DNA from: a virus
Lineage: Duplodnaviria > Heunggongvirae > Uroviricota > Caudoviricetes
Reading direction: 5' to 3' (one strand)
DNA: 64,000 bases
IMG/VR virus record: IMGVR_UViG_3300037067_004861
A model generated the notes under the pieces. It worked only from the letters and a program-made list of their open reading frames with translations, was not told where the DNA came from and searched no databases. Made by a program: the position numbers and the translations under genes. This document shows positions 1-64,000 of the stretch, one piece after another. How positions within the stretch are numbered: the first letter of the stretch is position 1; the number at the start of each line of letters is the position of its first letter.

Positions 1-65
1 GGCTATGCAATAGCTGCATTCGTTATAATTCTGGCAATTGACGTTAGCCATGCTCTTGCCTCTTA

Positions 66-312
66 TGATTGTAGTATCCCTGATTGTAGTATCCCTGATT
101 GTAGTATCCCTGATTGTAGTATCCCTGGTTGTAGTATCCCTGATTGTAGTATCCCTGATTGTAGTATCCCTGATTGTAGTATCCCTGATTGTAGTATCCC
201 TGGTTGTAGTATCCCTGATTGTAGTATCCCTGATTGTAGTATCCCTGATTGTAGTATCCCTGATTGTAGTATCCCTGGTTGTAGTATCCCTGGTTGTAGT
301 ATCAGGGAGTCC
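66..312. repeat. Tandem array of a 15-bp unit (gattgtagtatccct, with a G variant ggttgtagtatccct), about 16 copies arranged in a 75-bp higher-order period (DDDDG x3)
   Basis: Direct reading; ORFs 38..340(+) and 63..359(-) are periodic translations of this array. Confidence 0.9.
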
Positions 313-317
313 GGGAA

Positions 318-345
318 TCCTGGAATCCTGGAATCACTGATTCCT
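318..345. promoter_or_regulatory. Cluster of GGAATCC / GAATCAcTGATTC half-sites; member of the palindromic motif family GGAATCC-N-GGATTCC
   Basis: ggaatcctggaatcctggaatcactgattcc; related palindromes at 988, 1111, 4351 and 4946. Confidence 0.4.
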
Positions 346-514
346 AGAGGGTGACGCATACCTTGGCGTAGAAGCCCTCGCGTTCATCGTCTCCCTCTTG
401 ATAGGGGTCGATGATGAAACGAGAGGGGCCAGCCAACCACACTCCAACACCGCGTTGCAGTTCTTGACTGAGAACGGCGGCTGCCCGCCTAGCCTCATCA
501 TAGGTAGCGTACAT
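344..514 (-). CDS. Small hypothetical protein (about 56 aa); ends ...VTL* with GTCACCCTCTAGGA at the gene junction
   Basis: ATG at 514 preceded by aggagg-like RBS (ctaggaggaaagacc); same strand as neighbours; below the 60-aa ORF-track cutoff. Confidence 0.3.
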   Translation of the reverse strand: MYATYDEARRAAAVLSQELQRGVGVWLAGPSRFIIDPYQEGDDEREGFYAKVCVTL

Positions 515-525
515 GGTCTTTCCTC

Positions 526-855
526 CTAGAGGGTGACACGCAGGACGCCACCGTTAGGGCTATCGCTCAGAGCAATCATGGCGTATCGGCGTTGTCTACG
601 TTTGAAGTAGGCTATGGCCCGTTCGATCGTCCAGGGCTCCTGGAGCGGGATGCGGTAACTCTTGGGGCCGGCCTCAAGGATCATCGTGTTGGCTGTAACG
701 GTTGCGTTCATCGTAGTGCCCTCCAAGATAGACGTACTAACGGAAGAGGTGGTCGTTCCTAGCAAAAAAGGAAGCTTGGGCCCGTTTCTCTTCGGCACGC
801 AGGTATCGGGGAATCCTAGATTCACGACGTCGCTCGGGCAAGTAGCGGGCGACAA
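526..855 (-). CDS. Hypothetical protein; C-terminus ...RVTL*; stop is followed by a GGAGG RBS for the 344..514 ORF
   Basis: ORF track; GC-rich block; start uncertain (alternative frame 737..901 encodes a 54-aa membrane peptide coupled by ATGA to 898..1131). Confidence 0.35.
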   Translation of the reverse strand: MSPATCPSDVVNLGFPDTCVPKRNGPKLPFLLGTTTSSVSTSILEGTTMNATVTANTMILEAGPKSYRIPLQEPWTIERAIAYFKRRQRRYAMIALSDSPNGGVLRVTL

Positions 856-897
856 CCAAAGCTAGGACAGCCAAGATAGCGGAGACGGTCAAAGTAG

Positions 898-1131
898 TCA
901 TGGTTTGTCCTCCCTTTCTACTTCAACTATACCACGGAATCGGTGGTTGTCAAGTCTTTTTAAGAAAGAAAAGGATTTTAATATCCAAGAATCCGGGAAT
1001 CCCGGATTCTTTACAATCCTAGGCATGGGTGGATTGTTGTCGATCCATCCGGTGCAACCAGTCAAATCTTGGCAACCTATGCAACCTATGCAATCGGTGC
1101 AATCTCCACAATCCAGGATTCCCGGCTTCAC
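898..1131 (-). CDS. Cys-rich protein with CGDCTDCIGCIGC...GCTGWIDNNPP motif; related to 1468..1722 and 9517..9768; GTG start
   Basis: Shares the G[KC]TG[WY]xxNxPP tail with the other Cys-rich ORFs. The C-terminal 40 aa read through the palindromic DNA motif, so the reading frame or extent is doubtful. Confidence 0.3.
   Translation of the reverse strand: MKPGILDCGDCTDCIGCIGCQDLTGCTGWIDNNPPMPRIVKNPGFPDSWILKSFSFLKRLDNHRFRGIVEVEREDKP
988..1012. promoter_or_regulatory. Perfect 12-1-12 palindrome AAGAATCCGGGA-a-TCCCGGATTCTT; candidate operator
   Basis: Direct reading; belongs to the GGAATCC-N-GGATTCC motif family. Confidence 0.45.
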
Positions 1132-1411
1132 GGTTACATGCGTTTCTCGATTACACGCATCTTTGACGCTATTTTAATTGCTTCTTTTTTTCAAAAATGG
1201 CGAATCTTTGGGAATCCTTCGTAGCTGATTCCTGTTGAACGTCGCTAACGAGGCGACGGAGGGCCACTAATTCCTCAAGGCCCTGGGCCAAGCCCGCCCA
1301 GGTAGCTTGGCGAGGAGGAAGAGAGCAGACACGTTCGATGCGTTTACTGTCAATCATGGTACCCTCTCCCCTTCTACTCAACTCTACCACATTGCCCAGC
1401 CTTGTCAAGGA

Positions 1412-1435
1412 TATTCTGATAAAAATATCAGAATA
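1412..1435. promoter_or_regulatory. 10-4-10 palindrome TATTCTGATA-aaaa-TATCAGAATA next to a TTGACA hexamer
   Basis: Direct reading; intergenic between 1169..1408 and 1468..1722. Confidence 0.35.
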
Positions 1436-1467
1436 TCACAACCCAGGTTGCTATTATGACAATAATA

Positions 1468-1722
1468 TCATTTCCGTGGTTTGTTCCGATAGTAGCCCGT
1501 CTTGCCAACCAGCTCAAAACATTCGGCACAATCGACACAATCCACACAATCCTCACAGTCACTGCAGAAGTCACAATTGGTACATCTCTTGCATCGCTCA
1601 CTTTTGCTACAAAGTGTGCAATCCGTACAATCCCTACAACTAACACAACCAGCACAATTCTCGCAGTCCCCACAATACTGCGAATCCGGACAATCGAGAC
1701 ATTTGATATTAGTATCAGACAT
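1468..1722 (-). CDS. Cysteine-rich repeat protein, (DCxxC)n, about 24 Cys in 84 aa; C-terminal GKTGYYRNKPRK
   Basis: ORF track; CxxC periodicity every 3 residues; paralog of 9517..9768. Confidence 0.55.
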   Translation of the reverse strand: MSDTNIKCLDCPDSQYCGDCENCAGCVSCRDCTDCTLCSKSERCKRCTNCDFCSDCEDCVDCVDCAECFELVGKTGYYRNKPRK

Positions 1723-1786
1723 GGTACAATCCGTAAACAGAGAAAGAGGGGCAGCCTAGGTTTCCTAGGCTGCCCCTCCGAATGGG

Positions 1787-2821
1787 TTAGGCGTTGACTA
1801 CCTCTTTCGAGGCTTCCATAGCCTCCTGCAGAAGGGTATCAATCTCAACGTCGCCAACGTGTCGGCGGAGAGTGGCGAGGGCCGACGCCGCAATCTCCAA
1901 GGAGACGGCGTAATCGTCACAATCCGTCAACGTCTCCCCGCCCTGCCCGGTTGCCGCCAAGAGGACTCTCTTGACAATCTCCGATCGGGCCGTTTGGCCA
2001 CGGTCAACCGCCTGCTTGGGGGTAAGGCTCTTGGCCGTCTGGGTGGCCTCGTCCCCCTTGTCCTTGGGGGACATCACCTCATCCCACGCTACACGGAATA
2101 GGGGGCCGTCGCCCGCCGGGTAGTTAGCGTATTCCTTGCCAAACACGCCGAACAGACCGTTGATCTTCTGCCATTGCATCGGTGTGGATTTTGGCGAATA
2201 CACCGCTTTTTCCATTTCCGATTGAACGAATTGGGGCAGCCGGGCCAGGTTGGCACGAATCTGCACATAGCTCCGATTGGGGGCACCGGGGGTTTTGCCT
2301 TTGGTGTGGAAGATGCCGAGGATAGTGGCAATCTCCGCCTGCCCCTCTCCGATGCCAACAAGCTGCCGGATAGCCAAAAACTGGCTCCACTGGTCCAACG
2401 GCTCCCGGTCGGCGGCTGGGTCGTGGTCGATCCGGAGTCGGGTTTCCTCCGCTTCGGTGAGGCCCTTGTAAACGATACAGGGCACCTTCCCACCACCCAG
2501 AACCTCGGCGTAGGTGCCGGGCTCATTGTCCCGCAAAAATTGCAGGCTCTTGGCCCTCCGGTTGCCCCTCAAAACGAGATACTGGCCGTCGCTCTTCTCA
2601 CTCACCATAAGCGTCGAATCGGGCTGCCAGCCGTGCCTCTTGATGAGGTCGATCATGCCGGGAAGGTTGTAATTACGCTCGTCTCGGGGGTTGCCCCCGA
2701 AAATGAGGGCGTCAACCGGAACAAGCGTCGTCGTCTGCTTAGCCATTTCAATCACTCCAAACAAAACAAAGGGAACAAGGGGAACAAAGGGGAGAGGAAT
2801 GATATTATAATCAATCCTCAA
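1787..2821 (-). CDS. ParB-like N-terminal (sulfiredoxin-fold) nuclease-domain protein; likely true start at Met26 (about nt 2746, MAKQTTT)
   Basis: LVLRGNRR motif (ParB GxxRxxA box); GC-rich codon usage unlike most of the window; promoter-like TGATTATAATATC at 2800. Confidence 0.6.
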   Translation of the reverse strand: MRIDYNIIPLPFVPLVPFVLFGVIEMAKQTTTLVPVDALIFGGNPRDERNYNLPGMIDLIKRHGWQPDSTLMVSEKSDGQYLVLRGNRRAKSLQFLRDNEPGTYAEVLGGGKVPCIVYKGLTEAEETRLRIDHDPAADREPLDQWSQFLAIRQLVGIGEGQAEIATILGIFHTKGKTPGAPNRSYVQIRANLARLPQFVQSEMEKAVYSPKSTPMQWQKINGLFGVFGKEYANYPAGDGPLFRVAWDEVMSPKDKGDEATQTAKSLTPKQAVDRGQTARSEIVKRVLLAATGQGGETLTDCDDYAVSLEIAASALATLRRHVGDVEIDTLLQEAMEASKEVVNA

Positions 2822-3023
2822 ATTGCTGTATATCCTTACAAACGATCAGAACGTAAGAGGCCACGTATCCGAAAGCCGCCGATGCCAGGGCACGGAAGGG
2901 GTCAAAATCATTGTGAACGGCACTAACCGCGAAAACCGTCGACAACAGAGCAAACGGAAGAGTCGCCAAAATCGAGATAACCTGCATTGTCGGCCTCACT
3001 AGGAAAAGTGATACTATTGTCAA
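2811..3023 (-). CDS. Small hydrophobic hypothetical protein (two predicted TM segments)
   Basis: ORF track; minus-strand array. Confidence 0.35.
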   Translation of the reverse strand: MTIVSLFLVRPTMQVISILATLPFALLSTVFAVSAVHNDFDPFRALASAAFGYVASYVLIVCKDIQQFED

Positions 3024-3220
3024 TTGTTATCCTCACCAGTCACAACCCGGATAACCGGATGCCCATCGTCGAGCACGCCACTGGCAACAGAGGCTTGGCT
3101 AAGGCCGGCTGCAAATAGATCATCATCGGTATCATCCATGGAAACCGTTACAGTGCAGTCCAATTGCCACGGTTGCAACAATTGCAACGCCGAGAGTAGT
3201 TCGCGGTAGGTTGGCAACAC
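3020..3220 (-). CDS. Small acidic hypothetical protein
   Basis: ORF track; lies downstream of a consensus promoter at 3271..3298; 4-nt start/stop overlap with 2811..3023. Confidence 0.4.
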   Translation of the reverse strand: MLPTYRELLSALQLLQPWQLDCTVTVSMDDTDDDLFAAGLSQASVASGVLDDGHPVIRVVTGEDNN

Positions 3221-3270
3221 TTTCCGATACCCCTCTTGTGGGTGGTGTGGTAACTCTCGGCCTCTACTCC

Positions 3271-3298
3271 ATTATACCATGGCCTGGCATCGTGTCAA
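3271..3298 (-). promoter_or_regulatory. Sigma70-type promoter on the minus strand: TTGACA-16 nt-TATAAT
   Basis: Reverse complement reads ttgacacgatgccaggccatggtataat, with both hexamers consensus; upstream of 3020..3220. Confidence 0.65.
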
Positions 3299-3329
3299 GA
3301 GGAATTGTAAAGATTCCAGGAACCACCCA

Positions 3330-3668
3330 TTAGAGGGGTAGTTCTTCCACCAGCCACGAACTACTATCCTGATCGTAGGAACCGTTTTGATCCCCATGAT
3401 TGACAGCGTCGTAATTGCCGCGAAGAACGGAATCCCGGGCCTCATCGCTATGAGTGGCATAAACTGTGTAAACGGAATAACTCACACTTGGAACCGACAC
3501 GATGAAGCGCCTGAGTCCGGCAGCCTTGGCGAACCTCTCGGGGACGAACCGTGGGTTGGCTATCGAGGCCACGTCCATCACGGCATCGGCAATTGCCTGT
3601 TTGTTCATTTTATCCGGTTCATCCAGGATAATCCGAGCAAACTGCACTAAGTCTTTTTTCGTTAGCAT
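3330..3668 (-). CDS. Hypothetical protein (112 aa)
   Basis: ORF track. Confidence 0.4.
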   Translation of the reverse strand: MLTKKDLVQFARIILDEPDKMNKQAIADAVMDVASIANPRFVPERFAKAAGLRRFIVSVPSVSYSVYTVYATHSDEARDSVLRGNYDAVNHGDQNGSYDQDSSSWLVEELPL

Positions 3669-3672
3669 AGGT

Positions 3673-3948
3673 TCACTCCATATATTCGGAAGAATTGAGT
3701 GAGGCCGTTAAAGTCGCTACATCCGGAACCTTGAGAATCAAGAACCGCTCGATGTCCAGGGGCGACCATTCCTCGCCGGTGGCATCCTCAGTGATAGCCT
3801 GCACATTCCGCAAACCATGCAGCATCACTACAACCCTCAATGCCTCGCCGAGGGTCATGGACTCGATGGTGTGGGTGCTCTCGGCACCGGGCTGTTTGAG
3901 AGCGGAGCGGGATCGTTGGACGCGAAGAGAGAACCGTTGCAACGTCAT
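3673..3948 (-). CDS. Hypothetical protein (91 aa)
   Basis: ORF track; lies downstream of the promoter at 3999..4027. Confidence 0.4.
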   Translation of the reverse strand: MTLQRFSLRVQRSRSALKQPGAESTHTIESMTLGEALRVVVMLHGLRNVQAITEDATGEEWSPLDIERFLILKVPDVATLTASLNSSEYME

Positions 3949-3998
3949 CGTAGATCATCCTAGGATATGAGGAAGAGGGTGTTTGCCCCGACACCACT

Positions 3999-4027
3999 AT
4001 CCTACCATGGCTAGGGCCAGGTGTCAA
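3999..4027 (-). promoter_or_regulatory. Sigma70-type promoter on the minus strand: TTGACA-17 nt-TAGGAT; paralogous to the promoter at 3271..3298 (shared ACCATGGC...GTGTCAAGA context)
   Basis: Reverse complement reads ttgacacctggccctagccatggtaggat. Confidence 0.55.
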
Positions 4028-4081
4028 GAAGAAAACCGGTGGAATTGTTTGTTTCGATTCTAAGGGCAGTATATTCTACAG

Positions 4082-4172
4082 CCAGGTGCCAGGTGCCAGG
4101 TGTCCGGTGTCCGGTGTCCGGTGTCCGGTGTCCGGTGTCCGGTGTCCGGTGTCCGGTGTCCGGTGTCCGGTG
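4082..4172. repeat. Heptamer tandem repeat: (ccaggtg)x3 then (tccggtg) about x10
   Basis: Direct reading; ORF 4021..4479 is its translation artefact. Confidence 0.9.
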
Positions 4173-4220
4173 GGATTATGACAACATAGGTTTGATATTT
4201 TACACACCCTTTAGCGGGGT

Positions 4221-4350
4221 AGGGATTGTAACAATAATAGGGATTGTAACAACAATAGGGATTGTAACAATAATAGGGATTGTAACAATAATAATGATTT
4301 TAAGGATTGTAGTGATTTTAAGGATTATTACGGTTATTACGGTTGATTTT
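4221..4350. repeat. 18-bp tandem repeats (agggattgtaacaataat, x4) followed by shorter gattttaaggatt and ttattacgg repeats
   Basis: Direct reading. Confidence 0.85.
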
Positions 4351-4372
4351 AGAATCCAGGATTCACTGATTC

Positions 4373-4476
4373 CTATACGCACACCTACCCCGGCGCTCCC
4401 GGGCAGAACGAGAATCGTACTTTCAAAGCATAACTATACGCACACCTACCCCGGCGCTCCCGGGCAGAACGAGAAT
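4373..4476. repeat. Two copies of a 43-bp direct repeat (tatacgcacacctaccccggcgctcccgggcagaacgagaat), each holding a CCCGG-cgctc-CCGGG hairpin, separated by about 20 nt
   Basis: Direct reading. Confidence 0.85.
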
Positions 4477-4718
4477 TGAAAATGTAAAGAAAATGATGAT
4501 TTTGAAAATTGATTTTCAAATCATAATGTCATAATAATGAGAACACTATTGGACAATGGTTAATCTCTTATGACGCTAGAACGCCGTCTCACGCCCTCCA
4601 ACGCCCCAATGGCTCCCAAGACCAAAATGGGAAATGGGCTCCCTAGGCACGCAGCTAGGGCCCTTAAAAGGGAATCCGTAGCCGTGGCCACGGAAGCCGC
4701 GAGGGGTAGCCGGGAAGT

Positions 4719-4812
4719 CCATAAATAATAATACTTTTTCCTATTCCCCTATAGGGCATTTTTATTAGAAAGAGCCCTATAGGGGAATAGGAAAAAGTAT
4801 TATTATTTATGG
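4719..4812. repeat. Perfect inverted repeat with 38-bp arms (ccataaataataatactttttcctattcccctatagggc) and a 17-nt spacer; cruciform or hairpin-forming
   Basis: Right arm 4774..4812 is the exact reverse complement of left arm 4719..4756. Confidence 0.9.
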
Positions 4813-4945
4813 AGAGGCTAAGTCTAGGCTACGGCTAGACTTACGGAATTATACTGTTTTTATGTCCACCTTCACATAACTATTGTCCAATAGTGAACTC
4901 ATCATTATTTGGCCTTTTAGAGCTTTTTAGAGCTTTTAACGAAAA

Positions 4946-4974
4946 GCAGGAATCCAGGATTCCTGGATTCCTGC
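4946..4974. promoter_or_regulatory. Palindrome gcaGGAATCCaGGATTCCtggattcctgc; strongest copy of the GGAATCC-N-GGATTCC motif
   Basis: Direct reading. Confidence 0.45.
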
Positions 4975-4994
4975 AACAATTAAACTAAGAATTA

Positions 4995-5354
4995 TTAAAC
5001 AATTCTTTTCGTCAGCTCAGGAAGTGCAACCTCAGTAATAAGATTATTCTCAACTAGGAGGTCAACAATCTCAATGGCTACGCCGTCAACAAACGCTTCT
5101 TCATTAAGAACCACTTCTTTTAAAAGCATGGGGTTGCGATCCAAGACTCCGTGAATCAACTCGTGGATCAAGGATTCAAGGATGCACCGATTCGGTTGCT
5201 CAGTACATACTCTAATGGTCCTGCTATTATAATCAATATAACCTAAGTACTTCTTGTCTTCACAGTTAATAACCGTGGGTACTTCAGCACTCTGAGCCAC
5301 ATATTCAATAGTGTAATCCACACCCCTAATAGTAATAGCAGTAGGTAGTTTCAT
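4995..5354 (-). CDS. Putative zinc metallopeptidase (HExxH: LIHELIHGV), ImmA/IrrE- or SprT-like
   Basis: HELIH motif in a 119-aa protein. Confidence 0.4.
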   Translation of the reverse strand: MKLPTAITIRGVDYTIEYVAQSAEVPTVINCEDKKYLGYIDYNSRTIRVCTEQPNRCILESLIHELIHGVLDRNPMLLKEVVLNEEAFVDGVAIEIVDLLVENNLITEVALPELTKRIV

Positions 5355-5395
5355 AATTATTCTTTATCCTGTTTTGATACTATTATTATTATTTC

Positions 5396-5668
5396 TTATT
5401 TAATGTTCTTTACGAAATCAGTAATCATTGGAACCAATGATGTTAGGCCACCACTAAAATACATGGCTGCAATTACTACGGCAATCACTGCCAGTGAAAT
5501 GAAACTCCATTTCCTTTCCTTGGCTACCGTAGCACGGGCTTCAACAATAGCCTTACGGCCTTCTAACCTTGTCTTCATACGCTCTGTCCGTATTGTTGAA
5601 AACTTTTTATCTGTTTTTACAGCATCATTGTCTTCACTCTTGGATCGACGATTCCTAAAAATTCCCAT
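5396..5668 (-). CDS. Hypothetical protein with basic N-terminus and a C-terminal TM segment
   Basis: ORF track. Confidence 0.4.
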   Translation of the reverse strand: MGIFRNRRSKSEDNDAVKTDKKFSTIRTERMKTRLEGRKAIVEARATVAKERKWSFISLAVIAVVIAAMYFSGGLTSLVPMITDFVKNIK

Positions 5669-5695
5669 TTGCTTTTCCTTGTTAATTACTTACTT

Positions 5696-5872
5696 TTAAG
5701 AAACAAAAGACTCTGCTTCCCACCAATCCCCGCAATAGCCATTATAATAGCGATACTGGATGGTAGCAAATTCCAGCCACCTCCAATCGTCTTTTAAACA
5801 TAAGGGAAGAAATAAGAACCTTCTCCTGATTTTAATATCTCCACACTTTAGTGGTTCATATTTGTATCTCAT
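5696..5872 (-). CDS. Small hypothetical protein (58 aa), paralog of 5936..6106 (MRYKYEP...GDIKIRRRFLFLP...)
   Basis: Manual translation; the two ORFs align (GDIKIR.rFLFLPL.L.d.W.WL.F.TI.YRYY.GY.G.WW.AE); below the ORF-track cutoff. Confidence 0.4.
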   Translation of the reverse strand: MRYKYEPLKCGDIKIRRRFLFLPLCLKDDWRWLEFATIQYRYYNGYCGDWWEAESFVS

Positions 5873-5877
5873 AGTTT

Positions 5878-5952
5878 TCTTAAACCTTAAACCTTAAACC
5901 TTAAACCTTAAACCTTAAACCTTAAACCTTAAACCTTAAACCTTAAACCTTA
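5878..5952. repeat. Heptamer tandem repeat (aacctta), about 10 copies; overlaps the 3' end and stop of ORF 5936..6106
   Basis: Direct reading; a shorter copy sits at 6106..6125. Confidence 0.9.
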
Positions 5953-6106
5953 AAACTGTCTCGGCGTTCCAATAGTTTCCGCTATAACCTTCGTAATAAC
6001 GATACAGAATCGTTACAAACTGCAGCCACCACCATTTACCATCTAAATACAGTGGTAAGAACAGGAACTTATCCCTGATTTTAATATCACCGTCTTTGTA
6101 TTTCAT
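5936..6106 (-). CDS. Small hypothetical protein (56 aa), paralog of 5696..5872
   Basis: Manual translation MKYKDGDIKIRDKFLFLPLYLDGKWWWLQF... Confidence 0.4.
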   Translation of the reverse strand: MKYKDGDIKIRDKFLFLPLYLDGKWWWLQFVTILYRYYEGYSGNYWNAETVLRFKV

Positions 6107-6122
6107 TCTTAATCCTTAAACC

Positions 6123-6503
6123 TTAATCCATAATCCTGGGACCATTGGCTACGTCATTATATTCCACTAACTTATAGAGCTTGGTGTTACCCTTATTATG
6201 GCTTTTCAAATACTCTTCGGTAAGAGCAGATGCCTCTTCATAATCGTTACCTCGCCATATACAAACACCGTCTTCATTAGTAATAACGTAATTATTGCTT
6301 TCTATTTTAAGATTCCGATGATCCACTACCTTAGCGTAACAGGTTTCCATGGTAATATTGGCCTCTGAGAAGACTGCCTCTAGGCTAGCATCAGCACATG
6401 CCTGCCCGAAACTATCGTAGAGGTGGATAGCTAATGTACTCTTACTAAAATAGTCACGAACTATTACGGCATAAGTCTTACCATTATTATGCCTGTCTTT
6501 CAT
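6123..6503 (-). CDS. Hypothetical protein (126 aa)
   Basis: ORF track; 4-nt overlap with the GNAT gene. Confidence 0.45.
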   Translation of the reverse strand: MKDRHNNGKTYAVIVRDYFSKSTLAIHLYDSFGQACADASLEAVFSEANITMETCYAKVVDHRNLKIESNNYVITNEDGVCIWRGNDYEEASALTEEYLKSHNKGNTKLYKLVEYNDVANGPRIMD

Positions 6504-6955
6504 AAGTACACTCCTCTTTCAAAGACATAGCCGTCGCGCCCATCCGGATAGAGATTTGATCTAACGCTAACGGCGTTCCATCCCCAAGATTGCAACCACG
6601 GGATGTTGTTGTTCTCTTCATGGACTACCATGAAAAGCTGCTTAATCTTCTGCTGCTGAGCGACTCTAAGAAGATCACGATGAAGCGTAGAGCCGTGACC
6701 TTTATTCCGATATTGCTTAGCAACACACAGTTTATGAATGTGTAAAGCTATAGCTTTGTTATTAACAGTTATTACCTGATAGGAACTGAAACCAATAACA
6801 CCAAAACTATGCCTCTCTAGAGTATTATTCTCCAAGACACGGACTTTCAAATCCCCCAGATCAGCCCAAGAATTCTCCCACCATGGAAACTTGTAGCTCT
6901 CCCTATCTATCTCTTCGAGATACGGGATATGGTGGGGTTTGAAATCTGTAACCAT
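6500..6955 (-). CDS. GNAT-family N-acetyltransferase
   Basis: Acetyl-CoA binding motif QYRNKGHGSTLHRDLL (Q/RxxGxG/A). Confidence 0.6.
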   Translation of the reverse strand: MVTDFKPHHIPYLEEIDRESYKFPWWENSWADLGDLKVRVLENNTLERHSFGVIGFSSYQVITVNNKAIALHIHKLCVAKQYRNKGHGSTLHRDLLRVAQQQKIKQLFMVVHEENNNIPWLQSWGWNAVSVRSNLYPDGRDGYVFERGVYL

Positions 6956-6985
6956 ATTCTTTTCTTCTTATGATATTCTTTTCTT

Positions 6986-7159
6986 TTAATCTGAGAACGG
7001 GAAGAAGAAGTAATTGAAAACACTACCTATTGTCACACCACAAAGCATCCCATTAATGGTTGGCCAGGATAGTTCCCCTCGCAGCAGGTAAAAGCCGCAG
7101 CCACATAACACCACGGAGAACAACGCAATCGGTAGAATAGTTAGTAGTTTCTTATTCAT
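6986..7159 (-). CDS. Small membrane or lipoprotein-like protein (57 aa; signal-peptide-like N-terminus, VVLCGCG)
   Basis: Manual translation; below the ORF-track cutoff. Confidence 0.3.
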   Translation of the reverse strand: MNKKLLTILPIALFSVVLCGCGFYLLRGELSWPTINGMLCGVTIGSVFNYFFFPFSD

Positions 7160-7162
7160 TTT

Positions 7163-7232
7163 CTTGCCTTCTTAATCTTGCCTTCTTAATCTTGCCTTCT
7201 TAATCTTGCCTTCTTAATCTTGCCTTCTTAAT
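7163..7232. repeat. 14-bp tandem repeat (cttgccttcttaat) x5; overlaps the 3' end of ORF 7200..7511
   Basis: Direct reading. Confidence 0.9.
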
Positions 7233-7511
7233 CTGATCTTTGTTTTCAAAATCCTGATAATAATAGATTTTACCGTTTTCGTCCTTAATATAACCGGCTT
7301 CCGGAAATTCAAATACTCTTCCATCTTCTAGAGCCCCGGCGTCTTGGTACAATTCCGCAAGAAGTTTACTAATCTTCTTAATCTTTGATTTTAACATCTT
7401 GTCGTCAGCTAGAATATGATCTACGATCTCTCTTTCAAAGATATCCATAACAAGATAAGCACGGTCGGTCATCTCGTGATAGTGCCATCTATCTAGTGGT
7501 GTTTTATTCAT
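7200..7511 (-). CDS. Hypothetical protein; C-terminus is encoded by the tandem repeat
   Basis: ORF track. Confidence 0.4.
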   Translation of the reverse strand: MNKTPLDRWHYHEMTDRAYLVMDIFEREIVDHILADDKMLKSKIKKISKLLAELYQDAGALEDGRVFEFPEAGYIKDENGKIYYYQDFENKDQIKKARLRRQD

Positions 7512-7521
7512 ATTTCTTCTT

Positions 7522-7704
7522 TCAACGATCTTGGATGTTTGGTATGTACACGTCTCCTGACGTTTCGCAATTAGGACATATGATATTATAATCTACAGCC
7601 TGGGTGCCTAGTGGTATCTCCACTTGTGAGCGTCGGTGACAGTTTGAGCAGCCTATAACCATGGAATAAGTAGTCTTTACTTCTTTCGGCTTCTTAAAGA
7701 ACAT
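7522..7704 (-). CDS. Small zinc-ribbon protein (CSNCH...CPNCE)
   Basis: Two CxxC pairs. Confidence 0.4.
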   Translation of the reverse strand: MFFKKPKEVKTTYSMVIGCSNCHRRSQVEIPLGTQAVDYNIICPNCETSGDVYIPNIQDR

Positions 7705-7710
7705 ATTTTA

Positions 7711-8652
7711 TTATCCCCTAGTCATGTCATTAAAGAGCTGGTCATCGCCGTTATCCGTAATAGAACTGTCCAAAGCTAGGCATCGTGCAGCGCTTTCCTC
7801 TTCTGATAAATCCCTGAAAATCCAACCACTCAGAATCACGTCCCAAGCATTGCTTATGTTAATGAACAATGCGTCTTGGTATTCCGGTGATATCCGCAGC
7901 CGATGGGTTGCGAACCGCAGCCGGGAGGCCGGACCACATATCTGGTCAATACCCGTAATCATGTCCGGCGATCCAATTGGCTCGCCAAGAAGCCATGAAT
8001 AAATAGACAACTGGTCCGCCCAGCCCCTATCCCCGTCTTCTAGGTGCATGGCGATATTGATATAAACGCCACGAACCTTTTGGAGATGGCAGTCCTTATG
8101 AATCTTGTAATCCACGCCGCCGTTTTCACGGAGCTTCACGAAGCCACGCATAGGACTCTTTAACGAATTACTACAGTAGCCGTTGACTTTCCAATCATAA
8201 ATGACCCGAGCCCCGTCTTCATTGATAAAGAAAATATCAGGCTTACCTAAGAGAGGCACACCCTCGATATCTCCCTTGATACTAAACTCGAATCGAGGAG
8301 GCCCGACTGCGGCCTCTAGCTCCAAAAGTAAGTCTGCTAGACACCCCGTGTTCTTATAGGCTTCAAAGACCTTCTTGCCTTCTTCCCACGCCCACGTCCT
8401 GTTATGTTCCTCGACTTGGGAATTGAAAATATCCTTGAGCGCGTATCCGTGACTCTCGGCTTCCGCGGCTCCGAACAGCTTTGTATAAAGGTAACTTTTG
8501 ACGTAGGCGTCGAACGCACTACCAATACTCATTGGCTTAGTTTGCGGTTCTCTTGGCGACCGCACGTCGCTAAGGTATCTACTATAAAAGAGTTCAATAT
8601 CATCGTAGAACAGCTTAACGCTGGTTGGACTCATGTATTCCGGAAGTCTCAT
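7711..8652 (-). CDS. PD-(D/E)XK superfamily nuclease (RecB/Cas4/phage-exonuclease-like)
   Basis: Motifs IGSAFDAYVK ... GKPDIFFINEDGARVIYDWK (D...D/ExK). Confidence 0.5.
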   Translation of the reverse strand: MRLPEYMSPTSVKLFYDDIELFYSRYLSDVRSPREPQTKPMSIGSAFDAYVKSYLYTKLFGAAEAESHGYALKDIFNSQVEEHNRTWAWEEGKKVFEAYKNTGCLADLLLELEAAVGPPRFEFSIKGDIEGVPLLGKPDIFFINEDGARVIYDWKVNGYCSNSLKSPMRGFVKLRENGGVDYKIHKDCHLQKVRGVYINIAMHLEDGDRGWADQLSIYSWLLGEPIGSPDMITGIDQICGPASRLRFATHRLRISPEYQDALFINISNAWDVILSGWIFRDLSEEESAARCLALDSSITDNGDDQLFNDMTRG

Positions 8653-8680
8653 AATTATTATGCTTTCTTTTTATGCTTTC

Positions 8681-8827
8681 TTATAGGGAATAGTTGAGAG
8701 TTCTACGGACAATGTATCCTATGAGAGCAAATGGACTTAAAAGTATCACCCCTACTATCACTATTGGGCTTATAAAGATAAGAACACCTATGCCAAGATA
8801 ACCTAGGAAACGGTCAAAATTATTCAT
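8681..8827 (-). CDS. Small membrane peptide (48 aa); ATGA start/stop overlap with 8824..9060
   Basis: Manual translation. Confidence 0.3.
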   Translation of the reverse strand: MNNFDRFLGYLGIGVLIFISPIVIVGVILLSPFALIGYIVRRTLNYSL

Positions 8828-9060
8828 GCTTGCTCTATGGATAGTGTACTCTTAATCAGGAAGGCACCGGTCATATCTGTATCATAATCTTTATTATTAT
8901 CATTCTCCGGAACTATACTAGCAATATAGACGTTACAGCCCCAGTAGTATCGGCATTCATCCCAATCAAAAGTTAAAAACTCTAAACCCCTATCGCCCCA
9001 TCGGGCATAATGATAGTTAGTTAATGTGAATGGCTTCATAGTGTTAAAAATCTCTCCCAC
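8824..9060 (-). CDS. Hypothetical protein
   Basis: ORF track. Confidence 0.4.
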   Translation of the reverse strand: MGEIFNTMKPFTLTNYHYARWGDRGLEFLTFDWDECRYYWGCNVYIASIVPENDNNKDYDTDMTGAFLIKSTLSIEQA

Positions 9061-9245
9061 CTATCAATAATACGCTCCGTATCTTCGGTGATAGGACCGG
9101 GCTCCCTGTCAGCATAGGCGACTTCATCGGGGACAGCCGTAACTACAATCCCTCCGGGCTTGATAATCGTACAATTACTTCCAGGAATCTCCAACTTCGC
9201 TAATAGGGTTAGGAGATTTCGCTTACTTAGAAGGACGTGATCCAT
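9036..9245 (-). CDS. Hypothetical protein
   Basis: ORF track; TGATTATAATATC motif immediately upstream (9247..9260). Confidence 0.4.
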   Translation of the reverse strand: MDHVLLSKRNLLTLLAKLEIPGSNCTIIKPGGIVVTAVPDEVAYADREPGPITEDTERIIDRWERFLTL

Positions 9246-9278
9246 GATTATAATATCCTATTACACCTTATGATAGTT

Positions 9279-9500
9279 TTACAACTCTGTGATTTTAAGA
9301 TCAATCTTTACAATACGCATCTGCTTCTTGACATCCGGATTATAGAAATAGTTGTCATTAAGACCCCGGAGATGTTCTATTTTCTCTTTTATAGCTCTCT
9401 CACTAGGTTCTAGTTCCATTTTATATGGAGAACACATATATAAGTCAGTATAGCCTTCATGGAATAGAAAGGCATCACCCACCATTATTGTGTACATCAT
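9279..9500 (-). CDS. Hypothetical protein
   Basis: ORF track. Confidence 0.4.
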   Translation of the reverse strand: MMYTIMVGDAFLFHEGYTDLYMCSPYKMELEPSERAIKEKIEHLRGLNDNYFYNPDVKKQMRIVKIDLKITEL

Positions 9501-9516
9501 ATTACCTTTTAAAGGC

Positions 9517-9768
9517 TTACTCTTCCGGAGGCTTATTATTCACCCACCCTGTTTTCCCGCATAGTCCACTACAGTTCTTGCAGCAGTCACAGTCTTCACA
9601 GGAGTCACAGCTTACACAATCGCGACATTCGATGCAGTCGAAGCAAAGGCAGCAATCGTCGCAATTACGGCAACTGTTGCAGTCAACACAATGTGTACAC
9701 TCTTCACAGTCATAGCATGATAGGCAATGCCTACAGTATCGACACCCTTGACAGTCATTATTAAACAT
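9517..9768 (-). CDS. Cysteine-rich repeat protein (CxxC)n, about 26 Cys in 83 aa; C-terminal GKTGWVNNKPPEE
   Basis: Paralog of 1468..1722. Confidence 0.55.
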   Translation of the reverse strand: MFNNDCQGCRYCRHCLSCYDCEECTHCVDCNSCRNCDDCCLCFDCIECRDCVSCDSCEDCDCCKNCSGLCGKTGWVNNKPPEE

Positions 9769-9792
9769 AATTATAACCTTTATTTTTTGATT

Positions 9793-9936
9793 TTAATAGC
9801 AGAGGAACACGACAAGAAGAATGGTTATTAACAATATGGGATGTGGACGATTACAGCACTTGGGACAATCACAGCTTTTGGGACAAATACTGCAGTCCTC
9901 ATAATTACAACAATTACTGCAACAATTATTGTACAT
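9793..9936 (-). CDS. Small Cys-rich peptide (47 aa; CC pairs, then a hydrophobic C-terminal anchor)
   Basis: Manual translation MYNNCCSNCCNYEDCSICPKSCDCPKCCNRPHPILLITILLVVFLCY. Confidence 0.3.
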   Translation of the reverse strand: MYNNCCSNCCNYEDCSICPKSCDCPKCCNRPHPILLITILLVVFLCY

Positions 9937-9946
9937 AATTTTTATT

Positions 9947-10177
9947 TTACTTTCTAACCGCGAAGTCAAGGAAAAAGGTATCCAATCTCTCCCCCTCCGG
10001 AGTCCAGAACTCCATCATCCCGTTGATATAATCTAAACTAATCGAGGGAACCTTGTCTCCAACAATATAATCATGGTTATTGCCCTCTAATGCAGTTTTG
10101 AGAGTACAATCAAGATAATTGTAGCAAAGCTCGTCGATTAGTTCACACTCTTTGGAAGTGAAAAGCTTATCTAGCAT
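9947..10177 (-). CDS. Hypothetical protein, paralog of 10223..10441 (M[LI]DKLFT...)
   Basis: ORF track; N- and C-terminal similarity between the pair. Confidence 0.4.
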   Translation of the reverse strand: MLDKLFTSKECELIDELCYNYLDCTLKTALEGNNHDYIVGDKVPSISLDYINGMMEFWTPEGERLDTFFLDFAVRK

Positions 10178-10222
10178 AGCCTTATCCTTATTTTTAATCT
10201 TTGATATTAGTCGATGATATTT

Positions 10223-10441
10223 TTAGTCGATGATATTCAACTCAATCTTTGATCTCTTCAAGACTATGCCCTCATTACCACAGAATTCGAGGATTCCATT
10301 TTCATAGTCTACGTTAATCGAGGCAACAACGTAACCCTTCTTGAATCCACTAACGTCCTTTAATAGAGTACAACTGTAGAACGAGAATAGGCAAATACCG
10401 TGCTGGCCCCAGTCATCCCAAGTAAATAGTTTGTCTATCAT
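10223..10441 (-). CDS. Hypothetical protein, paralog of 9947..10177
   Basis: ORF track. Confidence 0.4.
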   Translation of the reverse strand: MIDKLFTWDDWGQHGICLFSFYSCTLLKDVSGFKKGYVVASINVDYENGILEFCGNEGIVLKRSKIELNIID

Positions 10442-10445
10442 AGTC

Positions 10446-10790
10446 TTATTTCCATTCTGTTCTTACCTTGAAAGCAAGAATCTTATCATCTAGCTTTATG
10501 TGAGAAGTGGTATCCCAACCTAATATCAGAATCTTCAACAACCATATACATAAACTGAAAATATCGTTCTCATTCAAAAACACAAGAAGAAGATTATCCT
10601 CATGCTCTTCAAGTCTCGAACCACCCACATCCGGGATGATATTAATATCCTTGTAAATTCCTAAACAGGGATAACCAAGGGAAACTAGTTTATAAGTAAT
10701 AAAACGATTTAGCATATTTGCAGCAATGGCCCTATCCATTGTGATTTTAAGAGTCTTTCCATAGTCTTCAATAGCAGTAACGGTATTCAT
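10446..10790 (-). CDS. Hypothetical protein
   Basis: ORF track. Confidence 0.4.
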   Translation of the reverse strand: MNTVTAIEDYGKTLKITMDRAIAANMLNRFITYKLVSLGYPCLGIYKDINIIPDVGGSRLEEHEDNLLLVFLNENDIFSLCIWLLKILILGWDTTSHIKLDDKILAFKVRTEWK

Positions 10791-10794
10791 TTTA

Positions 10795-11022
10795 TTATTT
10801 TACTTTCACAACTAAACCATTAACTATTGTCACTTGGGCATACCAGGAATGCGGAGCAGGGTACCATGGACCCTCGACTGCTACTGTACCATGATTGTTA
10901 CTATTATTATCAGAACCATTATTATAGTTTAATGGTCCAGGTTGGTAAACCCGTACTTCTTCACCGGAAGCCACGGCTTCTTTCAACGCTTTCTTCGTTT
11001 TGAAATTCTTAGTGCAGTACAT
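10795..11022 (-). CDS. Hypothetical protein (75 aa; Asn/Gly-rich middle)
   Basis: ORF track. Confidence 0.4.
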   Translation of the reverse strand: MYCTKNFKTKKALKEAVASGEEVRVYQPGPLNYNNGSDNNSNNHGTVAVEGPWYPAPHSWYAQVTIVNGLVVKVK

Positions 11023-11467
11023 TTAAAACACTCCTTGGCAGATGCTTAATTAGATAACGTGCTAATTTGTAGTCCAACACGGCGGAGCAATGCGGACATT
11101 TATAGCAGGGCTCTCGTTTATCGCATGTGCAAGGCGTATGGTAAGCCAGGACATACACATCCCTAACATTGTGCGAATAGTAAGGAGAATGGTAATGGGC
11201 AGCCGCGATACGTGTGGCTAAACTATATTTCTTGGCCAAGCGTGGGGAGATTTTAAGATCAATTCTCGTTGGCTCCAAGAGCAGACGCAGGTGCTCCTCC
11301 GCGTCTTCGAGGAGACTTGTAATACACTTGTATTTCTCCTGCTTTATGAAATCCTCGGAATCGCGGAATCCTAGATTCCTGTTGACCATACGCATTGTAA
11401 ACTCGGAGCCAAGAAAAAAGAAGAAATTGAGATGACATAAGGCATAGCGTTTAACTAAATCATTCAT
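11009..11467 (-). CDS. Hypothetical protein with C-terminal Cys/His cluster (HTPCTCDKREPCYKCPHC)
   Basis: ORF track. Confidence 0.4.
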   Translation of the reverse strand: MNDLVKRYALCHLNFFFFLGSEFTMRMVNRNLGFRDSEDFIKQEKYKCITSLLEDAEEHLRLLLEPTRIDLKISPRLAKKYSLATRIAAAHYHSPYYSHNVRDVYVLAYHTPCTCDKREPCYKCPHCSAVLDYKLARYLIKHLPRSVLNVLH

Positions 11468-11669
11468 AGTAGTGCAGCCCTAATCTAGCTAGTCGGATTA
11501 AAATCTCCATGTCCACGGCATCGAAACCATAGACTATCTTATTCCTAGCGGAGTCAATATCCATACCCTCAGTGAATACAGAGTTAAAATGCTCCTTTTG
11601 TCGTGGCGTATAGTATCCATAGACTTGTTGCAGCCACCACTTCTCTTCTTGAAGCTGTTGGTTATTCAT
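11460..11669 (-). CDS. Hypothetical protein
   Basis: ORF track; TGATTATAATATC motif upstream (11683..11696). Confidence 0.4.
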   Translation of the reverse strand: MNNQQLQEEKWWLQQVYGYYTPRQKEHFNSVFTEGMDIDSARNKIVYGFDAVDMEILIRLARLGLHYYE

Positions 11670-11689
11670 CTTGTTATAACAACCTTTGA

Positions 11690-12478
11690 TTATAATATCC
11701 TCGCTGCCTTATTCGTCCAAGAATACGTCAATTCTCCATTAGGCCAGAAGATCAGTTGACGCTGTTTCCGAGGATTCACGGATTCGGTGAGGCAATTACT
11801 CACGGCGACGTTGTATCCTTGGTAATTATAAACACGGAGACCGTAATCGTACTCCAATAACAAATCCGCATAACCCTCTAAACAGTCTCTAAGCCAATCT
11901 AATGAAGAATGGAACTCCGTGGCATGACTTACTTCACGGAAGGTCGACTGCATGACTCCGGGAGTCGTGATAACATTAACCATATCCCCTAAATTAGTGA
12001 CGCCACCTTTAACCACGGTGACGTTAAGACGCACAGCCAAGCCAGCCTTGTTAGCATAAGCAATGACCTTACGATAGTCATAGTCTTCCGGGAGACCCAT
12101 TAACTGATTATTGATTATATTATCGGGATGGGCGATAGATAGGCAAAGCGTAGTGAGACCGTTCTCTTCTAATTGTGCAACTCCGGCTTCTGATAATAGG
12201 GCCCCGTTAGTCATTAACTCAATGAAGTCAAAGCGGTAACGATGCAATCGTTCCGTGTACTCTACTAAGAGGTCCCAATGCAGCGTCGGCTCACCTTTTC
12301 CGGTGAGAATCGCGGTATCCGTGATTCTATTAGCCCAGGCACAAACCCTATTGAAGCGGTGCCAATTGGGGGTTAATGTAAGATCGAAATTGGTTTTAGT
12401 TCTCTTGGCTATGCACCAAGGGCAGGAGGCGTTGCACTTCTTATCCCCAACGACAACGGAGAAAGTATCGAAATTCAT
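11690..12478 (-). CDS. Radical SAM enzyme (small; QueE-, NrdG- or PflA-activase-like)
   Basis: N-terminal CNASCPWC (CX3CX2C) and GKGEPTLH (GGEP-like) motifs. Confidence 0.6.
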   Translation of the reverse strand: MNFDTFSVVVGDKKCNASCPWCIAKRTKTNFDLTLTPNWHRFNRVCAWANRITDTAILTGKGEPTLHWDLLVEYTERLHRYRFDFIELMTNGALLSEAGVAQLEENGLTTLCLSIAHPDNIINNQLMGLPEDYDYRKVIAYANKAGLAVRLNVTVVKGGVTNLGDMVNVITTPGVMQSTFREVSHATEFHSSLDWLRDCLEGYADLLLEYDYGLRVYNYQGYNVAVSNCLTESVNPRKQRQLIFWPNGELTYSWTNKAARIL

Positions 12479-12635
12479 ATTGTTACCTTATTTCTTATTC
12501 TCTGATAGACTTATCAAGTAAGCCATTCCAAGTAAAAATAGTGCCACAGAGGATAATACAATCGGTGTACCGAACACATTTTGCAGAACCAAAAGACCTT
12601 TAATGAGCATGATCTTATTATCCTTATAATTAAAA

Positions 12636-12720
12636 GCCTGGGGCAGGAGTCGAACCTGCTAATCCGCACTGGATGCAAGCAGAGCCAGCACGAGCGTGTC
12701 CCGTCCACAACCGCCCAGGC
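12636..12720 (-). tRNA. Non-canonical 85-nt tRNA-like element, copy 1: perfect 7-bp acceptor stem and a canonical T-arm (GCAGG-TTCGACT-CCTGC), but the D and anticodon arms do not fold canonically
   Basis: Hand folding; identical to 13193..13277; sits inside a roughly 120-bp direct repeat. Confidence 0.4.
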
Positions 12721-12737
12721 GATATCTTAGTAATCTA

Positions 12738-12953
12738 TTATCTTTGTATCCTATTGACAGTATGAATATAGTATTCTGCACCAGTATTAGTTACTATGGC
12801 CCTCATGGTGTCAAGATTCACTTTAACATCTATCTCTGAGGGACCAAAATATTGACTCTTAATAATAAGCTTGATATCCTCTTCATCCGTAGCAAAATCT
12901 TCTAATACATCATCGAAATATGGACCTAATGTCACAAGATAAACAGTATTCAT
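12738..12953 (-). CDS. Hypothetical protein (71 aa) flanked by the two tRNA-like repeats
   Basis: ORF track. Confidence 0.4.
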   Translation of the reverse strand: MNTVYLVTLGPYFDDVLEDFATDEEDIKLIIKSQYFGPSEIDVKVNLDTMRAIVTNTGAEYYIHTVNRIQR

Positions 12954-13192
12954 AGTAATACACTTGTCCTTATTAATTACTCCTTAATTATTCTATTCTT
13001 TCTAAGATATAAATACCTAAGCCTGCCGTCAGAGAATCCTTGAGCTTTTCGTATAGTTCCTTGTTGCAATTAAGGCAAAGGGTCAGGGTTTCACACATAT
13101 TGATTCCATAAGTGACTCTAACCACGGATTCATGGTTTCTGCAGATTTGGCAAAGCATCCTATTATCCTATGATCTTACCCTATAATTAAAA

Positions 13193-13277
13193 GCCTGGGG
13201 CAGGAGTCGAACCTGCTAATCCGCACTGGATGCAAGCAGAGCCAGCACGAGCGTGTCCCGTCCACAACCGCCCAGGC
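13193..13277 (-). tRNA. Non-canonical 85-nt tRNA-like element, copy 2 (identical to 12636..12720)
   Basis: Exact duplicate including the flanking ttatcct...ataattaaaagcc and gatatcttagtaatctatt. Confidence 0.4.
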
Positions 13278-13283
13278 GATATC

Positions 13284-13532
13284 TTAGTAATCTATTTCTT
13301 GGTATTTAGGACGCATACGATTTAGACAACCACAATACGGACATGGGATGCCTATATGTTTGTCTACTAATGTACCCCTTGGAATACATAGATTGATGTT
13401 ATGTGTACAATTAGTGCAGTAGCATTTAGCTTTATAAGTCTTGGATTTGGATTTGGTTAATAGTGTTATTAGAATTTGCATAATCACTATCATCACGAAA
13501 ATGATAAGGAAACCAATATCGGAGTATGTCAT
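13284..13532 (-). CDS. Small membrane protein with zinc-finger-like Cys pairs (CYCTNC...CPYCGC)
   Basis: ORF track. Confidence 0.4.
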   Translation of the reverse strand: MTYSDIGFLIIFVMIVIMQILITLLTKSKSKTYKAKCYCTNCTHNINLCIPRGTLVDKHIGIPCPYCGCLNRMRPKYQEIDY

Positions 13533-13543
13533 AATGTTTTACT

Positions 13544-13897
13544 TTATGCTATATGTGGAGTAGGAGGATTACCGTCTAACACTGTTTGAACGGTACGTGT
13601 AACATCACGGATTCTCGTATCCCTCTCTTCTCGGAGGGCATTCTTCAACCCGTCCCAAGCCTCCTCAACTGTTGGGAACAGTAGCTCCGGTGATTTATAG
13701 TAATCATTATGGCAGGCCCCTGTGACAAGGATTTTATTATCAACTACCTTTTTGTATATTACCTCAAATATCTTACACGTGACCCTATTATTAGACATGA
13801 AATCATAATAATAGCCGTAGAGAGTAACACCCGGCGTTAGATGACCGTTGCCTTGACCGCATGTCGGACAGTATTTAACGAAGTCTGAAAGTTTCAT
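13544..13897 (-). CDS. Hypothetical protein, member of a 3-gene tandem paralog family (with 13910..14227 and 14241..14546)
   Basis: Shared pattern: YTY.F.I...N.....YK..FKE........G......P..LF.T.EEAW.GLK.AL...R..RI. Confidence 0.5.
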   Translation of the reverse strand: MKLSDFVKYCPTCGQGNGHLTPGVTLYGYYYDFMSNNRVTCKIFEVIYKKVVDNKILVTGACHNDYYKSPELLFPTVEEAWDGLKNALREERDTRIRDVTRTVQTVLDGNPPTPHIA

Positions 13898-13909
13898 GGT
13901 TTTAATACC

Positions 13910-14227
13910 TTATACCAATACCAACGGCATAGTAGAGTTACTTACTACCCTATCAATTGCATCCGAAATATCCTTGATTCTAATAACCTTTAGTCCTAGA
14001 AGGGCTATTTTCAATTCCTCCCAAGCTCCCTCTGGTGTCCCAAACAATAGTGACGGGCTGTAATACCGAATAACTCCCCTATTGACACAAGAAATAATAC
14101 CCTTGTATTCCTCTTTAAAGAAAACCTTGTACAAGTAATATACTACACAATTATTATCTAGAATTTTATATTCATATGTGTACAGTGCCGCACCATTATC
14201 CATATTAACGAAGTCAGTTAGTTTCAT
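13910..14227 (-). CDS. Hypothetical protein, paralog family member
   Basis: See 13544..13897. Confidence 0.5.
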   Translation of the reverse strand: MKLTDFVNMDNGAALYTYEYKILDNNCVVYYLYKVFFKEEYKGIISCVNRGVIRYYSPSLLFGTPEGAWEELKIALLGLKVIRIKDISDAIDRVVSNSTMPLVLV

Positions 14228-14240
14228 AGTTTTAATCCTA

Positions 14241-14546
14241 TTATTTTAATCCTAATACTTCTGGCATCGGGCCATCCACAATACTCTTAATATCCTCCAA
14301 GATACCCCTGATCCTATTATCTCTTTCCTTTAGGGCGGCTAGTTTCAAACCCTCCCAAGCTTCCTCTGGTGTTAGGAATAACATCTCTGGTTCTAGATGC
14401 CAATCATAATAACCATTAAAGACAATAATGCGATTGCCAAGCTGCTCTTTAAATGTCACCTTGTATAGGTTACATACATTATGGCCTATGATATCAAAAT
14501 CATAGGTATACAATATAGTGCCTGGAGGTTTATTAACGAAAATCAT
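14241..14546 (-). CDS. Hypothetical protein, paralog family member
   Basis: See 13544..13897. Confidence 0.5.
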   Translation of the reverse strand: MIFVNKPPGTILYTYDFDIIGHNVCNLYKVTFKEQLGNRIIVFNGYYDWHLEPEMLFLTPEEAWEGLKLAALKERDNRIRGILEDIKSIVDGPMPEVLGLK

Positions 14547-14746
14547 TTGAATACTACTACCTCTGTAACGGGATCGGTTGTATAGGTACTATTGTCTTCA
14601 AAAGTAAAGACCGCTGGCTCTTTTAATTGTAATGGATCAACGTTTCTGAGAATATAATCTTTAGTCACTACATCCGTGTAAACAATGAGTCTATTATCAA
14701 ACAATATGAATATCGCTCCGCACTCAGTTCTGAAGATTACTACCAT
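14543..14746 (-). CDS. Hypothetical protein
   Basis: ORF track; 4-nt overlap with the upstream gene. Confidence 0.35.
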   Translation of the reverse strand: MVVIFRTECGAIFILFDNRLIVYTDVVTKDYILRNVDPLQLKEPAVFTFEDNSTYTTDPVTEVVVFK

Positions 14747-15290
14747 TGTTCATAATAGTTTCTTTGTTTAGGCCAACATGAATCAGGCATCGACCCCTAC
14801 TGAAATCCGTTAGCTGTGCTCGCTCGACCAGGACGCCATACGTCCGCAGGCTCTTCTTCACTTCCCTAGTTAGGTGACTGGTGATTTTCTGCCTGTCCTC
14901 TTGGATTTGGGCTAGCGTATGCGAGGTAATGAACTCACAGAGCACAGCTAGAGTTTCGTCGACGATAGCATTATCAACGTCGTTAGTGTCTACTAGGGAC
15001 TTCTCCGCGTCATCGACGATATACCTAACCATGCAGCCAACGGCTACGCTAATACCATCCTTAGTGGTTAGAGTCTGGGTAGCTAGATTCACGGTCTGCC
15101 TGTTCGCAGCCCGGTGGTATAGGACTGACCAAAACGGCCAATACCATATGATTCCAGGCTCTAGGACAATAATGATGTTACCTCTTTTGATAATAACACC
15201 AACATCGACCTTCTCTAGATGGTACCACGTAGGTATTAGGCTGCCTAATACCTCCATCAGCTTACTAACCCATCCGAATAAGTTTTCCAT
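14724..15290 (-). CDS. SPFH/band-7 (stomatin/prohibitin-like) domain protein
   Basis: VIIKRGNIIIVLEPGIIWYWPF...TKDGISVAVGCMVRYIVDD matches the SPFH core pattern. Confidence 0.45.
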   Translation of the reverse strand: MENLFGWVSKLMEVLGSLIPTWYHLEKVDVGVIIKRGNIIIVLEPGIIWYWPFWSVLYHRAANRQTVNLATQTLTTKDGISVAVGCMVRYIVDDAEKSLVDTNDVDNAIVDETLAVLCEFITSHTLAQIQEDRQKITSHLTREVKKSLRTYGVLVERAQLTDFSRGRCLIHVGLNKETIMNNGSNLQN

Positions 15291-15292
15291 AG

Positions 15293-15613
15293 TTATTTCC
15301 TAATCCATACAGCCCCAGAAATAGTGTAGCCTAATGTCTTTAGATAATCGTCTACACGATCATACATGGGGCTGTTTGATATATAAATCTGTTTTGGGAG
15401 AAAAGGCTCCGCCATTTTTAGGGTATACAGAATCGTCCCACGAGCCAAATGCCCCGGAAAAGCTAGGGAATCAAAAGTCATGTATTCCAAGCACTTAACA
15501 AGTAAGTCTATGGAATCCGTTTTTATACACCCCTTGTCAGGATTATGGAATTGCAGTAGGAACATAGTTAGTCTTCTTGTTCGTGCTTGTGGGTGTGATA
15601 GTATTTTTGACAA
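15293..15613 (-). CDS. Hypothetical protein
   Basis: ORF track. Confidence 0.4.
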   Translation of the reverse strand: MSKILSHPQARTRRLTMFLLQFHNPDKGCIKTDSIDLLVKCLEYMTFDSLAFPGHLARGTILYTLKMAEPFLPKQIYISNSPMYDRVDDYLKTLGYTISGAVWIRK

Positions 15614-15876
15614 GCAATATCATAACCATCCCAGTTATCTACTCCCGCTGCCTCCAAGCAAGTAAGAAAGGAATCCCTGTCAAGAAGATGCTCATACATT
15701 TCTTTAGTGATGGAAACTATCATAGCTCATACCCCTTATATCTGTTGTAGCCAGGCTTACAGTCCAGGCATTTCTTACCTTTCCTACGCTCGAATCGGGC
15801 CTTCCAGCGTTTCAACCACCAATGATATGACTTAGTATGTCTTCCTTGGTAACAGATACCACTAGCGTCGGCCTTC

Positions 15877-16188
15877 TCATTCTTTGCCATAATCCACGGC
15901 CCTGAACTCATAATGACTACTTTGATTTTTGATTAGAATCCTTAAAGCCTCGTCTCTAGCCTTTTTACTCTTATATGTTTTCCATATACCCCAGTCCTTA
16001 TGGAATAGGAAAGACCAAGTGCTTTTACGGGCTTTGCACTCTATTCCCCAAACCTTCTTAATTTTCTTTTTATTAGAGGGTGGCTTCTTATTAGGCTTAT
16101 CCTCTTCACTTTCCCACGATGAAACAGGCATACCAAACTCCATTATCTGCCAGAACCATGGCACAACCATAGTATTTGCACTCACCAT
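15877..16188 (-). CDS. Hypothetical basic protein
   Basis: ORF track. Confidence 0.35.
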   Translation of the reverse strand: MVSANTMVVPWFWQIMEFGMPVSSWESEEDKPNKKPPSNKKKIKKVWGIECKARKSTWSFLFHKDWGIWKTYKSKKARDEALRILIKNQSSHYEFRAVDYGKE

Positions 16189-16612
16189 TAACTATGGACC
16201 AATGCCCCTTGGACTTCTTCCATGATTTATACATTTCCTCAGCAGCGTCTTTCTGATTCTGCTTAGGCCAACTCTCGTTTGCGGCCTCCTCGAATCCTTG
16301 ACAGTCCTTAACTGTATCTCTTAGACGGGAGACACGGAGGGCCCATCCTTGGTGCCCTTGCCTTTGTACTTTGGCTTGATAGGCCGCGTGAGCCTCGGCC
16401 TCTTTTTGGAGAATAGGATGTTGCCTACCACTAACCGGACTATTAACACCGATTAGGTGCCCAGCTACCATTAACTCTTCATTAGGAGTGAGAATCGCGG
16501 AGACTATAATTAGTGATATTAAAATCATGGATTCTCCAAATCTTGTGCTTCGACCGCGTTCTTCATTAGTGTATAGACTATAATCCCAGTAAGGGCAGCC
16601 CGCTCTCCGCAT
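16106..16612 (-). CDS. Possible CAP/SCP (PR-1-like) domain protein with an N-terminal TM segment
   Basis: GHWSIVNGECKYYGCAMV...GVWYACFIVGK resembles the CAP1/CAP2 motifs; weak. Confidence 0.3.
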   Translation of the reverse strand: MRRAGCPYWDYSLYTNEERGRSTRFGESMILISLIIVSAILTPNEELMVAGHLIGVNSPVSGRQHPILQKEAEAHAAYQAKVQRQGHQGWALRVSRLRDTVKDCQGFEEAANESWPKQNQKDAAEEMYKSWKKSKGHWSIVNGECKYYGCAMVLADNGVWYACFIVGK

Positions 16613-16749
16613 CTAGTTTGAACATCCGCTATATATTTGAATAAGGTAGGCTGCTCTGCGGCCAGCTTATTGATAGCAGAAACGAAATAATCCTTCTCAT
16701 TAGATGCAATAACAGACCAGATATGATCTACGGTTATGGTGGGCAACAT
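16525..16749 (-). CDS. Hypothetical protein, paralog of 16752..17009
   Basis: Shared PTIT..H...........AI.....Q....KY......F..L...A.EA..LE pattern. Confidence 0.4.
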   Translation of the reverse strand: MLPTITVDHIWSVIASNEKDYFVSAINKLAAEQPTLFKYIADVQTRCGERAALTGIIVYTLMKNAVEAQDLENP

Positions 16750-16751
16750 TA

Positions 16752-17009
16752 TTAATCTTCCTCTAACTCTGCGGCTTCGATAGCATTAACTAATAGTTGA
16801 TAGAACAAGGCACAGATAGTAATATCTTCAACAGCCGTTGGCGATTGCGTTCGGAGCATATCAAAGAAGTATGGCTGACTCGTAATAAATGTCTTGATCT
16901 CGTACTCTTGTTCATCAATAGTCCTGGTAGAGGCTAGGAACGCTGCCATATGTTCTCTAGTGATAGTAGGAATATTCATTATTATCCTTGTTCTTATTTT
17001 ATCCTTCAA
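16752..17009 (-). CDS. Hypothetical protein, paralog of 16525..16749
   Basis: ORF track. Confidence 0.4.
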   Translation of the reverse strand: MKDKIRTRIIMNIPTITREHMAAFLASTRTIDEQEYEIKTFITSQPYFFDMLRTQSPTAVEDITICALFYQLLVNAIEAAELEED

Positions 17010-17069
17010 TAATTACACGGAGTAAGTATCCTAGGGCCACGGAAGCAAGAATTTCAAGTAATAGAATTA

Positions 17070-18137
17070 TCATTCTTCACCCCGGATTCTCCAAAACCTG
17101 GCTTCCTTTGGAATGCCGTCGTCACTTAGCTCTCGATACTTGAACTCAATCGTCGTACCTCGCGGATACAAGGGATGGGTGACGTATTCCGGAGCCACCA
17201 CACCAGGGAAGTCCACAGCGAGTCTTGTATAGTCAGGATTGTTGAAGGCACGTTGCTGGTGAGTGAATCCTGAGAGCTTCAATTTCTTGCCATTAAAATC
17301 AATTATCAAGGCCCCCATTAGTCCTAGTAACTGACCGGTTTTACCTTCTTCACCAAAAGTATATCCCGTGACAACGCCGTCAGCGGTGTCCCATGGCTTG
17401 TACTTTAACAGATTATGACTGCGTTCCGGGAGCCATTGACTCTCGGGTCGCCGCAGCATTACACCTTCACCCCCGGCTTCTAAGTAACCATTAAGATAGT
17501 TCTCCATCTCCTCGACTGCTTGAAGATGCTTAACGGCTAAACGCATTTGTGGAACCAAGGAAATAACACCACCAGGAAATAATGCTGACTTTTTTGAGAG
17601 CCATTGAAGCGTTGTCTCGAAACCCCAAGAAACGGAACTACCCTTGACTCCTCGCTCTTTCGCCCAAGGCAAGGCGTTTACCACTCGGAAAGAGTAGTCA
17701 TTTCTGATCTTAATATCACGACTCCGAAAGACGATTTCCGGGGACGGTGAGTCGAAGACCCTGTAGCCAACGCCCTGCCAATCGGCGTCGTTAGGCTCGA
17801 AATTGGCGATAGTCTTCCGGAGTGTTTGGAATCCTCGGATACCACCGTATAGCTCTCCATCTAACGTGATATCCGGTAGGTTATCAAGCCACCACTCTGG
17901 GGCGTGAATAACCTTGCCTGTTCGACTCCATAGCCCGGTAGCGATTACCTCGTCTACTAGACGACTGTCTTTGTAAGTATTGGCGTAAGGCACTTGTTCC
18001 GCAGGGACTCCGCGGCTGATCCCGCCATCCCAAAAGCATCGGGTGCCGTCGAGCTTCTCGGAGAGAAACCACCCTCCGATATTATTTTTACCTGGATTGA
18101 ACGTATGGGCCAACATTAGGTATTCACTTTTCGCCAT
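17070..18137 (-). CDS. ATP-dependent DNA ligase (compact, Chlorella-virus/T7-like); an RNA ligase cannot be excluded
   Basis: Motif I KLDGTR, III LDGEL, IV EGVMLR, V LLKYK. Confidence 0.6.
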   Translation of the reverse strand: MAKSEYLMLAHTFNPGKNNIGGWFLSEKLDGTRCFWDGGISRGVPAEQVPYANTYKDSRLVDEVIATGLWSRTGKVIHAPEWWLDNLPDITLDGELYGGIRGFQTLRKTIANFEPNDADWQGVGYRVFDSPSPEIVFRSRDIKIRNDYSFRVVNALPWAKERGVKGSSVSWGFETTLQWLSKKSALFPGGVISLVPQMRLAVKHLQAVEEMENYLNGYLEAGGEGVMLRRPESQWLPERSHNLLKYKPWDTADGVVTGYTFGEEGKTGQLLGLMGALIIDFNGKKLKLSGFTHQQRAFNNPDYTRLAVDFPGVVAPEYVTHPLYPRGTTIEFKYRELSDDGIPKEARFWRIRGEE

Positions 18138-18354
18138 AGTTAGCCTCGAAAACTTCTCTCATATTGGTTGTATAGGAAAGTACAACTTTTACCCAATAAG
18201 ATTGAGTATCACGATCAAAGAACCATCTATTTTTCTTACAATCTAAAATACGCTTTAGATAGAGAGGCTTAGAATTCACAGGAACTAGAAAATACTGCCT
18301 ATTCTCTTCAGAAATAGTATTTAAGGAATCCAACCACTTCGTGAATTTACTCAT
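18124..18354 (-). CDS. Hypothetical protein, paralog of 18347..18523 (MSKF.eWLDSL.TI.E)
   Basis: ORF track. Confidence 0.4.
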   Translation of the reverse strand: MSKFTKWLDSLNTISEENRQYFLVPVNSKPLYLKRILDCKKNRWFFDRDTQSYWVKVVLSYTTNMREVFEANYGEK

Positions 18355-18523
18355 TGCTCACCCAATATGATTGTGTGTCACTATCATAGAACCATTTATT
18401 ATCAGGGCAGTTTAAAACCATTTTCCGGAAGAATGGATTAGAGGTTGCTGGTATTTGGAGATAACTCTTACCATTCTCGATAATAGTATCTAGGGAGTCC
18501 AACCACTCGGAGAATTTACTCAT
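18347..18523 (-). CDS. Small hypothetical protein (58 aa), paralog of 18124..18354
   Basis: Manual translation MSKFSEWLDSLDTIIENGKSYLQIPATSNPFFRKMVLNCPDNKWFYDSDTQSYWVSNE. Confidence 0.35.
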   Translation of the reverse strand: MSKFSEWLDSLDTIIENGKSYLQIPATSNPFFRKMVLNCPDNKWFYDSDTQSYWVSNE

Positions 18524-18740
18524 TAGTGTCCTTTATGAAGTAAGCCTGCTTAAAAGCATTGTATTCCATTGCAAAATCACAGTCGAGACACACAACCAAT
18601 CGACTTCGGCGTGTTATGATTTTCTTATCACCAATCGCCGTGTACTTACCATCCTTGGTTAAGGAGAAATCTTGAGCCGTTATCTCACCAAAAACTTTAT
18701 CCTGGAGTCTGGTAGAATTACAACGTGGGCAGGTCTTCAT
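18516..18740 (-). CDS. Zinc-ribbon protein (CPRCNS...CLDCDF)
   Basis: Paralog of 18892..19080. Confidence 0.4.
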   Translation of the reverse strand: MKTCPRCNSTRLQDKVFGEITAQDFSLTKDGKYTAIGDKKIITRRSRLVVCLDCDFAMEYNAFKQAYFIKDTNE

Positions 18741-18891
18741 TTTAATTCCTATTATCTACTTATAGACCAAGTAAATTCGTCTCTCATAATCATAGACTTT
18801 AGCAGTCACACAAGGTAGAATTTCTTGGCCATTAAGATATACTTCGTAATCCTCTAGGTTAGGAATAACCTGAAGCCACTCCAACAGTTCT

Positions 18892-19080
18892 TTACCGGTC
18901 ATTATCATCCTCCAGGAAACTAGCGGATACTACGAAATTGCATTTAGCACAAGAGACTATCTGCGTTGCTTTCTGTGTAACAACAGGCTTGCCAATAACG
19001 GTTTCAGTAATCTCTTGTCGTGTGACCTTGCCGAACAGTGTATATAAGAGTGTGGGGCATTTACAGTGTGGGCAGATCAT
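18892..19080 (-). CDS. Zinc-ribbon protein (CPHCKC...CAKCNF)
   Basis: ORF track. Confidence 0.4.
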   Translation of the reverse strand: MICPHCKCPTLLYTLFGKVTRQEITETVIGKPVVTQKATQIVSCAKCNFVVSASFLEDDNDR

Positions 19081-19236
19081 TACATACCCACTAGTTGCTG
19101 GAGTATCTTGTTTAATTCTAATTGGAGAACAAGATCAGGAGTATTGTAGGATTCACAGTTTAATTCCCGTAGGAGCTTCAACAGCCGATACTTCTTCTCT
19201 TGAATCTCTCCTAGCAACCGTGAAGCCTCTTCCAAT

Positions 19237-19551
19237 TTAGGGTTCTGTGTGAGCATAGTGATGGATATCCATTAAAAGGTCTTCATTATCATTGATTTCA
19301 TTATCAATTTTGGAGATAATCCACTCTTTCCAATCGTCATGGTCCCAGAACCATTCTGCCGGAATCCGGGACTCCCCGAACTCAACATAATTGAAAGAGT
19401 AGTCGAGGATTATTATTTCATCGTCTAGGGGCGGTGTAGTATTATCGCCCTTGTCCCCAGGGATGACAGTGTAGATTATATCCAGTGGTATACGGCATTG
19501 CCAACCGATATAGATATCGTGCGTATAGGTGCCTATCATTTTACTACCCAT
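19237..19551 (-). CDS. Hypothetical acidic protein
   Basis: ORF track. Confidence 0.4.
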   Translation of the reverse strand: MGSKMIGTYTHDIYIGWQCRIPLDIIYTVIPGDKGDNTTPPLDDEIIILDYSFNYVEFGESRIPAEWFWDHDDWKEWIISKIDNEINDNEDLLMDIHHYAHTEP

Positions 19552-19835
19552 GAAACTTCACATTCGATATAAGTAGCCACTGGAGACGGGATAATATGAT
19601 TGTATTGATTACAGAATTGCTCAACGGCGAAACGATGATTCTCTTCCATGGTCATGTCATCGTTATAGTGTGTAACCACGTACCTATTACCTAGACCGGT
19701 GGCAATGATTTTAGCATCAAAGGTTGGGGTTGGCGGTCGGTATACAGTTCTGAGTTCAAACATCCTCGACTCCACAGATAGTGCAGAAACGATATGGTAT
19801 TTCGTAAATCCCGTAGTATACTTGTCCCCAAACAT
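19536..19835 (-). CDS. Hypothetical protein
   Basis: ORF track. Confidence 0.4.
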   Translation of the reverse strand: MFGDKYTTGFTKYHIVSALSVESRMFELRTVYRPPTPTFDAKIIATGLGNRYVVTHYNDDMTMEENHRFAVEQFCNQYNHIIPSPVATYIECEVSWVVK

Positions 19836-20076
19836 GTGGGCATCGTTTTATTAGGTGGTGCTGCTCTTTCCGCAATTCTCTTAACTGATTATTGTAATTT
19901 ACTTTAACCTCATCTATTTGGAGACGTATACTACGCAGCCTTTTCTTAATAGTCTCTGGTTTTAAAGTCTTTTTATTATTCATTTTGTTATTATTCATTT
20001 TATTATTATTCATTTTATTACCCACAATGCACCTCACAGTCCCCACAGATAGCACAATAGGTGTATTCTGCATCAA
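19756..20076 (-). CDS. Hypothetical protein, 3-gene paralog family (KTLKPETI.rRi..L...; C-terminal RC.H...CxICG zinc finger); N-terminal MNNNK repeats come from a 15-bp DNA repeat
   Basis: Aligned with 20018..20245 and 20254..20547. Confidence 0.45.
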   Translation of the reverse strand: MMQNTPIVLSVGTVRCIVGNKMNNNKMNNNKMNNKKTLKPETIKKRLRSIRLQIDEVKVNYNNQLRELRKEQHHLIKRCPHVWGQVYYGIYEIPYRFCTICGVEDV

Positions 20077-20245
20077 TGAATTTAATAGTTTTTAGAATGT
20101 GATTGCATCGTTGCTGTATCGCTGTGATTTCCATCTCAAGATCATTGTCGACTTTATGGTAGGCTTCTTTGGCTAGGTATCTTTGCTGTTGTAATTCCTT
20201 GATACGTCGACTAATAGTCTCTGGCTTTAACATATTATTTTTCAC
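20018..20245 (-). CDS. Hypothetical protein, paralog family member
   Basis: See 19756..20076. Confidence 0.45.
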   Translation of the reverse strand: MKNNMLKPETISRRIKELQQQRYLAKEAYHKVDNDLEMEITAIQQRCNHILKTIKFIDAEYTYCAICGDCEVHCG

Positions 20246-20253
20246 TACCTATG

Positions 20254-20547
20254 TTAGTCACTATAATTTAGCTGCCTGTGGCCATAGATAGTGCAAACGG
20301 TAAACACCGCACCCACAGATAGTGCAGAAGTGTCTAACGAATGGTTACACCGTTGCCGCAAAGCTTCGATTTTATTGTCAATATCTTTGGCAATCTTAAA
20401 ATGTGTATCGTTGTTACAGATTGCTTGCTTGTATAACTTTTGGATACGTCGCCTAATAGTCTCTGGCTTCAAAGTCTTATTATTAGGCATTAATATCCTC
20501 TTCCAGTACATTCTCAACGACGGCTTCGATATCAACCCACATTCCAC
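20254..20547 (-). CDS. Hypothetical protein, paralog family member
   Basis: See 19756..20076. Confidence 0.45.
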   Translation of the reverse strand: MECGLISKPSLRMYWKRILMPNNKTLKPETIRRRIQKLYKQAICNNDTHFKIAKDIDNKIEALRQRCNHSLDTSALSVGAVFTVCTIYGHRQLNYSD

Positions 20548-21127
20548 TACTTTCCTCTTCCCAATAGATGTTACTACGCTCCCGGACCTTCTCGAAGAGA
20601 CTCCTTAAATCATCACTTTCGATATTAAGATCAAGATCATAATCCAACTTCTTTTCCAAAGCCTTCAAGAAGTCATGCCTAACCCAATTCTCCCAAGCCT
20701 CATCCTGTGCGTCCAAACACATTCCGCCGTAAAGCATTTCATCCAGAAGAGGATAGCTAAGTAGGGCTTCGATGCGGCTGATTATAAGATCAAAATCTCC
20801 CCGCGGGCACGTCAGTAGTTTACCCAATTCGATAAAGACCGTGGAACTACCCCAACCACCTTCGCAAGGATGCACGAAATCATAAACCTCGAACTCATAC
20901 AGAATAGCCTCAGAATTGGATCGCTCAACAATGGAGCCACCGTAATCGGAGAAGGAAGTATAGGGCACCTGAACTAGGATATTATCATAATCCTTATCGA
21001 ATAATAGATTATGATTACAGGGTGCTAGCTCTGAGAAGTGCAGGGCGCAAATGTCTTCTAACTTGTCAATACCTATGTAGCGTTGCAGAGTTAGATTTAA
21101 ATCGAGAATCTTTTCTAAGCGTGTCAT
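20483..21127 (-). CDS. Hypothetical protein (214 aa)
   Basis: ORF track. Confidence 0.45.
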   Translation of the reverse strand: MTRLEKILDLNLTLQRYIGIDKLEDICALHFSELAPCNHNLLFDKDYDNILVQVPYTSFSDYGGSIVERSNSEAILYEFEVYDFVHPCEGGWGSSTVFIELGKLLTCPRGDFDLIISRIEALLSYPLLDEMLYGGMCLDAQDEAWENWVRHDFLKALEKKLDYDLDLNIESDDLRSLFEKVRERSNIYWEEESSGMWVDIEAVVENVLEEDINA

Positions 21128-21360
21128 AGTCCTCTCTCCTTGATTATATTCTCAATGCTGTCGGGTTCAAATGCCATGGAGTCATCATCCACTAAAATGT
21201 ATTCCACTACCTCTTGTCTTGCTTCTACTAGGGACACATCGTCTCCTGGATAGTTCTCATATGTGAGTTTAAAATCTCTTAATGCCTCCCGGAGATGGGT
21301 TGGAGGGTAGTACGTAATCAGTTTTTTATTGCGGTAGAGGGAGTATCCAAAGACTGTCAT
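21124..21360 (-). CDS. Hypothetical protein
   Basis: ORF track; 4-nt overlap. Confidence 0.4.
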   Translation of the reverse strand: MTVFGYSLYRNKKLITYYPPTHLREALRDFKLTYENYPGDDVSLVEARQEVVEYILVDDDSMAFEPDSIENIIKERGL

Positions 21361-21370
21361 AGTTTAATCC

Positions 21371-21538
21371 TTATTGCTCAATCCTGGTTAGGGACAGGGT
21401 AAGATTGGCTTCAGGATAAGCATTCTCCCACATCCTCCAATCCTGGATTGCTTGCCCCAAGGTATCATAGTAATAACGCAAGGTGCGTTTAGAGAGATTG
21501 ATTCTAAGGGTATACTCTGTATCAGAGTTTTTAATCAT
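21371..21538 (-). CDS. Small hypothetical protein (55 aa), paralog of 21542..21682 (shared WENAYPEA)
   Basis: Manual translation. Confidence 0.3.
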   Translation of the reverse strand: MIKNSDTEYTLRINLSKRTLRYYYDTLGQAIQDWRMWENAYPEANLTLSLTRIEQ

Positions 21539-21541
21539 AGT

Positions 21542-21682
21542 TCAATCCTTTAATAGGGCAAGGCTTGCTTCAGGATAAGCATTCTCCCATCCCAACCATT
21601 CGTCGATAGCCTGTTCCAAGGTCTCATAGTCACGGTTTATGGTGAGTTTATCAAGACTAATTCTGAGGATATATTGCGTCAT
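21542..21682 (-). CDS. Small hypothetical protein (46 aa), paralog of 21371..21538
   Basis: Manual translation. Confidence 0.3.
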   Translation of the reverse strand: MTQYILRISLDKLTINRDYETLEQAIDEWLGWENAYPEASLALLKD

Positions 21683-21692
21683 AATTTAATAC

Positions 21693-22001
21693 TCATAGTT
21701 CCGGCCTAGTTTTGTTTCGGTAGGCTACAGCTAGACCCTGCTTAATAGCCTTCTTCTTCGCGGCTTCCCTTGATGACTTGCTTCCCGGAGTATAGGTGTA
21801 CTTGGCCCCGCTTGTTCCCCACTGGTAGGCGGGCTTACCGTCTTTAGTTGTTCGATGTACTGGCATGGTTATCCTAGCGGAAAGTGAAAAGACCAACTTG
21901 AGGTTTATTATCAAAATCCAAGTCGAAGAAGGCTTTGGCAAAGATTCGATTGAACTCTTCAAAGGATAGTGTCCTGTTCTTTCCGACTTGCACGGGGGCA
22001 T
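21693..22001 (-). CDS. Hypothetical protein; the conserved core probably starts at internal Met (MPVHRTTKDGKPAYQWG...)
   Basis: ORF track. Confidence 0.35.
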   Translation of the reverse strand: MPPCKSERTGHYPLKSSIESLPKPSSTWILIINLKLVFSLSARITMPVHRTTKDGKPAYQWGTSGAKYTYTPGSKSSREAAKKKAIKQGLAVAYRNKTRPEL

Positions 22002-22152
22002 AGGATAAGAAGATATCGCCGTTATCCTCTAGACGGATTTGGATTTTAGGAGCACAGTCTCCGGAATCCACGTAGAAACGATCCAATGGATACTTAATCT
22101 CTGCTCGGATAGGTTCTGACCAAGCACTACTATCAAAGGCTTCTGGGTTCAT
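21874..22152 (-). CDS. Hypothetical protein
   Basis: ORF track. Confidence 0.4.
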   Translation of the reverse strand: MNPEAFDSSAWSEPIRAEIKYPLDRFYVDSGDCAPKIQIRLEDNGDIFLSYAPVQVGKNRTLSFEEFNRIFAKAFFDLDFDNKPQVGLFTFR

Positions 22153-22408
22153 TATTATCTTCTCTTAGGATTCGGCTATAGTATTCCTCGGCTATTGGAT
22201 CAATAGCCTCATTTTCGGCAATGATTTTATTATCCTTGAGCAAGGCTACCTTGACTTCCAATTCATGGTGATAGTCACATAGCTCATAGTATTTGTTGAG
22301 GGCATCAACATAGCTGTTAAAATCAAAAGTAGTGATATCGTCTTTGGACCAACCCACCTTAACTTGGTAGGACTTCTTCATTATTATTACCCCTGATAGT
22401 ATACTCAA
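22133..22408 (-). CDS. Hypothetical protein
   Basis: ORF track. Confidence 0.4.
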   Translation of the reverse strand: MSILSGVIIMKKSYQVKVGWSKDDITTFDFNSYVDALNKYYELCDYHHELEVKVALLKDNKIIAENEAIDPIAEEYYSRILREDNNEPRSL

Positions 22409-22649
22409 TCCTACCGTAATTGGTCATAGCGTCTTCAATTGCACCAAGACCCCTCCTTAAATAGAAATCTCTCTCACCATCATCAAAGAAACCATCGCCA
22501 TCTATATAGGAGCAAAACACCTCTACTCCCTTATATTCAGCACTATAGTAGCCATGCCTAACACGCATGTATCCAATCTCTTCCCCATCTAGATAAACGT
22601 CGTATTGCTCTGGCCATGCACGAGATGTTTGTACTAATTCAAATTTCAC
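22359..22649 (-). CDS. Hypothetical protein
   Basis: ORF track. Confidence 0.4.
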   Translation of the reverse strand: MKFELVQTSRAWPEQYDVYLDGEEIGYMRVRHGYYSAEYKGVEVFCSYIDGDGFFDDGERDFYLRRGLGAIEDAMTNYGRIEYTIRGNNNEEVLPS

Positions 22650-22909
22650 TGTAATACCTCTACTTCAATAGTGCCCGTTGGCAGAATAGTGGCAAAGAAT
22701 TCGGGGTTGTTTTTCTGTAAATATCTTAATGCAAAGACTCTGAGATTACCATCAATAATAGTCAAATCCTTAGTGACGCAAACCCTATGATACTTGCTCC
22801 AATCATCATCCCACCCATAAGTTAGAATAGATTTTAAGATTGGTTCGTGTAGTTTTATTTCCCGTAAAGAGTATGGATTAAAAGACAACCCATCAATGTG
22901 AATCTTCAT
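22646..22909 (-). CDS. Hypothetical protein
   Basis: ORF track. Confidence 0.4.
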   Translation of the reverse strand: MKIHIDGLSFNPYSLREIKLHEPILKSILTYGWDDDWSKYHRVCVTKDLTIIDGNLRVFALRYLQKNNPEFFATILPTGTIEVEVLQ

Positions 22910-22933
22910 CTTACCCTGCCTTTAAAATCATAA

Positions 22934-23007
22934 TGAGCCCGGCGGGACTTGAACCCGCGGTCTACGGATTAAAAGTCCATTGCTTTCCCAAACTAAGCTA
23001 CAGGCTC
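22934..23007 (-). tRNA. tRNA-Lys (anticodon UUU)
   Basis: Hand-folded cloverleaf: acceptor GAGCCTG/CGGGCTC, D-stem GCTT/AAGC, anticodon arm ATGGA-CTTTTAA-TCCGT, T-arm GCGGG-TTCAAGT-CCCGC. Confidence 0.8.
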
Positions 23008-23019
23008 TTATAGTTATAG

Positions 23020-23568
23020 TCAGAGTTCACCGTGTTCGGCTAAGAGTTTCTTGGCCGCAGCTATTTCCCGAACCATGTTCATACGTTCTTGAATATTTTT
23101 CAAAGCAAGTTTAGATTCATGGATTCGTGTAATATCATCTTCGGTAAGAAGGTTCATATTGCTTAGGTCATCAATTGATAGTGGTCGTGAAACTTCATAT
23201 TGTTCACCATATGACTCATCCATGGTAGATGTAAAATATGTGTTATCACTAAAAACAAGAATACACTGTGGTGTATATAGTTCAATAACTTTGGCTATAA
23301 TTGTTTTACCAACACAAGTGTGAGTGTAAGTAAAACGTGATAGGATTTCTAGTTCAACAATACTGCCACCCCCAGTTGTTAAATAAGAAGTAACGTCTGC
23401 TACTTCAACAGTAGCTTTACGTTGATTAATAGGCTCCCTTCGGTAGGGTGCGTAATCTGATACTATAATCTCAGGATTAATTTGTTCAATAGTACAATCC
23501 ATGAAAGCCTTGAATCTCCGCCCTTCGATCTCAACTACCTTACCACTCCGTACAAGCATTGGTTTCAT
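23020..23568 (-). CDS. Hypothetical protein (182 aa)
   Basis: ORF track. Confidence 0.45.
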   Translation of the reverse strand: MKPMLVRSGKVVEIEGRRFKAFMDCTIEQINPEIIVSDYAPYRREPINQRKATVEVADVTSYLTTGGGSIVELEILSRFTYTHTCVGKTIIAKVIELYTPQCILVFSDNTYFTSTMDESYGEQYEVSRPLSIDDLSNMNLLTEDDITRIHESKLALKNIQERMNMVREIAAAKKLLAEHGEL

Positions 23569-23609
23569 CGTTATACTTTCTTAAAATAATTAGCTTTAAG
23601 ACTTTGTAG

Positions 23610-23873
23610 TCAGGAAACTTTAAAATCCACAGCCAGTTCTTTTAGAGTAATAGCATCCTCTAATAGACTCGCTGCTTCCTGTTCTTTCTGAGTTGCCTTT
23701 CGGAGAAGCCATGCTCTGCAGAAGATATTAAGATCATCTAGGCTATCAAAAACCCATGTTCCATAATACTCAGTCCTAGTTAAATTGGAGATTGTGAGGA
23801 TATATTTCCAATTCTTTTGGATTATAAGTTTATAATCCAACCTGGTTAGTTCATGGTAGGTCATTAGAAACAC
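23610..23873 (-). CDS. Hypothetical protein
   Basis: ORF track. Confidence 0.4.
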   Translation of the reverse strand: MFLMTYHELTRLDYKLIIQKNWKYILTISNLTRTEYYGTWVFDSLDDLNIFCRAWLLRKATQKEQEAASLLEDAITLKELAVDFKVS

Positions 23874-24067
23874 TCATTGTGATAGGTTGCCCAGGCATCG
23901 TCATAATACTCACAGACTCTGTTGTAACAATCTTCACATGATTCTTGGTAATTGAGAATATCCTCAACGTAGCAGGTATTCAAACGTCTTATACCTACAT
24001 CCCTACGATAGCACCCACAAAATGGACATTTTCGCCATCCCAAAAGTTTTAGTATAAGGTTAATCAT
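23864..24067 (-). CDS. Small Cys-rich protein (CPFCGC...CEDCYNRVC)
   Basis: ORF track. Confidence 0.4.
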   Translation of the reverse strand: MINLILKLLGWRKCPFCGCYRRDVGIRRLNTCYVEDILNYQESCEDCYNRVCEYYDDAWATYHNECF

Positions 24068-24261
24068 AGTAGTGCCAAGAATCCCATAATCCCAAGAGCA
24101 CCGAACATAAGGGACGCCCAGAAATAGACTTGCTCACCCGTGGCTCCTAGTTCATAGATAGCAACCCCGGTAACAAGGAAATTGTAGGCGATCATCATAC
24201 AGATATAGATTGTGGTGAGCATGTTAAATATCCTGTTGGCTTTCATAGTGACATTCGTCAC
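24064..24261 (-). CDS. Small membrane protein (two predicted TM segments)
   Basis: ORF track. Confidence 0.4.
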   Translation of the reverse strand: MTNVTMKANRIFNMLTTIYICMMIAYNFLVTGVAIYELGATGEQVYFWASLMFGALGIMGFLALL

Positions 24262-24649
24262 AAATTATGTAGAGTGTATGGTCGTCATGTATCTCATCGG
24301 CAAATGGATCGACTCGTGGAATCTCCTCGTCACCACTCACTTCGTTCTCACAGAAATAACAAGTACCATTGGGACCGGACAACACCTCTTCCATATTATC
24401 CTCAACTACTGAGTCCTCAACTAGGATAGTAAGCTCAGTGGCAAGGCCATGGCACCGAAAATCCCTAGGGATATCCAGAGAATCCTCACCACGTAACTGG
24501 GACGACAATGATTTTATAATCTGTAAAGCCTCGTCGTTAGTTACCTCAAGAACACCAACCTTATTGTTTCCAAACTGTTGTATGTCAATCTGCATTTGTT
24601 CTGACCGTTTCAAAGGTTGTTTTGATTTTATACTCAACGAGACTGACAA
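24224..24649 (-). CDS. Acidic hypothetical protein with a C-terminal CxxC...CxxC
   Basis: ORF track. Confidence 0.4.
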   Translation of the reverse strand: MSVSLSIKSKQPLKRSEQMQIDIQQFGNNKVGVLEVTNDEALQIIKSLSSQLRGEDSLDIPRDFRCHGLATELTILVEDSVVEDNMEEVLSGPNGTCYFCENEVSGDEEIPRVDPFADEIHDDHTLYIICDECHYESQQDI

Positions 24650-24811
24650 CTAACTCATTATTGTACTTATTGATACTTATTAGATGCCTATAGTGCTTAT
24701 AAGCTTCCTCATAATGATTACCAAAATCAACGTCATCAGTCCCGGTTAGACTGACTAAATAACCAACAGTACATAGGTTCACCATAATAAGTCCTATTTA
24801 GTAGTTCCTAT

Positions 24812-25087
24812 TTAGTAAAGGTCCGCTTCACTTGCATCACACTCATCACAGGACGGTTGATGGAAAAGACATTGGGTCAAGCAGTACTCTTCCGTAACAT
24901 TACGTTGGACCATCGAACAGTAGAACAACATAGTAATCAGTCCTGAGTAAAAGAAAGAAAATGTAGCGAGCCCGATTACTCTTGTCTTTATAAGACCCAT
25001 TCTAAAAGATTTTAGACGGGTGACAAGACCCACGACCGTTGTATAGGTACGGGCTGAGCGGGGCAATATTATTGGTTTGTGGCACAT
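24812..25087 (-). CDS. Hypothetical membrane protein
   Basis: ORF track. Confidence 0.35.
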   Translation of the reverse strand: MCHKPIILPRSARTYTTVVGLVTRLKSFRMGLIKTRVIGLATFSFFYSGLITMLFYCSMVQRNVTEEYCLTQCLFHQPSCDECDASEADLY

Positions 25088-25153
25088 ACGCCTTTATCAA
25101 ACCTCAACAACGATCATACTCGCTGTATGCTGCCGCTACATTATTTTAGGATA

Positions 25154-25378
25154 TCAAATATCTGTGAAACTAATCTCCATTTTCTTAATCACACCACTAC
25201 TCTTAATAGTCCCACATAGTGGGGTCTCAGAACAGGTTGGATCATTAAGGAACTCTTCAATATCTTTAAGATTCTTCCACCAAGCAATTGCATCAGGAAA
25301 GAAGACAGAGCATAATGAGTAATCACCATCATCAAAATTGAGATAATATCCGTCAACCATTATGATATAGTATGTCAT
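25154..25378 (-). CDS. Hypothetical protein
   Basis: ORF track. Confidence 0.4.
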   Translation of the reverse strand: MTYYIIMVDGYYLNFDDGDYSLCSVFFPDAIAWWKNLKDIEEFLNDPTCSETPLCGTIKSSGVIKKMEISFTDI

Positions 25379-25395
25379 GTTATTACCTTATAATT

Positions 25396-25773
25396 TTAAA
25401 TTAGAAACTCCGCTACTTCACAGAGTAGACTCTTGTTGGTTTGGCTGGCCCGGACGACGCGGAGACTCTTAACTTTGACAGTATTATCAGTGATGGGGCA
25501 CCGTCGGAGAACCTCAGCCCGTGCTTTCGGCATAAGGATACATTTCAAGCCAAGATGTGTAAGATGCTCCGAATCCTGGAGACGCCATTCTGGTTCAATT
25601 TCCGTGATTTCCGGAACGAAGGCCCTACCATAAATAAAGGGAGGCTTGTTCTCCGTAACCTCTACCGTGAGTATGGCTTCACCATTCATCGCCGTGAGAA
25701 TACTATCAACGGCTGGCACGGTAGACAATACATTGCGGTACTTCTCAGACCAATCACTTAGACTCATTTTCAT
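25396..25773 (-). CDS. Hypothetical protein
   Basis: ORF track. Confidence 0.4.
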   Translation of the reverse strand: MKMSLSDWSEKYRNVLSTVPAVDSILTAMNGEAILTVEVTENKPPFIYGRAFVPEITEIEPEWRLQDSEHLTHLGLKCILMPKARAEVLRRCPITDNTVKVKSLRVVRASQTNKSLLCEVAEFLI

Positions 25774-26302
25774 ATCTCCTAGCTAGTCTCTGACGAATCT
25801 TGGATACTTCACTTCGCGTTATCTTCAACGTCTTGGCTGTTTGGGTATCGGTGAGCCCGGAACGCCGGCACTCCACCACAGATCGTTCAATAGGGAGTCG
25901 GATAATAGCATCAATCGTGTCCTCGAACTCCAACTCATCGAATGGATTCGCGGATGCAATATCCTCTTCTATTGAAGAATACTTGAAATTAGCCTTGCGT
26001 TTCGGTGTCCGGATAGCAGCATTATTATGGATGGCTTGACAACAAGCGTCCTTAATCATGCTGCATAGGTATGATGTGATATTTCTATCATTACGTAGTT
26101 TGTGAACGGCTCGCACTAATCCTAGAGTCGCGGAATCCAGCATCTCCTCGTAGTCGTGCGTGAACCGGGAGTAGTATTCCGAGAACCTAAGAACATATGG
26201 CATATGACATAGGATAAGGGCGTCATAGTTTTCACTGTTCTTATATTCGATTAAAATATCATCGCTTGGGTGTGGCGGAAAAGTCACGTTTTCGTACATC
26301 AC
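25754..26302 (-). CDS. Sigma-70 family RNA polymerase sigma factor (phage-encoded; ECF-like, regions 2 and 4)
   Basis: Region 2: YEEMLDSATLGLVRAVHKL...SYLCSMIKDACCQAI. Region 4 HTH: LTDTQTAKTLKITRSEVSKIRQRLARR. Confidence 0.6.
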   Translation of the reverse strand: MMYENVTFPPHPSDDILIEYKNSENYDALILCHMPYVLRFSEYYSRFTHDYEEMLDSATLGLVRAVHKLRNDRNITSYLCSMIKDACCQAIHNNAAIRTPKRKANFKYSSIEEDIASANPFDELEFEDTIDAIIRLPIERSVVECRRSGLTDTQTAKTLKITRSEVSKIRQRLARRYENESK

Positions 26303-26428
26303 TATTTTCCTTGTTATTATCCTTACTGTTATTCTTATCTGATAGACGAATTCGGTAGCTACGTGATTTTAATAGCGCCTCACCCTCTTTCATGGCCTTC
26401 TCGTCTAACTCCGTCCACTCGTATGCCA

Positions 26429-26698
26429 TTATTGATCCTCTATTCTTACCATCGTCTTACAGTCTTCGGGGATAGTGAACGCCTCGAAAATCTTACCACG
26501 TACCCCAGTCTTAGGTCGGTCCCTTATTGCCTTCATTAAGGACTTGTTACTGAATCCTAGTGGTATGGCGGGTCCGGCGTAGGTGGCATTATAACCATCG
26601 CTCTTGTATTGCCCGCACGACAAGCCACATTTACAGTGTCGGATTTCATAATCACATTTAACCACATCATGGCATTCGCTGCAATAGAATAACTTCAT
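26429..26698 (-). CDS. Zinc-finger protein (CSECH...CDYEIRHCKC)
   Basis: ORF track. Confidence 0.4.
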   Translation of the reverse strand: MKLFYCSECHDVVKCDYEIRHCKCGLSCGQYKSDGYNATYAGPAIPLGFSNKSLMKAIRDRPKTGVRGKIFEAFTIPEDCKTMVRIEDQ

Positions 26699-26707
26699 TA
26701 TTATACC

Positions 26708-27394
26708 TTATACCTCTGCCAGAACTTCAAATTCCTTGCAACGCCACTTATCCCCGGCCCTATGGATATCTGTCTTCTTCGTCCTAACCTTGATAATGGG
26801 GCCACGAGAATTGGTGTTTGACTCTTGAAATTTCAAGACCATGGCAACCGTAGGGTAAAGATAGAGGCCAGGATGGCATTCGGTCTTGCAGGTGGAGAAA
26901 TATGGAGCCTTTACTTTATCTCCAACACTATAGCTACCACTATTCAAACGCCTTTTAGAGCGATAACCGATAATATAATCACCATCCTCCTTGAATCCTC
27001 TGTAATCTGTGTTTAATGTGTTCCTGGGATCAAGAGCAGTATGGTTGATGTTGGCCTCAGTGAGATTAATATCATAGAGGTCCGTTTCTTGCAGATAGGC
27101 TCCTTGGAGATTGGCTCCATGGAGGTTAGCTTCCCATAGATATGCGTATAGGAGATTAGTACCTTGGAGATTGGCCCCTGGGAACTGGGACTGCATTAGT
27201 ACAGCTCCTTGGAGATTGGCTCCTTGAAGATTGGCTCCTTGGAGATTGGCTCTTCGGAGATCGGCTTCTCGAAGATTGGCGCCTCGGAGATCGGCTTCCC
27301 GGAGATCGGCCTCATAGAGATTAGCTCTTTCTCCACCTTCTCTATCTTGTAGCCAAAGACTATGCTTTTCCAGGGCGACTTTAATATCAATCAT
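26708..27394 (-). CDS. Pentapeptide-repeat protein with a conserved unrecognised C-terminal domain (paralog 1 of 3)
   Basis: A(D/N)LxxA(N/D)L repeats; C-terminal DYRGFKEDGDYIIGYRSKRRL...TECHPGLYLYPT...KWRCKEFEVLAE is shared with 27408..28148 and 28599..29399. Confidence 0.7.
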   Translation of the reverse strand: MIDIKVALEKHSLWLQDREGGERANLYEADLREADLRGANLREADLRRANLQGANLQGANLQGAVLMQSQFPGANLQGTNLLYAYLWEANLHGANLQGAYLQETDLYDINLTEANINHTALDPRNTLNTDYRGFKEDGDYIIGYRSKRRLNSGSYSVGDKVKAPYFSTCKTECHPGLYLYPTVAMVLKFQESNTNSRGPIIKVRTKKTDIHRAGDKWRCKEFEVLAEV

Positions 27395-27407
27395 GGCTTA
27401 ACCCTTA

Positions 27408-28148
27408 TTATTCATACTCTGCCAGAACTTCAAACTCCTTGCAACGCCACTTCTTACCAGCCTTATGAATATCTGTCTTCTTCGTTCTTACCACAATTAT
27501 AGGGCCCCAAGAATTGGGATTTCCTCTTTGAAAGTTCAATACCATCTCTATTGTAGGGTAGAGATAAAGGCCCGGATGGCATTCTGTCGTACAGGTGGAG
27601 AAGTAAGGGGCTTTTACTTTCTCTCCGATACTGTAGTGACCACTATTCAAACGCCTTTTCGTCCGGTATCCGATAATATAATCACCATCCTCCTTGAAGC
27701 CTTTATATTCCATATTCAAGGTATTTCTTGGGTCCAGAACAGTACCGGTGATCCTGGCCCTGGTGAGATTAGTTCCGTAGAGGTCAGTTTCCTGTAAACA
27801 GGCTCCTTGGAGATTGGCTTCAGAGAGGTCAGCTCCCGATAGATGTGCGTATAGGAGATTTGCCCATTGAAGGTTGTTTTCTCGAAGGTTGGCCTGCATT
27901 AAGTAGGCTCCGCTGAGTGAGGCTCCTTTGAAATTAGCTACTTGAAGATCGGCCCCATGGAATGTAGCATAGGAAAGATTAGCATATTGTAGGTTGGCAC
28001 CACGTAGGTCGGCTTTGGTGAGATCAGCATTTTGAAGGTCAGCTTCGCGGAGATCGGCTCCTAGGAAATTTGCTCGCTCTCCGTCCGGATCACCGTGAAG
28101 CCACTTCCTATGGGAATCTAGAATGCCTTTAATAGTGATATCAATCAT
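27408..28148 (-). CDS. Pentapeptide-repeat protein with the same C-terminal domain (paralog 2 of 3)
   Basis: See 26708..27394. Confidence 0.7.
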   Translation of the reverse strand: MIDITIKGILDSHRKWLHGDPDGERANFLGADLREADLQNADLTKADLRGANLQYANLSYATFHGADLQVANFKGASLSGAYLMQANLRENNLQWANLLYAHLSGADLSEANLQGACLQETDLYGTNLTRARITGTVLDPRNTLNMEYKGFKEDGDYIIGYRTKRRLNSGHYSIGEKVKAPYFSTCTTECHPGLYLYPTIEMVLNFQRGNPNSWGPIIVVRTKKTDIHKAGKKWRCKEFEVLAEYE

Positions 28149-28151
28149 AAT

Positions 28152-28493
28152 TTAACCTTTAAAATCAATTACACCGTACTCAGAGTTGGTGATAGTGTAA
28201 TAGCAACGTCGGACGCCAACCATTTGCATAAATGATCGGCAGGTCCGACAGGGTGTCGCATTAGCGTAGTCACCATTCTTTAGGACACGGACGACATAAA
28301 CAATAGAACCCTTATCCAACTTCCTGCACAATCGGGCTTCGGCATGAGCCTGCGGTTCCGGATATCGGCAAGGCAGATTAGTTGATTTTACTATCGTTCC
28401 ATCGGCCCTAAGTCCCACGGCTCCGATACAATATCTCCTGATATCATTCTTTTTGATAGCAATACGTTCGGCTAATCGGAACATGCGTTTCAT
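28152..28493 (-). CDS. Cytidine/deoxycytidylate deaminase-fold zinc enzyme (CDA, dCMP-deaminase or TadA-like; 113 aa)
   Basis: Zinc-binding motifs HAE and PCxxC (HAEARL...ATPCRTCRSF). Confidence 0.6.
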   Translation of the reverse strand: MKRMFRLAERIAIKKNDIRRYCIGAVGLRADGTIVKSTNLPCRYPEPQAHAEARLCRKLDKGSIVYVVRVLKNGDYANATPCRTCRSFMQMVGVRRCYYTITNSEYGVIDFKG

Positions 28494-28518
28494 GGTTGTA
28501 TATCTTTAATAGTAAAAG

Positions 28519-28591
28519 TAGGACGGGAAGGAATCGAACCTTCGGCCACGACTTTATAAGAATCGCACTCTAACCACTGAGTTACCGTCCC
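28519..28591 (-). tRNA. tRNA-Ile (anticodon UAU)
   Basis: Hand fold: acceptor GGGACGG/CCGTCCT (G1-U72), D-stem ACTC/GAGT, anticodon arm CGATT-CTTATAA-AGTCG, T-arm GAAGG-TTCGATT-CCTTC. Confidence 0.75.
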
Positions 28592-28598
28592 ATTCCTT

Positions 28599-29399
28599 TT
28601 AGTATTCTGTCTCGGACAGGACTTCAAACTCCTTGCAACGCCACTTGTCTCCCGCCCTATGAATATCCGTCTTCTTGGCTTTCACTTTAATGATAGGACC
28701 TGCTAGGGAGGTACTGTGGGTATACATAAAGTTTAATACCATTTGAACCGTGGGGTAGAGGTAAAGACCTGGATGGCATGGAGAAAAGCTAATAGAGAAG
28801 TAAGGTGACGTAACTTTCTCCCCGACTGTGTATTCCCCATCGTTCATAAGACGCCTTTTCGTCCTGTATCCGATAATATAATCACCGTCCTCCTCAAATC
28901 CTTTGTAGTCTCTATTAGGCGTATTACTTGGATTGAGACAAGTGCGGATGAGATCGGCTCCTTCTAGATCAGCCCCATAGAGGGCAGTCTCAGAGAGAGC
29001 AGCCCAACGGAGATCGGCTCTTTGGAGATGGGCATTTTGAAGGTCAGCTTCTCGGAGATCGGCTCCTTGGAGATTGGCTCCTTGGAGATCGGCTCCTTGG
29101 AGATTGGCGTAACATAGTTTTGCATGTTGTAGATTCGCTTTTTGGAGACAGGCATATTTAAGATTGGCTTCTCGGAGATCGGCTTCTTGTAGATTGGCTC
29201 CTTGGAGATTAGCGTGACATAGGGTGTTCCCTCTTAAACTAGCATAAGAGAGATTGACTCCTGGAAGATCGGACCCATTTAGAATGACTCCTTGGAAATT
29301 TGCTCTTTCTCCACCCTCTATATTCTTGAGCCAAAGACTGTGCTTTTCCACGGTGGTTTTAATATCAATCATTGTATTTCCTAAATTAGAGTTATCCAT
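28599..29399 (-). CDS. Pentapeptide-repeat protein with the same C-terminal domain (paralog 3 of 3)
   Basis: See 26708..27394. Confidence 0.7.
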   Translation of the reverse strand: MDNSNLGNTMIDIKTTVEKHSLWLKNIEGGERANFQGVILNGSDLPGVNLSYASLRGNTLCHANLQGANLQEADLREANLKYACLQKANLQHAKLCYANLQGADLQGANLQGADLREADLQNAHLQRADLRWAALSETALYGADLEGADLIRTCLNPSNTPNRDYKGFEEDGDYIIGYRTKRRLMNDGEYTVGEKVTSPYFSISFSPCHPGLYLYPTVQMVLNFMYTHSTSLAGPIIKVKAKKTDIHRAGDKWRCKEFEVLSETEY

Positions 29400-29587
29400 A
29401 TATAGGGTTCCCCACCATTAAACTCACCGTGCATGATTCGTGATATTTGAGCCCCTTTTCTGGCTTTTGAAATAAGGTAATCACCCACTCTTGGGGCAGT
29501 TACAAACTTGGAGGGCCACTCCTCTTCATTCAATCGGTCATCATTAGAATGATAATAATACGTTCTCATTTCAGTTCTCCGGCTCAC
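29381..29587 (-). CDS. Hypothetical protein
   Basis: ORF track. Confidence 0.35.
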   Translation of the reverse strand: MSRRTEMRTYYYHSNDDRLNEEEWPSKFVTAPRVGDYLISKARKGAQISRIMHGEFNGGEPYIWITLI

Positions 29588-29614
29588 AAAATAAAATCAA
29601 TGATAATAAAATCA

Positions 29615-29652
29615 ATCATCGCATGGATCAAATATATGACCCATGCGATGAT
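29615..29652. promoter_or_regulatory. 12-bp-arm inverted repeat ATCATCGCATGG-13 nt-CCATGCGATGAT in AT-rich intergenic DNA; GATATTATTATCA motif follows directly
   Basis: Direct reading. Confidence 0.4.
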
Positions 29653-29666
29653 ATTATTATCAATTT

Positions 29667-29820
29667 CTAGTTTTCCGTAAAATCAATATCATCCTCCAAG
29701 TGTTGGATTTTGCGGCACAACGCAATAGCCTCGACCTTCTCTCTGCTTGTCAACTTATCCTTCTCCATTATCTCTGCTAGCCTAGTTTCATACGCTTTCA
29801 ATTCGGCAATTCGATCCATG
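29667..29820 (-). CDS. Small coiled-coil protein (about 50 aa), minus strand (MDRIAELKAYETRLAEIMEKDKL...)
   Basis: Manual translation; preferred over the plus-strand ORF 29710..29898 because it matches the local gene orientation. Confidence 0.3.
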
Positions 29821-29974
29821 GCAGTAACCTCTTGTGGGTGGCCGGGGCTATACCACTATATTACCATGGATTCGCGGAATCTAGGGAGAAAACTATGAAG
29901 ATTATGGATTATAGGATTTTGATATTGATATTACTATAATCGGAATAATGATATTATTATCAAAAATAATATTA

Positions 29975-30439
29975 TCAAACTAAAACTAAATTGAACCTCC
30001 AGAATATTTGAATATTGATTTTACAATCATCTAGAGGGTAGATTCGTCCCTGTGGGTCATATATCTTCCCCTCTTCATGATTCCAGGCTACCGCGTGCCA
30101 ATAGGTCCGAGCCTTACCGCATAGGATACCATCACAACACTTCAAATGATTATGAAATCTATTCTCATCGAATTGGAGAACAAATTCATCATCTCCATAG
30201 ACAGTCTGGACCGGCCTTGGCTCTATGGGTGTTACCGCGAACCCACGAGCCAAAGCTATATCTATAATCTCTTGAGTATGGAATCCTTTTCTCTGGGCCG
30301 GTCCTTTGAGATCAGGATGAATAATCTCACTACCGTCGTGTCCTACTGTCGCTATTAACTCTTCTACCGCCACACCCATGACCATAGCAGCAGCGGTAAT
30401 ACTGCAAGACCAACTATTTGGTTGTTTTAGTAGAAGCAT
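29975..30439 (-). CDS. Papain-like cysteine peptidase (C39-like fold)
   Basis: NSWSCSITAAAMV (Cys box) and WHAVAWNHEEGKIYDPQG (His box). Confidence 0.45.
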   Translation of the reverse strand: MLLLKQPNSWSCSITAAAMVMGVAVEELIATVGHDGSEIIHPDLKGPAQRKGFHTQEIIDIALARGFAVTPIEPRPVQTVYGDDEFVLQFDENRFHNHLKCCDGILCGKARTYWHAVAWNHEEGKIYDPQGRIYPLDDCKINIQIFWRFNLVLV

Positions 30440-30462
30440 AGCTTATTTTAATCCTATTAGGA

Positions 30463-30942
30463 TTACTCTTCTTTAGTTTCCAGATCATCAATTGATAATT
30501 CAATCAGATTCGTCACATACTTATAAACGCTTTTCGGCACGTTACAGCCGATTACTGTGACATTAATCCCAAGATTACCCAGTTTCTTGTAGAGAGGTAT
30601 TAAATCGGGATTCGAGGAGCAAATGATTACATTATCAATTGAGTGATCGTTTACCCCGGTCAACACGTCCGTGGCTACCCCGACACCCCACGAGCATCGT
30701 TGAATCTTGCGATCTCCGATATTAAGAGTATAGGGCTTCTTGTATTTCGTAATGAAGCCCAACGACCGCAGATAGTGAATAAACGGTGAAGCCTCATTCT
30801 CGGATTGGCAACCATAAGCGATAGCCAGGGTTAGGTTCTCGCACCGTTCCTTCAAGAGAACATAGTTTAGTTTCCCTACTCCGAACTTCTTTTGTAGTTT
30901 GAAATAGAGATCACTGATATCAACATACAGACCGGTCTTCAT
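30463..30942 (-). CDS. NYN/LabA-like (PIN-fold) domain protein
   Basis: LYVDISDLYF ... VGVATDVL ... VIICSSNPDLIPLYKKLGNLGINVTVIG pattern. Confidence 0.45.
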   Translation of the reverse strand: MKTGLYVDISDLYFKLQKKFGVGKLNYVLLKERCENLTLAIAYGCQSENEASPFIHYLRSLGFITKYKKPYTLNIGDRKIQRCSWGVGVATDVLTGVNDHSIDNVIICSSNPDLIPLYKKLGNLGINVTVIGCNVPKSVYKYVTNLIELSIDDLETKEE

Positions 30943-31705
30943 TTCTTAATTCCTCTGCTATAGCTACTGAGTTTGAAGTGCCAATAATATCAGCACCGGC
31001 GTCAATGAAAAGTTTTAATTGCGAAGCCGTTTTAATACCACCGGCGGCCTTGATTTTAAAATCATCAGCCCTATTCCAGTGTCGGAGATTATCCCATAGT
31101 CTTACAGTTGGTAATGTGGCACCACTCTTACCCCACCCCGTTGAGGTCTTGATTGCATAGGCACCGCTATCATAAACTATATGCCAAGCATCCTCTAGTT
31201 CTGTTGTGGTTAGGAGACACTCTTCAACAATAATCTTAACTCTAACACCGTGGACATTAGCCTCATCGACTAACTCCGCTAAGTCTTCGGCTAAGAAACG
31301 TGGACGCCTATCCTTGAAATCTCCTATATTCCAAACTACATCGACTTCATTGGCCCCATCCCCGATTGCATCAGCTACCTCACGTAGTTTAGCCGTTTGG
31401 GTAGAATACCCAAGAGGGAAGCCAATAACTGTAGCAATAAGAAGATCATAATCACTATATCTTACTGCATAATCTACTTTGGTGGGTGGGATACATATCC
31501 CACGGAAACCATATTTCTTGCACTCATCAATGAGTCTATCAATATCCTTCTCTGTGGTATCCGGTCGTAGTAGAGTATGGTCAATTCTGTCAAGCATTCT
31601 GTTCTCCGAAGAAAAGTGATATTTCTTGTTCTGCATTCTCCGTGGATGCGTGGATGCAATTATACCGACACGGTAGTGTGGCAAAGTCATGTCGTATAAC
31701 AGCAA
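30920..31705 (-). CDS. deoC: Deoxyribose-phosphate aldolase (DeoC); likely true start at Met37 (about nt 31597), 4 nt after the ndk stop
   Basis: IDHTLLRP...CIPP...TVIGFPLGYSTQ...EVDVVWNIG...IKTSTGWG...IKAAGGIK are the DeoC class I aldolase motifs. Confidence 0.7.
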   Translation of the reverse strand: MLLYDMTLPHYRVGIIASTHPRRMQNKKYHFSSENRMLDRIDHTLLRPDTTEKDIDRLIDECKKYGFRGICIPPTKVDYAVRYSDYDLLIATVIGFPLGYSTQTAKLREVADAIGDGANEVDVVWNIGDFKDRRPRFLAEDLAELVDEANVHGVRVKIIVEECLLTTTELEDAWHIVYDSGAYAIKTSTGWGKSGATLPTVRLWDNLRHWNRADDFKIKAAGGIKTASQLKLFIDAGADIIGTSNSVAIAEELRNEDRSVC

Positions 31706-31979
31706 CTATCTCACGAACTGCGTATACCGCGTCCTCACCGACAACTACTAAGCCAAGTAATGGGGCGCTAAGCATAAAGATTTTATTATCATCATAAACC
31801 ATATCCCCATGTAATCGAAGATGTGGATACATCTTACCGTACCACTCATCATCTTTTTGGAGGAGAGCGGCACCTGTTATCCGCAGATACTTGTCCTCTA
31901 TTCTACTAATAATCCGCCCAATAAGACCACGCTCTTGGGCGTCTGGTTTTATAATCACTAGCGTTCGTTCGACTGACAT
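31590..31979 (-). CDS. ndk: Nucleoside diphosphate kinase
   Basis: TLVIIKPDAQERGLIGRIISRIE and NCIHASTENAEQEISLFF (active-site His). Confidence 0.7.
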   Translation of the reverse strand: MSVERTLVIIKPDAQERGLIGRIISRIEDKYLRITGAALLQKDDEWYGKMYPHLRLHGDMVYDDNKIFMLSAPLLGLVVVGEDAVYAVREIVAVIRHDFATLPCRYNCIHASTENAEQEISLFFGEQNA

Positions 31980-32548
31980 TTCTTTCTCTCTATATATTTT
32001 TGTATCAATTTTATAACATCAATAGCATCGTCGATAGCGTTGTGTTGGACTATGGGTGGCATTTCAGCTCTAAGTTGACACGTCTTCATATCCGGAACAA
32101 CATATCCATCTACTTCTTGGTTCCAGTATAACATACCGGGATCGAGGATTCGGTGTCTCCAGGCTATAATATCATTCCAACCGGGCATTTTCTCCAGGAA
32201 TCGTGCGTCGAAAGTCCCATAGTTCTTCCCAGCGATAGTTATTTTGTCCTTGCTTCCCAAGCCATTGTTTTCTAGGAAACCTCGGAATCGAGGAGCCAAC
32301 TCTTCTGGCTTCAAGTAGTGATGTGACCAGTTCGCGTCCTTCAATGCTATATGCTTTAGTATTGCGGAGTTCATCTGCAAGGCATATGTGTCACCGACTA
32401 CCGGCTCATTGATTATATAAGCAGCGAAGATTGGTAGGTCATCGAGATACTTACTGCCATCATAGATTACCGCACCGAACTCTAGTATTTGACAGTAATC
32501 TGGATTAAGACCAGTAGTCTCTAAGTCTATGCTAACGTAGTTTATCAT
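31958..32548 (-). CDS. DEDDh 3'-5' exonuclease (DnaQ/epsilon-like)
   Basis: Exo I SIDLETTGL; Exo III HNAIDDAIDV. Confidence 0.6.
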   Translation of the reverse strand: MINYVSIDLETTGLNPDYCQILEFGAVIYDGSKYLDDLPIFAAYIINEPVVGDTYALQMNSAILKHIALKDANWSHHYLKPEELAPRFRGFLENNGLGSKDKITIAGKNYGTFDARFLEKMPGWNDIIAWRHRILDPGMLYWNQEVDGYVVPDMKTCQLRAEMPPIVQHNAIDDAIDVIKLIQKYIERKKCQSNER

Positions 32549-32809
32549 TTATCTCTCAGCCGTTAAGAGGAGCCAAAGTGGGTCACTAGCTTCAACAATA
32601 TGGGCCAACCGCCCAGAGTCTTTCGCTGCATTCTCTACCCTATGCCTATTCGCAGCATGGAAGGGTAGGTTATATATGTGTTCGTTAGTCTTGAGTTTAT
32701 AATCAATTGTGGCCAACTCATAGCCTAAAACGAAACATTGGGGTTTAGAATAATCAACTAGCTCGTCGTTATCTATACAGAAGGATTTTATTAGTCTGAA
32801 GGATTTCAT
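32549..32809 (-). CDS. Hypothetical protein
   Basis: ORF track. Confidence 0.35.
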   Translation of the reverse strand: MKSFRLIKSFCIDNDELVDYSKPQCFVLGYELATIDYKLKTNEHIYNLPFHAANRHRVENAAKDSGRLAHIVEASDPLWLLLTAER

Positions 32810-33150
32810 TTATTCATATCCGGGATTTTTAGGAACTGATACCAATTCGGGTAGGTGAATAGCTTCTGATACTCTTTCTCCGTCGCCGCTGTTAATATCC
32901 ATATCCCTACCCCAGCAGCAGTCATTCTTGGGAACGTCTCTAGCTGCGCGGCAGTGAACCTATAGTGTTCTGGATTCTTAACCTCAACCCACCGACTACC
33001 GTAGCGTTTCTGGGCGATATAGAGATCAGGCATCCCCGTTTGGAATGTGGAGCCATGGATTACTTTAACAAACCAGTCCCGCTCTTTCAAGAATTTAATA
33101 AGGGCTAATTGAATCTTTGCTTCCGGCCCCTTCTTATGAATTACAGCCAT
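32806..33150 (-). CDS. VRR-NUC domain nuclease
   Basis: GMPDLYIAQKRYGSRWVEVK ... QLETF (PD-(D/E)XK of the VRR-NUC type). Confidence 0.5.
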   Translation of the reverse strand: MAVIHKKGPEAKIQLALIKFLKERDWFVKVIHGSTFQTGMPDLYIAQKRYGSRWVEVKNPEHYRFTAAQLETFPRMTAAGVGIWILTAATEKEYQKLFTYPNWYQFLKIPDMNK

Positions 33151-33379
33151 TTTCTTTACCTGTTACTTTGGCTAGAGCAATAAGTCTAAGAGCCGTAGTA
33201 AGATATTCATCCCTAGCCATACTGTCGTCACAACCCTCAGCTAGGAGGAGTAGTTCCCTAGCCCTTGTGATATAGTAGAGAGGATAGCCAACATCCGCCA
33301 CCACACTCATCACCCCGTATTTCGGATCAAAGATTCCATCTCTAAGGGCAGACGCTATTTTAGTTTTCGTTGGTTTCAT
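33134..33379 (-). CDS. Hypothetical protein
   Basis: ORF track. Confidence 0.4.
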   Translation of the reverse strand: MKPTKTKIASALRDGIFDPKYGVMSVVADVGYPLYYITRARELLLLAEGCDDSMARDEYLTTALRLIALAKVTGKENGCNS

Positions 33380-33398
33380 TAGTTATTCTCTATTCCTA

Positions 33399-33647
33399 TT
33401 AGTTATTCTCTATTCTCAGGATATCAGAATCAATGAATCCTATTTGTTGTAGCTTTCCTAATACCTTTTTAATGGCTTTGGATAGGGTTCTGGATTTGAC
33501 GTTGAAGGTTAAACATAACCTACCAGCACGTTGGTGGACATAGATATTATCATCAAACTCGGCTATACGCTCCACCATCTTAACATTATATTGGAATAAA
33601 TCAATTAGAGTGATAGTTAAATCAAAATCTATTTTCATGGTCTGCAC
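33399..33647 (-). CDS. Hypothetical protein
   Basis: ORF track. Confidence 0.4.
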   Translation of the reverse strand: MQTMKIDFDLTITLIDLFQYNVKMVERIAEFDDNIYVHQRAGRLCLTFNVKSRTLSKAIKKVLGKLQQIGFIDSDILRIENN

Positions 33648-34030
33648 ATACCTTGAGTTTGTGAATTATCCTCTTCCTCTTCGACAACCTTATTGGGACC
33701 AAAAAGCTTCGGCCTCTTATTTCTCCAGGCTAGTAGCAAGGCTTTACCATATTCTTCAATGAGTTCTTGCTCTTTGAGCCCCTCGATTCCATAGATTTTG
33801 TAGCGTTCCCACGTTTCAGCCGAAACTAGTTTCCAGATGTTATAGACGTTCTTATAGTCATCGGACATATATAAGTCATGGAGCCAGTCAAACGCCTTCG
33901 AGCATGTATCAATACGGAAGCGACCGCTCTTCATATTGACTTGACTAGCAGGAATCTTAGCGGCGAGAAGCACGGGACGCATCTTGTCGAGAAGAGAGGT
34001 AATCGTATCACGGGTATCCGGGGCCACCAT
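33635..34030 (-). CDS. Hypothetical protein
   Basis: ORF track. Confidence 0.4.
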   Translation of the reverse strand: MVAPDTRDTITSLLDKMRPVLLAAKIPASQVNMKSGRFRIDTCSKAFDWLHDLYMSDDYKNVYNIWKLVSAETWERYKIYGIEGLKEQELIEEYGKALLLAWRNKRPKLFGPNKVVEEEEDNSQTQGMCRP

Positions 34031-34031
34031 C

Positions 34032-34370
34032 CTATTTTCCTTCCTTTTTTGTTTTGATTGCTTTTATCAATTCTTCTTTCCACATACGACTATAATTCGG
34101 TATATGCAGACGAGAAGCAATACGTCTTAATTCACGGGCTGTCAGACTCTCGTACTCACCGGAGTAAATGAGATTAGCCCACTCTCGTATACTATCAGGC
34201 TGTATTCTCTTGAAATACCGAAACACTTCTTTCCGCTGTTCCTTTGTGGCCTTTGTCCACGCTATCATAAACATTTCACTATTGACCAAGCGTTCTTGAT
34301 TCCGCAAATCCAGCAACTTCTTGTGATGAACGATTTTAATATCATCAGCCGTGATTCGTTCGATTCTCAT
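34032..34370 (-). CDS. Hypothetical protein with a C-terminal Rho_N/SAP-like motif (LRRIASRLHIPNYSRMWKEELIKAI)
   Basis: ORF track; motif read by eye. Confidence 0.4.
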   Translation of the reverse strand: MRIERITADDIKIVHHKKLLDLRNQERLVNSEMFMIAWTKATKEQRKEVFRYFKRIQPDSIREWANLIYSGEYESLTARELRRIASRLHIPNYSRMWKEELIKAIKTKKEGK

Positions 34371-34627
34371 TAGCGGTATCCATCAAAAATATAAGTATAG
34401 GGTTTACCAGTATTCTTCTTATAAACGCACTCATGTCTTGGCAATATACTACATGGTTCAATACACTCGGATACAATTGGTCTAGTTGAATATTTGGAGT
34501 AGAATATCAATTCCGGAAGATATCCTGGTAGTATTATAATTTGACCATCCTTAGGTCCACCTAATAACTGTACTTCCATAAGTTGCCTATGATAATATGA
34601 TATTAAAAGCATAATAATAAAAGCCAC
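34370..34627 (-). CDS. Hypothetical protein
   Basis: ORF track. Confidence 0.35.
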   Translation of the reverse strand: MAFIIMLLISYYHRQLMEVQLLGGPKDGQIIILPGYLPELIFYSKYSTRPIVSECIEPCSILPRHECVYKKNTGKPYTYIFDGYR

Positions 34628-34694
34628 CGGTAGGAATTGAACCTACAACCTGTTGATTACAAATCAACTCCTCTACCTATTGAGGTACAGTGGC
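34622..34694 (-). tRNA. tRNA-Thr (anticodon UGU)
   Basis: Hand fold: acceptor GCCACTG/CGGTGGC, D-stem CCTC/GAGG, anticodon arm GTTGA-TTTGTAA-TCAAC, T-arm GTAGG-TTCAATT-CCTAC. Confidence 0.8.
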
Positions 34695-34695
34695 A

Positions 34696-34767
34696 CTGTG
34701 CGGCCAGGACTTGAACCTGGAATCAACTGCTTAACAGGCAGATGCTTAACCATTAAGCTACCGCACA
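34696..34767 (-). tRNA. tRNA-Asn (anticodon GUU)
   Basis: Hand fold: acceptor TGTGCGG/CCGCACA, D-stem GCTT/AAGC, anticodon arm TCTGC-CTGTTAA-GCAGT, T-arm CCAGG-TTCAAGT-CCTGG. Confidence 0.75.
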
Positions 34768-35058
34768 AACTAATTTTTGTGTCGCACCTAGTCCAAATAC
34801 AATTGACTGATATATCATATCATAATATTGGTAAAATGTAAAGAAAAACTTTTCTTTTGGGTTAAGATCTTTTAAGAGTGAGTTCACTACTAATTTTAGA
34901 TTATTTTTTTCTATTTCAAAATCCTCCTGAGGTATCCATTCTACTATGTGTCCATAAAATCCTACAGGTGGTCTTGGGAATAGTGATAGGGACACAAAAA
35001 TAGATTTAAACTCTAACTCTGTATACACAATGGCAAAAGCATCTACCATAGTAATCAT
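34753..35058 (-). CDS. Hypothetical protein (3' end overlaps tRNA-Asn by about 15 nt)
   Basis: ORF track. Confidence 0.35.
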   Translation of the reverse strand: MITMVDAFAIVYTELEFKSIFVSLSLFPRPPVGFYGHIVEWIPQEDFEIEKNNLKLVVNSLLKDLNPKEKFFFTFYQYYDMIYQSIVFGLGATQKLVCAVA

Positions 35059-35067
35059 GGCTGCCCC

Positions 35068-35292
35068 TTACACCGTTACAATGTGGTCTGTCACTGTTCT
35101 TAATAACCAACCGTCTGCATTAAACCAATGAATTAGTACCGTATTGTCGCTATGGCAAATTTCAATAACATTGCTGAGTGGGTCATTATCCACCCTGAAT
35201 GTTTGTTTACTCATTTTAGGATACGTCGATTCAAATATTTCAGTATATCCTAGACTCTTACAATACTCATAAACAATGTCTTTAGTGGTCAT
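35068..35292 (-). CDS. Hypothetical protein
   Basis: ORF track. Confidence 0.4.
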   Translation of the reverse strand: MTTKDIVYEYCKSLGYTEIFESTYPKMSKQTFRVDNDPLSNVIEICHSDNTVLIHWFNADGWLLRTVTDHIVTV

Positions 35293-35606
35293 GGCTGCTC
35301 CTGGGCGTCCTGAGCTAAAAGAACTTTAATATCATCTTGGATATATAAACCAAATATGTATTTGCTACCAGGCTTTAGTATTCTAAATATAGCTATTAGC
35401 GCCTGATCTAAATTCATTCTTTCTACCTGGGGATCATTGCTAATTCTCCAGGCTACATTTCGGCAATAATTCCAGAAATCTGATTTAGGGACTCTTTTAA
35501 ATACGTAAATGGCCTCACAATTGGAATCAGATAATAACATTTGATAAAGTGTGCTAAAAGTATCTAACATAGTTACCCCTTTAATGCTTAGGAGGAATCC
35601 AACCAA
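35289..35606 (-). CDS. Hypothetical protein
   Basis: ORF track. Confidence 0.4.
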   Translation of the reverse strand: MVGFLLSIKGVTMLDTFSTLYQMLLSDSNCEAIYVFKRVPKSDFWNYCRNVAWRISNDPQVERMNLDQALIAIFRILKPGSKYIFGLYIQDDIKVLLAQDAQEQP

Positions 35607-35889
35607 ACTCTTTAATTGGTTTTAAAATCAAAACATGGTAATTATAGTTACCATACAACGTATAGCATTCAATCTTGAATTTCTGATCCAGTTGTATTGT
35701 GTTGACAAGATTACGGAGATTGCGCATCGTGTTATCTTCTGTATGTTGGGAACAAGCAAACATACAGCTAATAGTTCCCCTTAAACTTATAGGGGCGGAG
35801 ATTTTACTCTCAATTATCTCAACGCAATCAACATAATCTTCTAAATAGTCATGGACAGTTTTCACGAATTCACTATGGTAGTCTATCAT
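35581..35889 (-). CDS. Hypothetical protein
   Basis: ORF track. Confidence 0.4.
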   Translation of the reverse strand: MIDYHSEFVKTVHDYLEDYVDCVEIIESKISAPISLRGTISCMFACSQHTEDNTMRNLRNLVNTIQLDQKFKIECYTLYGNYNYHVLILKPIKEFGWIPPKH

Positions 35890-35903
35890 TATTTTCTAAT
35901 TCC

Positions 35904-38183
35904 TTATTTATCACCCCAACTTGCTCTATATGTTTTCCAATCCATGCCAATAAGTGGTACGATCGGCCTATAGCTTTCTACCACTGTATGTACAATCTCT
36001 TTCACTTCATCTACCTTAGATGGGTCTACGGGAGTCAATACTTCATCATGGATATTCATTGGCTGTACTAGCCACTTATGCACGCCATAAGGCTGTACGT
36101 CCCATACTCTACGTTGCAGTTCTTTAGTTATTCCCGCTCCTGTGGATTGGATTTCGTGATTAGCCGCCGCCCGCATATTGCTTGCTTGGATATTAAAAGC
36201 AGAAGCGAACAACGCGGATTGTGCTGCCCCCGCTACCGTCTGCATCCTATCGCGGCGTTTCACTTTCAACTTAATGAATTTCCAGCCTTTCGGTGGGTTC
36301 TGGGCTAGATTAAATAGCTCCTTACATATCCTGTTCTCAAGAGTGAAATAACGCGGGAAACCAAGAAGACTCTCAATGTAATCGGAAGGCTCTGCCCATA
36401 TGACTGCCGAACCAATACCGCCCGGCTGCCGCATAGAGCAGAACATATCGAAAATTCGTTGTCTTGCTTTGGCGATTCCAGGATATCGTTTGGCGAAACT
36501 CTCGTAGGCTTTATTGGCAGTCTCGGCATCAATATGTAGCCGGTTCTCTAGTGTCTGGGCGTTACCGCCGTAATTCATGGCAAAAATACCGCTCTTACCC
36601 GCCTTATACATATCGTTTTCAGTCTTCTCTGATTTGAGTATATCCTCATAAGAGAAACCAGGAAACAGTTCTTGGGCGAATAGGCCGTGGATTTTAAGCC
36701 GGGTCTTCCCGTCTTTGCAGTCCTTGCAACCTTTTCCCTCGCATTTTGGGCAGTCAATCTCCGTTAGTAGGTCTTCACGTAGTTTGGGGTCTTTATACAC
36801 GGCCTCACTGATTGCTACCTCGAAACTATCGAAGTCCCCACCGCATAGTATGTGTCCATTATCGGCTAACGGGAAGCACTCTCTTATCTCTTTCACCCCT
36901 TTAATACCTTGGGGGTTCAAACCATCGGCACCACTCATCCGCCCGGACAGGGCACCGATAGCCTTGAAGGAGGCATGGAACCGTTCGGATTTGATAAGTT
37001 TATCAAAAAGCTCAATCTCTTTATCAGCGCCACGGGCATCCAAGACTTCTTGAGCCCGCTTCGCGGCGACGGTGTTTCCTTTCCACTCCGAGATAGATTT
37101 AAGAACCTTTTCCCCAGTGCCTTCCTTGTCGATAGTGACCATGGCTTCCGCAGCGGACATTACCTCACGGAGATAACCTTTCACCGCGTTAGGGGCGGTC
37201 TTGACGCTACCGCGCTTAGCTATGGCTAAATCCCTTTGCTTCTTTAAGCCCTCGACATCCAACTTATAACCCCGCCACCGCACGGCACCAATCATGCAAG
37301 CCAATTCAGAGTCAGTATCTCCGGGTTCGGGAGACTCGAAAAACTTGTATAAGTCTCTTGTGTAGACAATATCGTTAGCTGCGTATTTCCGGGCTAGATC
37401 ACTATAAGCCCAGTGATTGATATGGTGATGGATTACTTCCGGCCAGGCGCCCTTCCAATTGCTCTTGTTGCCAACGGCATTGGCGAAAGGAGCATAACCT
37501 AATTCCACTGGATTCCAATGCTCATTGACTCCAATATCAACTAGCTTCAAGATCAAGTCTTCCTTGACTCCTAGAGCATGTTGAGCCAGATTCTTCAATG
37601 ACCCTGAGGCACTGAATTTGAGAACAATATCTTTGAAGTCCGGGTCCACGTCGCCATTAGGCAGTTCTAAATCCCTGATCTGCCATTGTGGTGCGTACTT
37701 GTCCTTCCGACGTGAGAAATAGATTCCATCCAGTTCAATCCTGTCTTCTAGTTCATTACGCAGTAACGTAGCCAAACAGGTGGGGACTCTTTTCACACGT
37801 ATATCACTACGCTCCATTAAACTCTGATATGGACCCTTCCTAGCCCATAACATAACGTCACATGCTCTTTTCGGCTTCAAGCAGACATTGCTACCGCGAG
37901 CCTTGTATTCCAATTCCGCGATATACTCGATATTGTCTTCCGGGATGATATTATAATCATCAGCCAGAACGAAGGTGGTATAGGCTTTATACAAATGGTA
38001 CCAGTCGAACGCCAGATTGAAGCCACACACATCCTGTTGTGCTAACCACTCCAATAAATCTATACTCTCACTTATAGGATGACGCCAAAACTCCCACATT
38101 TTAATATCACCATCGTCTTCGGCGTATTGCAGTAATACGACGAAACTATGGAGGCCGCAGGTTTCGGTGTCAAGGTATATCAT
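35904..38183 (-). CDS. Family-A DNA polymerase with an N-terminal 3'-5' exonuclease domain
   Basis: Exo I YLDTETCGL; motif A CGGDFDSFEVAI; motif B KAGKSGIFAMNYGG; motif C MNIHDEVL. Confidence 0.8.
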   Translation of the reverse strand: MIYLDTETCGLHSFVVLLQYAEDDGDIKMWEFWRHPISESIDLLEWLAQQDVCGFNLAFDWYHLYKAYTTFVLADDYNIIPEDNIEYIAELEYKARGSNVCLKPKRACDVMLWARKGPYQSLMERSDIRVKRVPTCLATLLRNELEDRIELDGIYFSRRKDKYAPQWQIRDLELPNGDVDPDFKDIVLKFSASGSLKNLAQHALGVKEDLILKLVDIGVNEHWNPVELGYAPFANAVGNKSNWKGAWPEVIHHHINHWAYSDLARKYAANDIVYTRDLYKFFESPEPGDTDSELACMIGAVRWRGYKLDVEGLKKQRDLAIAKRGSVKTAPNAVKGYLREVMSAAEAMVTIDKEGTGEKVLKSISEWKGNTVAAKRAQEVLDARGADKEIELFDKLIKSERFHASFKAIGALSGRMSGADGLNPQGIKGVKEIRECFPLADNGHILCGGDFDSFEVAISEAVYKDPKLREDLLTEIDCPKCEGKGCKDCKDGKTRLKIHGLFAQELFPGFSYEDILKSEKTENDMYKAGKSGIFAMNYGGNAQTLENRLHIDAETANKAYESFAKRYPGIAKARQRIFDMFCSMRQPGGIGSAVIWAEPSDYIESLLGFPRYFTLENRICKELFNLAQNPPKGWKFIKLKVKRRDRMQTVAGAAQSALFASAFNIQASNMRAAANHEIQSTGAGITKELQRRVWDVQPYGVHKWLVQPMNIHDEVLTPVDPSKVDEVKEIVHTVVESYRPIVPLIGMDWKTYRASWGDK

Positions 38184-38186
38184 AGT

Positions 38187-38510
38187 TTACTTCTTTAGTT
38201 GCTTGTACTTCTCAGCGAAAAGTTCGGATTGCAGCGAGAAAACTAGTTCACTCATTTGCTGATTCTGTTTATCCATGAGACTCAGTTTAGTCTGTAGATC
38301 GGCGTTCATCACCCTAATCTCGTTGGCTCGATCTATAATCTGTTGGCATCTTGCATCAGCTTCCTGTAACTTAATGAGACACAATTTCACACTCTCAGAT
38401 TGATTATGGAGCGTGTCCACAGTGATATAGGAAACAGATAGACAAGCAATAAAGATAACGATAATCATAAGTCGTTGGAACATAGTTTCCCTTTCTTTCT
38501 TTTCTTTCAA
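38187..38510 (-). CDS. Membrane-anchored coiled-coil protein (N-terminal TM plus coiled coil; i-spanin- or FtsL-like topology)
   Basis: ORF track; topology read from the sequence. Confidence 0.35.
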   Translation of the reverse strand: MKEKKERETMFQRLMIIVIFIACLSVSYITVDTLHNQSESVKLCLIKLQEADARCQQIIDRANEIRVMNADLQTKLSLMDKQNQQMSELVFSLQSELFAEKYKQLKK

Positions 38511-38716
38511 TCCCAGGAGTCAATAATAAGAATATCATCTACCCAAAATATGAAACCAAACCACTGGACCCACATAGCCGAACGTATCGTTTTACTTTTA
38601 ACATCCAAGTAGGTAGCTCCATAGGTCCATGGATACAGTTGTTGTAAGCACCATAGAGTCTTTGAGTTACTCCGTATATAAGATAGGTGCCTTAGGAATT
38701 TTTTAAATTCGGACAT
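38507..38716 (-). CDS. Hypothetical protein
   Basis: ORF track. Confidence 0.35.
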   Translation of the reverse strand: MSEFKKFLRHLSYIRSNSKTLWCLQQLYPWTYGATYLDVKSKTIRSAMWVQWFGFIFWVDDILIIDSWD

Positions 38717-38718
38717 TT

Positions 38719-39543
38719 CTAAACCTCTACATCCTCGAAAGGCAACACATAAGGGATACCCTTATCCCGTGCGGCCCGTTTGATATCAAAATATAAGTCA
38801 GCACTACTGATATTACCGTTCGCCCAGGCCAGGGCTCGTGTAACTAAACTATAACCAAGCGTATCCCCGATATGCTTTATCATATCCTGTACTGTCGATA
38901 CGGATTGACGTTTCTTGACGAAGGGGCGTTGGGCTGGCTTCTTCCCAACATCCAAACCCTTTTGCCCATTAAGAAGTGAAGTCTTGATTTTCCTAACAGC
39001 CGCGTACTGATCGTCTGCACTGTCGAGAGTAGCTAATTGCCTAATCTGATATTGATTCAGAACACCAGCCGCGGCCTCCTCTTGAATCTCTTTCGGTAGT
39101 TTGAGTAAGTCTAAACGCACCTGTACCCAAGACCGTGACTTACCCAATTCTTTAGAAATTTGATCTTGAATTAGACCTAATCCCCTTAGTTTCTCTACCG
39201 CATGAGCCTCCTGCAGAATATTCAGTTCTTCGCGTTGCAGGTTCTCCGTGAGGTTGAGTAATCGGGCTTGTAGTTCGGATAACCCCGTCCGAATCATCGC
39301 TGGAATCTCAGTCTTCTTCAAGACGCGGCAGGCAGCGAACCGTCTGTGACCAGCAATGATTCTATAATCATAATTGGGTCCACTAGTTAGCGGTTGGACA
39401 GTAATAGGGAACTGTAGACCATTACGGTCTATGTCCTTGGCTAATTCGGAGACACTAAGTAAGGAGATAGTACCCCTGCAATTGAAATCACTATCACTAA
39501 AAATACGATTGATAGGTATGTTTTTTACTTGATAATCATCCAT
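38719..39543 (-). CDS. ParB-like nuclease-domain/HTH protein
   Basis: YRIIAGHRRFAA (ParB box) followed by an HTH region; adjacent to the DNA methyltransferase. Confidence 0.6.
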   Translation of the reverse strand: MDDYQVKNIPINRIFSDSDFNCRGTISLLSVSELAKDIDRNGLQFPITVQPLTSGPNYDYRIIAGHRRFAACRVLKKTEIPAMIRTGLSELQARLLNLTENLQREELNILQEAHAVEKLRGLGLIQDQISKELGKSRSWVQVRLDLLKLPKEIQEEAAAGVLNQYQIRQLATLDSADDQYAAVRKIKTSLLNGQKGLDVGKKPAQRPFVKKRQSVSTVQDMIKHIGDTLGYSLVTRALAWANGNISSADLYFDIKRAARDKGIPYVLPFEDVEV

Positions 39544-39742
39544 TGCTAATTCCTTGACATATTAGAATTACTATCCCAAGAGGATACATGAGTAGAGAAA
39601 TGAACCAGAGAAATATAAAGAAGTCCTCTACTCTTGTATCCTGGGTTGCCCAAGTAAGGACAGGTAGAATAAGCCAACTAAATGGGGGAGCAATAAATGT
39701 AATTGCCCCAAGGATACTACACATTGCTAATTCCCTAGTCAC
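39536..39742 (-). CDS. Small membrane protein
   Basis: ORF track. Confidence 0.35.
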   Translation of the reverse strand: MTRELAMCSILGAITFIAPPFSWLILPVLTWATQDTRVEDFFIFLWFISLLMYPLGIVILICQGISNG

Positions 39743-39773
39743 CGTTAGAAACTGGCTCTATCACGGGGCAACG

Positions 39774-40535
39774 TCATGCTCGGCTGATAGGAAGCCCGTG
39801 CTCCTCGGAGATGTTCCGGCAATAGGTGCTGTCCAGGTCGATCAGCGTGCATGACCGGCCGATTCGCTCGCAGACACGCAACGTCGTGCCGGTGCCGGCG
39901 AACGGGTCAATGACGGTGTCGCCCATCTTGGTGCTGAACAGCAAGCACCTTTCGACCAACCCCTCGTTAAGCTGTGTCGGGCACCATGGCCGGCGCTGCT
40001 TCGAGTTGCCGGTGACTCTCGGGAAGTCGAACACATCGCCCGGAACACGGCCTCGTGGATCAGCCCTCTTGTCTCCGTTCTCCTGCCGCCAGGAGGGCAC
40101 GCGAATGGCGTCGGGGTAGAACGCGGCATCGGGCCACCACAGACGAAGCAACGGGCGGTGGTTGTTCCCGAAGTCGTGATGGTTGTGCTGGCCGAACGTG
40201 AAGGTCTGGATGCAATTTTTGGCCGATAGTCGCGGGTTGGCTTTCAGTAGCCTCCAGACGATCATGCCCATGGCGAAACTCCACTTGGAGTTGTACGACA
40301 TCCACACCACGGGGGCCTTGCCAACGAACGCTTGAAGAAGCGTGTCGAGAAGATCAACATACTCATCGTCTGGCAGGTTGTCGTTGTGTTCGCTGTAGCC
40401 GAGCTTGATGTTGTCCGGCGGATCGGCGAAAATGCAATTCGCGTTCGGGATATGCTCAAGGACGTGAAGGCAATCGCCGTGGTAGAGATAGTGCATGATT
40501 AGTTTCCTAATTATCGAAACCCAGTAAGAGAGCAC
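39774..40535 (-). CDS. DNA methyltransferase (N6-adenine or N4-cytosine, beta class); conspicuously GC-rich gene
   Basis: Motif IV IFADPPDN precedes motif I IDPFAGTGTT; GC far above the surrounding genes, so the track shows many overlapping spurious ORFs. Confidence 0.7.
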   Translation of the reverse strand: MLSYWVSIIRKLIMHYLYHGDCLHVLEHIPNANCIFADPPDNIKLGYSEHNDNLPDDEYVDLLDTLLQAFVGKAPVVWMSYNSKWSFAMGMIVWRLLKANPRLSAKNCIQTFTFGQHNHHDFGNNHRPLLRLWWPDAAFYPDAIRVPSWRQENGDKRADPRGRVPGDVFDFPRVTGNSKQRRPWCPTQLNEGLVERCLLFSTKMGDTVIDPFAGTGTTLRVCERIGRSCTLIDLDSTYCRNISEEHGLPISRA

Positions 40536-40619
40536 ATACTAAGATAACAGTAGGAATAGATACTATAACGATACACGTAAAAACGAGTAGTGCAGTCTCT
40601 CCGTTATCTATTTTCATAG

Positions 40620-41795
40620 TCAATACTTCCTGTCTTTTAGGATTGTACCATAGCGTTTGGGGCCTAGGTGTTCCCTGTCGGAGCGTAACTTTACGTTAAG
40701 CCGCCAAGAGATTCCATGATCCTTATGTACGCCATGCACTAACTGTGATGGCTCCGAATAGCTAGACAAACTATTATAGACATATGGCGTCGTCGCCACC
40801 CACGTCCCGTTTAGGAGTGTCTCGCCATTAAGAGCGCTTTGCGTTGCGATATTGTGGAAGTGACCAAAACAATAGTAGTCAATACGCTTATCCATTGAGG
40901 AGTTAAGAGCGGTCAACCGTCGTGTCTTACGCTCGATACCATACCATGGGATGCCACTCCAGCTTTTAATATCATCTCCGTGGGCAACATGGAATCCGTG
41001 ACCCTCGATATCAAGATTCACACTGAAAGAATCCGGAATCAAGAAATCAACATTCTTTAAGTCTTGGCAATATGATTCCGCTATTCTCGCTACTAGATAG
41101 TCCCAGTTATCCGTGGGATTATTGTAGTCTTTCTTTATGGAACGGCGACCGTGATTACCGGGGACATAGACCACATGAATCTGTGGAAAATATGCCGCTA
41201 AATCCCTATACATAAGGGCGTGCATTTGTCCGATACCGTAGCAGTTATCGAACATATTACGATAGTAACTATGGTCCACCGACTTATGAATTTCACCGGA
41301 TGTATGATCCCCGTGAGCTAGTATATAAACCTCATGGAAGTCATAGTTTGATAATGTTTGCAGGGCGAATTTGATAACAGTATCAACATACGTCTCGGCC
41401 CGTCGAAGCATAATAGGGAAAGTCACCCGCTCAAGATTCCCTACTTGATGTGGCAGAACTAGTTCATCGGCGTGCTCATCCGTTAAATGGAGACATAGAG
41501 TCTCCGTAATCTTTTTTTCAACTAATTTGAATTTAGGGCATCCAGCCAATGGCTTAATAGGTTTGATAAGTTGTCGGGCTTCATCGGCGAGGGCAACGAA
41601 AACACTATTATCCCGTTGGGCAGCCTCATAGGCTTGCTTGTAGCGAGTACGATCGTCCTTCAGGGCGATATTCTCGGCCTCCAACTGTAAAATCTTTTTA
41701 TTAGTTGGATCGGCCTTAGCCTCTACCTTTTTAGCCTCTACCTTTTTAGTCATTGCTATTCCTAGTTTATATAGTTGGTGAAATCCGTGAACCAA
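40620..41795 (-). CDS. Calcineurin-like metallophosphoesterase (SbcD/Mre11- or phosphatase-like) with an N-terminal coiled coil
   Basis: LHLTDEHAD, ILAHGDHTSG, VPGNHG, HVAHGDD motifs. Confidence 0.55.
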   Translation of the reverse strand: MVHGFHQLYKLGIAMTKKVEAKKVEAKADPTNKKILQLEAENIALKDDRTRYKQAYEAAQRDNSVFVALADEARQLIKPIKPLAGCPKFKLVEKKITETLCLHLTDEHADELVLPHQVGNLERVTFPIMLRRAETYVDTVIKFALQTLSNYDFHEVYILAHGDHTSGEIHKSVDHSYYRNMFDNCYGIGQMHALMYRDLAAYFPQIHVVYVPGNHGRRSIKKDYNNPTDNWDYLVARIAESYCQDLKNVDFLIPDSFSVNLDIEGHGFHVAHGDDIKSWSGIPWYGIERKTRRLTALNSSMDKRIDYYCFGHFHNIATQSALNGETLLNGTWVATTPYVYNSLSSYSEPSQLVHGVHKDHGISWRLNVKLRSDREHLGPKRYGTILKDRKY

Positions 41796-42076
41796 TCATC
41801 AAAGGTTCGCTTATCAATCATACTATTACCATCGTCTTCATATCGTGTAACTAGATCAACTACTATAGTTTTAAACTCAGCTATATTTACAGGGATATCG
41901 TTTACGGAGTTGACCATTGACGCTAAGATATTAAAATCAAAATCACACATACATAATATCTTGTAGCATCGCGGGCAGATAGGACCATAATTAGTTTTAT
42001 GCACGTTATAGGTCTGAGTAATATTCTCAGTGTTTCCACAATATTTGCATTTCATTTTTCTTTCATATTCTTTCAT
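41762..42076 (-). CDS. Zinc-ribbon protein (CKYCGN...CPRC)
   Basis: ORF track. Confidence 0.4.
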   Translation of the reverse strand: MKEYERKMKCKYCGNTENITQTYNVHKTNYGPICPRCYKILCMCDFDFNILASMVNSVNDIPVNIAEFKTIVVDLVTRYEDDGNSMIDKRTFDDWFTDFTNYIN

Positions 42077-42082
42077 TTTCTT

Positions 42083-44389
42083 TTATTCTTTCTTTAGTTT
42101 CGACTTCAAATCCCCAAGAGTCAGAGATTGTAAATCCCTTTTCTGTTTAAGATTAGTTAGAACCAGTTCGTCCGTGGGGAGATGAATAAGATCAATAATA
42201 GTGGCTCCTCTATTCGTGTCCATTCCGATACGGTGGATTCGGTCTTCCGATTGGATACGTGATTCGCCATTAAAATCATTACTGTAATAGATAATAACGG
42301 GGGAGGCCGTTAGGGTTATACCCATCCCCGCCGCACCAGGTTGACCGATGAAAGCAATCCGTGGATACTTTTCCAGTTCGTCTTGGAAGTTGCTAAGCGG
42401 ATCACCGGGGATATTACTATGCCATCCACGCCCGTCAACCCTGATCCAGGCCCAACCATTGGCCTCACAAATCGCGACAATCCTGTCAACGCTGCCAGTG
42501 AAACCCCCATAGATGACAACTCGGCCAATCTCCATGTATTCATCGAGTAATTCGCACAATGCCTCTTCCTTTGGAGTCTCAATGAATTGAGCCGTGCGTT
42601 CGTGGACTTTCCGCGTCCCCTTACCGCCACAGCCATCACAATCCACATATTCGAGTTGATTTTGTAGATCAGTCTCGTTTGGCCGGGAATCCTCTGGCAG
42701 ATTGGCATTAAGCATCGGGTTCTTAATGGTGCCCTTGCCATTGCAAACAGGGCAGGTTTCCGTACCGACTTCTTTCTCAACATATTGGAAGCCATCGCTT
42801 AGTTCCCTCAATAATGTTAATCCCGCCACAACAGTATGGGATGTTTCAATGATAGTATTAGCAATATCAATGATAGACTGAGAGGGCGGGAGATTGATAA
42901 TTTTGTAGATTTTGTCAGGAAGGTCAATAAAATCCTTCTTGAACTGAACAAGAACCAACCCCTTCATACGCTCATGTAATTTGTAAACCTCGTTCTCCGA
43001 GGGCGTATATGGGTGGTCACAATCAGTGTGGTCATCATAGTAACCACCGCAGATGGAACACTTCTTTTCGTCATCAAGCCAAGAAACAATAGTTGGGTAA
43101 GCCTGCCCGAAAGCAGAGTCATTCTTTTTAATGATAGCTAAACGCTGCCTAAACTTATGGTAGTCGCCCTCTTTCAGGAAACCAGGACAAGCTATCTTGC
43201 ATTGTTGGAACCAGTCTGCCGGACTCTTTGGGGCAGGGGAACCAGTTAATAAGAGAATAAAAGCGGACTCTCCCCAGTAGTTTCTGACAATCTCTGCTAG
43301 TTCATAAGCAGCCACGGATCGTTGAGCCGTTGGGTTCTTTGTCCTAGATGATTCATCGAAGACAATACCCATTGGGATATCACAATCCCTAATGTGATTC
43401 TTACTGACTTTAACTAACTCATTGTAGGTTAATAGCCGTGGATTGATTTTACAATCCCAAACTTTGAACTCCCTGCTTACCCCTCTTAAAGCAGACCGTG
43501 GAGCAGCATACCACCAGTTAGGATTGCCAGACCGCTCCATTGCCTCGATCGTTGCCAAGGTTTTACCGCAGTTATGTACAACGATACCATTAGCAAGGAA
43601 ACTATGATATGGTTCTTCACAAACAATATCATAAACAGAGGAGTAACCAACTGGTTTCACAGATACAACGAAATCATAGTATAGTGTATGTTGGCTACTA
43701 TCATAGACATTCATACTTGTTCTTACTACATCACCAGGAACTAAATCCTTTGCTTCCTTGTATTCATCATAGTTAAAACTTATTTCATGGTCCGGTGTGA
43801 CACGCAGAACATATCCACGCTCGGTGGTTATTTCTACTACCTCCTTGAAACCCTTAAAAATTACGTCTTTAACATCAGCCTTGGCTCGTTTGCCTTGGCT
43901 GTCAAAAGTCCTAATTCTATATCTATTAGTATGGGCTTTCTGATGGAATAAGAAATTAAATTTCTCCAAAGTCCACTTAGCTACGTTAGTTTTATTTCCA
44001 CCAAAAATCTCTACTATCGCGGCTCCATCCACACACCCCATCTCACCAGCATAAACTACTTGCTTATAAGTAAGCATGAAGTCAGCGGCATAACGCTGAT
44101 TGATATACAACGGTCGGACATAATCATGTTGAATGATAGGCTTATCATATTTACCATAAACATCCACACCTTGAAGATATTTTAATCTAAAAGCATTATG
44201 ACTGGAGTTATTGATTCTCCATATCTTTCTTGGTGGGTCGTCATAACCACACCAGTGGGCACCATCCATAGATTTTATTTCAGCTATAAGTCCCTTATTA
44301 AAGGAGAATGTCACATAGATATAGTTGTCAACGTAATCTAATGACACTGGAAACTTATATTTACCAACCCTTAATTTAGTATTTATCAT
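42083..44389 (-). CDS. SNF2-family helicase/ATPase interrupted by a mini-intein in the Walker A motif
   Basis: N-extein ...AGEMG joins C-extein CGKTLATIE to give GEMGCGKT; DEAD-like FDES; LLLTGSPAPKS (SNF2 motif III); HRIGM (motif VI). Confidence 0.7.
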   Translation of the reverse strand: MINTKLRVGKYKFPVSLDYVDNYIYVTFSFNKGLIAEIKSMDGAHWCGYDDPPRKIWRINNSSHNAFRLKYLQGVDVYGKYDKPIIQHDYVRPLYINQRYAADFMLTYKQVVYAGEMGCVDGAAIVEIFGGNKTNVAKWTLEKFNFLFHQKAHTNRYRIRTFDSQGKRAKADVKDVIFKGFKEVVEITTERGYVLRVTPDHEISFNYDEYKEAKDLVPGDVVRTSMNVYDSSQHTLYYDFVVSVKPVGYSSVYDIVCEEPYHSFLANGIVVHNCGKTLATIEAMERSGNPNWWYAAPRSALRGVSREFKVWDCKINPRLLTYNELVKVSKNHIRDCDIPMGIVFDESSRTKNPTAQRSVAAYELAEIVRNYWGESAFILLLTGSPAPKSPADWFQQCKIACPGFLKEGDYHKFRQRLAIIKKNDSAFGQAYPTIVSWLDDEKKCSICGGYYDDHTDCDHPYTPSENEVYKLHERMKGLVLVQFKKDFIDLPDKIYKIINLPPSQSIIDIANTIIETSHTVVAGLTLLRELSDGFQYVEKEVGTETCPVCNGKGTIKNPMLNANLPEDSRPNETDLQNQLEYVDCDGCGGKGTRKVHERTAQFIETPKEEALCELLDEYMEIGRVVIYGGFTGSVDRIVAICEANGWAWIRVDGRGWHSNIPGDPLSNFQDELEKYPRIAFIGQPGAAGMGITLTASPVIIYYSNDFNGESRIQSEDRIHRIGMDTNRGATIIDLIHLPTDELVLTNLKQKRDLQSLTLGDLKSKLKKE
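43571..44035 (-). mobile_element. Mini-intein (about 155 aa, no endonuclease domain evident) within the SNF2 helicase P-loop
   Basis: Starts CVDGAAIVEIFGG (block A), TPDH (block B), ends FLANGIVVHN followed by Cys+1. Confidence 0.65.
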
Positions 44390-44922
44390 GCTTTATACTC
44401 TAGCAAAAAAGTTCCATCAGCTAGGTTTTTACGGCTGTAATTACTAAAGATATACTTAAAGCCGCATTGATTAAAGAATTCTAAAGCCTTATTAAAGATA
44501 TATCTTATTTCGACATCATGCTCAATATTATCAAGTGCAGCTATTACTGCGGTACGCCATTGTAATAACGTGCCGGATATATAGGCTACTCGTTTGTGGT
44601 CATTCCTAGCCGAAATGATATTAAGATCAGATAGCTCTGATAACTTTAGAAGAGTCGTCGGTGTGGTTGTCAGTATGAAACTAAAGAATAAGTGTCGTAG
44701 TGTCGTAGATGATTTTGATAATGTGTCTACTGATTTTAATATCTTTCCAACACGAAACTCATCTAACGATACTAGGAATTTGGCATAATCTGATAAGTGC
44801 TGACCATCAATATCAACACCGCGGGACGGACTATGGCCCGTTAAATCAGATATAATCTTTAGATATTCTCCCCACATTATGGAGGAGCCTGATATTGGTA
44901 TTATGTCTGATTTAAAAGTCAT
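44386..44922 (-). CDS. Hypothetical protein
   Basis: ORF track; ATGA overlap with the helicase gene. Confidence 0.4.
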   Translation of the reverse strand: MTFKSDIIPISGSSIMWGEYLKIISDLTGHSPSRGVDIDGQHLSDYAKFLVSLDEFRVGKILKSVDTLSKSSTTLRHLFFSFILTTTPTTLLKLSELSDLNIISARNDHKRVAYISGTLLQWRTAVIAALDNIEHDVEIRYIFNKALEFFNQCGFKYIFSNYSRKNLADGTFLLEYKA

Positions 44923-45000
44923 AGTAGAAATCCATAGTAAAAATCCATAAACAGCACTAAGGGCTACCTATAAAATAGATAGCCCTTAGTTCAAATATTA

Positions 45001-45639
45001 TTATCCTCGATTACTGGAATCGTCCACCGACTCTACCTCATTCTTGGGTGGGTTGCGGAACCGTTCTAGTTCTAGCGTCAACCGTGCCAAATCAGGTGGA
45101 GTTAATGGAGTCGAACATGGTAGTGAGACTGGACCATGCCACTTATACTTATCCTTCGTGATAACCTTGGATTTCAGTGTAATACCTTGTCGAAGGTATG
45201 GTTGCATCTTCTTCGATTCACGCCTTGCCGTCTTGCTACACATAAATAGTGTTGCATACTTATTTGGACCAGGTACGTAAACTAGGTACTCGGGACCAAA
45301 CATACATCCCGAATCCGGGACATCGGACTTAGCCATAATCTCCTTGAACAGAGCGACGGAGGTATCGTACTCTACGAGAACGGCGTCACCGCTTGAGTCA
45401 ACAGCCTTCGGCCGCCAATCCGCGAGAATAATATCAACTTCCGTACCCAAGTCAGTGATGACACTATCATCAACTAATCCCCAATGTCCAATAGGGATAA
45501 GACCGTCCGTGCAGGCACCAGACTTGGCACCGAACAACTGCAGACGTGAGGGGAAAGATGAACCTCCTGACGTTACATCTTCAAAGTTTGTGAGATTACT
45601 ATTATTTTCAAAGTCCTGTGGAATTAAGTCATTACCCAT
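45001..45639 (-). CDS. Hypothetical protein (212 aa)
   Basis: ORF track. Confidence 0.45.
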   Translation of the reverse strand: MGNDLIPQDFENNSNLTNFEDVTSGGSSFPSRLQLFGAKSGACTDGLIPIGHWGLVDDSVITDLGTEVDIILADWRPKAVDSSGDAVLVEYDTSVALFKEIMAKSDVPDSGCMFGPEYLVYVPGPNKYATLFMCSKTARRESKKMQPYLRQGITLKSKVITKDKYKWHGPVSLPCSTPLTPPDLARLTLELERFRNPPKNEVESVDDSSNRG

Positions 45640-45737
45640 ATGATTTTATTATCCTTGGTTTGTGTTAAAACGGCTCGCACCGTCCTTAATTAAGCACGGT
45701 GTGAGAACTCCTTCCACACATGGTGGTTGAGCTAAAG

Positions 45738-45773
45738 CCACACCGCCCCGCCCATACAGGCGGGGTAGTGTGG
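45738..45773. other. GC-rich imperfect palindrome CCACACCGCCCCGCC-catacag-GGCGGGGTAGTGTGG inside a roughly 180-bp GC-rich non-coding island; candidate parS-like site or structured RNA
   Basis: Direct reading; further hairpins at 45676..45702. Confidence 0.4.
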
Positions 45774-45821
45774 AAACTTGAAATACTTTCCAAAGTGTGC
45801 CATTACTGGCATGGAAAGTTA

Positions 45822-46769
45822 TTAACCCTCAAGTAGCTTCGCGGCTTCCGCAGCAGCCTCATCAGCACGCTTCTTGGCACGCTCAATTTGACGACGCTTC
45901 TTGGCATCCTCAACCTGGCGACGCTTCTCATTGTACTCAGCTTCCTGCTGGGCCAAGCTAATGGGGTCAAGATTAATGGCGAAAGCAACACCTAACCTAA
46001 ATCCATCAACGGCGGTGGTCGCACCGACCTGGTCGCACATCGCACGACCGACTTCACCCTGCTCCAACTCCGTCTTTAGCTCCGCCATCTTGCGGGCATG
46101 TGGGACTGGGGTAAACGAAGGAGCCGATGCCTCACGGCCTTCCTTGACTGCCTGTCGTAACTCAGCGATCCGAGCCTGCACCGTAGCCACGAACTCAGCC
46201 GGGGCCGTCGTCATCGCGGAATCAACAAAGTTAAGTTGCTCTTCCGGCGGGAGCTTAGCAAGAATGACGGCATTGCTAACTGTGATTTTACCATCATCCA
46301 CAAGAGGCTGGACCCGCTCATCCAACTTGAGCAGACCCAAACGCTGGCTGACCCATGACGAACTCTTGGCCAGATGTTGGGCCATCTCCGAAACCGTCAT
46401 GGTCGGATTGCTGGCGAAAATCCGTTGAAGTTGCTTCGTGTACTCAACGGGGCGAGTCTCAATCGTATGGATGTTAGCCATAATCTGAGCTTCGAGGACT
46501 TCGGAATCGTCTAGAGAGACGATGTTTACCGGAATCTCGTCGAGGCCAAGATCAAGAACAGCCGAGAATCGGTGAAGGCCATCAACTAACTCATAATACG
46601 AGATAGTGTCGCCATCAACCTCTTCCGTCTTGCTTCGCACGCTGATAGGATTCAACAGGCCACTACGGGCGATTGAATCACGAAGACCAACATAACCCTC
46701 CGACTCACTGTTCACGGCACGCAACGCAACTGGATTTTTCCGAATCTCGCTGACCTTAATAACACTCAT
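45822..46769 (-). CDS. ParB/Spo0J-like protein (nuclease/CTPase N-domain, HTH, basic C-terminus)
   Basis: YELVDGLHRFSA (ParB box); C-terminal KKRRQIERAKKRADE. Confidence 0.6.
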   Translation of the reverse strand: MSVIKVSEIRKNPVALRAVNSESEGYVGLRDSIARSGLLNPISVRSKTEEVDGDTISYYELVDGLHRFSAVLDLGLDEIPVNIVSLDDSEVLEAQIMANIHTIETRPVEYTKQLQRIFASNPTMTVSEMAQHLAKSSSWVSQRLGLLKLDERVQPLVDDGKITVSNAVILAKLPPEEQLNFVDSAMTTAPAEFVATVQARIAELRQAVKEGREASAPSFTPVPHARKMAELKTELEQGEVGRAMCDQVGATTAVDGFRLGVAFAINLDPISLAQQEAEYNEKRRQVEDAKKRRQIERAKKRADEAAAEAAKLLEG

Positions 46770-46846
46770 CTTAGAAACCTCTTTTAAAGAGAAAAGAAAA
46801 TGATTTTAGTCTCACTTACTAAAATCATACAATACACGGAGTTGAT

Positions 46847-47272
46847 AATAATATCAAAGATCGAAATGTCGAAATATCAATATCAAATGGCAATAATCAA
46901 TATCAAAATAAAACCTACATAAAAGCCCGGTAGCAATACATATAGGACATATACGCCTATACTGCGGCGTCAAAACCCATAAAATAAGAAAACCTTTTCC
47001 CCTTTCCCTACAGGGCCTTCTCCTCTTCAATTAGCCCCTGGGGCAGAATAGGAATAGTTTTCTTATTTTATTCGACCATACAACCGTTAGATACCCTATA
47101 TGTATACGTACCCCCAACTTACGAAAGGTTTGGGCATCCGGACGCCACAACACAACAATATAGATGAATAAGACTTCCATAAATGATATTGATTATTTCA
47201 ATTTGATTTTGATATTTTGGTTTTTCGTATTTTGATATTATTATCATTCCACCTATTAGTGATATTATTATC
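46847..47272. promoter_or_regulatory. Origin-like divergent intergenic region: AATATCAA/ATCAATATCA iterons (46847..46908), the same iterons inverted (47184..47240), central nested inverted repeats, 2x GATATTATTATCAT before the primase ATG
   Basis: Direct reading; lies between the parB-like gene and the primase-helicase gene. Confidence 0.55.
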
Positions 47273-50017
47273 ATGCCAACTAAAAGTAAAGCCATTTCCG
47301 CCTTCCTAAAATCACATACGCATAGTGATTTAGCAGCATTATACAACCTTGGGATGGAAGTCCAAGTTAATGTTGCGCAGGATTCGGGTGATCCCATAGA
47401 GGGAGAATCCGGCTATACAGGGCGGATGTGGAGAGGATATAGTGATGGCATCCAAACTTGGAAACCATTTCGTATACCATGGAATGCCAAAGTATCACCT
47501 GAGTATTCTGAGACTACTATCAAAAATGGAGTCGAGAGGCCAAAACAACTTACTTGGGATTTAGCCCAACATGCCGAAGGTATAGGAATGACCGGGTGGT
47601 GTTGGACTGAGCGCGTATCAAAGTGGGTTGCTTTCGATTTTGATAATATTGCCGCACACCCCTCTTCTGGTATTTCCGCTGCAGAATTACAGCAAATTCA
47701 AGAAGCCACCTGTAAGATACCGTGGATTACTATTAGGAAATCCACGAGTGGACAGGGATTGCATCTCTATGTGTTCCTAGATAATGTACCTACAGAAAAT
47801 CATACCGAACATGCAGCCTTAGCTAGAGCTATTCTAGGTAAGATGACAGCTACCACTGGCTTTGCTTTTGATAGTAAAGTCGATATCTGTGGTGGTAATA
47901 TGTGGGTATGGCACAGGAAGATGGCAGGCACGGATGGCCTTACCCCGATCAAGGTAGGCAGAACGCTGATTGATATTCCTGTCAATTGGAAAGACCATCT
48001 CCCTGTAATCCAAGGGAAACGACGTAAAAATCTCCCCCATTATGTGGAAGGACAAGACCTAGATCAGTTTGAACAACTCACCGGACAACGGCCGCGAGTG
48101 AAATTGGATGAAGGTCATAAGAAATTATTATCATATTTAGATGAAATTAAGGCACAGTGGTGGTATGATAATGATAATCATTTATTAGTCTGCCATACTT
48201 TCGATCTCAAACGTGCCCATGGCGAGTTAAAATTACGTGGTATTTTTGAGACTTTAGCTACAGGACATAGCGGTGCGGCTCAAGGAGCAGACCACAATTG
48301 TTTTTGTGCCCCCTTAGAACATCCAGAAGGAGCCTGGGTAGTGCGACGCTTCCATCCCGGGGAACAGGAACACCAAACATGGTCTCAGGATGTTTCTGGG
48401 TGGACTAAATGTTATTTTAACAGGGAACCTACGTTAGATACTGCCGCCCGTGCCTTCAAAGGAATCGAAGGTGAGCGGGGAGAATTCTTCTTCAATGACG
48501 CAAAAACCGCATCTACTGCTCTGCAAACCGTAGGAACCACTCTTAAACTACCGTCGTGGGCTGAGAATAGGGATACTATTATCAAACCACACAAGGACGG
48601 TAAGAGATTGATAGTCAAAATCAAAAGAGAAAGTACGGATAGATACGACGATATTGACGGTTGGAGAGAAGATAAGGGGTTTTGGACTAAGATTTTTGAC
48701 GCTAGATTAGCACAATCGGAGTCCTCGGAACCCCAGAATTATGATGGATTCATTAGACATATTGTGTCATGTGAGAGAAAAGATGCAGGTTGGTCTATTC
48801 GTTCTGAAAACCAATGGCATGATGAACCACTCACTCACATTAAATTAGCTCTTAAATCAGTTGGATTATCCGACCCCGATGTTAATAAGACATTAGGGAA
48901 CTGTATTTTGAATGGTTGGATTCTTGTTAATAAACCATTCCAACCAGAGTATCCCGGTAATCGTGAATGGAATAGAAACGCTGCCCAACTACGTTACACT
49001 CCGCAGCAAGAAGAACCATTTAAACACCCAACATGGGACCGTGTATTAAACCATGCGGGTTCTGGTTTTGATATTGCTATCAAACATGATGGTTGGTGTC
49101 AAGCCAATGGTATAAGTAATGGTGGTGATTATTTAAGATTGTGGGTTGCGTCATTAGTACAAGAACCCGCAGTACGGCTTCCTTATATTTTCTTATATAG
49201 TCCTGAACAAAAGACAGGTAAATCAACACTACACGAAGCCCTCCAACTTCTTGTAACCCGTGAAGGTTATATAAAGGTCAATCATGCCTTGTTGAGTGAG
49301 GGTGGTTTCAATGGTGAAATGGTTAGTGCCGTTTTATGTGCATTAGATGAGTGCGATTTACGCAAGAATAAACAAGCTAAGAATAGAATGAAGGATTGGG
49401 TTACGTCGCGTGATATCACAATCCATGCTAAAAATGGTACACCATATCTTATTCAAAACGTAACGCATTTTATCCATACTGGTAATGACCCTGCGGAATG
49501 TGATATTACCACTGGTGATACGCGAGTAAGTTTCAGTAGGGTTCCTATACTCAAAGCAGAAGAATTAATTCCAAGGGACACACTTTTCTCATTACTAGAA
49601 CGTGAAGCATCGGCCTTTATTGCTACACTATTGAAGGTAGAACTACCCCCATTAGTGGATAGGTTAGGTGTCCCAGTCATTGAGACATTGGAAAAGCGTA
49701 TTAGTGCCCAGTCTAATCAAGATGAGTTCCATACTTGGTTGGATGAATGTACCTTCCGAGTACCTGGGGAAAGCATTCGTTATAGTGACTTTTACGCGAA
49801 ATTCGTGAACTGGCTCGATCCATCAGATGCAATGAACTGGTCTAAGATTCGTGTTGGTAAGAATCTACCTACTGATTGCCCTAAAGGTCGGTTATCAGCG
49901 GACGGTAGTCAATACCATATTGCCAATATCTCTTTCACTGAACCAGTTCCACAACAACTAGCACAACCAAAATATGTCCTCCGTGGTGAAGTATTGGTAT
50001 TGGAGGATAAACTATGA
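47273..50017 (+). CDS. Bifunctional primase-polymerase / SF3 (D5/P4-alpha-like) helicase
   Basis: Prim-pol motif TSGQGLHLYVFL; Walker A SPEQKTGKST in the C-terminal half. Confidence 0.7.
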   Translation: MPTKSKAISAFLKSHTHSDLAALYNLGMEVQVNVAQDSGDPIEGESGYTGRMWRGYSDGIQTWKPFRIPWNAKVSPEYSETTIKNGVERPKQLTWDLAQHAEGIGMTGWCWTERVSKWVAFDFDNIAAHPSSGISAAELQQIQEATCKIPWITIRKSTSGQGLHLYVFLDNVPTENHTEHAALARAILGKMTATTGFAFDSKVDICGGNMWVWHRKMAGTDGLTPIKVGRTLIDIPVNWKDHLPVIQGKRRKNLPHYVEGQDLDQFEQLTGQRPRVKLDEGHKKLLSYLDEIKAQWWYDNDNHLLVCHTFDLKRAHGELKLRGIFETLATGHSGAAQGADHNCFCAPLEHPEGAWVVRRFHPGEQEHQTWSQDVSGWTKCYFNREPTLDTAARAFKGIEGERGEFFFNDAKTASTALQTVGTTLKLPSWAENRDTIIKPHKDGKRLIVKIKRESTDRYDDIDGWREDKGFWTKIFDARLAQSESSEPQNYDGFIRHIVSCERKDAGWSIRSENQWHDEPLTHIKLALKSVGLSDPDVNKTLGNCILNGWILVNKPFQPEYPGNREWNRNAAQLRYTPQQEEPFKHPTWDRVLNHAGSGFDIAIKHDGWCQANGISNGGDYLRLWVASLVQEPAVRLPYIFLYSPEQKTGKSTLHEALQLLVTREGYIKVNHALLSEGGFNGEMVSAVLCALDECDLRKNKQAKNRMKDWVTSRDITIHAKNGTPYLIQNVTHFIHTGNDPAECDITTGDTRVSFSRVPILKAEELIPRDTLFSLLEREASAFIATLLKVELPPLVDRLGVPVIETLEKRISAQSNQDEFHTWLDECTFRVPGESIRYSDFYAKFVNWLDPSDAMNWSKIRVGKNLPTDCPKGRLSADGSQYHIANISFTEPVPQQLAQPKYVLRGEVLVLEDKL

Positions 50018-50223
50018 ACCTGCAAAAGATTATAGAATCATTGAATCAATCCCAGCGGGCTCAATTAATGACGGCTTTCAACCATCATTTTACACAGCGT
50101 GTTGTCTTTCCAGATAACACATTTATTGGAGTTAATATCGTGCCCGGTCCTGATATTTTAATCACCGAGCAAACAGGGTGTTGGTCCATTGGTAAAATTC
50201 TGAGGAGAAAGCCGTGTCAATAA
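50014..50223 (+). CDS. Hypothetical protein
   Basis: ORF track; 4-nt overlap with the primase gene. Confidence 0.35.
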   Translation: MNLQKIIESLNQSQRAQLMTAFNHHFTQRVVFPDNTFIGVNIVPGPDILITEQTGCWSIGKILRRKPCQ

Positions 50224-50777
50224 TCTTAGGTATTGGTTATAAAAAAGGGTCAGGGAAGAATACCCTTGGTAAATTAATAAACACATATCTCCAACGATGT
50301 TGTGGAAAATGTGTTACTAAACAGGTATCCTTTGCAGAGAAACTAAAGGATATTAGTTACCAACTCTATGGATGGGCTGGTTTGAAGCGTGGGATATACT
50401 ATGAAACCCATTATGACGAGAAAGAAGTAGAACTACCACAACTTGATTTAACTCCAAGAGACATATGGATTGGCGTTGGTAATGGAATGCGTGGAGTTTA
50501 TACTGACACATGGATTAACTATGCCTTACATGGTGTCAAGGCAAACGTGGTCTTAATAACAGATATGGGTTTCACTAATGAAGCCACTGCTATTAAGAAG
50601 GCAGGTGGTTTCACCTGTAAAATTACTAGAGAAGGAATCCCAAGGGGCATGGATGCCCGTGAGACAGAGTTAGATTCATGGACTAATTGGGATTTTAAAA
50701 TCAATAACAATGGTGGACTAAGTGATCTAAATCATCAGGCAGAAGCGATAGGTAATTTTATCTTGGAGAAGATATGA
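50214..50777 (+). CDS. P-loop kinase, T4 gp1-like deoxynucleoside monophosphate kinase candidate
   Basis: GIGYKKGSGKNTL P-loop at the N-terminus. Confidence 0.5.
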   Translation: MSIILGIGYKKGSGKNTLGKLINTYLQRCCGKCVTKQVSFAEKLKDISYQLYGWAGLKRGIYYETHYDEKEVELPQLDLTPRDIWIGVGNGMRGVYTDTWINYALHGVKANVVLITDMGFTNEATAIKKAGGFTCKITREGIPRGMDARETELDSWTNWDFKINNNGGLSDLNHQAEAIGNFILEKI

Positions 50778-50980
50778 TCGAGAATAGACAGAAATTCATT
50801 TTAGTGGGTGGTCCATTCACTAGTGATATCCACTATATTAAGAACCCACCCAAAAAGTATGTGGTTCCGATGCCTACGAATCCCCACTACTATTTTGCAG
50901 TTTATATTGTCACAAGAGAGTATACTCGACTTGGCGAACGCATAGCTATTTTCTCCCACTGTAAGAAGAGACAACAATGA
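50774..50980 (+). CDS. Hypothetical protein
   Basis: ORF track. Confidence 0.3.
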   Translation: MIENRQKFILVGGPFTSDIHYIKNPPKKYVVPMPTNPHYYFAVYIVTREYTRLGERIAIFSHCKKRQQ

Positions 50981-51537
50981 ACAGAAACCGATTAGCCTAC
51001 ACCCGTGGCTACCTATGTGGGGCCATGGATCGAGTCCAAGACGGGGGTATTGGATGGCGAAAAGATATTCAACGAGTCTTCAAGAACTATAAAATCCAAT
51101 GGATGGACCCGTCCAATAAGCCAATAGATATTGGTATTGAAGACTTAGAGAATAGAGCCTACCGGCGTAAATGCAAGGAAGCCGGTAGATATGATATGGT
51201 TCAAACTGATATGAAAATCATTCGTTGCGTTGATCTCCGGATGGTTGATATCAGTGACTTCATCGTTGTCAATCTCGATACATCTGTACACGCTTGCGGG
51301 ACTTATGAAGAGTTGACTTGGGCTAATCGTGGAAAGAAACCAATCATAATTAGAGTAGAGCAGGGTAAGTCCGATTGTCCAGATTGGATTCTAGGAACCA
51401 TACCACATGAGATGATCTTCTCGACATGGGCCGAGGTATACTCTTATCTCAAGCATGTTGCCAGAGACGATTATTTCGAGACTTTCCGGCGGTGGTGTTT
51501 CTTTGACTTCCATGGAGAAAAAGAATGCAGTACCTAG
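50977..51537 (+). CDS. Nucleoside 2-deoxyribosyltransferase / DNPH1(Rcl)-like N-glycosidase-fold protein
   Basis: GYLCGAMD ... VVNLDTSVHACGTYEELTWANRGKKPII matches the NDT-fold motifs. Confidence 0.45.
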   Translation: MNRNRLAYTRGYLCGAMDRVQDGGIGWRKDIQRVFKNYKIQWMDPSNKPIDIGIEDLENRAYRRKCKEAGRYDMVQTDMKIIRCVDLRMVDISDFIVVNLDTSVHACGTYEELTWANRGKKPIIIRVEQGKSDCPDWILGTIPHEMIFSTWAEVYSYLKHVARDDYFETFRRWCFFDFHGEKECST

Positions 51538-52208
51538 GAGGCAAGTCTGCTATAGGTCGAGAAATAGCAGAGATAATAAAATCATATGCCTTCATAGATC
51601 AAACGATTTATGAACCCTTCTGTGGGGCTGCTAATGTTACGCAATATCTAGCCCCGTATAAAGTCGAGGCATCAGATATCCATAAGTCATTGATACTGTG
51701 CCTGCAAGCAGTGCAACAGGGGTGGCTACCGCCAACCTCTGTGTCAGAACAAGAATACAAAAGACTCCAAAATCTCGTTAAAGAAGGTGAGGAGTCCGCC
51801 CTTCTAGGATTCGTTGGATTCGCGTGCTCTTGGGGCGGTAAATGGTTTGACGGATATGCTCGCGGGCATAATAGGAACTATGCTGAGGGGTGTCAACACT
51901 CTCTTCTTAAACGTATAAAGAAATGTACAACCACGACTTTCACACATAAGAACTACCGTAATCTCAAGCCCAGTAACTCAGTAGTTTATTGCGACCCGCC
52001 ATATCGAGGCACCACTGGTTATGGTGGTGTATGGTGCCCAGTCACATTCTGGGAGACAATGAGGCAATGGTCGAGAACTAATAAGGTGCTTATTTCAGAG
52101 TATACGGCACCTGATGATTTTAAAATCATAGCCTCATTCTCACACGATTCCATGGATGGTTTAGCCTCTAAAACAGTTACCGAACATTTATTTAAGTATG
52201 GTGGATAA
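51525..52208 (+). CDS. dam: DNA adenine methyltransferase (Dam/D12 class)
   Basis: YLGGKS...IYEPFCGAANV (motif I) and VYCDPPY (DPPY motif IV). Confidence 0.7.
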   Translation: MQYLGGKSAIGREIAEIIKSYAFIDQTIYEPFCGAANVTQYLAPYKVEASDIHKSLILCLQAVQQGWLPPTSVSEQEYKRLQNLVKEGEESALLGFVGFACSWGGKWFDGYARGHNRNYAEGCQHSLLKRIKKCTTTTFTHKNYRNLKPSNSVVYCDPPYRGTTGYGGVWCPVTFWETMRQWSRTNKVLISEYTAPDDFKIIASFSHDSMDGLASKTVTEHLFKYGG

Positions 52209-52537
52209 TGAAGATACTATTAAAAGCAATATCCTGGGAGTTCGTATCTAATCTAATTTGTTTCTATTTAGCCTTTCTTATGTTTGGTAACTTCTATAGT
52301 TGTTTGATTTTCACTATCATCTGTATAGTTGTTAAGATACTGCTTTTCTGTCTCCACGAATTGTTGTGGAAAAAGGATATTTCAACACGCCAAGTATATG
52401 ATTACTTGACAGATTGTTTCTGGGAAGTAGCCTCAAGACCCCATAATACTTGTTTCTTGGAACTGCGTTTTAATGTACGTTTCCTAGAGTTCTTATCCGA
52501 AGTGTCCCGGTGTATGGGGAAAAAGATAAATGGCTAG
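52208..52537 (+). CDS. Small membrane protein (holin-like topology, unverified)
   Basis: ORF track; two or three hydrophobic segments. Confidence 0.35.
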   Translation: MKILLKAISWEFVSNLICFYLAFLMFGNFYSCLIFTIICIVVKILLFCLHELLWKKDISTRQVYDYLTDCFWEVASRPHNTCFLELRFNVRFLEFLSEVSRCMGKKING

Positions 52538-53138
52538 ATCATCCAAATATCTCTTCGGTAATTTATTGTGTGCTGTAGACGTGGAGACAACAGGTTTGGT
52601 GGCCGGTTATAATGATATCTGGCAGGTGTGCGTATTACCACTAACAAGCGATTGCACGCCAGCAAAAGACTGTATGCCCTTCTACATGAATATGAAGGTT
52701 AGGTATCCAGATCATATTGAACCTAAAGCCATTAAATTAAGCAAAACGAAGTTTGCTATAAGTCAACAATCCGCGATAGACCCATGGTCTTGCGCAGATT
52801 TATTTGACGAATGGTTTCAGAAATTAAACCTACCTTTTGGAAAGAAGATTGTACCATTAGCACAGAACTGGCCTTTCGACAGGGCCTTCATACAAGAATG
52901 GTTAGGTATTGAAACCTTCGATCAGTTCTTCTCTCCGCACTACCGTGATACAATGGCTGCCGCTATTTTCCTAACGGATATAGCGGATTTAAAGCAAGAA
53001 CCACAGTTCTTTATGAGATTCAATCTAGGTACGTTATGTGCTAGATTGGGTGTCACTAATTTATGTGCCCATGACGCCCTACAGGATTGCCTTGCTACAG
53101 CGGAAGTCTATAATAGACTTTTACGTTGGGCGGCATAA
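52530..53138 (+). CDS. DEDDh 3'-5' exonuclease (second copy)
   Basis: Exo I AVDVETTGL; Exo III CAHDALQDCL. Confidence 0.55.
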   Translation: MARSSKYLFGNLLCAVDVETTGLVAGYNDIWQVCVLPLTSDCTPAKDCMPFYMNMKVRYPDHIEPKAIKLSKTKFAISQQSAIDPWSCADLFDEWFQKLNLPFGKKIVPLAQNWPFDRAFIQEWLGIETFDQFFSPHYRDTMAAAIFLTDIADLKQEPQFFMRFNLGTLCARLGVTNLCAHDALQDCLATAEVYNRLLRWAA

Positions 53139-53154
53139 CATAATCTAAAACACA

Positions 53155-53197
53155 AAAACCGTACATCAGAAATTCTGATGTACGGTCTTTTTATTTA
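53155..53197. terminator. Bidirectional rho-independent terminator (accgtacatcagaa-a-ttctgatgtacggt hairpin with T-runs on both strands)
   Basis: Direct reading; separates the converging plus-strand operon and the minus-strand tail module. Confidence 0.7.
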
Positions 53198-53204
53198 AAA
53201 ACTT

Positions 53205-53381
53205 TTAATTAAAAGAGCGCAGTGTCTTAGCCAAAGCAATTTGTCGCTTGGTTGCGGTACTTACTCCTTTGGGTGGATTAGCCACATAAGCCGATACTGA
53301 CATACCAGCAGCCTTGGCCTTACGTGTTAATGCTCCGGGATGTTTGATAGCACCCTTAATCCAGTTCTTTTTCTTTGCCAT
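53205..53381 (-). CDS. Small basic protein (58 aa) MAKKKNWIKGAIKHPGALTRKAKAAGMS...
   Basis: Manual translation; below the ORF-track cutoff. Confidence 0.3.
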   Translation of the reverse strand: MAKKKNWIKGAIKHPGALTRKAKAAGMSVSAYVANPPKGVSTATKRQIALAKTLRSFN

Positions 53382-53418
53382 TTATTTTACCCTCTTATTT
53401 TACCTTTACTATTTTAAT

Positions 53419-54036
53419 TTACCATAGTTTCTTAGGACAGTTCTCTGTAGCCATAGCTATTTTGTTAAGTAAGGGGTACCCACTTGTTGTTACTGGACAT
53501 CCACAACCTTTACAAATGTCCTTCATTGGGTCACGCCAATCGCATTTCGCACAAAACGTCGTGCGTATATTATCAATGGCTTCTTGCGTCCGTGAGGGTC
53601 GTCCAGCGGCTATCCATTTCCTTACTGCAGTCTGATAGTTATTTATCCTAGTCAATAAGTTTGGCGCCTCCCCAGGAACTAACTCCTTACTCTCTCCATC
53701 CTTAACAGAGAGTAGATTATTATGTTGTGGACACCGATTACATTCTTTGATAGTAATATCTTTACGACTGCAGGTGCAGTGCGCCCTGAAACGTGTTAGT
53801 TCTTGTCGGCAAGCACAAGACCCAACTAAGTTCCCCCAGAATTCAGGTAGATTTTCATTATTAGCGGATATTATACTTTTAGTGGTAGTCTTTTTCGGGG
53901 ATTCTATTAAAGGAGCATCACTTATCTCACCGCTAACGGTGTCCCGGTAATAGACCGTTCGTTTACCAGCTTTTATTCGGACTATTCTTTGTCTGGCCAT
54001 ATTATATCTCCACTTCTTTTGAATTGAAGATTTCAC
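53419..54036 (-). CDS. Cys-rich protein (205 aa) at the distal end of the tail module
   Basis: ORF track; start may be the MARQ Met. Confidence 0.45.
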   Translation of the reverse strand: MKSSIQKKWRYNMARQRIVRIKAGKRTVYYRDTVSGEISDAPLIESPKKTTTKSIISANNENLPEFWGNLVGSCACRQELTRFRAHCTCSRKDITIKECNRCPQHNNLLSVKDGESKELVPGEAPNLLTRINNYQTAVRKWIAAGRPSRTQEAIDNIRTTFCAKCDWRDPMKDICKGCGCPVTTSGYPLLNKIAMATENCPKKLW

Positions 54037-57000
54037 CGTGGTTTGGTTCGGCTGAACTACCCGGACAAGTTACACAACCCTCTCCCTTTCCAGTGGGATC
54101 GGATATTGACTTCATCGAAGGCATACCATATACAGTAGGATAACCTACTTCAAATGCGGTACAACTCTCTTGTGTCAACTGCCATTCTCCTACGATCCTA
54201 TTATATGCCGCACAAGCCGAAGCAGCCGATCCATAAGTATAGTATCTATGGAATAATTGGCCCGTACAAGGTGCCTTACCCTTTCCTAGTTTACTACAAC
54301 CAAGACCACTACATGGGTGTATAAGAGTGGGTACAACTACTAAAACCGTTATTTCATAAATACAGCCAATACCCTCTTCTGGTTCTCCTGGATTATGATT
54401 ATTATCCGGTAGGTGTGTACTACTTGAAATATCCCCCTCTTTAGGATCGGGCAGTCTATATTGTGTGCGAGCCCCTTCATTGACTCTCCGCTGCAGTCGT
54501 TCAAACTCCTCGATCTCCGGGTCTTCGGGCTCGAAATCAATAATATCAGATATGTCACAGGTTATTACTGGTGTGGTATCACCGATATCAGATGGATAGT
54601 TGTCTCCAGAACTATAAATAATGGAGTTATCAATCACATACCCACTACGTAAAACGTGACCCTCTGGTGGTGTGATTATAAAATCATAACCAGCACCAGA
54701 GTATGGTTCATCTTCCTCAGTTGGGAATTTCGCTAGTTGGTTCTGCGCAGCCGGCCATGCCCAAATATATGGTGTCGTTGTTCCAGCCAGTAACGGTGTC
54801 CAACCAGTGAAATCTATCTTGTTATTTGACTCATCAAAAGTCATGGATGTTATGACACATTTACCAGTGAACACCGCTAGGTTTAATTGAACACAATCCA
54901 ATAAATCTAAATCCAGGTGTTTCATCGGGGTCGAGAACTCAACCGACTTCCATGAATTTGATTCTCTAATTAACCAGAAGGTTGCTGACTTTAGTATTGT
55001 ATCATAAGTATTCTGTGTATAGTAGTCATAACTTACTTCGTGCGTACCATACTTTTGTATATTATGTTTTAGAACTATCTTAGCATCCGTGGGTATATCC
55101 CTATCGACACCAGCCTCTTGTCTCTTCCAATTTATAATATGTTTAGTATTAAGGTCTTCACTCTCAGTATGTGTGATAAGGAAAGACTCGGCTATGATAT
55201 CCGTTTCCGTTAATGTCTTGACCACTGTTGGTTCTGCCGATAAGTACCGAATATACATTGTATTGTCACGGATATACACGGCACAACGACTCTGATGGGC
55301 GATATCCTTGATTAGGTCAAAGACATTCTTTCTTTCTTTAAGATAGAAGTTAGATGGATAGTTCGTTAAAGCAGTCTTCACGGAAGCAAAGGAAGTAGTA
55401 TCGGCGACTATGTTTGTGTACTTCGTAAGAATCCATTCAATAATGTCTACCGGATTCGGGCCCACCGAGGACGTGAAGGAAACATATAATTCATCCTCCC
55501 AGTCAGAATCAATCTGACTCAATTTCCTGGATAGACCTATTTCAACAACGTCATAGCCGATATAGTCAGTTTCATAGATTGTATAGTAATCTACTGGTAC
55601 TTCCAACAATAAACTACGACCGGTCTTGAATTTCTTGTAGGCAGCAACACTATTAACTGTCCCCGGCAATAGACTCACAATATACATGATCTCGGATTCA
55701 TTCTCTAGATATACTTCTGTGCCAGCAGGAATCCAGTGGAATTCTGCAGCCTTCATTTCATCATATAGTTTCTTTGATTCGGCGACACCCTCAACTAGAC
55801 GCCGCGTTGTACCGCCCTCGTCTAGGCAATCCGCTAATACGGTTTCCGGACCAGTCCACTTATAAGCCACTCCCTGTAGAAGAGGCAAGTGGTATCCCGC
55901 CGCGAGTATAGCATCTATTTGAACATCTGGATAGGCGTCAGCCGCATCATAGTTATAAGTTAATCTGCTCCATCCACCCTGATAGGGAAGCATACTACGT
56001 GTTACTGTGGTAGTTAGTTGATATAGTGGAATATCAACGCAACTCTGATGAATCCACTCCTCGTATTCCGGATGTTGTCTATCAATAATCGTGAAGACAT
56101 TACCACTGAATGTGCCTTTGAATTTCGCGCCATTAATATTGAGAGTAGTAATCTCGTTTTGAGGAAAATTCTCACCATTGACAATAGTAAGTGTTGTATG
56201 TTCATATAATTTCTGTTGTTCTTCTTGATAAAGAAGATTACAAATCTCATACATGCGGTTATCAACGCAATCCGTATCAATACCCGTACTTACTACCTCG
56301 GCCGTCTGTTGCCAATCCGCGGGTTCATATTTACCAGGTTGTGTTGAAGATTCCTGCCACTGGTCTTCCTCACCAAAAGGAATATCCCAACCATTTATTG
56401 GATTGCCATATGGCGTATCAATAGTTTGTGTTCCAGTAACAACTTCTGGACACATTATTTTTTGAGCTTGACAAATCCTATGAGGAAGAGTGAAATCACT
56501 GATTCCCTCCCCATAGAGAAGTGTACCACGTCTTGGTGAGGTCAGTTGTACTGCTTGCATATTGCAAACAGTGCCAAAAACTAATGGCCATACCTTACCA
56601 AGAGCCTCTTCCGGAATAGAAGGGAAATCCCCCTCCTCCATTGAGAATCCTACTTCAATATCATCGAACTGTGTAAGAACGGTGAAGGAGAGAGTGCGGG
56701 TACCTTCGGTCCATGTTATTGGACTGTGTATTTCTCCCTGATGCAGTAGGATTTTATAATCAAGTGGATGGCCATCAAATAGTAAGTAAATCCATACTTT
56801 TTTATGGTTAATATCAACTGAATCAATAATAGATTTTAATATACCAGCATGGTCATCTAAAGTTATTGTTAGATTCTGTGCCTCCGTTACTTCATCTACC
56901 GTTGTGGTGCAGGTAAGACCGGAGGCATCTATCAGTAGTGGGTAGGGATAATCCGCACCATCTATTTTCTTATCGGAATAAAGGATTTTAGAATCATTCC

Positions 57001-57085
57001 ACTCTACCTCTATGAGAATAGAGTATTCCTGCGCATAATTATTGTTGAGTCTACTCAATACTTGAGGAGATAGTTCTCGCATCAC
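54002..57085 (-). CDS. Large tail/baseplate structural protein (1027 aa; tail tip or hub candidate) with a Cys/Gly-rich C-terminus
   Basis: Size and position downstream of the tape-measure gene; no motif-level assignment. Confidence 0.5.
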   Translation of the reverse strand: MMRELSPQVLSRLNNNYAQEYSILIEVEWNDSKILYSDKKIDGADYPYPLLIDASGLTCTTTVDEVTEAQNLTITLDDHAGILKSIIDSVDINHKKVWIYLLFDGHPLDYKILLHQGEIHSPITWTEGTRTLSFTVLTQFDDIEVGFSMEEGDFPSIPEEALGKVWPLVFGTVCNMQAVQLTSPRRGTLLYGEGISDFTLPHRICQAQKIMCPEVVTGTQTIDTPYGNPINGWDIPFGEEDQWQESSTQPGKYEPADWQQTAEVVSTGIDTDCVDNRMYEICNLLYQEEQQKLYEHTTLTIVNGENFPQNEITTLNINGAKFKGTFSGNVFTIIDRQHPEYEEWIHQSCVDIPLYQLTTTVTRSMLPYQGGWSRLTYNYDAADAYPDVQIDAILAAGYHLPLLQGVAYKWTGPETVLADCLDEGGTTRRLVEGVAESKKLYDEMKAAEFHWIPAGTEVYLENESEIMYIVSLLPGTVNSVAAYKKFKTGRSLLLEVPVDYYTIYETDYIGYDVVEIGLSRKLSQIDSDWEDELYVSFTSSVGPNPVDIIEWILTKYTNIVADTTSFASVKTALTNYPSNFYLKERKNVFDLIKDIAHQSRCAVYIRDNTMYIRYLSAEPTVVKTLTETDIIAESFLITHTESEDLNTKHIINWKRQEAGVDRDIPTDAKIVLKHNIQKYGTHEVSYDYYTQNTYDTILKSATFWLIRESNSWKSVEFSTPMKHLDLDLLDCVQLNLAVFTGKCVITSMTFDESNNKIDFTGWTPLLAGTTTPYIWAWPAAQNQLAKFPTEEDEPYSGAGYDFIITPPEGHVLRSGYVIDNSIIYSSGDNYPSDIGDTTPVITCDISDIIDFEPEDPEIEEFERLQRRVNEGARTQYRLPDPKEGDISSSTHLPDNNHNPGEPEEGIGCIYEITVLVVVPTLIHPCSGLGCSKLGKGKAPCTGQLFHRYYTYGSAASACAAYNRIVGEWQLTQESCTAFEVGYPTVYGMPSMKSISDPTGKGEGCVTCPGSSAEPNHGEIFNSKEVEI

Positions 57086-57465
57086 TTTTCCTCAAAGGTT
57101 AAAGTAATATGGGTATATTCATCATTCTGTGGGCCAGATAGTTTTGCGAAGTCTGTAAAACTAAATGGATTAGAAGTAAAATATCCCGACCACGTTTTAC
57201 CTAGATGGTCCACTATTTTAACAGGAGAGGAATAGAAGACTTTAAAGAACGCCTTTAGTTCCAAGGCTTTCTCCAAGGATATCTTGAATCCCCACTGCAT
57301 ACGCTTACGTTTACCGCGACTCTTTTTTGTTGTATAAAGAGTACCATCCATACTCTTTAGAATCCCTACCTCACCAATTGTGTTAGTCTGGTCCCCTAAC
57401 TCGGGACTAGGTAGTACCGTAGTAATATATGGACCAGATAGGGGTGCCAATATTCTAAACATCAA
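57082..57465 (-). CDS. Tail-module protein (127 aa)
   Basis: ORF track; 4-nt overlap coupling. Confidence 0.45.
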   Translation of the reverse strand: MMFRILAPLSGPYITTVLPSPELGDQTNTIGEVGILKSMDGTLYTTKKSRGKRKRMQWGFKISLEKALELKAFFKVFYSSPVKIVDHLGKTWSGYFTSNPFSFTDFAKLSGPQNDEYTHITLTFEEK

Positions 57466-58906
57466 TCAGTTCCCCTACAGCAGTATTAGTAAGAGTCAAT
57501 GTTGTAGTGGCAATAGGATTATAAATTCCTATCACCGAAGTCGTGATTTCAAAATCAATAGTTTCTGTTAATGTTCGTACATAGTCTACCAGAGTCGAAG
57601 CACTATTAACCATATCCACATGATTGGCTTCGGGGTAGTAGTCAACTAGTTCACCCACGAAAGTAAATGAGAATGACCAGTTATGTTCATAGTTCTGGAT
57701 AGCAGAGTTCTCTCCACTAGAGATAACGCCATACCAAACACGGCCCTCCCAATCCGTTAATGATATCTCCTGACCCAGATAGTCATTGATAAAATCAATA
57801 ACGTCATCCACTTCGGTTTTTAGAAGACCAAAGAAATTAAGGGTCAGTGTATTTATTTTAGGCCAAATCGGATCGGCATAAATAATGAGTTCACCACCAC
57901 GAGTCTCTTGGTTAATTCTATTGAAGGCTAAGGCATCCTGATTATCCAGTTCCGGACCCCTCAACACTACCTCCGTTACGACTTCACCAACAGATGGGTA
58001 ACGTAGTGTAATACCATTACCACTCTCTTCTTGTTGTAGTGGCTCCGTTAAGGGAAGATCATCTAGAATAGATAATTCCGTAACCCCAAGGAATGGGTGG
58101 TATAAGTGTTGATAACAAGGATCATCAAGATAGTACGTAATAGCCTGACCAATACTTAAATCCTGGACCACCGTTTTATGGTAGGTTGTCTCCGTGTCAA
58201 GAGTGATATTAAAATCAATCTCCTGAACTGGTATCCCTCTTGTTTTGCCAACTAGAATTGATTGTGTGAAAACTAAAGTGCTGGTTGCAAGGGTGAGACG
58301 TTCGGCATCCGCTGTTAATACAAAACTCTGCAAAACACTGGAGAAATAAGCACGACCTGTTGTAGCCTCTAAATCTAGTGTCGTTACAACAGCAACAGGG
58401 AAATTCGTATTACGGCTGCTAACTGTGAAGTAAATTCTGTTAGAGGCATTGATATAGTAAGGTTGCTGTACCGCCACCGTTTGTGTCAGAACTAGATTTG
58501 TAGTGGCTGTCTTCCACCCTTCTATCTCTAATCCGATACTAAAATCAAGATCAGTGTTTACTACTTCTCTTTCATTAGGAAACCAAAAATAAGATGAATC
58601 AGTATCCACGTCCAAAGTAGTAATAGCTGATATACGTTGTCCAGAAAAACCATCGAAATCAAAACCAAGACTATTATTTACATAGACGTTGATTATCTTT
58701 ATTGCTGTTACAGTGGCCGTTACCACTAGGTCATTAGTTACGAAAGGTGGAGAAATAGCTTCTGTTAGAATTTCAACATATTGATTAGTAACTCTAAGAT
58801 TACCATCCTTATTTACTAATATATCAGCATATTGGGCAGTGGTCCTTAGTGAACCACTGCCCACAGCTAATACATCAACACATTGATTAGTGGCTCGGAG
58901 AACCAT
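57455..58906 (-). CDS. Tail structural protein (483 aa) with N-terminal repeats NQCVDVLAVG / NQYVEILTEA
   Basis: ORF track; sits in the tail module. Confidence 0.5.
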   Translation of the reverse strand: MVLRATNQCVDVLAVGSGSLRTTAQYADILVNKDGNLRVTNQYVEILTEAISPPFVTNDLVVTATVTAIKIINVYVNNSLGFDFDGFSGQRISAITTLDVDTDSSYFWFPNEREVVNTDLDFSIGLEIEGWKTATTNLVLTQTVAVQQPYYINASNRIYFTVSSRNTNFPVAVVTTLDLEATTGRAYFSSVLQSFVLTADAERLTLATSTLVFTQSILVGKTRGIPVQEIDFNITLDTETTYHKTVVQDLSIGQAITYYLDDPCYQHLYHPFLGVTELSILDDLPLTEPLQQEESGNGITLRYPSVGEVVTEVVLRGPELDNQDALAFNRINQETRGGELIIYADPIWPKINTLTLNFFGLLKTEVDDVIDFINDYLGQEISLTDWEGRVWYGVISSGENSAIQNYEHNWSFSFTFVGELVDYYPEANHVDMVNSASTLVDYVRTLTETIDFEITTSVIGIYNPIATTTLTLTNTAVGELIDV

Positions 58907-58908
58907 AA

Positions 58909-59925
58909 TTATCCAACCTTAATTCCAAACTCTGCGGCATTAAGACCAGTGATAGTCCAAGCCACAGTAGTAGCGGGATCAACCTCTGCTATTCGTTTCT
59001 TGTTTACATAATTCACCGAACCAATGACCTGAGCGGTATCATCATAGTTTGTAGAATTACTTCTAATAGTAGTCTTCAAACTATAGTTAGTGGCATCCGT
59101 TTCCTTACAACACGTATTAACTTGAATGCCGAAAATATCACCTACATCCGCAACATCATCATATGTGTACAAATCTAATTTATCCGTAGTATCACTTTCG
59201 ATATATGATGTATCATCATCAATAATATCTTCATTTGCGGCTGCATAATTACTACCACTTTTTGGCGTCCATTGTGTGGAGTTTCCTGCACCATCCGGAC
59301 GTATAGCAAGGACACGGCAGTTACCAAGGAAGTCATTATTTATGCTTCCTGCACCATCACAAATATATAAGTCATCAATACTCAGCGGGTATGTTGATTT
59401 AAAATAGATGTTATCATGGTAGGCAGATGCTGCCGGTTGGGTGTCAATCCCTGTGCCACTTAGGACAGTAGTACCACCAATCTTTAATTCATAACTACCG
59501 GTACTATTATCAGTAACAACTTTGAACTCAAGCCAATACCATGTATTGGGGGTTAATCCTAATGTTGCAGTGGAGGCTATAGTTGTGACACCCAATCGCA
59601 CGGATAGTTCACCAGTATCCAACCAACGAACACCCATACCATCTGTGGTACCAGTACGTAAAAGTAGAATATTATTGGCGCCACCACTACTAATTTTAAA
59701 AGCCAAACCAATAATAATAGTGGCATTCGTTGTTAATATAGGAGTGGATAATTCAATGGTAGAGGAAGCCAGTTCTATACAGTAACCAGCCAAACGTCCT
59801 GCCTCAATATCAATACCACTCTCTGTTACTGCATTATATCGACGACCCATCACTCCAGTTGGTGATGGGGCGCTTCCAGTTGACGTACCATATCCCTCAA
59901 AACCGTCAATCCATAATAGAGACAT
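58909..59925 (-). CDS. Tail structural protein (338 aa)
   Basis: ORF track. Confidence 0.5.
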   Translation of the reverse strand: MSLLWIDGFEGYGTSTGSAPSPTGVMGRRYNAVTESGIDIEAGRLAGYCIELASSTIELSTPILTTNATIIIGLAFKISSGGANNILLLRTGTTDGMGVRWLDTGELSVRLGVTTIASTATLGLTPNTWYWLEFKVVTDNSTGSYELKIGGTTVLSGTGIDTQPAASAYHDNIYFKSTYPLSIDDLYICDGAGSINNDFLGNCRVLAIRPDGAGNSTQWTPKSGSNYAAANEDIIDDDTSYIESDTTDKLDLYTYDDVADVGDIFGIQVNTCCKETDATNYSLKTTIRSNSTNYDDTAQVIGSVNYVNKKRIAEVDPATTVAWTITGLNAAEFGIKVG

Positions 59926-60423
59926 TTACGCACCTATTGTATAGGTTAGCTTAATTGTGTCGCCACTACCAGCATTGATAACCGAGGTCAGTAGGGCTGT
60001 TGCCCACAGTATTCCAGTCGTGCCACTCTTCGTGGCATTGGATGTTAGGAACACACCCCTAATAACGCAGGTGGCATTGATACTAAAATCAACGGTAGTA
60101 CCATTGGTCATCGCGCGTGTTGCAGCCGCGTCCGGAGTCCATGCGGGCCTGGCAGCCTCTGTATAGGTTACTAGTTCAAGCCAACCAGCATGACTAGCCA
60201 TTACATCGGCATCCGCTAGTCCTGTATAACTAGCATTATTGATTAGTCCTAGATACCATGTTGCTACTGGGGCACCACTTCGGAATTCAGTCTCTAAGAC
60301 GTGTTCGGCACCTTCATCTACAACACCATTTGGAAATGTCTGTGTGTTCTTTAAAACACCTTTCTCATCAAAATGTTGTAAAGTAAAAAGGCCCCTTGGT
60401 TTTAGTTTATTGGAAATACCCAT
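59926..60423 (-). CDS. Tail structural protein (165 aa), directly downstream of the tape-measure gene
   Basis: ORF track. Confidence 0.5.
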   Translation of the reverse strand: MGISNKLKPRGLFTLQHFDEKGVLKNTQTFPNGVVDEGAEHVLETEFRSGAPVATWYLGLINNASYTGLADADVMASHAGWLELVTYTEAARPAWTPDAAATRAMTNGTTVDFSINATCVIRGVFLTSNATKSGTTGILWATALLTSVINAGSGDTIKLTYTIGA

Positions 60424-60433
60424 TGTGACTCCT

Positions 60434-63400
60434 CTAACTTAGTTTTAACGTGTTACGTCGAATCTCTCTACGGATAACGGTAGCAACATTAAGAGCATCT
60501 TGTCTATTATTATTTGTTCCACTCATATTGACATTAATATCACCGACGTTTACTACCGGTCCACCGTTAGACTTGAATGAAGGACGCATCCCAGCATTCA
60601 TAGCAACTAGTTGAGTATAGAATTGTCTGGATGCCTTTGGATTAGCAATAAACTCTCCAGGACTCAACATAGCAGGTATTTTATCAGTACCTCTTGTGAA
60701 ACCACCGGAGGCCCGATATAATAATCCACCTAATTGTTTTCCCGTAGAAGTTTGAGCACTCGCCTGAGCTATAGCTTGTGCCGTAGCAACCGCCTGCGCA
60801 GAAACAGCTTGAAGAGCACCTATCATACTCTGCGCAGCAGCATTTACCGCACCGGCTCCAGCCGATGCACCACTTGCGATATTATTGTTTAAAGCAGACC
60901 CTACATTCTGACTAGATGTAATGTTTTTGGTTTCCCAAGACTTAATGGCTCCCTCGAATTGTTTGAGTCTCGACATTGCTGTCGATCCCACATCCATTTT
61001 CTCAGTTTCTTTGCCAATACGTCCTTGGGCCTCCGAGGCTTCCGTAGCTAAACCAATAAGTTCCCTAAGAACACTAGATTCATCGCCCTCCAGTAATCCA
61101 GAAAGATACCCAGAGAAGAGTCCCTTTTTCCCTCTAGCCTCACCAAAAGAATCAGCAATGGCACTTAAATCTTTGAGTTGTTGAGCAAATTCTACTGTAT
61201 CCGTTTGACCACTGCGCATGGACTCAAATAATTTAGCCACCCTATTATCTAGGTCTGTTATCAATGCACTACTATCAAAATCAATTGGTGTAACAAACTT
61301 AGTTTTCTCTAATTCAGCTCTAAGTCTATCACGTATGGTACCCTCACGCTCCAGGGTAGCATTTATCCGCTCTTGCTCTTCGCCTACGGTTTTTTGAGCG
61401 GTTGAGTAATCCCCTAGTTGTTGACCCAGAGTAGCCAATCTATTCTGTTGTTCAAATGGCGTCCCTGCCCCAACTAAGGAGTCAATAATGGGCTGCATTG
61501 ATTTAGAAGCACTAGCAGCGAAGGTTTGGAATCGTGCTTCAATTCGATCAATAGAGGCTATTGTGGCTTTCTCAAAAGTAGTTACCTGACCCGTAATAGG
61601 ATCGAAGAAGTTTATTCCAGAGACGCCACGAAACTCTTCCGTTAGTCCAAGAGCCTTTGCTAAACCACCCTTACCTTTTATGTTAGTTAGTTCTTCATCA
61701 ATAAGTTTAGCAATCTGTTTTAATTCTGCCTCAGCCTTAGCACGTTGCTCAGGATCAAGATTTATTAAACCACCAGCAGCGTCCTTGTCCATCTGCTCCA
61801 TTTTCTTACGCTGAGCAGTATACGTATCAATTAACGAATTAAGATAGGTCTTACTTTGTTGGATACTAGCTGATTCCTGTTTCGCTAGTTTACCCCTATT
61901 AATAATCTGTTGGCCAAGAGCTTTCTGAATATCAGCCTGTTGACGTAGAGAATTGCGGACGTTATCCTCAGCCTTTCTAACGAGATCAACATTCTTTATT
62001 TGATCTGCACTGCTTAGAGCGGTCTTCGCTTGCTCTTTAGCCTGTGTGGAATAATCCTTAGCCAGTTCCGTGTTTCCTTGACGGAAGGCCGCAATAGATT
62101 GTTGTTGTAGTCGCTGACTCTCAGCGATCCGTTTCTTTATTTGTTCGGCTTCTGATAGACTTCTAAGGGATCGTTCAAAATTGAAGTCTTTGAATTCAAA
62201 GAATAGGTCTTTCAATGCCTCGTTAATAGGCTTTAAAGCGCCATGTAAATCCTTAGTTTTGCTTATAAGATCATCGAAAGCACTAGTAACAGCATACTTA
62301 TTGAATGTGAAATTAATAGGAATGACGGTACTATCAGCGTCTTTAGCACGCATGATAATACTATCAAAGAAAGCGTTCGCCGCCGTACCACTCTCTTTAA
62401 GTTGATCTTTTAGACTATTGAATTGAATCTCTTCCAACTGTCCAGTAGTAGAGATCATCTCATTATAGAGTTTAGCACGATCTTGTAGATACTGTTGTAG
62501 TACGCTTAGTTGTTTTGAAGCACCCTCTTGAGCTGCCTCAATCTCCGCACGTACTGCAACGAGGTTTGCTTTATGTCGCGCCTCCGTTGATTTTATAATC
62601 TCATCATCCGCGGCTTTGGCAGCAGCAGATGCACGATTGTAGACGGCTTGCAAAGCCGCCACTGCTGCAAAGGCTATAGCCGCCCATGTTAGTGGGGACT
62701 TCATCAAAGACTTGAGAGCGTTCGTGGCATTAAGAAAAATACCACGTAAACCAGTCACTTGGAAAGTTAATATCCCTAGTGCCTGAGCAGTTTTATTTGC
62801 TGCTATTTGTGCTGTTGCAAAACCAGTAACCCAACTCTGGAATGTACCCTTAATTACTTTCGACGCAACATACCAAGTAGCCGTGGCAACAACTAACGCT
62901 TTGGTCATGGCCCCAATTGCCGCAGGAGCCCCACCAAAGAACTTAAAGAAGGTTAGACTATAGGCAGTAATATCCCGACCTATTTTGGTAAACGCAACGC
63001 TGACCTTATTTAATTCTATCTCTACTTGTTTGGCGTTCGTATTGAAAACAAGGGCTTTTGATTTCTCAAGAGTGCTAGCACTAGCTTCTTTAATTTGTTG
63101 TAGATAGGAGATATAGCGTTCGGCCGATTGTCCTGTTAAACCTAAAGCACCACGGATAGCACGGACACGACTATATAGTTCACCTAGTTCCGTAGCTGTA
63201 GCATTACTGCCCTCAGTAATCTTCGTTAAGAACCCCTGGAAACCATAAGCTTGTATACCAGCCTCAGAAGATGCGATACCTAATTCATCGAAACGTTGAC
63301 GTAAGGCTTCGGTAGGTTTAATTAATTTTAATTCAATGTTAGTGATTAGGGTATACGCTTCATTGTATTTAATACCACTGATAGTTAGTGTAGCTAGAGA

Positions 63401-63745
63401 AGCCGCCACTTCATCGAAATTAACCCCCAGTTCACTGCTTAAAGCAGTAACGCGACCAATTGTATCACCTAACTCTTGACCGCGAACACGGCCTAAGTCG
63501 ATCATTCGGAATAACTTACCAGATACCGTTTCGGCATCGGAAGCAGCCATGCCATAACTATTCATTACAGCAGAAAGCAAATTCACTGACGAACCAAGGT
63601 CAGTTACTGCCGCGATAGAAAAATCACTAGCTGTTTGCAATAAATTAAAAGTATCGGCGGCCCCCACTACCTGGTTGGATAGAATCTCATACGTACCTTC
63701 TGTAACCGCTTTTAGTGGTTGTCCAGTGGCCTCAGAGAAAGCCAT
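60434..63745 (-). CDS. Tail tape-measure protein; the open frame probably continues upstream past the window end, so it is partial
   Basis: More than 1100 aa, long coiled-coil Ala/Gln/Lys-rich body, TP901-type N-terminal core (SAVMNSYGMAASD...LGRVRGQELGDT). Confidence 0.75.
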   Translation of the reverse strand: MAFSEATGQPLKAVTEGTYEILSNQVVGAADTFNLLQTASDFSIAAVTDLGSSVNLLSAVMNSYGMAASDAETVSGKLFRMIDLGRVRGQELGDTIGRVTALSSELGVNFDEVAASLATLTISGIKYNEAYTLITNIELKLIKPTEALRQRFDELGIASSEAGIQAYGFQGFLTKITEGSNATATELGELYSRVRAIRGALGLTGQSAERYISYLQQIKEASASTLEKSKALVFNTNAKQVEIELNKVSVAFTKIGRDITAYSLTFFKFFGGAPAAIGAMTKALVVATATWYVASKVIKGTFQSWVTGFATAQIAANKTAQALGILTFQVTGLRGIFLNATNALKSLMKSPLTWAAIAFAAVAALQAVYNRASAAAKAADDEIIKSTEARHKANLVAVRAEIEAAQEGASKQLSVLQQYLQDRAKLYNEMISTTGQLEEIQFNSLKDQLKESGTAANAFFDSIIMRAKDADSTVIPINFTFNKYAVTSAFDDLISKTKDLHGALKPINEALKDLFFEFKDFNFERSLRSLSEAEQIKKRIAESQRLQQQSIAAFRQGNTELAKDYSTQAKEQAKTALSSADQIKNVDLVRKAEDNVRNSLRQQADIQKALGQQIINRGKLAKQESASIQQSKTYLNSLIDTYTAQRKKMEQMDKDAAGGLINLDPEQRAKAEAELKQIAKLIDEELTNIKGKGGLAKALGLTEEFRGVSGINFFDPITGQVTTFEKATIASIDRIEARFQTFAASASKSMQPIIDSLVGAGTPFEQQNRLATLGQQLGDYSTAQKTVGEEQERINATLEREGTIRDRLRAELEKTKFVTPIDFDSSALITDLDNRVAKLFESMRSGQTDTVEFAQQLKDLSAIADSFGEARGKKGLFSGYLSGLLEGDESSVLRELIGLATEASEAQGRIGKETEKMDVGSTAMSRLKQFEGAIKSWETKNITSSQNVGSALNNNIASGASAGAGAVNAAAQSMIGALQAVSAQAVATAQAIAQASAQTSTGKQLGGLLYRASGGFTRGTDKIPAMLSPGEFIANPKASRQFYTQLVAMNAGMRPSFKSNGGPVVNVGDINVNMSGTNNNRQDALNVATVIRREIRRNTLKLS

Positions 63746-64000
63746 GACTTGGTTGGCTAATCCCTCGAAGTCTCCCTGATACTTTTCACCGATAGTCTGG
63801 ATTTCAGCTAAATTGATTTCAAATTCACGAGCGGCTGTTGCGGCATCAACAAAGGCACTTGTTAAACTAGAAACTGCCTGGTGTATATACTGAATAGCAA
63901 AAATACGAACAACAGCCTGCCAACTAAGAATCGTGGATAAGAATGATTTCTTATTCTTTTCCGCAGTTTCTTCAATTACATTACCTAATTGCTGTTGTGT

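Follow-up and report, generated by a model that had tools for sequence, protein, structure and literature searches.

Described systems resembling the locus

In the hyperplastic regions of T4-type phages, each promoter-early stem-loop (PeSL) cassette consists of a stem-loop, a near-perfect sigma-70 promoter immediately after it, and then an SD sequence and a start codon (PMC2839356, PMC4122927). A comparable order is found at the left end of the window, i.e. the whole 64,000-nucleotide stretch of phage DNA analysed here (IMG/VR record IMGVR_UViG_3300037067_004861). As with the PeSLs, several copies share sequence and flank small ORFans, in a region that differs in content between relatives. The host phage, which is tailed, is of a different kind, about 85 kb in size and with a tape-measure protein and a GpA-type large terminase. 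Unlike in PeSLs, of the four promoters, two or three at most have a clear palindrome upstream, the stem-loops are made of a phased 8-bp unit, and the recombination of cassettes is in this case a proposal.

[quoted passage not shown] The SPO1 module shows no sequence similarity to the present locus, and its description mentions no ParB-type anchor gene. The left block most likely contains the early genes of an uncultivated phage, transcribed by the host polymerase, with small promoter-led cassettes surrounding a divergent ParB-type protein, ParB#1. In our reading it is a plastic early region composed of terminator/promoter cassettes in the manner of the T4 PeSLs or the SPO1 module, and most likely as a variant of a known phage layout rather than a foreign island with a proven operator.

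Composition and promoters of the block

The block is located at the downstream end of a long minus-strand gene array; in L019, an assembly of the same phage, the start of the large terminase gene is reached about 4.3 kb beyond it. The initial annotation had described this region as GC-rich, and the computation agrees. GC content is 50-62% in region 340-4030 and about 42% outside it; windows of 300 nt give 0.49-0.62 over 300-4050 and 0.35-0.45 from about 4200 on. Codon usage is shifted as well, with a mean GC3 of 0.59 in the block genes versus 0.43 in 37 other genes. The block genes avoid the ATA, ACA, AAT and TTA codons, and the phage carries tRNA-Ile(UAU), Thr(UGU), Lys(UUU) and Asn(GUU). Since AAA is not avoided, the codon shift is a general GC3 shift and is not specific to the phage tRNA set. 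A plausible cause of the GC content would be codon use matched to a GC-richer host, in genes whose translation precedes the appearance of the phage's own tRNAs.

Two promoters had been proposed in the block. Both are real, but they are located on the minus strand (3298..3271 and 4027..3999), and the block contains four rather than two, the additional ones lying at 1408..1381 and 953..926. For the pattern TTGACA-N13-15-TGnTAnnnT, 0.08 matches would be expected over the 64 kb; the four that occur are all in the block and on the minus strand, and each precedes a gene start. Named after their upstream ends, these consensus-scan matches are P4027 (3999..4027, TTGACA-17-TAGGAT), P3298 (3271..3298, TTGACA-16-TATAAT, 12 of 12 consensus positions), P1408 (1381..1408, TTGACA-16-TAGAGT) and P953 (926..953, TTGACA-16-TATAGT), each with the TG extension. 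The start codon follows at 24-51 nt (24 nt for P953), and an AGTAGA box is common to the downstream side of all four. The shared context ACCATGGC...GTGTCAAGA noticed previously is indeed present.

The proposal of a compositionally distinct cassette transcribed by host RNA polymerase is thus supported in silico, the only four consensus sigma-70/extended -10 promoters of the window being inside it. The phage also encodes a sigma-70-region-2 protein (25754-26299), which together with host-type promoters would fit a host-then-phage transcription programme. With a probability slightly above one half (roughly 0.55), block 340-4030 is an early region read by host RNA polymerase, organised as four cassettes punctuated by arrays. 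Each cassette would comprise a palindrome or hairpin, the sequence TTGACA-N16/17-TGnTAnnnT, a short leader with a ribosome-binding site, and one to three small genes, promoter activity and expression timing being predicted.

Genes of the block

All genes of the block are on the minus strand. The first one (3673..3948) encodes an ORFan of 91 aa and is followed by an ORFan of 112 aa (3330..3668), a 66-aa protein with a weak match to phrog_1057 (3020..3220) and a 58-aa ORFan of hydrophobic character (2811..2987). Past the ParB#1 gene lie a predicted intrinsic terminator (1745..1779, minus strand; 16-bp stem and T-run, -34 kcal/mol, z = -6.7) and the gene of a Cys-rich CxxC-repeat protein of 84 aa (1468..1722, phrog_15341), whose paralogs are found beyond the left edge of the window and in the related locus L010. 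The consensus scan found no promoter proper to either the ParB#1 gene or the 1468-1722 gene. Next comes g1357 (1169..1357, 62 aa), an ORFan with no homolog outside its own phage among 5.8 billion proteins, and then three further ORFans: one of 54 aa with a hydrophobic N-terminus (737..901), whose gene contains a two-unit GGAWTCC element at 810-824, one of 61 aa (526..711), and one of 56 aa (344..514), the last gene of the P953 unit. Block genes other than ParB#1 gave no tblastn match in 15 relatives, apart from the Cys-rich repeats in L010. ParB#1 would be the sole conserved anchor gene, and the remaining genes phage-specific ORFans.

The order Cys-rich gene, palindrome, promoter is encountered twice, from 1468 to P1408 and from ORF 898-1131 to P953. 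A duplicated gene junction had also been reported. The sequence GTCACCCTCTAGGAGG is exact at 522-537, but the copy at 340-355 matches at only 14 of 16 positions (GTCACCCTCTAGGAAT) and, instead of being followed by a ribosome-binding site, runs into a repeat array. The two VTL-ending proteins were compared and are not paralogs.

Arrays of the GGAWTCCN unit

The palindrome GGAATCC-N-GGATTCC had been described at five sites in and around the block, as the target of a dedicated regulator. All five sites are real and the motif is clustered, but the true element is a head-to-tail 8-bp unit, GGAWTCCN. The 15-mer GGAATCCNGGATTCC occurs 14 times with at most two mismatches, versus 0.25 expected, and its distribution is uneven as proposed, 11 of the 14 falling within 306-4971. 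Exact GGAWTCC is found 11 times in 301-5000 (1.05 expected from the composition of that region), and unit pairs at exactly 8-bp spacing number 15 against 0.36 expected. In the five arrays with at least three units, GAATC units come first and GATTC units after. Extra copies exist at 810-824, 11357-11379 and 19361-19375, the second being a three-unit array inside a gene, far from unit boundaries.

The five original sites were named A to E. Array A (306..345, five units) overlaps the stop codon of gene 344-514. Array C (1108..1125, two units), where the truncated Cys-rich ORF (898-1131) starts, is 43 nt past the stop of gene 1169-1357, and array D (4351..4373, three units) is in non-coding DNA. 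These three fold no better than shuffled sequence and have no T-run, with no significant hairpin for A (as RNA) or D. Array E (4946..4974, minus strand, three units), 20 nt past the stop of gene 4995-5354, consists of a 13-bp hairpin followed by TTTT and resembles an intrinsic terminator (-25.7 kcal/mol, z = -5.7). Array B (988..1012), a perfect 12-1-12 palindrome of three units placed 34 bp upstream of the P953 -35, gives as RNA a hairpin with z = -2.6 and a T-rich tract after it. Because A, C and D lack hairpin and T-run, termination accounts for at most two of the five arrays. The arrays do not overlap the promoters; they are found after stop codons, or upstream of a -35 at distances from 34 to more than 300 bp.

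These positions suggest that the arrays, which are extended palindromes, may act as punctuation of the transcription units, just past the last stop codon (A, C, E) or between two units (B). E and B would form terminator-type hairpins in the transcript; the others would function as DNA elements, probably bound by a putative phage-specific protein recognising single units. In a separate reading, the GGAWTCCN arrays and the other short tandem repeats around the block would be bound by a small phage-specific protein acting as a repressor or roadblock of the early units. The strict 8-bp phase, in direct and inverted orientations, recalls the omega 7-bp heptads of pSM19035, which are of mixed orientation (PMC9499535), and the ParG parH tetramer boxes with AT-rich spacers (PMC3130281); these systems share with the block units of 7-8 bp placed head to tail, direct and inverted, near promoters. 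Array sequences vary between phages, the GGAWTCC arrays being particular to this one, and so do the small ORFans; GATTC-core arrays appear again in two relatives, as (TGATTCAT)x4 in L002 and as (TGATTCC)x77 directly after the ParB gene in L022. However, the sequences are unrelated to those of omega and ParG, neither a ribbon-helix-helix protein nor a ParA partner was found here, and the small block proteins match no ribbon-helix-helix or HTH family, which makes a repressor or roadblock of this kind rather doubtful.

The ParB-type protein

The ParB-like ORF reported at 1787..2821 is present with its TTG start; the start codon is likely the ATG at 2746, giving a protein of 319 aa (1787..2746, minus strand). 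ParB#1 is a divergent orphan of the ParB/KorB/Noc type that no Pfam or NCBIfam model matches. Its AlphaFold model (pLDDT 92) combines a ParB fold at the N-terminus with an HTH and a helical C-terminus. The best PDB matches of this model are KorB, Noc, ParB and Spo0J, with 210-238 aligned columns over the N-terminal domain and HTH. The N-terminal ParB fold with its GxxRR box and the HTH are thus common to ParB#1 and to KorB of RK2, Noc and ParB/Spo0J (PDB 8qa9, 7nfu, 7bnk, 1vz0; PMC11790492), and, like Noc, ParB#1 is an orphan without ParA; identity to these proteins is only 14-21% and the C-terminus is different. Orphan phage ParB folds form a widespread, uncharacterised group, mostly fused to methyltransferase or DUF domains (PMC12704722). 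ParB#1 resembles them in being phage-encoded outside a parAB operon, and differs from most of them by its retained HTH. BFVD matches of the orphan ParB fold include Vibrio phage VpV262.

The family is small: at E <= 1e-30, it comprises 67 clusters out of 1.84 billion representatives, and it was not found in 50,697 GenBank phage records. Among 48 homologs of 31-50% identity, GNRR is invariant and the recognition helix PNRSYVQxRxNLARLP near-invariant. The window encodes two further ParB-family proteins. Compared with ParB#2 of the same phage, ParB#1 has 11 additional residues inserted in its HTH.

Proteins of the ParB family typically recognise compact palindromes of 13-16 bp. ParB#1 could bind the 15-bp GGAATCC-N-GGATTCC as loading or operator sites and, in the manner of RK2 KorB, slide or spread from there, silencing the early promoters from a distance. 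Its N-terminal domain and HTH, its top structural match to KorB, and the position of its gene inside the block with most of the arrays are consistent with such a regulon, as is the location of KorB operators at 45 to more than 1000 bp upstream of promoters (PMC11790492). Yet the near-invariant recognition helix contrasts with the related loci, 12 of 14 of which have GGAWTCC at chance level and no arrays. Moreover, direct repeats of the unit are present as well, a feature not needed in a site bound by a symmetric dimer, and the two other ParB-family proteins could be the binders instead. A KorB-like regulon is accordingly unlikely, and ParB#1 is unlikely to be the array-binding protein. The dedicated palindrome-binding regulator of the initial annotation remains hypothetical, given that the arrays lie off the promoters, that two of five are terminator-like, and that most relatives lack them despite the conserved helix.

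Related loci and origin of the block

The same layout was observed in 15 related metagenomic phage loci: a repeat-rich spacer, consensus promoters, small ORFans, a ParB#1-type gene, more tandem repeats and the packaging operon. In L002, the repeat spacer leads to TTGACA-N14-TGgTATACT at 4394; immediately after it begins a GC-richer block of genes, the last of which is the ParB gene. In L023, promoters TTGACA...CATGGTATAAT are found at 7074 and 7423, ahead of the ParB gene, and L008, L009 and L010 have comparable arrangements. Further downstream, L002, L016, L017, L019, L022 and L023 carry the large terminase gene or conserved late genes. L001 and L019 are 99.9-100% identical to the window. The ParB-like gene has a GC excess of +0.01 to +0.19 in 13 of the 15 related loci plus the window; its GC is 0.50-0.62 in phages of 0.36-0.56 GC, and it is GC-richer than its phage in AT-rich relatives too. 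The shared layout and this excess indicate that the block is a lineage feature and not a recent acquisition. High GC would be a standing property of the early block and the ParB#1 gene across the lineage.

Horizontal acquisition had been suggested for the block, and its distinct GC and codon use would suit an island or mobile cassette whose ends are marked by the inverted GGAWTCC arrays at 306-330 and 4947-4971, two 25-nt arms with 88% complementarity, 4.6 kb apart. In three datasets the block even assembles alone, as contigs of 3.7-4.1 kb. These contigs, however, end in tandem repeats, the usual assembly break point; distant relatives share the architecture and GC excess, the nearest ParB#1 homolog is only 50% identical, and a search for a transposase, an integrase and a target duplication found none of them. 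A recent acquisition is therefore not supported, and a mobile island is very unlikely. In an early region of host-read cassettes, the repeated promoter/terminator units would supply homology for the gain and loss of ORFans, which would explain the differences between relatives in everything but ParB#1. Sequence features and their statistics, protein fold, synteny and conservation are established by the present data; termination, protein binding and the cause of the GC content we infer from them.

Tandem repeats and other palindromes

The block is fenced by tandem repeats. The left array (66..303) contains 15.9 copies of the 15-mer TGATTGTAGTATCCC, a number that varies between assemblies (10.9 in L019). 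The right one (4081..4172) is formed by (GCCAGGT)x3 and (GGTGTCC)x10.6, at which assemblies L019 and L020 terminate. Beyond it are an 18-mer present four times, followed by 9-mer repeats (4220..4344), two copies of a direct repeat of about 56 nt, 61 nt apart (4373..4489), and nested inverted repeats (4531..4908) with 32-nt arms at 4531/4877 around 45-nt arms at 4718-4813, for which no Rfam family matched.

A stop signal for DNA entry has been proposed for T5. The repeats could likewise serve at a genome end, as such a signal or as a pac/cos accessory, with ParB#1 acting there or in plasmid-prophage partition. In agreement with this possibility, a GpA-type large terminase is in every case encoded a few kb downstream of the ParB#1 gene and the tandem arrays, and many contigs stop at these repeats. 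But contig ends in repeats are expected from assembly alone, and between the arrays and the terminase gene there are six or seven other genes. As for partition, ParA is missing, the ParA-binding motif is absent from all 48 family members, no integrase or repressor family was found among 70 ORFs, and no homolog was found in 185,579 species genomes. Such a packaging or partition role is improbable.

A 12-4-12 palindrome (1411..1438) abuts the P1408 -35 and contains TGAT-N6-ATCA at 1417-1430. The same site recurs at 2800..2813, where it overlaps a TATAAT and is followed after 54 nt by the ParB#1 start. Across the window, TGAT-N6-ATCA is found 43 times versus 2 expected.

Organization of the GC-rich block

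The initial annotation had described the left end of the window as a GC-rich block with a clustered palindrome and consensus promoters, and had read it as an early cassette transcribed by the host polymerase, possibly acquired horizontally and controlled by a dedicated regulator. The observation was confirmed, whereas the interpretation is supported in part only. In 300-nt windows, the GC content is 0.49-0.62 across 300-4050 and 0.35-0.45 past ~4200. Codon usage follows the same partition, with a mean GC3 of 0.59 in ten block genes vs 0.43 in 37 other genes. The main reading of the sequence, given a probability of about 0.55, is that of a plastic early region that would be read by the host RNA polymerase, in which terminator/promoter cassettes would be arranged around a single conserved ParB-type gene, with arrays of an 8-bp repeat serving as the boundaries of the transcription units.

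On the minus strand, a gene at 5354..4995 is the first item, upstream of array E (4946..4974). It is followed by ~900 bp of non-coding DNA comprising inverted repeats, a 56-nt direct repeat, array D (4351..4373), an 18-mer present four times and (GGTGTCC)x10.6. The unit of promoter P4027 (genes of 91 and 112 aa) precedes that of P3298, composed of genes of 66 and 58 aa and of the gene of the 319-aa ParB-like protein ParB#1 (2746..1787). After the latter come a strong terminator (1779..1745), a Cys-rich gene with CxxC triplet repeats (1722..1468, phrog_15341), a 12-4-12 palindrome (1411-1438), promoter P1408 and a 62-aa gene. The remaining elements are array C (1108..1125), a truncated Cys-rich ORF, array B (988..1012, a perfect 12-1-12 palindrome), the P953 unit with genes of 54, 61 and 56 aa, array A (306..345), which overlaps the stop codon of the last gene of this unit, and leftmost a 15-mer array of 16 copies (66-303).

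The codons ATA, ACA, AAT and TTA are avoided by the block genes, and the four tRNAs encoded in the window read AUA, ACA, AAA and AAY codons. This suggests that the block genes may be adapted to a host of higher GC content and that their translation may precede the synthesis of the phage tRNAs, a proposal kept at the level of a suggestion because AAA is not avoided.

Several minor features of the block deserve mention. Different assemblies of this phage carry unequal numbers of 15-mer copies (15.9 in the window vs 10.9 in contig L019). In three datasets, the GC-rich block was assembled alone, on contigs of 3.7-4.1 kb whose ends fall in the flanking arrays. The sole frame of the 15-mer array with a start codon is a (GILQS)n ORF (63-359), the GYYNQ frame having none; a coding repeat was set aside and the array is provisionally taken as non-coding. 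The VTL* gene junction, previously reported as duplicated, is exact at 522-537, but its copy at 340-355 matches at only 14 of 16 bases; paralogy was rejected, the two VTL-ending proteins being without similarity. Paralogs of the CxxC family are located at 1468-1722 (minus strand), in ORF 898-1131 (minus strand) and at 1-52, running left out of the window (L001 3400-4000, L019 4027-4617), and long CxxC-repeat versions lie upstream of the ParB gene in locus L010 (4267-7783). ORF 898-1131 looks like a CxxC copy that has lost its stop and now reads through array B and P953.

Promoters and terminators

The two near-consensus promoters noticed initially were confirmed as minus-strand elements, but their number is four (4027..3999, 3298..3271, 1408..1381 and 953..926). 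The pattern TTGACA-N13-15-TGnTAnnnT is found 4 times in 64 kb vs 0.08 expected, and all four promoters carry TGGTAnnnT and an AGTAGA box downstream. The distance from the -10 element to the start codon is 24 nt for P953 and P1408, and 51 nt for P3298 and P4027. The marks of an intrinsic terminator, a GC-rich hairpin with a T-run past a stop codon on the coding strand, can be recognized in array E (4974..4946) and in the hairpin at 1779..1745. Array B forms a hairpin with a T-rich tract 14 nt off, and arrays A, C and D lack the features of intrinsic terminators.

In working principle, the closest known system is that of the PeSL cassettes of T4-type hyperplastic regions, in which a near-perfect sigma-70 promoter is preceded by a stem-loop and which flank ORFans (PMC4122927). 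The succession of a near-consensus sigma-70 promoter, a Shine-Dalgarno sequence and a start codon is present here in several similar copies. A stem-loop directly upstream is clear for P953 (array B) and P1408 (the 12-4-12 palindrome); only a short TTCC-T-GGAA element precedes P3298, and heptamer repeats without a stem-loop precede P4027. [quoted passage not shown] A protein with sigma-70 region 2 is encoded at 25754-26299 (minus strand), and the related locus L004 also has a sigma-70 r2/r4 protein. If the early-region reading holds, this stretch would provide a compact map of the first steps of infection in an uncultivated phage lineage, with four strong host-type promoters, about ten ORFans as candidate host-takeover proteins and a co-expressed orphan ParB-type protein.

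Conservation of the architecture in related loci

Fifteen independent metagenomic loci contain a ParB#1 homolog (31-50% identity). They share the same order, in which a repeat-rich non-coding spacer is followed by at least one TTGACA consensus promoter, small genes and the ParB gene. The promoters of L023 (TTGACA...CATGGTATAAT) are closely similar to those of the window. After the ParB gene, the relatives show a non-coding gap of tandem repeats with periods of 5-8 and 15-16 bp, as illustrated by (TGAGCCAA)x5 and x6 in L002, by (GCCTCTAA)x7 and (TAGTGGCT)x10 in L016 and, directly downstream of the homolog, by (CCCCGCT)x53 in L023 (9989-10356). Beyond this gap lie a conserved 177-aa gene and the large-terminase operon. 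The only block genes kept in the relatives are ParB#1 and, in L010, the Cys-rich repeats.

These loci bear on the horizontal acquisition envisaged at first. The deviant composition of the block is what an acquired island would display, but no mobility genes were found and the architecture is common to the relatives, so that this origin is now regarded as very improbable. The GC content of the ParB#1 gene is 0.50-0.62 in phages of 0.36-0.56 GC, with an excess over the phage that reaches 0.19 where the latter is AT-rich and is close to nil where it is GC-rich; L002 and L010 also have GC-richer genes ahead of the ParB gene. Synonymous sites are long saturated at 40-50% protein identity, and the GC excess is therefore maintained rather than derived from a recent transfer. 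Its conservation in the early block of AT-rich phages offers a good case in which to ask whether early genes follow host codon use.

The GGAWTCCN arrays

The clustering of the palindrome was borne out by the counts. GGAATCCNGGATTCC, with at most 2 mismatches, occurs 14 times vs 0.25 expected, 11 of the 14 being in 306-4971, and 11 exact GGAWTCC are found in 301-5000 vs 1.05 expected from the region's own composition. The palindrome is better described as an 8-bp unit, GGAWTCCN, repeated head to tail: 15 unit pairs have exactly this spacing vs 0.36 expected, other spacings being represented 0-5 times. In the five arrays with at least three units, GAATC units precede GATTC units, and each array is thus an extended palindrome.

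By their position, the arrays likely punctuate transcription units. Array E, a 13-bp hairpin followed by TTTT 20 nt past a stop codon, looks like a terminator; array C lies 43 nt past a stop codon, and array B between two transcription units, 34 bp upstream of a -35 element. RNA folding predicts strong hairpins for E (z = -5.7) and B (z = -2.6). The view of all arrays as RNA hairpins was rejected, since z values of about 0 were obtained for A, C and D; termination can thus account for no more than two arrays.

The strict 8-bp phase, kept in direct and inverted orientation, points to the recognition of single units on DNA. It would suit a small protein reading such units as omega or ParG does, an explanation that is compatible with the early-region reading and that is unlikely. 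None of the small block proteins matched a regulator family, and the 62-aa product of g1357 (1169..1357, minus strand) has no homolog anywhere. A KorB-like regulon, in which ParB#1 itself would bind the arrays, is decidedly unlikely: the recognition helix of ParB#1 is nearly invariant, yet GGAWTCC is at chance level and arrays are missing in 12 of 14 relatives, which makes this protein a poor candidate for the recognition of the units.

GATTC-core arrays are present in two relatives: L002 has (TGATTCAT)x4 in its equivalent spacer, and L022 has (TGATTCC)x77 directly downstream of its ParB#1 homolog (1742-2279). The element has therefore some lineage depth, its period of 7 or 8 bp not being fixed. 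Elsewhere in IMG/VR, three-unit GGAWTCC arrays were detected in only four unrelated contigs devoid of ParB#1 and of similarity to the window, and these contigs served as negative controls. A further three-unit array, GGAATCGCGGAATCCTAGATTCC, is located at 11357-11379 inside the coding ORF 11009-11467; the adjoining ORF 10795-11022 has a homolog in L002, immediately ahead of the ParB gene.

A CcrM/RsrI-class DNA methyltransferase is encoded at 39774-40535 (minus strand; GC 0.58, GC3 0.76) and is a second compositional outlier. Its homologs are found near the ParB#1 gene in L002, L004, L006, L016, L017 and L018. A possible link of the arrays to GANTC methylation was considered, since the array core GAWTC is compatible with GANTC; the specificity of the enzyme is not readable from sequence, and GANTC itself is not depleted in the window (310 vs 252 expected).

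ParB#1, an orphan ParB-type protein

ParB#1 appears by its predicted fold to belong with ParB, KorB and Noc. The AlphaFold model, built from 48 homologs, has a pLDDT of 92, and Foldseek relates it to KorB, Noc, ParB and Spo0J, with E values between 1e-6 and 1e-5. The best PDB matches (KorB, Noc, Myxococcus ParB, Caulobacter ParB and Spo0J) extend over 210-238 aligned columns, and hence cover both the N-terminal domain and the helix-turn-helix (HTH). The N-terminal ParB/Srx fold is present with its arginine box (GxxRxxA / GERR): residues G61-N62-R63-R64, the counterpart of GERR, are invariant in the 48 homologs, and the family profile aligns to the GERR region of Noc. An HTH follows this domain. 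It is aligned by BLASTP with that of ParB#2, a second ParB-family protein of the window (RSYVQIRANLARLP vs RSWVQVRLDLLKLP, E = 5e-10), relative to which it has an 11-residue insertion.

ParB#1 differs from the classical members of this fold in failing the curated sequence models and in lacking a ParA. PF02195, PF17762 and TIGR00180 gave no Pfam or NCBIfam match, the PHROG matches are weak, and a precomputed PF02195 match exists for 1 of the 48 homologs. No ParA-type family was found among the 70 ORFs of the window, nor around the gene in the relatives. None of the three window ParBs and none of the 48 family members has the ParA-binding motif [LFI]G[KR]G[LFI] described in PMC12704722. An adjacent ParA and an N-terminal ParA-binding motif, the marks of a ParABS system, are thus both missing, and ParB#1 is for this reason an orphan ParB. 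Orphan ParB folds are widespread in phages, uncharacterised and only recently recognised as common (PMC12704722).

The family is small: at E <= 1e-30, it comprises 67 clusters out of 1.84 billion representatives. ParB#2 (38719-39543, minus strand) has Pfam ParB_N, HTH_ParB and KorB domains and adjoins the methyltransferase gene, and ParB#3 (45822-46769, minus strand) passes TIGR00180; one phage thus combines three ParB paralogs and no ParA. As candidates for a cognate parS, two palindrome families occur close to the ParB#1 gene, namely the GGAWTCC arrays and TGAT-N6-ATCA.

A genome-wide palindrome

The 14-bp palindrome TGAT-N6-ATCA (consensus TGATWTTAWWATCA) was found in a search for a site common to all ParB#1 loci. 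It occurs 43 times in the window vs 1.9 expected, at a density of ~0.7 sites per kb and mostly inside genes, over the whole genome (for example at 1417-1430, 2800-2813, 4510-4523, 6076-6089, 31051-64, 52115-28 and 60078-91). The enrichment extends to 15 of 15 ParB#1 loci (3-23 sites vs 0.1-0.6 expected) and is absent from the four unrelated viral contigs. In 6 of 11 loci, vs ~2.4 expected, the 130 nt preceding the ParB#1 start include a similar site. Copies or near-copies touch the -35 element of P1408, cover a TATAAT 54 nt upstream of ParB#1 and, at 3009-3022, a TTGACA, and adjoin arrays B and D. The 15-mer unit TGATTGTAGTATCC is itself a near-copy, one base off the pattern, and the 16-unit array is made of degenerate copies of the palindrome.

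Since a conserved site is paired here with a conserved recognition helix, ParB#1 or a paralog is a candidate binder. A tentative proposal is that the target of the ParB family would be TGATWTTAWWATCA and not the GGAWTCC arrays; ParB#1, perhaps with its two paralogs, would then be a Noc- or KorB-like clamp loading at dozens of sites and coating, organising or silencing the phage chromosome. This proposal is considered unlikely because any protein common to these phages would fit equally. If true, it would describe a ParB system that acts on the whole genome of a phage without ParA and probably lytic. The family keeps a DNA-binding HTH, is always flanked by tandem repeats and co-occurs with an over-represented genome-wide palindrome, and these properties provide clear binding hypotheses. 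The main interest of the region resides in this orphan ParB family and the two palindrome systems.

The phage and its genome

By gene content, the window is phage DNA, with genes for DNA polymerase, helicase, primase, ligase, exonuclease and tape-measure protein. The close relatives found are L001, L019, L020 and L021 only, all from the same phage; L001 and L019 are 99.9-100% identical to the window. Megablast of 300-5000 against 50,697 phage records gave no match, and neither ParB#1 nor the DNA polymerase had a tblastn match in these records. The lineage has no cultured relative among them and no host assignment; in 185,579 species genomes, the ParB#1 profile detected no confirmed relative.

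L019, an 85,038-bp ENA contig identical (100%) to window 141-4142, extends the map to the left, where two Cys-rich and six conserved genes precede a GpA-type large terminase and the remaining late genes. According to this gene order, the block is the downstream end of a long minus-strand gene array, and the large terminase gene starts ~4.3 kb past it. A role of the block in packaging, at a genome end or in partition is held to be very unlikely. No lysogeny or partition genes were found among the 70 window ORFs, and the phage is probably lytic.

The Rfam scan returned the four tRNAs and no other family. Nested inverted repeats at 4531-4908, with 32-nt outer and 45-nt inner arms (96% complementarity), enclose ~150 nt of GC-rich DNA beside the 56-nt direct repeat (4373/4434) and have no Rfam match, the sub-threshold miRNA families on the 45-bp repeat being dismissed as generic hairpin matches. 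The 15- and 45-bp tandem repeats found at 27204-27322 and 29009-29210 are explained by three adjacent pentapeptide-repeat proteins (26708-29399, minus strand; PF00805, E = 3e-52). Outside the block, the perfect tandem arrays (CTTAAAC)x10.9 (5879-5954), (CTTAATC)x4.3 (6108-6137) and a 14-mer x5.2 (7162-7234) sit between small minus-strand genes.

What the first reader, a model, noticed from the sequence alone, without database searches (positions are those of the whole stretch)
1468..9936. Family of small cysteine-rich (CxxC)n proteins with a conserved G[KC]TG[WY]xxNxPP tail
ORFs 1468..1722 and 9517..9768 are about 30% cysteine with a strict three-residue Cys periodicity (DCxDCxNCxGC...) and share the C-terminal motif GKTGYYRNKP / GKTGWVNNKPP. 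ORF 898..1131 carries GCTGWIDNNPP after a similar Cys run, and 9793..9936 is a CC-pair peptide with a membrane anchor. I do not recognise a matching family. Candidate roles are metal or redox binding (metallothionein-like), virion or cell-surface decoration, or toxin-like peptides.
Basis: seen in the sequence. Interest (0 to 1): 0.6.

Follow-up and report, generated by a model that had tools for sequence, protein, structure and literature searches.

The report
Phage cysteine-every-third-residue mini-protein family
This phage carries at least four intact copies and one remnant of a real but undescribed family of about 85-residue proteins that have a cysteine at every third position and a conserved end-cap, are common in uncultured phages, probably fold as a thin cysteine-cored coil, and have no known function.

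Summary
ORFs 9517-9768 and 1468-1722 (minus strand) each have 21 in-phase "Cys slots". One fills them with 21 Cys, the other with 19 Cys and 2 Ser. Both end in LxGKTG[WY]xxNKP.

They belong to a real family. An exhaustive profile search found 327 relatives. I collected 95 unique proteins (96 modules) that share the cap C-x-[NDG]-C-x-[GDN]-L-x-G-K-x-G-W-[VI]-[ND]-N-x-P-P.

The cap is four more triplets in the same phase as the Cys repeat, so I read it as the last turn of the repeat and not as a separate tail.

ORF 898-1131 is only a remnant. It has no ATG, is bracketed by inverted repeats and runs through a promoter. A fourth copy is cut by the left edge of the window, and a fifth lies just beyond it.

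The family is spread across unrelated uncultured phages. One 175-kb viral contig has at least 15 clustered copies.

No Pfam or NCBIfam model covers the family. PHROG 15341, the only match, has no assigned function. I found no paper on it.

The evidence suggests, but does not prove, a 12-residue-per-turn beta-solenoid. This rests on one AlphaFold model, a lag-4 periodicity and a weak match to beetle antifreeze protein.

Function is unknown. My best guess is an intracellular, metal- or thiol-cored binding scaffold with a variable surface.

The parts
9517..9768 (-). Intact family member, 83 aa. N-cap MFNNDC, 21 consecutive Cxx triplets (C6-C66), cap L69-P81, stop two residues later.
   Evidence: PHROG 15341 E=5.9e-6. 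Packed 24 nt after the upstream ORF and 16 nt before the next one.
   Evidence: Cap logo from 96 modules; sequence read directly.
1468..1722 (-). Intact family member, 84 aa. 19 Cys plus 2 Ser fill 21 in-phase slots (residues 8-68). Cap L71-P82 at window 1477-1512.
   Evidence: PHROG 15341 E=1.3e-8. An identical protein is encoded on metagenome contig L042.
1027..1113 (-). Remnant of a family member: the last five Cxx triplets plus the cap DLTGCTGWIDNNPP, lying inside ORF 898-1131.
   Evidence: No ATG start. Bracketed by inverted repeats 982-1008 and 1110-1136. The frame continues through promoter 953-926. True members stop a median of 3 residues after the cap.
1..51 (-). N-terminus (MANVNCQNYNECSYCIA) of a further paralogue, cut by the left edge of the window.
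   Evidence: The complete 88-aa gene, ending YGLQDKTGWKDNKPRS, is on L042 3401-3667, which is 99.9% identical to window 1-3526. A fifth copy follows on L042 within ORF 3606-3962.
9793..9936 (-). 47-aa peptide with CC pairs and a hydrophobic C-terminus, directly upstream of 9517-9768. Membership in the family is not established.
   Evidence: No similar peptide was found in any of the other loci held. Six of its 10 N-terminal Cys share one phase, which is not significant.
1745..1779 (-). 16-bp GC-rich terminator-like hairpin followed by a T-run, ending 23 nt before the ATG of 1468-1722.
   Evidence: No promoter-like site was found between it and the start codon.
982..1136 (.). Pair of 27-nt inverted repeats built from GGAATCC units that bracket the remnant.
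   Evidence: pair I3, 81% complementary. GGAATCC is over-represented: 27 found against 10 expected.

Best explanation
**Shown.** The window belongs to an uncultured tailed phage. It encodes a multigene family of small stand-alone proteins built entirely from one three-residue repeat, C-x-[N/D/G].
- The repeat starts with an Asn in the Cys slot (M-x-N-x-D-C).
- It ends with four in-phase cap triplets (L-x-G | K-x-G | W-x-N | N-x-P).
- The genes are protein-coding and under purifying selection.
- They occur as diverged tandem paralogues in unrelated phages and have no conserved partner gene.

**Inferred, moderate support.** The chain winds into a thin beta-solenoid of about 12 residues (four triplets) per turn. 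Every Cys points into the core. Positions 2 and 3 form the surface and the corners. The Leu and Trp of the cap plug the open end.

**Inferred, weak support.** Most members lack a signal peptide, so the core thiols probably hold metal ions (Zn or Fe) or stay reduced, and do not form disulfides. The rigid rod with a freely variable, mostly acidic surface would then serve as a binding module that phages diversify to engage host or rival macromolecules during infection.
For: **A real, coding family**
- The exhaustive profile search found 327 hits at E<=1e-3.
- 95 unique cap-bearing proteins, carrying 96 modules, have L 98%, G 97%, W 94% and N 100% at the cap positions. They stop a median of 3 residues after the cap.
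- 24 of 37 conserved residues between the two window paralogues use different synonymous codons.
- 74% of indels between close homologues are multiples of three residues.

**Solenoid fold**
- The AlphaFold2 model of ORF 9517 has mean pLDDT 65, about 80 over residues 10-45, with a beta-bridge at every third residue.
- The best PDB sequence match is the Tenebrio antifreeze beta-helix 1EZG. From textbook knowledge, its inward-facing residues C, S, C, A are also spaced by three.
- The non-Cys positions show a lag-4-triplet (12-residue) periodicity, z=3.1 and 4.0.
- The cap is exactly four triplets.
- Position 3 is N, D or G in 61% of triplets and Pro is almost absent.

**Intracellular location**
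- The first Cys sits at a median of residue 6.

**Modular binding role**
- There are at least 15 clustered paralogues on one 175-kb viral contig and 2-6 copies on many short contigs.
- The module is fused sporadically to KilA-N, SAM lyase, Clp and Mu-type proteases, PC4 and the C-terminus of a fungal NACHT protein, where such proteins usually carry repeat sensor domains.
- No neighbour gene is shared across lineages.
- Net charge is -4 to -12 in most members.
Against: - The fold rests on one medium-confidence model. The second model, for ORF 1468, failed at pLDDT 42.
- The 1EZG match is compositionally biased (whole-sequence E=0.0034, domain E=18).
- I could not read model coordinates, so the inward orientation of the Cys was not verified.
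- Nothing here measures metal content, redox state, expression or any binding partner.
- A few members carry a lipoprotein signal or a transmembrane segment, so the location is not uniform.
- Some members are basic.
- A terminator-like hairpin directly upstream of ORF 1468, with no promoter after it, leaves its expression uncertain.
Confidence: 0.4

Rival explanations
1. Metallothionein-like metal or redox buffer. The proteins act mainly by soaking up Zn, Cu, Cd or Fe, or oxidants, in the infected cell, and have no specific macromolecular target.
For: - 23-29% Cys in an 83-84 aa protein with no signal peptide.
- CxxC spacing is a classic metal-ligand geometry.
- Weak profile matches to Zn-binding ZZ, CXXC and SWIM domains.
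Against: - No metallothionein family in Pfam matches.
- Aromatic residues and a strictly conserved cap imply a defined fold, unlike classical metallothioneins.
- Fusion to KilA-N, proteases, SAM lyase and NACHT domains is hard to explain by bulk buffering.
- So is the presence of 15 or more diverged copies in one genome.
Confidence: 0.2
2. Virion-associated or extracellular structural protein. The Cys core oxidises to a disulfide ladder, as in beetle antifreeze protein, after lysis or export, giving a very stable rod that decorates capsids, tails or the cell surface.
For: - The weak sequence match to the disulfide-laddered Tenebrio antifreeze beta-helix.
- In Campylobacter Firehammervirus phages, a broader-family member sits between the portal and ligase genes.
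- Two relatives are fused to prohead-protease domains.
- One paralogue on the 175-kb contig has a lipoprotein signal, and P0010 has a transmembrane segment.
Against: - The window copies lie among small ORFan genes 50 kb from the tail genes.
- Most members have no export signal.
- No structural-module synteny is conserved.
Confidence: 0.12
3. Precursors of ribosomally made, post-translationally modified peptides or toxins. The Cys would be converted to thiazoles or thioethers, with the cap acting as a recognition sequence. The radical SAM enzyme at 11690-12478 might be the maturase.
For: - Cys at every third residue recalls heterocycloanthracin-type cores. This is from memory, backed only by a sub-threshold hit of P0006 to TIGR03601 at E=0.81.
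- A radical SAM gene lies 1.9 kb upstream.
Against: - The radical SAM protein has no SPASM domain, and its best matches are sub-threshold MoaA-like models.
- Pfam scans of 47 window ORFs of 112 aa or more (A7) plus nine smaller neighbours found no YcaO, dehydratase, cyclase or peptidase-transporter.
- No window neighbour has a homologue at any other family locus.
- There is no leader peptide.
- The module is also fused inside large proteins.
Confidence: 0.05
4. Not genes at all. The Cys frames would be by-products of short DNA repeats, or of an ORF on the opposite strand.
For: Weak 9-nt tandem repeats are detected inside both ORFs, and other frames are also open there.
Against: - Synonymous divergence with conserved residues.
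- A conserved non-repetitive cap and stop position in 95 unique proteins from unrelated contigs.
- Same strand and tight spacing as the neighbouring genes.
Confidence: 0.02

Closest known systems
Tenebrio molitor antifreeze protein (PDB 1EZG), a disulfide-cored 12-residue beta-helix
   Same: - Small size (84 aa).
- Very high Cys content.
- Inward-facing positions spaced every three residues (C, S, C, A).
- 12-residue turns, matching the lag-4-triplet periodicity found here.
- It is the best PDB sequence match.
- Ser substitutes for Cys in two slots of ORF 1468, as it does in the beetle protein.
   Different: - The beetle protein has two Cys per turn, not four.
- It has a Thr-Cys-Thr ice-binding face, which is absent here (Thr is 15% at position 2 and 1.5% at position 3).
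- It is secreted and oxidised.
- No Pfam match to its repeat family.
- It lacks the LxGKxGWxNNxPP cap.
Metallothioneins
   Same: Small proteins with 20-30% Cys and CxxC spacing; they are plausible metal-thiolate binders.
   Different: - Here the period is a strict three residues over the whole protein.
- The N- and C-caps are conserved.
- Aromatic residues are present.
- A beta-solenoid is predicted, not metal-templated clusters.
- No Pfam hit to any metallothionein family.
PHROG 15341 and the Campylobacter Firehammervirus hypothetical proteins (CPt10_0311; IBB35 H6SUK4)
   Same: - The same (Cxx)n repeat.
- HMM match at E=1e-8.
- Foldseek match at 33% identity.
- Phage-encoded, with no assigned function.
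   Different: These have an N-terminal helix (EEAxKASxSLVNC) and no LxGKxGW cap. The window proteins belong to the capped subfamily, which my searches of cultured phages did not find.
Pentapeptide-repeat proteins (quadrilateral beta-helix, for example MfpA and Qnr)
   Same: - Short-period solenoid, among the structural neighbours of the model.
- Three such genes lie in the same window.
- Some act as DNA mimics, which offers a possible analogy for an acidic rod.
   Different: - A five-residue period with a hydrophobic core, against a three-residue period with a Cys core.
- No Pfam pentapeptide hit for the Cys proteins.
Eukaryotic 'CysRRep' cysteine-rich repeats (Daugavet et al., PMC7379824; bioRxiv 10.64898/2026.06.07.730663)
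   Same: Cysteine-rich repeats discussed in connection with phages.
   Different: The spacing is Cx6-9Cx5-7Cx8-11Cx7-8CC. They are secreted, defensin-like and almost exclusively eukaryotic. This is an unrelated family.

Membership tests
Capped (C-x-[NDG])n phage family (defined here; overlaps PHROG 15341) | An uninterrupted single-phase run of Cys slots spaced by three residues | tested here: met
   9517-9768 has 21 of 21 slots as Cys. 1468-1722 has 19 Cys plus 2 Ser in 21 slots.
Capped (C-x-[NDG])n phage family (defined here; overlaps PHROG 15341) | In-phase C-terminal cap L-x-G-[KC]-x-G-[WY]-x-x-N-x-P, followed by a stop within a few residues | tested here: met
   Both intact ORFs and the remnant carry the cap. 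The logo comes from 96 modules, and the median distance to the stop is 3 residues. The remnant fails the stop criterion.
Capped (C-x-[NDG])n phage family (defined here; overlaps PHROG 15341) | Significant profile match to other members | tested here: met
   PHROG 15341 at E=1.3e-8 and 5.9e-6. 327 library hits to the window-derived profile.
Insect antifreeze beta-helix (TmAFP type) | 12-residue repeat TCTxSxxCxxAx with a Thr ladder | tested here: not met
   No Pfam hit. There is no TCT motif. Only a biased PDB match at E=0.0034. The 12-residue periodicity is present, but weak.
Insect antifreeze beta-helix (TmAFP type) | Secreted protein with a disulfide-bonded core | not testable with these tools
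   There is no signal peptide (first Cys at residue 6 to 8). The redox state cannot be computed.
Metallothionein | Sequence match to a metallothionein family | tested here: not met
   Pfam and NCBIfam returned no metallothionein family even at E up to 10 and 1 respectively.
Metallothionein | Binds several metal ions through thiolate clusters | not testable with these tools
   Needs ICP-MS on purified protein.
RiPP precursor (thiazole/oxazole or radical-SAM modified) | A co-located maturation enzyme (YcaO, dehydrogenase, or SPASM radical SAM) and a leader peptide | tested here: not met
   Pfam scans of 47 window ORFs of 112 aa or more (A7) plus nine smaller neighbours found no such enzyme. The radical SAM protein lacks SPASM. 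No neighbour is conserved. No leader is present; the first Cys is at residue 6 to 8.
Pentapeptide repeat | A(D/N)LXX five-residue period with a Pfam PF00805 match | tested here: not met
   No hit for the Cys-rich ORFs. The three true pentapeptide proteins in the window lie elsewhere.

The most novel reading that the evidence does not exclude
The family is a new structural class: a "cysteine-ladder" beta-helix with four inward thiols per 12-residue turn. These thiols would hold one metal ion per turn, or two disulfides per turn, giving a linear stack of metal centres inside a rod about 1 nm wide. Phages, and some fungi through NACHT fusions, would use it as a hypervariable, antibody-like recognition scaffold.
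Probability: 0.15. Interest if true: 0.85.

Novelty: new variant of a known kind. Interest (0 to 1): 0.6.

Why it matters
If the fold inference holds, this would be among the shortest-period protein solenoids known, with a core made only of cysteine. That matters for three reasons:
- It is a structural curiosity.
- It could serve as a very small, rigid, freely re-surfaceable scaffold for protein engineering.
- It may be a metal-stacking motif.

Biologically, the family is widespread, fast-diversifying and multi-copy in uncultured phages, and no database names it. Families with that pattern have often turned out to be host-takeover or counter-defence proteins. The C-terminal fusion to a fungal NACHT protein hints at a recognition role across kingdoms.

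The cap motif gives a simple, specific search handle. A 39-nt degenerate pattern based on it found 35 metagenome stretches; 27 of them carried cap-bearing family ORFs and the other 8 did not match the cap pattern.

Tried and rejected
- **Curated libraries.** Pfam and NCBIfam on all four ORFs gave nothing relevant. Pfam and NCBIfam scans of 20 homologues, and Pfam alone on 105 more, showed no model covering the repeat.
- **Word-indexed homologue search.** With either intact ORF alone it found no hits. With the 31-sequence alignment it found only 14.
- **tblastn against cultured phages.** The whole ORF and the tail alone both gave nothing, probably because the low-complexity filter masks the Cys run. 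Megablast of window 1-12000 also found nothing.
- **Strict tail DNA patterns in IMG/VR.** These gave zero hits or only chance hits. One chance hit lay on the antisense strand of a collagen-like fibre gene.
- **Daugavet CysRRep repeats.** I read both papers. The Cys spacing is different and the family is unrelated.
- **RiPP idea.** No maturation enzymes were found, so I rejected it.
- **Second AlphaFold job.** The model for ORF 1468 was unusable at pLDDT 42.
- **afdb50 fold library.** Not available.
- **Foldseek against the PDB.** Nothing significant.
- **Literature.** Five full-text searches found no description of the family.
- **CC-pair peptide.** No relative was found in any locus held.


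Full report
**Setting**

The window is part of an uncultured tailed phage.
- It encodes a tape-measure protein, a family-A DNA polymerase, a primase, a helicase, an exonuclease and a ligase.
- It carries four tRNA genes.
- Almost all genes are on the minus strand.
- The polymerase is only 25% identical to its nearest cultured-phage match.
- The left 4.5 kb is 50-54% GC against about 41% elsewhere.
- That left end is not an assembly artefact. An independent metagenome contig, L042 (Ga0172381_10039552), is 99.9% identical to window 1-3526.

**Checking the observation**

All four ORFs are present on the minus strand.
- ORF 9517-9768 (83 aa, 24 Cys) has 21 consecutive Cxx triplets, C6 to C66.
- ORF 1468-1722 (84 aa, 19 Cys, which is 23% and not 30%) also has 21 slots in one phase. 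Two of its slots hold Ser.
- Both proteins end in L-x-G-K-T-G-[WY]-x-x-N-K-P.

The frame is under protein-level selection. Of 37 aligned identical residues, 24 use different synonymous codons. ORF 9517 sits 24 nt and 16 nt from its co-directional neighbours.

ORF 898-1131 contains only the last five triplets and the cap (1027-1113). It has no ATG and is bracketed by 27-nt inverted repeats. It reads on through a near-consensus promoter and overlaps the next gene's start by 4 nt. I call it a remnant.

The window's first 51 bases (minus strand) encode the N-terminus of another member. L042 shows that gene complete, and a further copy behind it. The phage therefore has at least four intact copies and one fragment.

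**The family**

Curated libraries have no model for it. PHROG 15341, of unknown function, matches at E=1e-8 and 6e-6.

An exhaustive profile search of 1.84 billion representative proteins gave 327 hits at E<=1e-3. Runs of up to 41 Cxx triplets occur among them. About 37 of the top 150 hits carry the same C-terminal motif.

A degenerate DNA pattern for the motif found:
- one 175-kb IMG/VR contig with at least 15 clustered paralogues within 21 kb;
- 35 metagenome stretches, many with 2-6 tandem copies;
- two copies in a mobile, defence-island-like region of a genome labelled Nitrosopumilaceae, next to an Mrr nuclease, an IS3 transposase and a methyltransferase.

Contexts that could be read are phage-like. 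Apart from the Cys genes, the window shares no gene with any of these loci, and no partner gene is conserved across lineages.

Broader, uncapped relatives occur in cultured Campylobacter Firehammervirus phages, where they are annotated as hypothetical proteins.

**Anatomy**

Across 3,822 triplets:
- position 2 is mostly T, K, E, I or V;
- position 3 is N (25%), D (25%) or G (10%);
- Pro is almost absent.

From 96 modules in 95 unique proteins the cap is C-x-[NDG]-C-x-[GDN]-L(98%)-x-G(83%)-K(74%)/C(14%)-x-G(97%)-W(94%)-[VI]-[ND]-N(100%)-x-P(76%)-P(63%). The stop follows a median of 3 residues later.

Written in triplets, the cap is L-x-G | K-x-G | W-x-N | N-x-P. So L, K, W and N occupy the Cys slot for exactly four more repeats.

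At the N-terminus, an Asn sits three residues before the first Cys in 27 of 48 short-headed members, and in every window copy whose N-terminus is preserved. The first Cys is at a median of residue 6, which leaves no room for a signal peptide.

Between close homologues, 62 of 84 indels are multiples of three residues.

**Fold: inference**
- AlphaFold2 on ORF 9517 gave mean pLDDT 65, about 80 over residues 10-45, with a beta-bridge at every third residue.
- Foldseek found a 33%-identical Campylobacter phage protein in BFVD and nothing significant in the PDB.
- The top PDB sequence match is the Tenebrio antifreeze beta-helix 1EZG, with a weak and biased score. From textbook knowledge, its 12-residue turn places C, S, C and A inward at three-residue spacing.
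- In line with a 12-residue turn, identity at the non-Cys positions is enriched at a lag of four triplets, z=3.1 and 4.0. The cap is also four triplets long.
- The second model, for ORF 1468, failed at pLDDT 42.
- I could not inspect model coordinates.

**Function: speculation, ranked**

The module is promiscuous. It is fused sporadically to KilA-N, SAM lyase, DUF7448, Clp and Mu-type proteases, PC4, SLH, and the C-terminus of a fungal NACHT protein.

Four features fit a rigid recognition or binding scaffold better than bulk metal buffering:
- strong paralogue expansion;
- free variation of the surface positions;
- a mostly acidic charge;
- the absence of any conserved partner gene.

Because most members are cytoplasmic, a metal-thiolate or reduced core is more likely than disulfides. 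A few members carry export or membrane signals.

The RiPP idea fails. The nearby radical SAM protein lacks a SPASM domain and has only sub-threshold matches. Pfam scans of 47 window ORFs of 112 aa or more plus nine smaller neighbours show no maturation enzymes.

The same phage also carries three tandem pentapeptide-repeat genes, another solenoid family.

**The CC-pair peptide**

ORF 9793-9936 is real as an ORF and lies in the same operon-like run. It has no relatives in any locus I hold. Its partial three-residue phasing is not significant, so I leave it unassigned.

**Comparison with known families, and novelty**

The family is not a metallothionein, not an insect antifreeze protein, not a pentapeptide-repeat protein and not a RiPP precursor; the tested defining features were not met in each case. 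It is also unrelated to the published eukaryotic CysRRep repeats, which have different spacing. Five literature searches found no description of it.

I rate it a new variant of a known kind, namely a cysteine-cored beta-solenoid. It belongs to an undescribed, widespread phage family.

**Verdict**

The structural reading is plausible but weakly supported. The function is unknown.

Noticed in passing
window 66-303: A 15-nt unit (TGATTGTAGTATCCC) is repeated 16 times, 15 nt upstream of the start codon of the edge-cut paralogue. The otherwise 99.9%-identical metagenome contig L042 has five fewer copies, so the array varies in length in nature.
   Followed up: partly
window 1-5200 (e.g. 306-335, 982-1008, 1110-1136, 4946-4974): GGAATCC units spaced 8 nt apart form palindromic elements. 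There are 27 copies in the window against 10 expected, and 11 of them lie in the first 5 kb. They bracket the gene remnant and form a terminator-like hairpin at 4946-4974.
   Followed up: partly
window 4000-4990: A gene-free kilobase sits at the GC-content boundary and is full of repeats:
- GGTGTCC x10.6 (4099-4172);
- an 18-mer x4 (4220-4293);
- a 56-nt direct repeat (4373-4489);
- a 45-nt inverted repeat (4718-4813).
It could be an origin, a packaging site or a recombination site.
   Followed up: no
window 26708-27394, 27408-28148, 28599-29399: Three tandem paralogous pentapeptide-repeat proteins (best Pfam PF00805 E=3e-52 among the three) share a C-terminal domain. A tRNA-Ile(tat) gene lies between the second and third.
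   Followed up: partly
window 11690-12478: A 262-aa radical SAM protein (motif CNASCPWC) has no SPASM domain. It gives only sub-threshold matches to MoaA, TrsS, PqqE and viperin-type models. Its substrate is unknown.
   Followed up: partly
window 5696-5872 / 5936-6106 and 9947-10177 / 10223-10441: Two further pairs of small paralogous ORFs. The first pair is separated by a heptamer array, CTTAAAC x10.9 at 5879-5954. Another 14-mer x5 array lies at 7162-7234.
   Followed up: no
L008+L010+L011 (IMGVR_UViG_3300037067_004478, 136290-157072): A 21-kb stretch of a 175-kb viral contig holds at least 15 capped Cys-triplet paralogues. One has a lipoprotein-type signal, and one is a truncated or degenerate copy.
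   Followed up: partly
P0072 (1075 aa, from the representative library): A fungal-type NACHT/NPHP3_N protein ends in the same Cys-triplet run plus the cap GLTGATGWWRNQDP, in the place where such proteins usually carry repeat sensor domains.
   Followed up: no
L016/L018 (OZ242365.1, 1584001-1600000): Two capped family genes lie about 2 kb apart in a chromosome labelled Nitrosopumilaceae, beside an Mrr nuclease, an IS3 transposase and a methyltransferase. The region is 45-51% GC.
   Followed up: partly
window, whole: The Pfam scan also shows an intein splicing domain, nucleoside diphosphate kinase, dCMP deaminase, a sigma-70 region 2 protein, a Band 7 protein, two DNA methyltransferases, two ParB-like proteins, and NYN and Rho_N domains.
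   Followed up: no

Follow-up and report, generated by a model that had tools for sequence, protein, structure and literature searches.

A repeat-rich, gene-free kilobase of a novel landfill phage as a candidate composite cis-acting region

The stretch of about 1 kb at 4020-4990 is a real and conserved gene-free region, lying between the terminator of an early operon (4946-4974) and the promoter of an accessory island (4027-3999). Our tentative reading, to which we would give rather less than an even chance, is that it is a composite cis-acting hub, comprising a terminator, a module of origin or ParB type, and a promoter region tuned by repeats. The anatomy of the region, its conservation pattern, its paralogy with a second locus and the variability of its repeats are direct observations. 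A preliminary description treated it as a single object, and every repeat class then listed is indeed in the sequence, but there are at least three objects: the terminator, a module framed by inverted repeats, and the control region of the operon that follows. Of the functions put forward in that description, a second origin appears, on the sequence, to be the one that best fits the anatomy. The phage lineage is almost without relatives in public data, which makes its cis-acting signals new ground.

The phage and the map of the region

By the window we mean the whole stretch of 64,000 nucleotides that was analysed. It belongs to a novel tailed phage from landfill metagenomes whose genome maps as a circle of about 85 kb. 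Among its genes are those for a tape-measure protein, for PolA (35904-38183), for a DUF5906 primase-helicase (47273-50017) and for a ligase, together with tRNAs and an SNF2 helicase that contains an intein. Its source runs include SRR6484325, SRR18595300, SRR22315509 and those that underlie ERZ27247358 and IMG 3300035208, and the L035-type phage comes from BioProject PRJNA900590. The map is taken to be circular because an identical contig of 85,038 bp has both termini inside the 7-bp array of our region with a 44-nt overlap, giving a circle of about 84,994 bp. An independent JGI contig that covers 5617-1729 has 1 mismatch in 3,889 bases (99.97% identity). Nearly all genes read from right to left, and to the left of the region there is a GC-rich accessory island with a GC content foreign to the phage. 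GC skew tracks gene orientation only and gives no origin signal.

Two diverged strains, L009 (about 90% identity) and L035 (about 80% identity), were all that could be recovered from 5.8 billion proteins, and comparisons with these sole diverged relatives each span just half of the region and do not reach the paralogue at 47 kb discussed below. There was no match among INPHARED phages by DNA similarity in near or distant modes, matches in the plasmid collection were confined to the simple heptamer repeat, and neither the hairpin arm nor the paired outer arms had an exact-pattern match in IMG/VR. A 22-mer of the 43-bp unit was found in 0 GTDB genomes and gave one chance match, to a contig of 72% GC, in JGI metagenomes. 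Protein-guided locus searches with the 119-aa neighbour, the ParB-like protein and the primase-helicase gave no relatives, and the TerL-guided search gave only relatives of 46% identity without synteny. Searches of the small proteins on either side with PADLOC, NCBIfam and Pfam were uninformative, save for weak ParB-like matches to a protein of 319 aa. A cyanobacterial host, considered by way of the HIP1 motif, was rejected with 0 copies found, and TGATTTTA, considered as an intergenic motif, sits mostly within genes.

Gene callers place two plus-strand ORFs in the region, at 4021-4479 (152 aa) and 4570-4728 (52 aa). Both behave as non-coding between strains, which supports the original description of the region as gene-free. 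All between-strain substitutions that fall in unique parts of the 152-aa ORF are non-synonymous, and the ORF reads its two 43-bp copies in different frames; the 52-aa ORF has only non-synonymous changes and one compensated frameshift, and a homology search with it finds only itself. On this sequence evidence the public calls of both genes are probably spurious. For the non-coding blocks we have used as a yardstick the identity at third codon positions, which is 61-78% with L035 and 82.5% with L009. Comparison with related phages had been proposed as a check on the region, and it shows several non-coding blocks conserved in L009 or L035 well above synonymous sites, namely the AT-rich block, the 43-bp units, the GGAATC operator and the promoter; the 7-bp and 9/18-bp arrays vary between strains in both unit and copy number. 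Overall GC content of the region is 43.6%. The features are as follows, with strand given where one was assigned.

3999-4027, minus strand: sigma-70-type promoter, TTGACA-17-TAGGAT, TG-extended; 10/12 match, the best in the scan
4081-4172: heptamer array (CCAGGTG)3(TCCGGTG)10; TRF, 100% matches
4173-4219: unique conserved block between the arrays, with TGTCATAAT (extended -10-like, minus strand) and TTTGATATTTT; 46/47 identical in L035
4220-4350: 9-bp periodic array, 18-bp TAGGGATTGTAACAATAA x4 (TRF 18-bp x4.1, 4220-4293), then degenerate units
4351-4374: candidate GGAATC-type palindromic operator cluster, GAATCCAGGATTCACTGATTCC; 25/25 identical in L035
4373-4415 and 4434-4476: two 43-bp direct repeat units, identical copies 61 bp apart, each with CCCGG-N5-CCGGG
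4477-4530: AT-rich block, 24% GC, with palindrome ATGATGATTTTGAAA/TTTTCAAATCATAAT; candidate DNA-unwinding element and/or promoter region
4531-4562 (left arm) and 4877-4908 (right arm): outer inverted repeat, 32 nt at 88%
4563-4717: GC-rich core, about 60% GC (59.6% for 4560-4715); 5' half conserved, 3' half variable
4718-4813: large palindrome with perfect 40-nt arms and a 16-nt AT-rich asymmetric loop ATTTTTATTAGAAAGA; each arm carries CCCTATAGGG
4820-4827 and 4835-4842: small hairpin aagtctag-N7-ctagactt; in L009 one change lengthens the stem and one gives G.T
4843-4870, minus strand: conserved block with a perfect TATAAT (4853-4848) and a weak -35, ending 5 nt before the small hairpin; candidate leftward promoter
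4946-4974, minus strand: intrinsic terminator of the leftward early operon, built from GGAATCC units; 13-14-bp stem with 8 GC pairs, 3-nt loop, tail TTTTCGTT
46976-47075: degenerate paralogue of the large palindrome; local alignment scores 50 and 47, next-best in the window 23 (mean 17.8, sd 3.0)

Terminator, proposed control region and hairpin module

The terminator is 20 nt past the stop codon of the 119-aa HExxH gene (4995-5354) and is 29/29 identical in L009. Only here, at 4974-4946 on the minus strand, is a GC-rich stem-loop with a U tract found after a stop codon; GGAATCCaGGATTCC at 4949-4963 is part of its hairpin. It would end a leftward early/replication operon of about 42 kb.

At the other end of the region the promoter at 3999-4027, with a core conserved in L035, is predicted to drive the first operon of the GC-rich island, beginning with a 91-aa gene that starts at 3948. 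We suggest that the left third (3999-4375) would be the control region of this operon, holding a palindromic operator, a 9/18-bp array of binding sites and a conserved block, and that the length-changing heptamer array, about 55 bp upstream of the conserved promoter, would serve as a mutable tuning knob for it. In L035 the heptamer array, read on the minus strand, is (CGGCTCC)7(TGGCACC)~11 and has an extra 33 nt, so that we have the perfect array near a promoter, differing in length among relatives, by which a simple-sequence contingency locus is recognised; four contigs terminate within the array or at its edge. If it does tune the island promoter there would be a clear contingency-locus logic in a phage accessory cassette. 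The 9/18-bp array is swapped in L035 for (TAGGGATTG)x7, and TTTGATATT of the block between the arrays reappears in the arms of the region at 46.8-47.2 kb.

The candidate operator cluster has a near-copy at 314-346, on the far side of the island, and palindromes of the GGAATC family number 27 against 3.2 expected, with 13 of the 27 in the first 5 kb. An inverted repeat of this type (4352-4374/4948-4970) encloses the outer inverted repeat; neither is listed in the preliminary description, nor is the AT-rich block. GGAATCC was also considered as the -35 element for a phage sigma factor of ECF type, and rejected because L035 does not conserve the -10 that would go with it.

The 43-bp units match those of L035 at 41/41 and 39/41 positions, with a non-conserved spacer between them (13/18 plus 8 gaps), and one contig, L003, has a single copy of the 43/61-bp repeat instead of two. 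They fold no better than shuffles, and on that account were rejected as repeats like those of type III antitoxins. In and next to the AT-rich block 82/82 bases (4449-4530) are identical in L009, and 40/40 aligned bases of the block are identical in L035, where it has one 13-nt deletion.

The module proper (4531-4908) is set by the outer inverted repeat, which encloses the GC-rich stretch and both hairpins, and the L035 contig terminates 2 nt to the left of its left arm. The right arm holds a 16-bp near-palindrome, ACTATTGTCCAATAGT, and in L009 has one compensatory change (T-A to C-G), but its identity is just 84-88%, near that of synonymous sites. In the GC-rich core 69/73 bases of the 5' half and 61/81 of the 3' half are identical in L009, where the palindrome ccgtggccacgg (4682-4693) is not conserved.

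The inverted repeat that forms the large palindrome was reported as having perfect arms of 38 nt; it is there, but the arms are 40 nt (4718-4757/4774-4813), and it extends to 45 nt at 96%. Its size was rightly called unusual, as no other perfect hairpin in the 64 kb is as long and 20 shuffles gave only 9-13 nt. Folded as single-stranded DNA, it reaches -43 kcal/mol (z = -14). The stem is kept in L009 by two compensatory pairs (C-G to A-T and T-A to A-T), with one mismatch and one G.T, but the 16-nt loop appears there as its reverse complement, which suggests that it is the symmetric arms that matter and not the loop sequence. Conservation of the palindrome in a relative, raised as a question in the preliminary description, thus holds for stem and not for loop orientation. 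On neither strand does the large palindrome have a U tract. Scanning for CCCTATAGGG-N-CCCTATAGGG turned up 25 loci, each of them an unrelated iteron- or operator-like site.

To the right of the palindrome 59 of 63 bases (4814-4876) are identical in L009. The TATAAT block within this segment was not listed by the promoter scan because its -35 matches at 3/6 only, and its promoter role is one that we infer.

A second palindrome near 47 kb and the systems that it recalls

The paralogue of the large palindrome is the centre of a second gene-free region of nested inverted repeats (46770-47272), which has an outer inverted repeat of 63 nt at 84% and lies between a ParB gene and the primase-helicase gene; these are 200-300 bp from the paralogue and diverge in transcription. 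The paralogue folds with z of about -3.4, a much poorer hairpin than 4718-4813, and has no match in Rfam. The two palindrome centres (4.77 and 47.03 kb) are 42,260 bp apart where the half-circle is 42,497 bp, a near-antipodal placement that was noticed post hoc.

The replicon encodes proteins of the ParB family, as a ParB-parS system would need. The products of 45822-46769 (79.7 bits) and 38719-39543 (101.5 bits) pass the TIGR00180 cut-off of 58.45 and have ParB_N and HTH_ParB domains, and the 319-aa protein mentioned above is a third, ParB-like by its weak matches. No ParA partner was found in the annotated parts of the genome, and classical partition is for that reason unsupported. The palindromes CCCTATAGGG, ACTATTGTCCAATAGT and GGAATCCAGGATTCC are on offer as ParB sites; none resembles canonical parS.

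We suggest that the module of about 380 bp (4531-4908), together with the AT-rich block and the 43-bp units, would be a protein-recognised site of replication or segregation type, in which binding units adjoin an easily melted AT-rich stretch and a long palindrome with symmetric CCCTATAGGG boxes. Tandem units of binding type beside an AT-rich stretch, the mark of iteron origins, are indeed present (4220-4350, 4373-4476 and 4477-4530). Since the same palindrome family is found at the ParB/primase-helicase region opposite on the circle, replication proteins of the phage, or proteins of ParB/KorB type, would load at both palindrome loci, and the 4531-4908 locus would be a second origin-like or ParB-loading site. 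What we say of binding, replication and expression in the region is in each case what we infer. A second origin is favoured by the order of arrays, conserved AT-rich block and palindrome and by the paralogue beside the primase-helicase gene, but no initiator gene adjoins the 4.7-kb copy and there are no replication genes within 30 kb of it. Also against the hub reading, the outer inverted repeat has arms that change about as fast as synonymous sites. Should the modules prove to be origins, or sites where ParB loads, they would offer a way into how replication or gene silencing is organised in a PolA/primase-helicase phage that has three ParB-like proteins and no ParA.

One can go further, and we think it unlikely but worth stating, to a pair of antipodal palindromes working together (as two origins, or as origin and terminus/resolution site), with RNA-primed firing and with island expression set by the heptamers; or the region may specify a new large non-coding RNA. 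For the former, the 4.7-kb copy might fire by transcription from the conserved candidate TATAAT, and the transcript would cross a segment rich in G clusters into the invariant AT-rich block, giving RNA-primed initiation by the family-A polymerase of the kind seen in ColE1 and T7.

Several known systems have parts in common with the region. In lambda ori four iterons of about 18-19 bp are followed by an AT-rich stretch and then a palindrome, and the order of parts is the same here (four tandem units of about 18 bp, further units, AT-rich block, palindrome). However lambda ori is inside the initiator gene, whereas the phage region is more than 30 kb from replication genes, its array unit shifts from 18 to 9 bp between strains, and its palindrome is 96 bp where that of lambda is 28 bp. 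The oriL and oriS of herpes simplex virus are long palindromes between divergent replication genes; initiator boxes lie on both sides of their AT-rich centre, and a genome has more than one copy. The phage likewise has long palindromes with symmetric boxes and an AT-rich centre, in two paralogous copies, one of them between divergent genes of the replication module, but the herpesvirus proteins are unrelated to those of a bacterial virus and the resemblance is architectural only. The plasmid-prophage N15 reportedly has dispersed palindromic sites that bind SopB and act as centromere, and is like our phage in combining ParB-family proteins with palindromic sites scattered over regulatory and replication regions. 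However the N15 sites are about 16 bp and need ParA (SopA), whereas the phage palindrome is six times longer and no ParA was found; nor was there evidence in this phage for a plasmid lifestyle. In the non-coding DNA of chloroplasts small inversions of hairpin loops between inverted repeats are regarded as neutral by-products of the stem, and the 16-nt loop, reverse-complemented in the 90% strain with the arms in place, looks much the same in a quite different kind of genome.

For the left third the closest parallel is the heptanucleotide locus upstream of the hmw1A and hmw2A genes of Haemophilus influenzae (PMC12721329, PMC2424069, PMC8262952), where 7-bp repeats upstream of hmw1A tune its expression (PMC12721329, PMC2424069). 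In both there is a perfect 7-bp array of about 10-18 units upstream of a gene, varying in length among close relatives and with long hairpins nearby, but the phage array is about 55 bp upstream of a -35 element and the unit sequence itself changes between strains.

Other readings of the region

The preliminary description also offered a non-coding RNA locus, and we regard as possible, if on the unlikely side, that 4531-4908 or thereabouts is the gene for a structured RNA of roughly 200-380 nt. On the minus strand this would start at the TATAAT, with the small hairpin as a protective 5' stem and the 40-bp stem as a site of RNase III type; on the plus strand the conserved AT-rich block would supply the start. 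The product could regulate the flanking operons, or serve in anti-defence or as a decoy. The module folds very stably (-179 and -184 kcal/mol, z = -14 and -12), a GC-rich patch within AT-rich intergenic DNA is typical of structured RNAs, and the two-sequence consensus fold has 3-4 compensatory pairs and zero broken pairs, although two sequences are insufficient to establish covariation. The strand is ambiguous. Of the one-sided stem changes 4/5 give G.U on the plus strand, which mildly favours RNA structure and goes against a DNA site. The perfect, conserved -10 is 5 nt ahead of the small hairpin, and there is a precedent in H. influenzae for a 7-bp repeat with a hairpin cleaved by RNase III in a 5'-UTR (PMC12721329). 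However the region belongs to no Rfam family, with only tRNAs passing the gathering threshold across the window and generic miRNA hairpin models scoring 35-49 bits against cut-offs of 70-140, and there is no convincing terminator on either strand. The inverted loop, the 75% identity of the 3' half of the GC-rich core (below synonymous sites) and the much poorer hairpin of a paralogue placed between divergently transcribed genes all argue in the same direction. A retron msr-msd was rejected, there being no plus-strand ORF downstream and no RVT match in the annotated parts. Retention of stems by compensatory change also bears on the view that the region is mostly a neutral by-product, in which the island was gained by recombination, the DNA around it is slippage-prone junk with an ordinary terminator and promoter, and the palindrome is a selfish or accidental duplication-inversion. 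We think this quite unlikely, as identity in the unique non-coding blocks is 96-100%, against 61-83% at synonymous sites, and the palindrome family is retained at two loci. In its favour are features of the arrays: they change fast, they are frequent in intergenic DNA throughout the phage, so that some may well be neutral products of slippage, and their unit resembles the sequence over the promoter -35, which suggests an origin by slippage; the GC content of the island is also foreign.

The remaining readings involve rearrangement or the ends of the genome. It is highly unlikely, in our view, that the module is an invertible promoter switch (inverton) between the 32-nt inverted repeats or an insertion like a MITE. 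In favour of this, the repeats enclose a 314-bp segment with a perfect TATAAT close to one of its ends, inversion of the inner hairpin loop between strains is demonstrable, and the L035 contig breaks off 2 nt short of the left arm, much as assembly graphs do where an element is polymorphic. However all 7/7 contigs that cover the segment have it in one orientation, the diverged L009 included, Pfam results for the parts of the genome examined include neither a transposase nor a recombinase of serine or tyrosine type, and the arms diverge at the neutral rate; for a MITE one would look for a target-site duplication, which the flanks do not have, and for further copies of the arms, which are single in the window and absent from IMG/VR. 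An attP site was rejected as no integrase was seen. We give hardly any credence to the proposal that the region is a genome terminus, be it a cos/pac packaging site or a site for hairpin-telomere resolution. Long palindromes and repeat clusters are known at some cos/pac and telRL sites, the terminase is of lambda (cos) type, and several short contigs stop in the palindrome or the arrays, but these ends coincide with repeats longer than the assembler k-mer, which points to a technical cause, and other contigs read through at 100% identity. The centre of the palindrome is asymmetric, and its paralogue is in the middle of the replication module. Telomere resolution is further disfavoured by the 16-nt centre, which is not self-complementary and is flipped in L009, and by independent assemblies that cross the 4.7-kb site, the circle closing elsewhere, in the 7-bp array. 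No protelomerase candidate was seen, with no Pfam match to one in the approximately 72 kb annotated (the whole map except positions of about 64-77 kb), in which the only unassigned proteins above 440 aa, of 483 and 1027 aa, are both in the tail module. A cos/pac site is made unlikely by the distance to TerL (GpA_ATPase, 8270-9955 of contig L006), which is about 8.3 kb to the left and some 17 genes away, with the whole accessory island and six late genes in between, and there is another repeat-rich gene-free stretch directly upstream of the late operon.

The arrays and the palindrome do explain the breaks in assembly, as it is there that contigs of this phage stop, and elsewhere in the phage a 14-bp array differs by 3 units between contigs that are otherwise identical.

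Parts of the region and their conservation

The 1-kb stretch at 4020-4990 can be shown, at the level of sequence, to hold at least three things: a putative terminator, a predicted promoter region for the GC-rich accessory island on its left, and a central module between them. The repeat classes listed in a preliminary description are all present where it placed them, and the perfect inverted repeat that it reported is real, but slightly longer than was recognised. Three of the features below were absent from its list.

Features of the region
4027-3999, minus strand: promoter match TTGACA-17-TAGGAT
4352-4374/4948-4970: GGAATC-type inverted repeat enclosing the outer inverted repeat (absent from the earlier list)
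4477-4530: block of 24% GC (absent from the earlier list)
4531-4562/4877-4908: outer inverted repeat (28/32) enclosing the GC-rich stretch and both hairpins (absent from the earlier list)
4718-4757/4774-4813: perfect inverted repeat, 40-nt arms, 16-nt loop

In addition, a terminator-like hairpin that has a minus-strand U tract and GGAATCCaGGATTCC as its stem lies 20 nt past the stop codon of a 119-aa gene.

Only two diverged relatives were found, each spanning half of the region and neither including the second palindrome at 47 kb. L009, a Logan contig of 962 bp with about 90% identity, spans 5360 to 4449, and L035, an 8,699-bp viral scaffold from another landfill with about 80% identity, runs from 4529 leftwards via the island to the terminase. 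Third-codon-position identity in the flanking genes, 82.5% for L009 and 61-78% for L035, served as an approximate gauge of neutral change.

Conservation of parts of the region in the two diverged strains (part; identical positions; strain)
AT-rich block and repeat unit, 4449-4530; 82/82; L009
Terminator; 29/29; L009
Block with TATAAT and small hairpin; 59/63; L009
GC-rich core, 5' half; 69/73; L009
GC-rich core, 3' half; 61/81; L009
Outer inverted-repeat arms; 27/32 and 28/32, about neutral; L009
GGAATC operator; 25/25; L035
43-bp repeat units; 41/41 and 39/41; L035
Spacer between the 43-bp units; 13/18 plus gaps; L035
Unique block between arrays; 46/47; L035
AT-rich block; 40/40 aligned bases, one 13-nt deletion; L035

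Sequence pattern and conservation together show a candidate central module, in which a long palindrome of a two-member family is combined with two conserved 43-bp units and an invariant AT-rich block, and what appears to be the promoter region of the first island operon, where the operator is conserved and the arrays vary.

The region had been called gene-free. Gene callers, and also public annotation pipelines, do place ORFs of 152 aa (4021-4479, plus strand) and 52 aa (4570-4728, plus strand) in it, and both are open in the diverged strains, yet the substitution patterns are non-coding for both. Relative to L035, the 152-aa ORF has five or six substitutions in its unique parts, all non-synonymous and none synonymous, and the two identical 43-bp units fall in different frames within it. 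In the 52-aa ORF the changes relative to L009 are at codon positions 1 and 2, with the C-terminus rebuilt through a compensated frameshift, and a search of 5.8 billion sequences gave no homologue of the protein. These between-strain patterns indicate that both calls are probably spurious, and as neither ORF behaves as coding we treat the region as non-coding.

Turnover of the repeat arrays

Unlike its unique blocks, the arrays of the region differ between strains: in L035 the 18-bp x4 array has (TAGGGATTG)x7 in its place, and the heptamer array is longer by 33 nt and has different units. Within the same phage, the 61-bp-spaced repeat is single copy in one sample, and the 14-bp array at 7162-7234 is shorter by three units in contig ERZ27247358 k141_132697, the rest of which is 100% identical. 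Array slippage is thus ongoing in the population. Perfect tandem arrays of 7, 14 and 15 bp are numerous in intergenic DNA (7162-7234, 5879-5954, 6108-6137, 66-303). Short contigs stop inside the palindrome or in one of two arrays, the heptamer array and the 15-bp array at 66-303, but short-k-mer assembly breaks at such repeats and the contig ends are therefore not evidence of termini.

In L039, a distant relative (IMG/VR 3300040801, TerL 46% identical), gene-free stretches at 3526-4175 and 8015-9147 are packed with tandem and inverted repeats, and one repeat-packed gene-free stretch is directly upstream of its terminase genes.

The phage genome and its accessory island

The window is from a tailed phage, with genes for a tape-measure protein, a family-A DNA polymerase, a DUF5906 primase-helicase, an ATP-dependent ligase and four tRNAs, and an SNF2-family helicase (42083-44389, minus strand) with an intein inside (Pfam Intein_splicing, residues 164-273); later scans added NYN and exonuclease domains. 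It also has an ECF-type sigma factor gene, adjoined by three pentapeptide-repeat protein genes with 15/45-bp DNA repeats inside (25754-26302 and 26708-29399, both minus strand). Two of its three ParB-like proteins are above the ParB/Spo0J model cut-off (38719-39543 and 45822-46769, both minus strand), one of them adjoining an N6/N4 DNA methyltransferase (39774-40535). No ParA was found in the annotated parts of the genome, roughly 72 kb that leave aside the positions from about 64 to 77 kb. INPHARED holds no DNA-level relative and the nearest phage polymerases are only about 25% identical; exact-protein look-ups place the same phage in several landfill-leachate metagenomes (sample identities from PMC12607003).

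Except for one tandem-repeat length difference, a contig of 85,038 bp matches the window at 100% identity. Both its ends are within the heptamer array and overlap by 44 nt, so the map is circular, at about 84,994 bp. A JGI contig, independent of the first, runs from 5617 to 1729 with one mismatch in 3,889 bases (99.97% identity), and as it crosses the junction of 41%-GC backbone and the 50-58%-GC DNA on the left of the region, that junction is real and not chimeric. Genes from 47 kb to 5 kb are nearly all leftward and end at the 4946-4974 terminator. At 53148-53196, where rightward replication and leftward tail genes converge, there is a hairpin with 24-nt arms and A and T runs on both sides that is likely to be a bidirectional terminator.

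The island (about 340-4020) is 50-58% GC inside a 41% GC phage. It carries small genes with their own TTGACA promoters, Cys-rich CxxC-repeat peptides, and a ParB-like protein of 319 aa under strong constraint, which has 98% amino-acid identity with that of L035 for a gene with 89% nucleotide identity and 72% at third positions. On both sides (66-345 and 4220-4375) it is bounded by similar modules, a GATTGTA-type array and then GGAATC..CACTGATTCCTA, and past it, after another repeat-rich gene-free stretch, begins the late operon with its lambda-type terminase. There are 27 GGAATC-N3-GATTCC-type sites where 3.2 are expected, 13 of them in the first 5 kb, and the simplest reading is that they are operators of a single regulator. 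The promoter at 4027-3999 is the best match of the promoter scan, lies 50 bp upstream of the first island gene and is kept in L035.

There are four paralogues of small CxxCxxC-repeat proteins (1468-1722 and 898-1131, minus strand; 4018-4283 and 4310-4578, plus strand, in contig L006), with a G-K-T-G-W/Y..N-K-P motif at their ends; for at least two of the genes, gene callers annotate the opposite strand. Since the phage has a gene for a radical SAM enzyme as well (11690-12478), the four products could be peptides that undergo modification.

The palindromes and a possible role of the region

The palindrome at 4718-4813 is the longest perfect hairpin in the window (9-13 nt in 20 window shuffles) and folds as single-stranded DNA at -43 kcal/mol (z = -14). 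In L009 it has three changes per arm, giving two compensated pairs (C-G to A-T and T-A to A-T), one mismatch and one G.T, and the 16-nt loop matches the window loop at 14/16 as reverse complement and 6/16 directly. The stem or arm symmetry is thus kept while the loop flips.

Local alignment to the whole window finds one other place, 46976-47075, with scores of 50 and 47, the next-best independent score being 23 (mean 17.8, sd 3.0). The hairpin of this paralogue is imperfect, although its outer stem is perfect over 15 bp (z about -3.4), and it occupies the middle of another gene-free region, of 500 bp (46770-47272), with three nested inverted repeats, the outer arms being 63 nt at 84% (46843-46905/47184-47246). 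The neighbours are divergent genes for ParB (45822-46769, minus strand) and primase-helicase (47273-50017, plus strand). The two loci have the hairpin alone in common, with unrelated flanks. On the circle their centres are separated by 42,260 bp, very nearly half of its length (half circle 42,497 bp), a post hoc observation to which we give little weight.

The reading that we tentatively put forward is composite: the central module may be a protein-recognised DNA site of replication/segregation type, and the heptamer array a promoter-tuning spacer. This and our other functional statements are inferred from anatomy and conservation. The module would serve either as a second site of origin-like kind or for loading of a ParB/KorB-type protein. 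This is suggested by the way its parts follow one another, from repeated units through the AT-rich block to the palindrome, whose symmetric boxes flank an AT-rich centre, and by the paralogue adjoining replication genes. The array would be a mutable spacer tuning the island promoter, and can be likened to the 7-bp repeats upstream of hmw1A in Haemophilus influenzae, which tune expression (PMC12721329, PMC2424069).

The main rival, a structured non-coding RNA, is possible but rather unlikely. The very stable fold, the pairing kept in stems, the predominance of plus-strand G.U among one-sided changes, and a -10 that is both perfect and conserved, on the minus strand 5 nt ahead of the small hairpin, would all fit it, but the strand is ambiguous, there is no terminator or Rfam match, and half of the core is hypervariable. 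It is unlikely that the region is a largely neutral by-product, given the conservation of its unique blocks. An inverton or MITE is still less probable, failing on orientation (the same in all seven contigs that span the module), recombinase (none found in the annotated parts of the genome), target duplication and copy number. Least credible is a terminus, packaging site or telomere, for which the distance from the terminase and the asymmetric palindrome centre are wrong; no protelomerase candidate was found in the annotated parts of the genome, and assemblies read through the site.

A 14-bp site, TGATATTATTATCA, and TGATATTGAT-type repeats recur in two intergenic control regions, at 29.5-30.0 kb and 46.8-47.3 kb (29649-29662, 29949-29962, 46843-46856, 47233-47246 and 47260-47273), and look like the operator family of another regulator.
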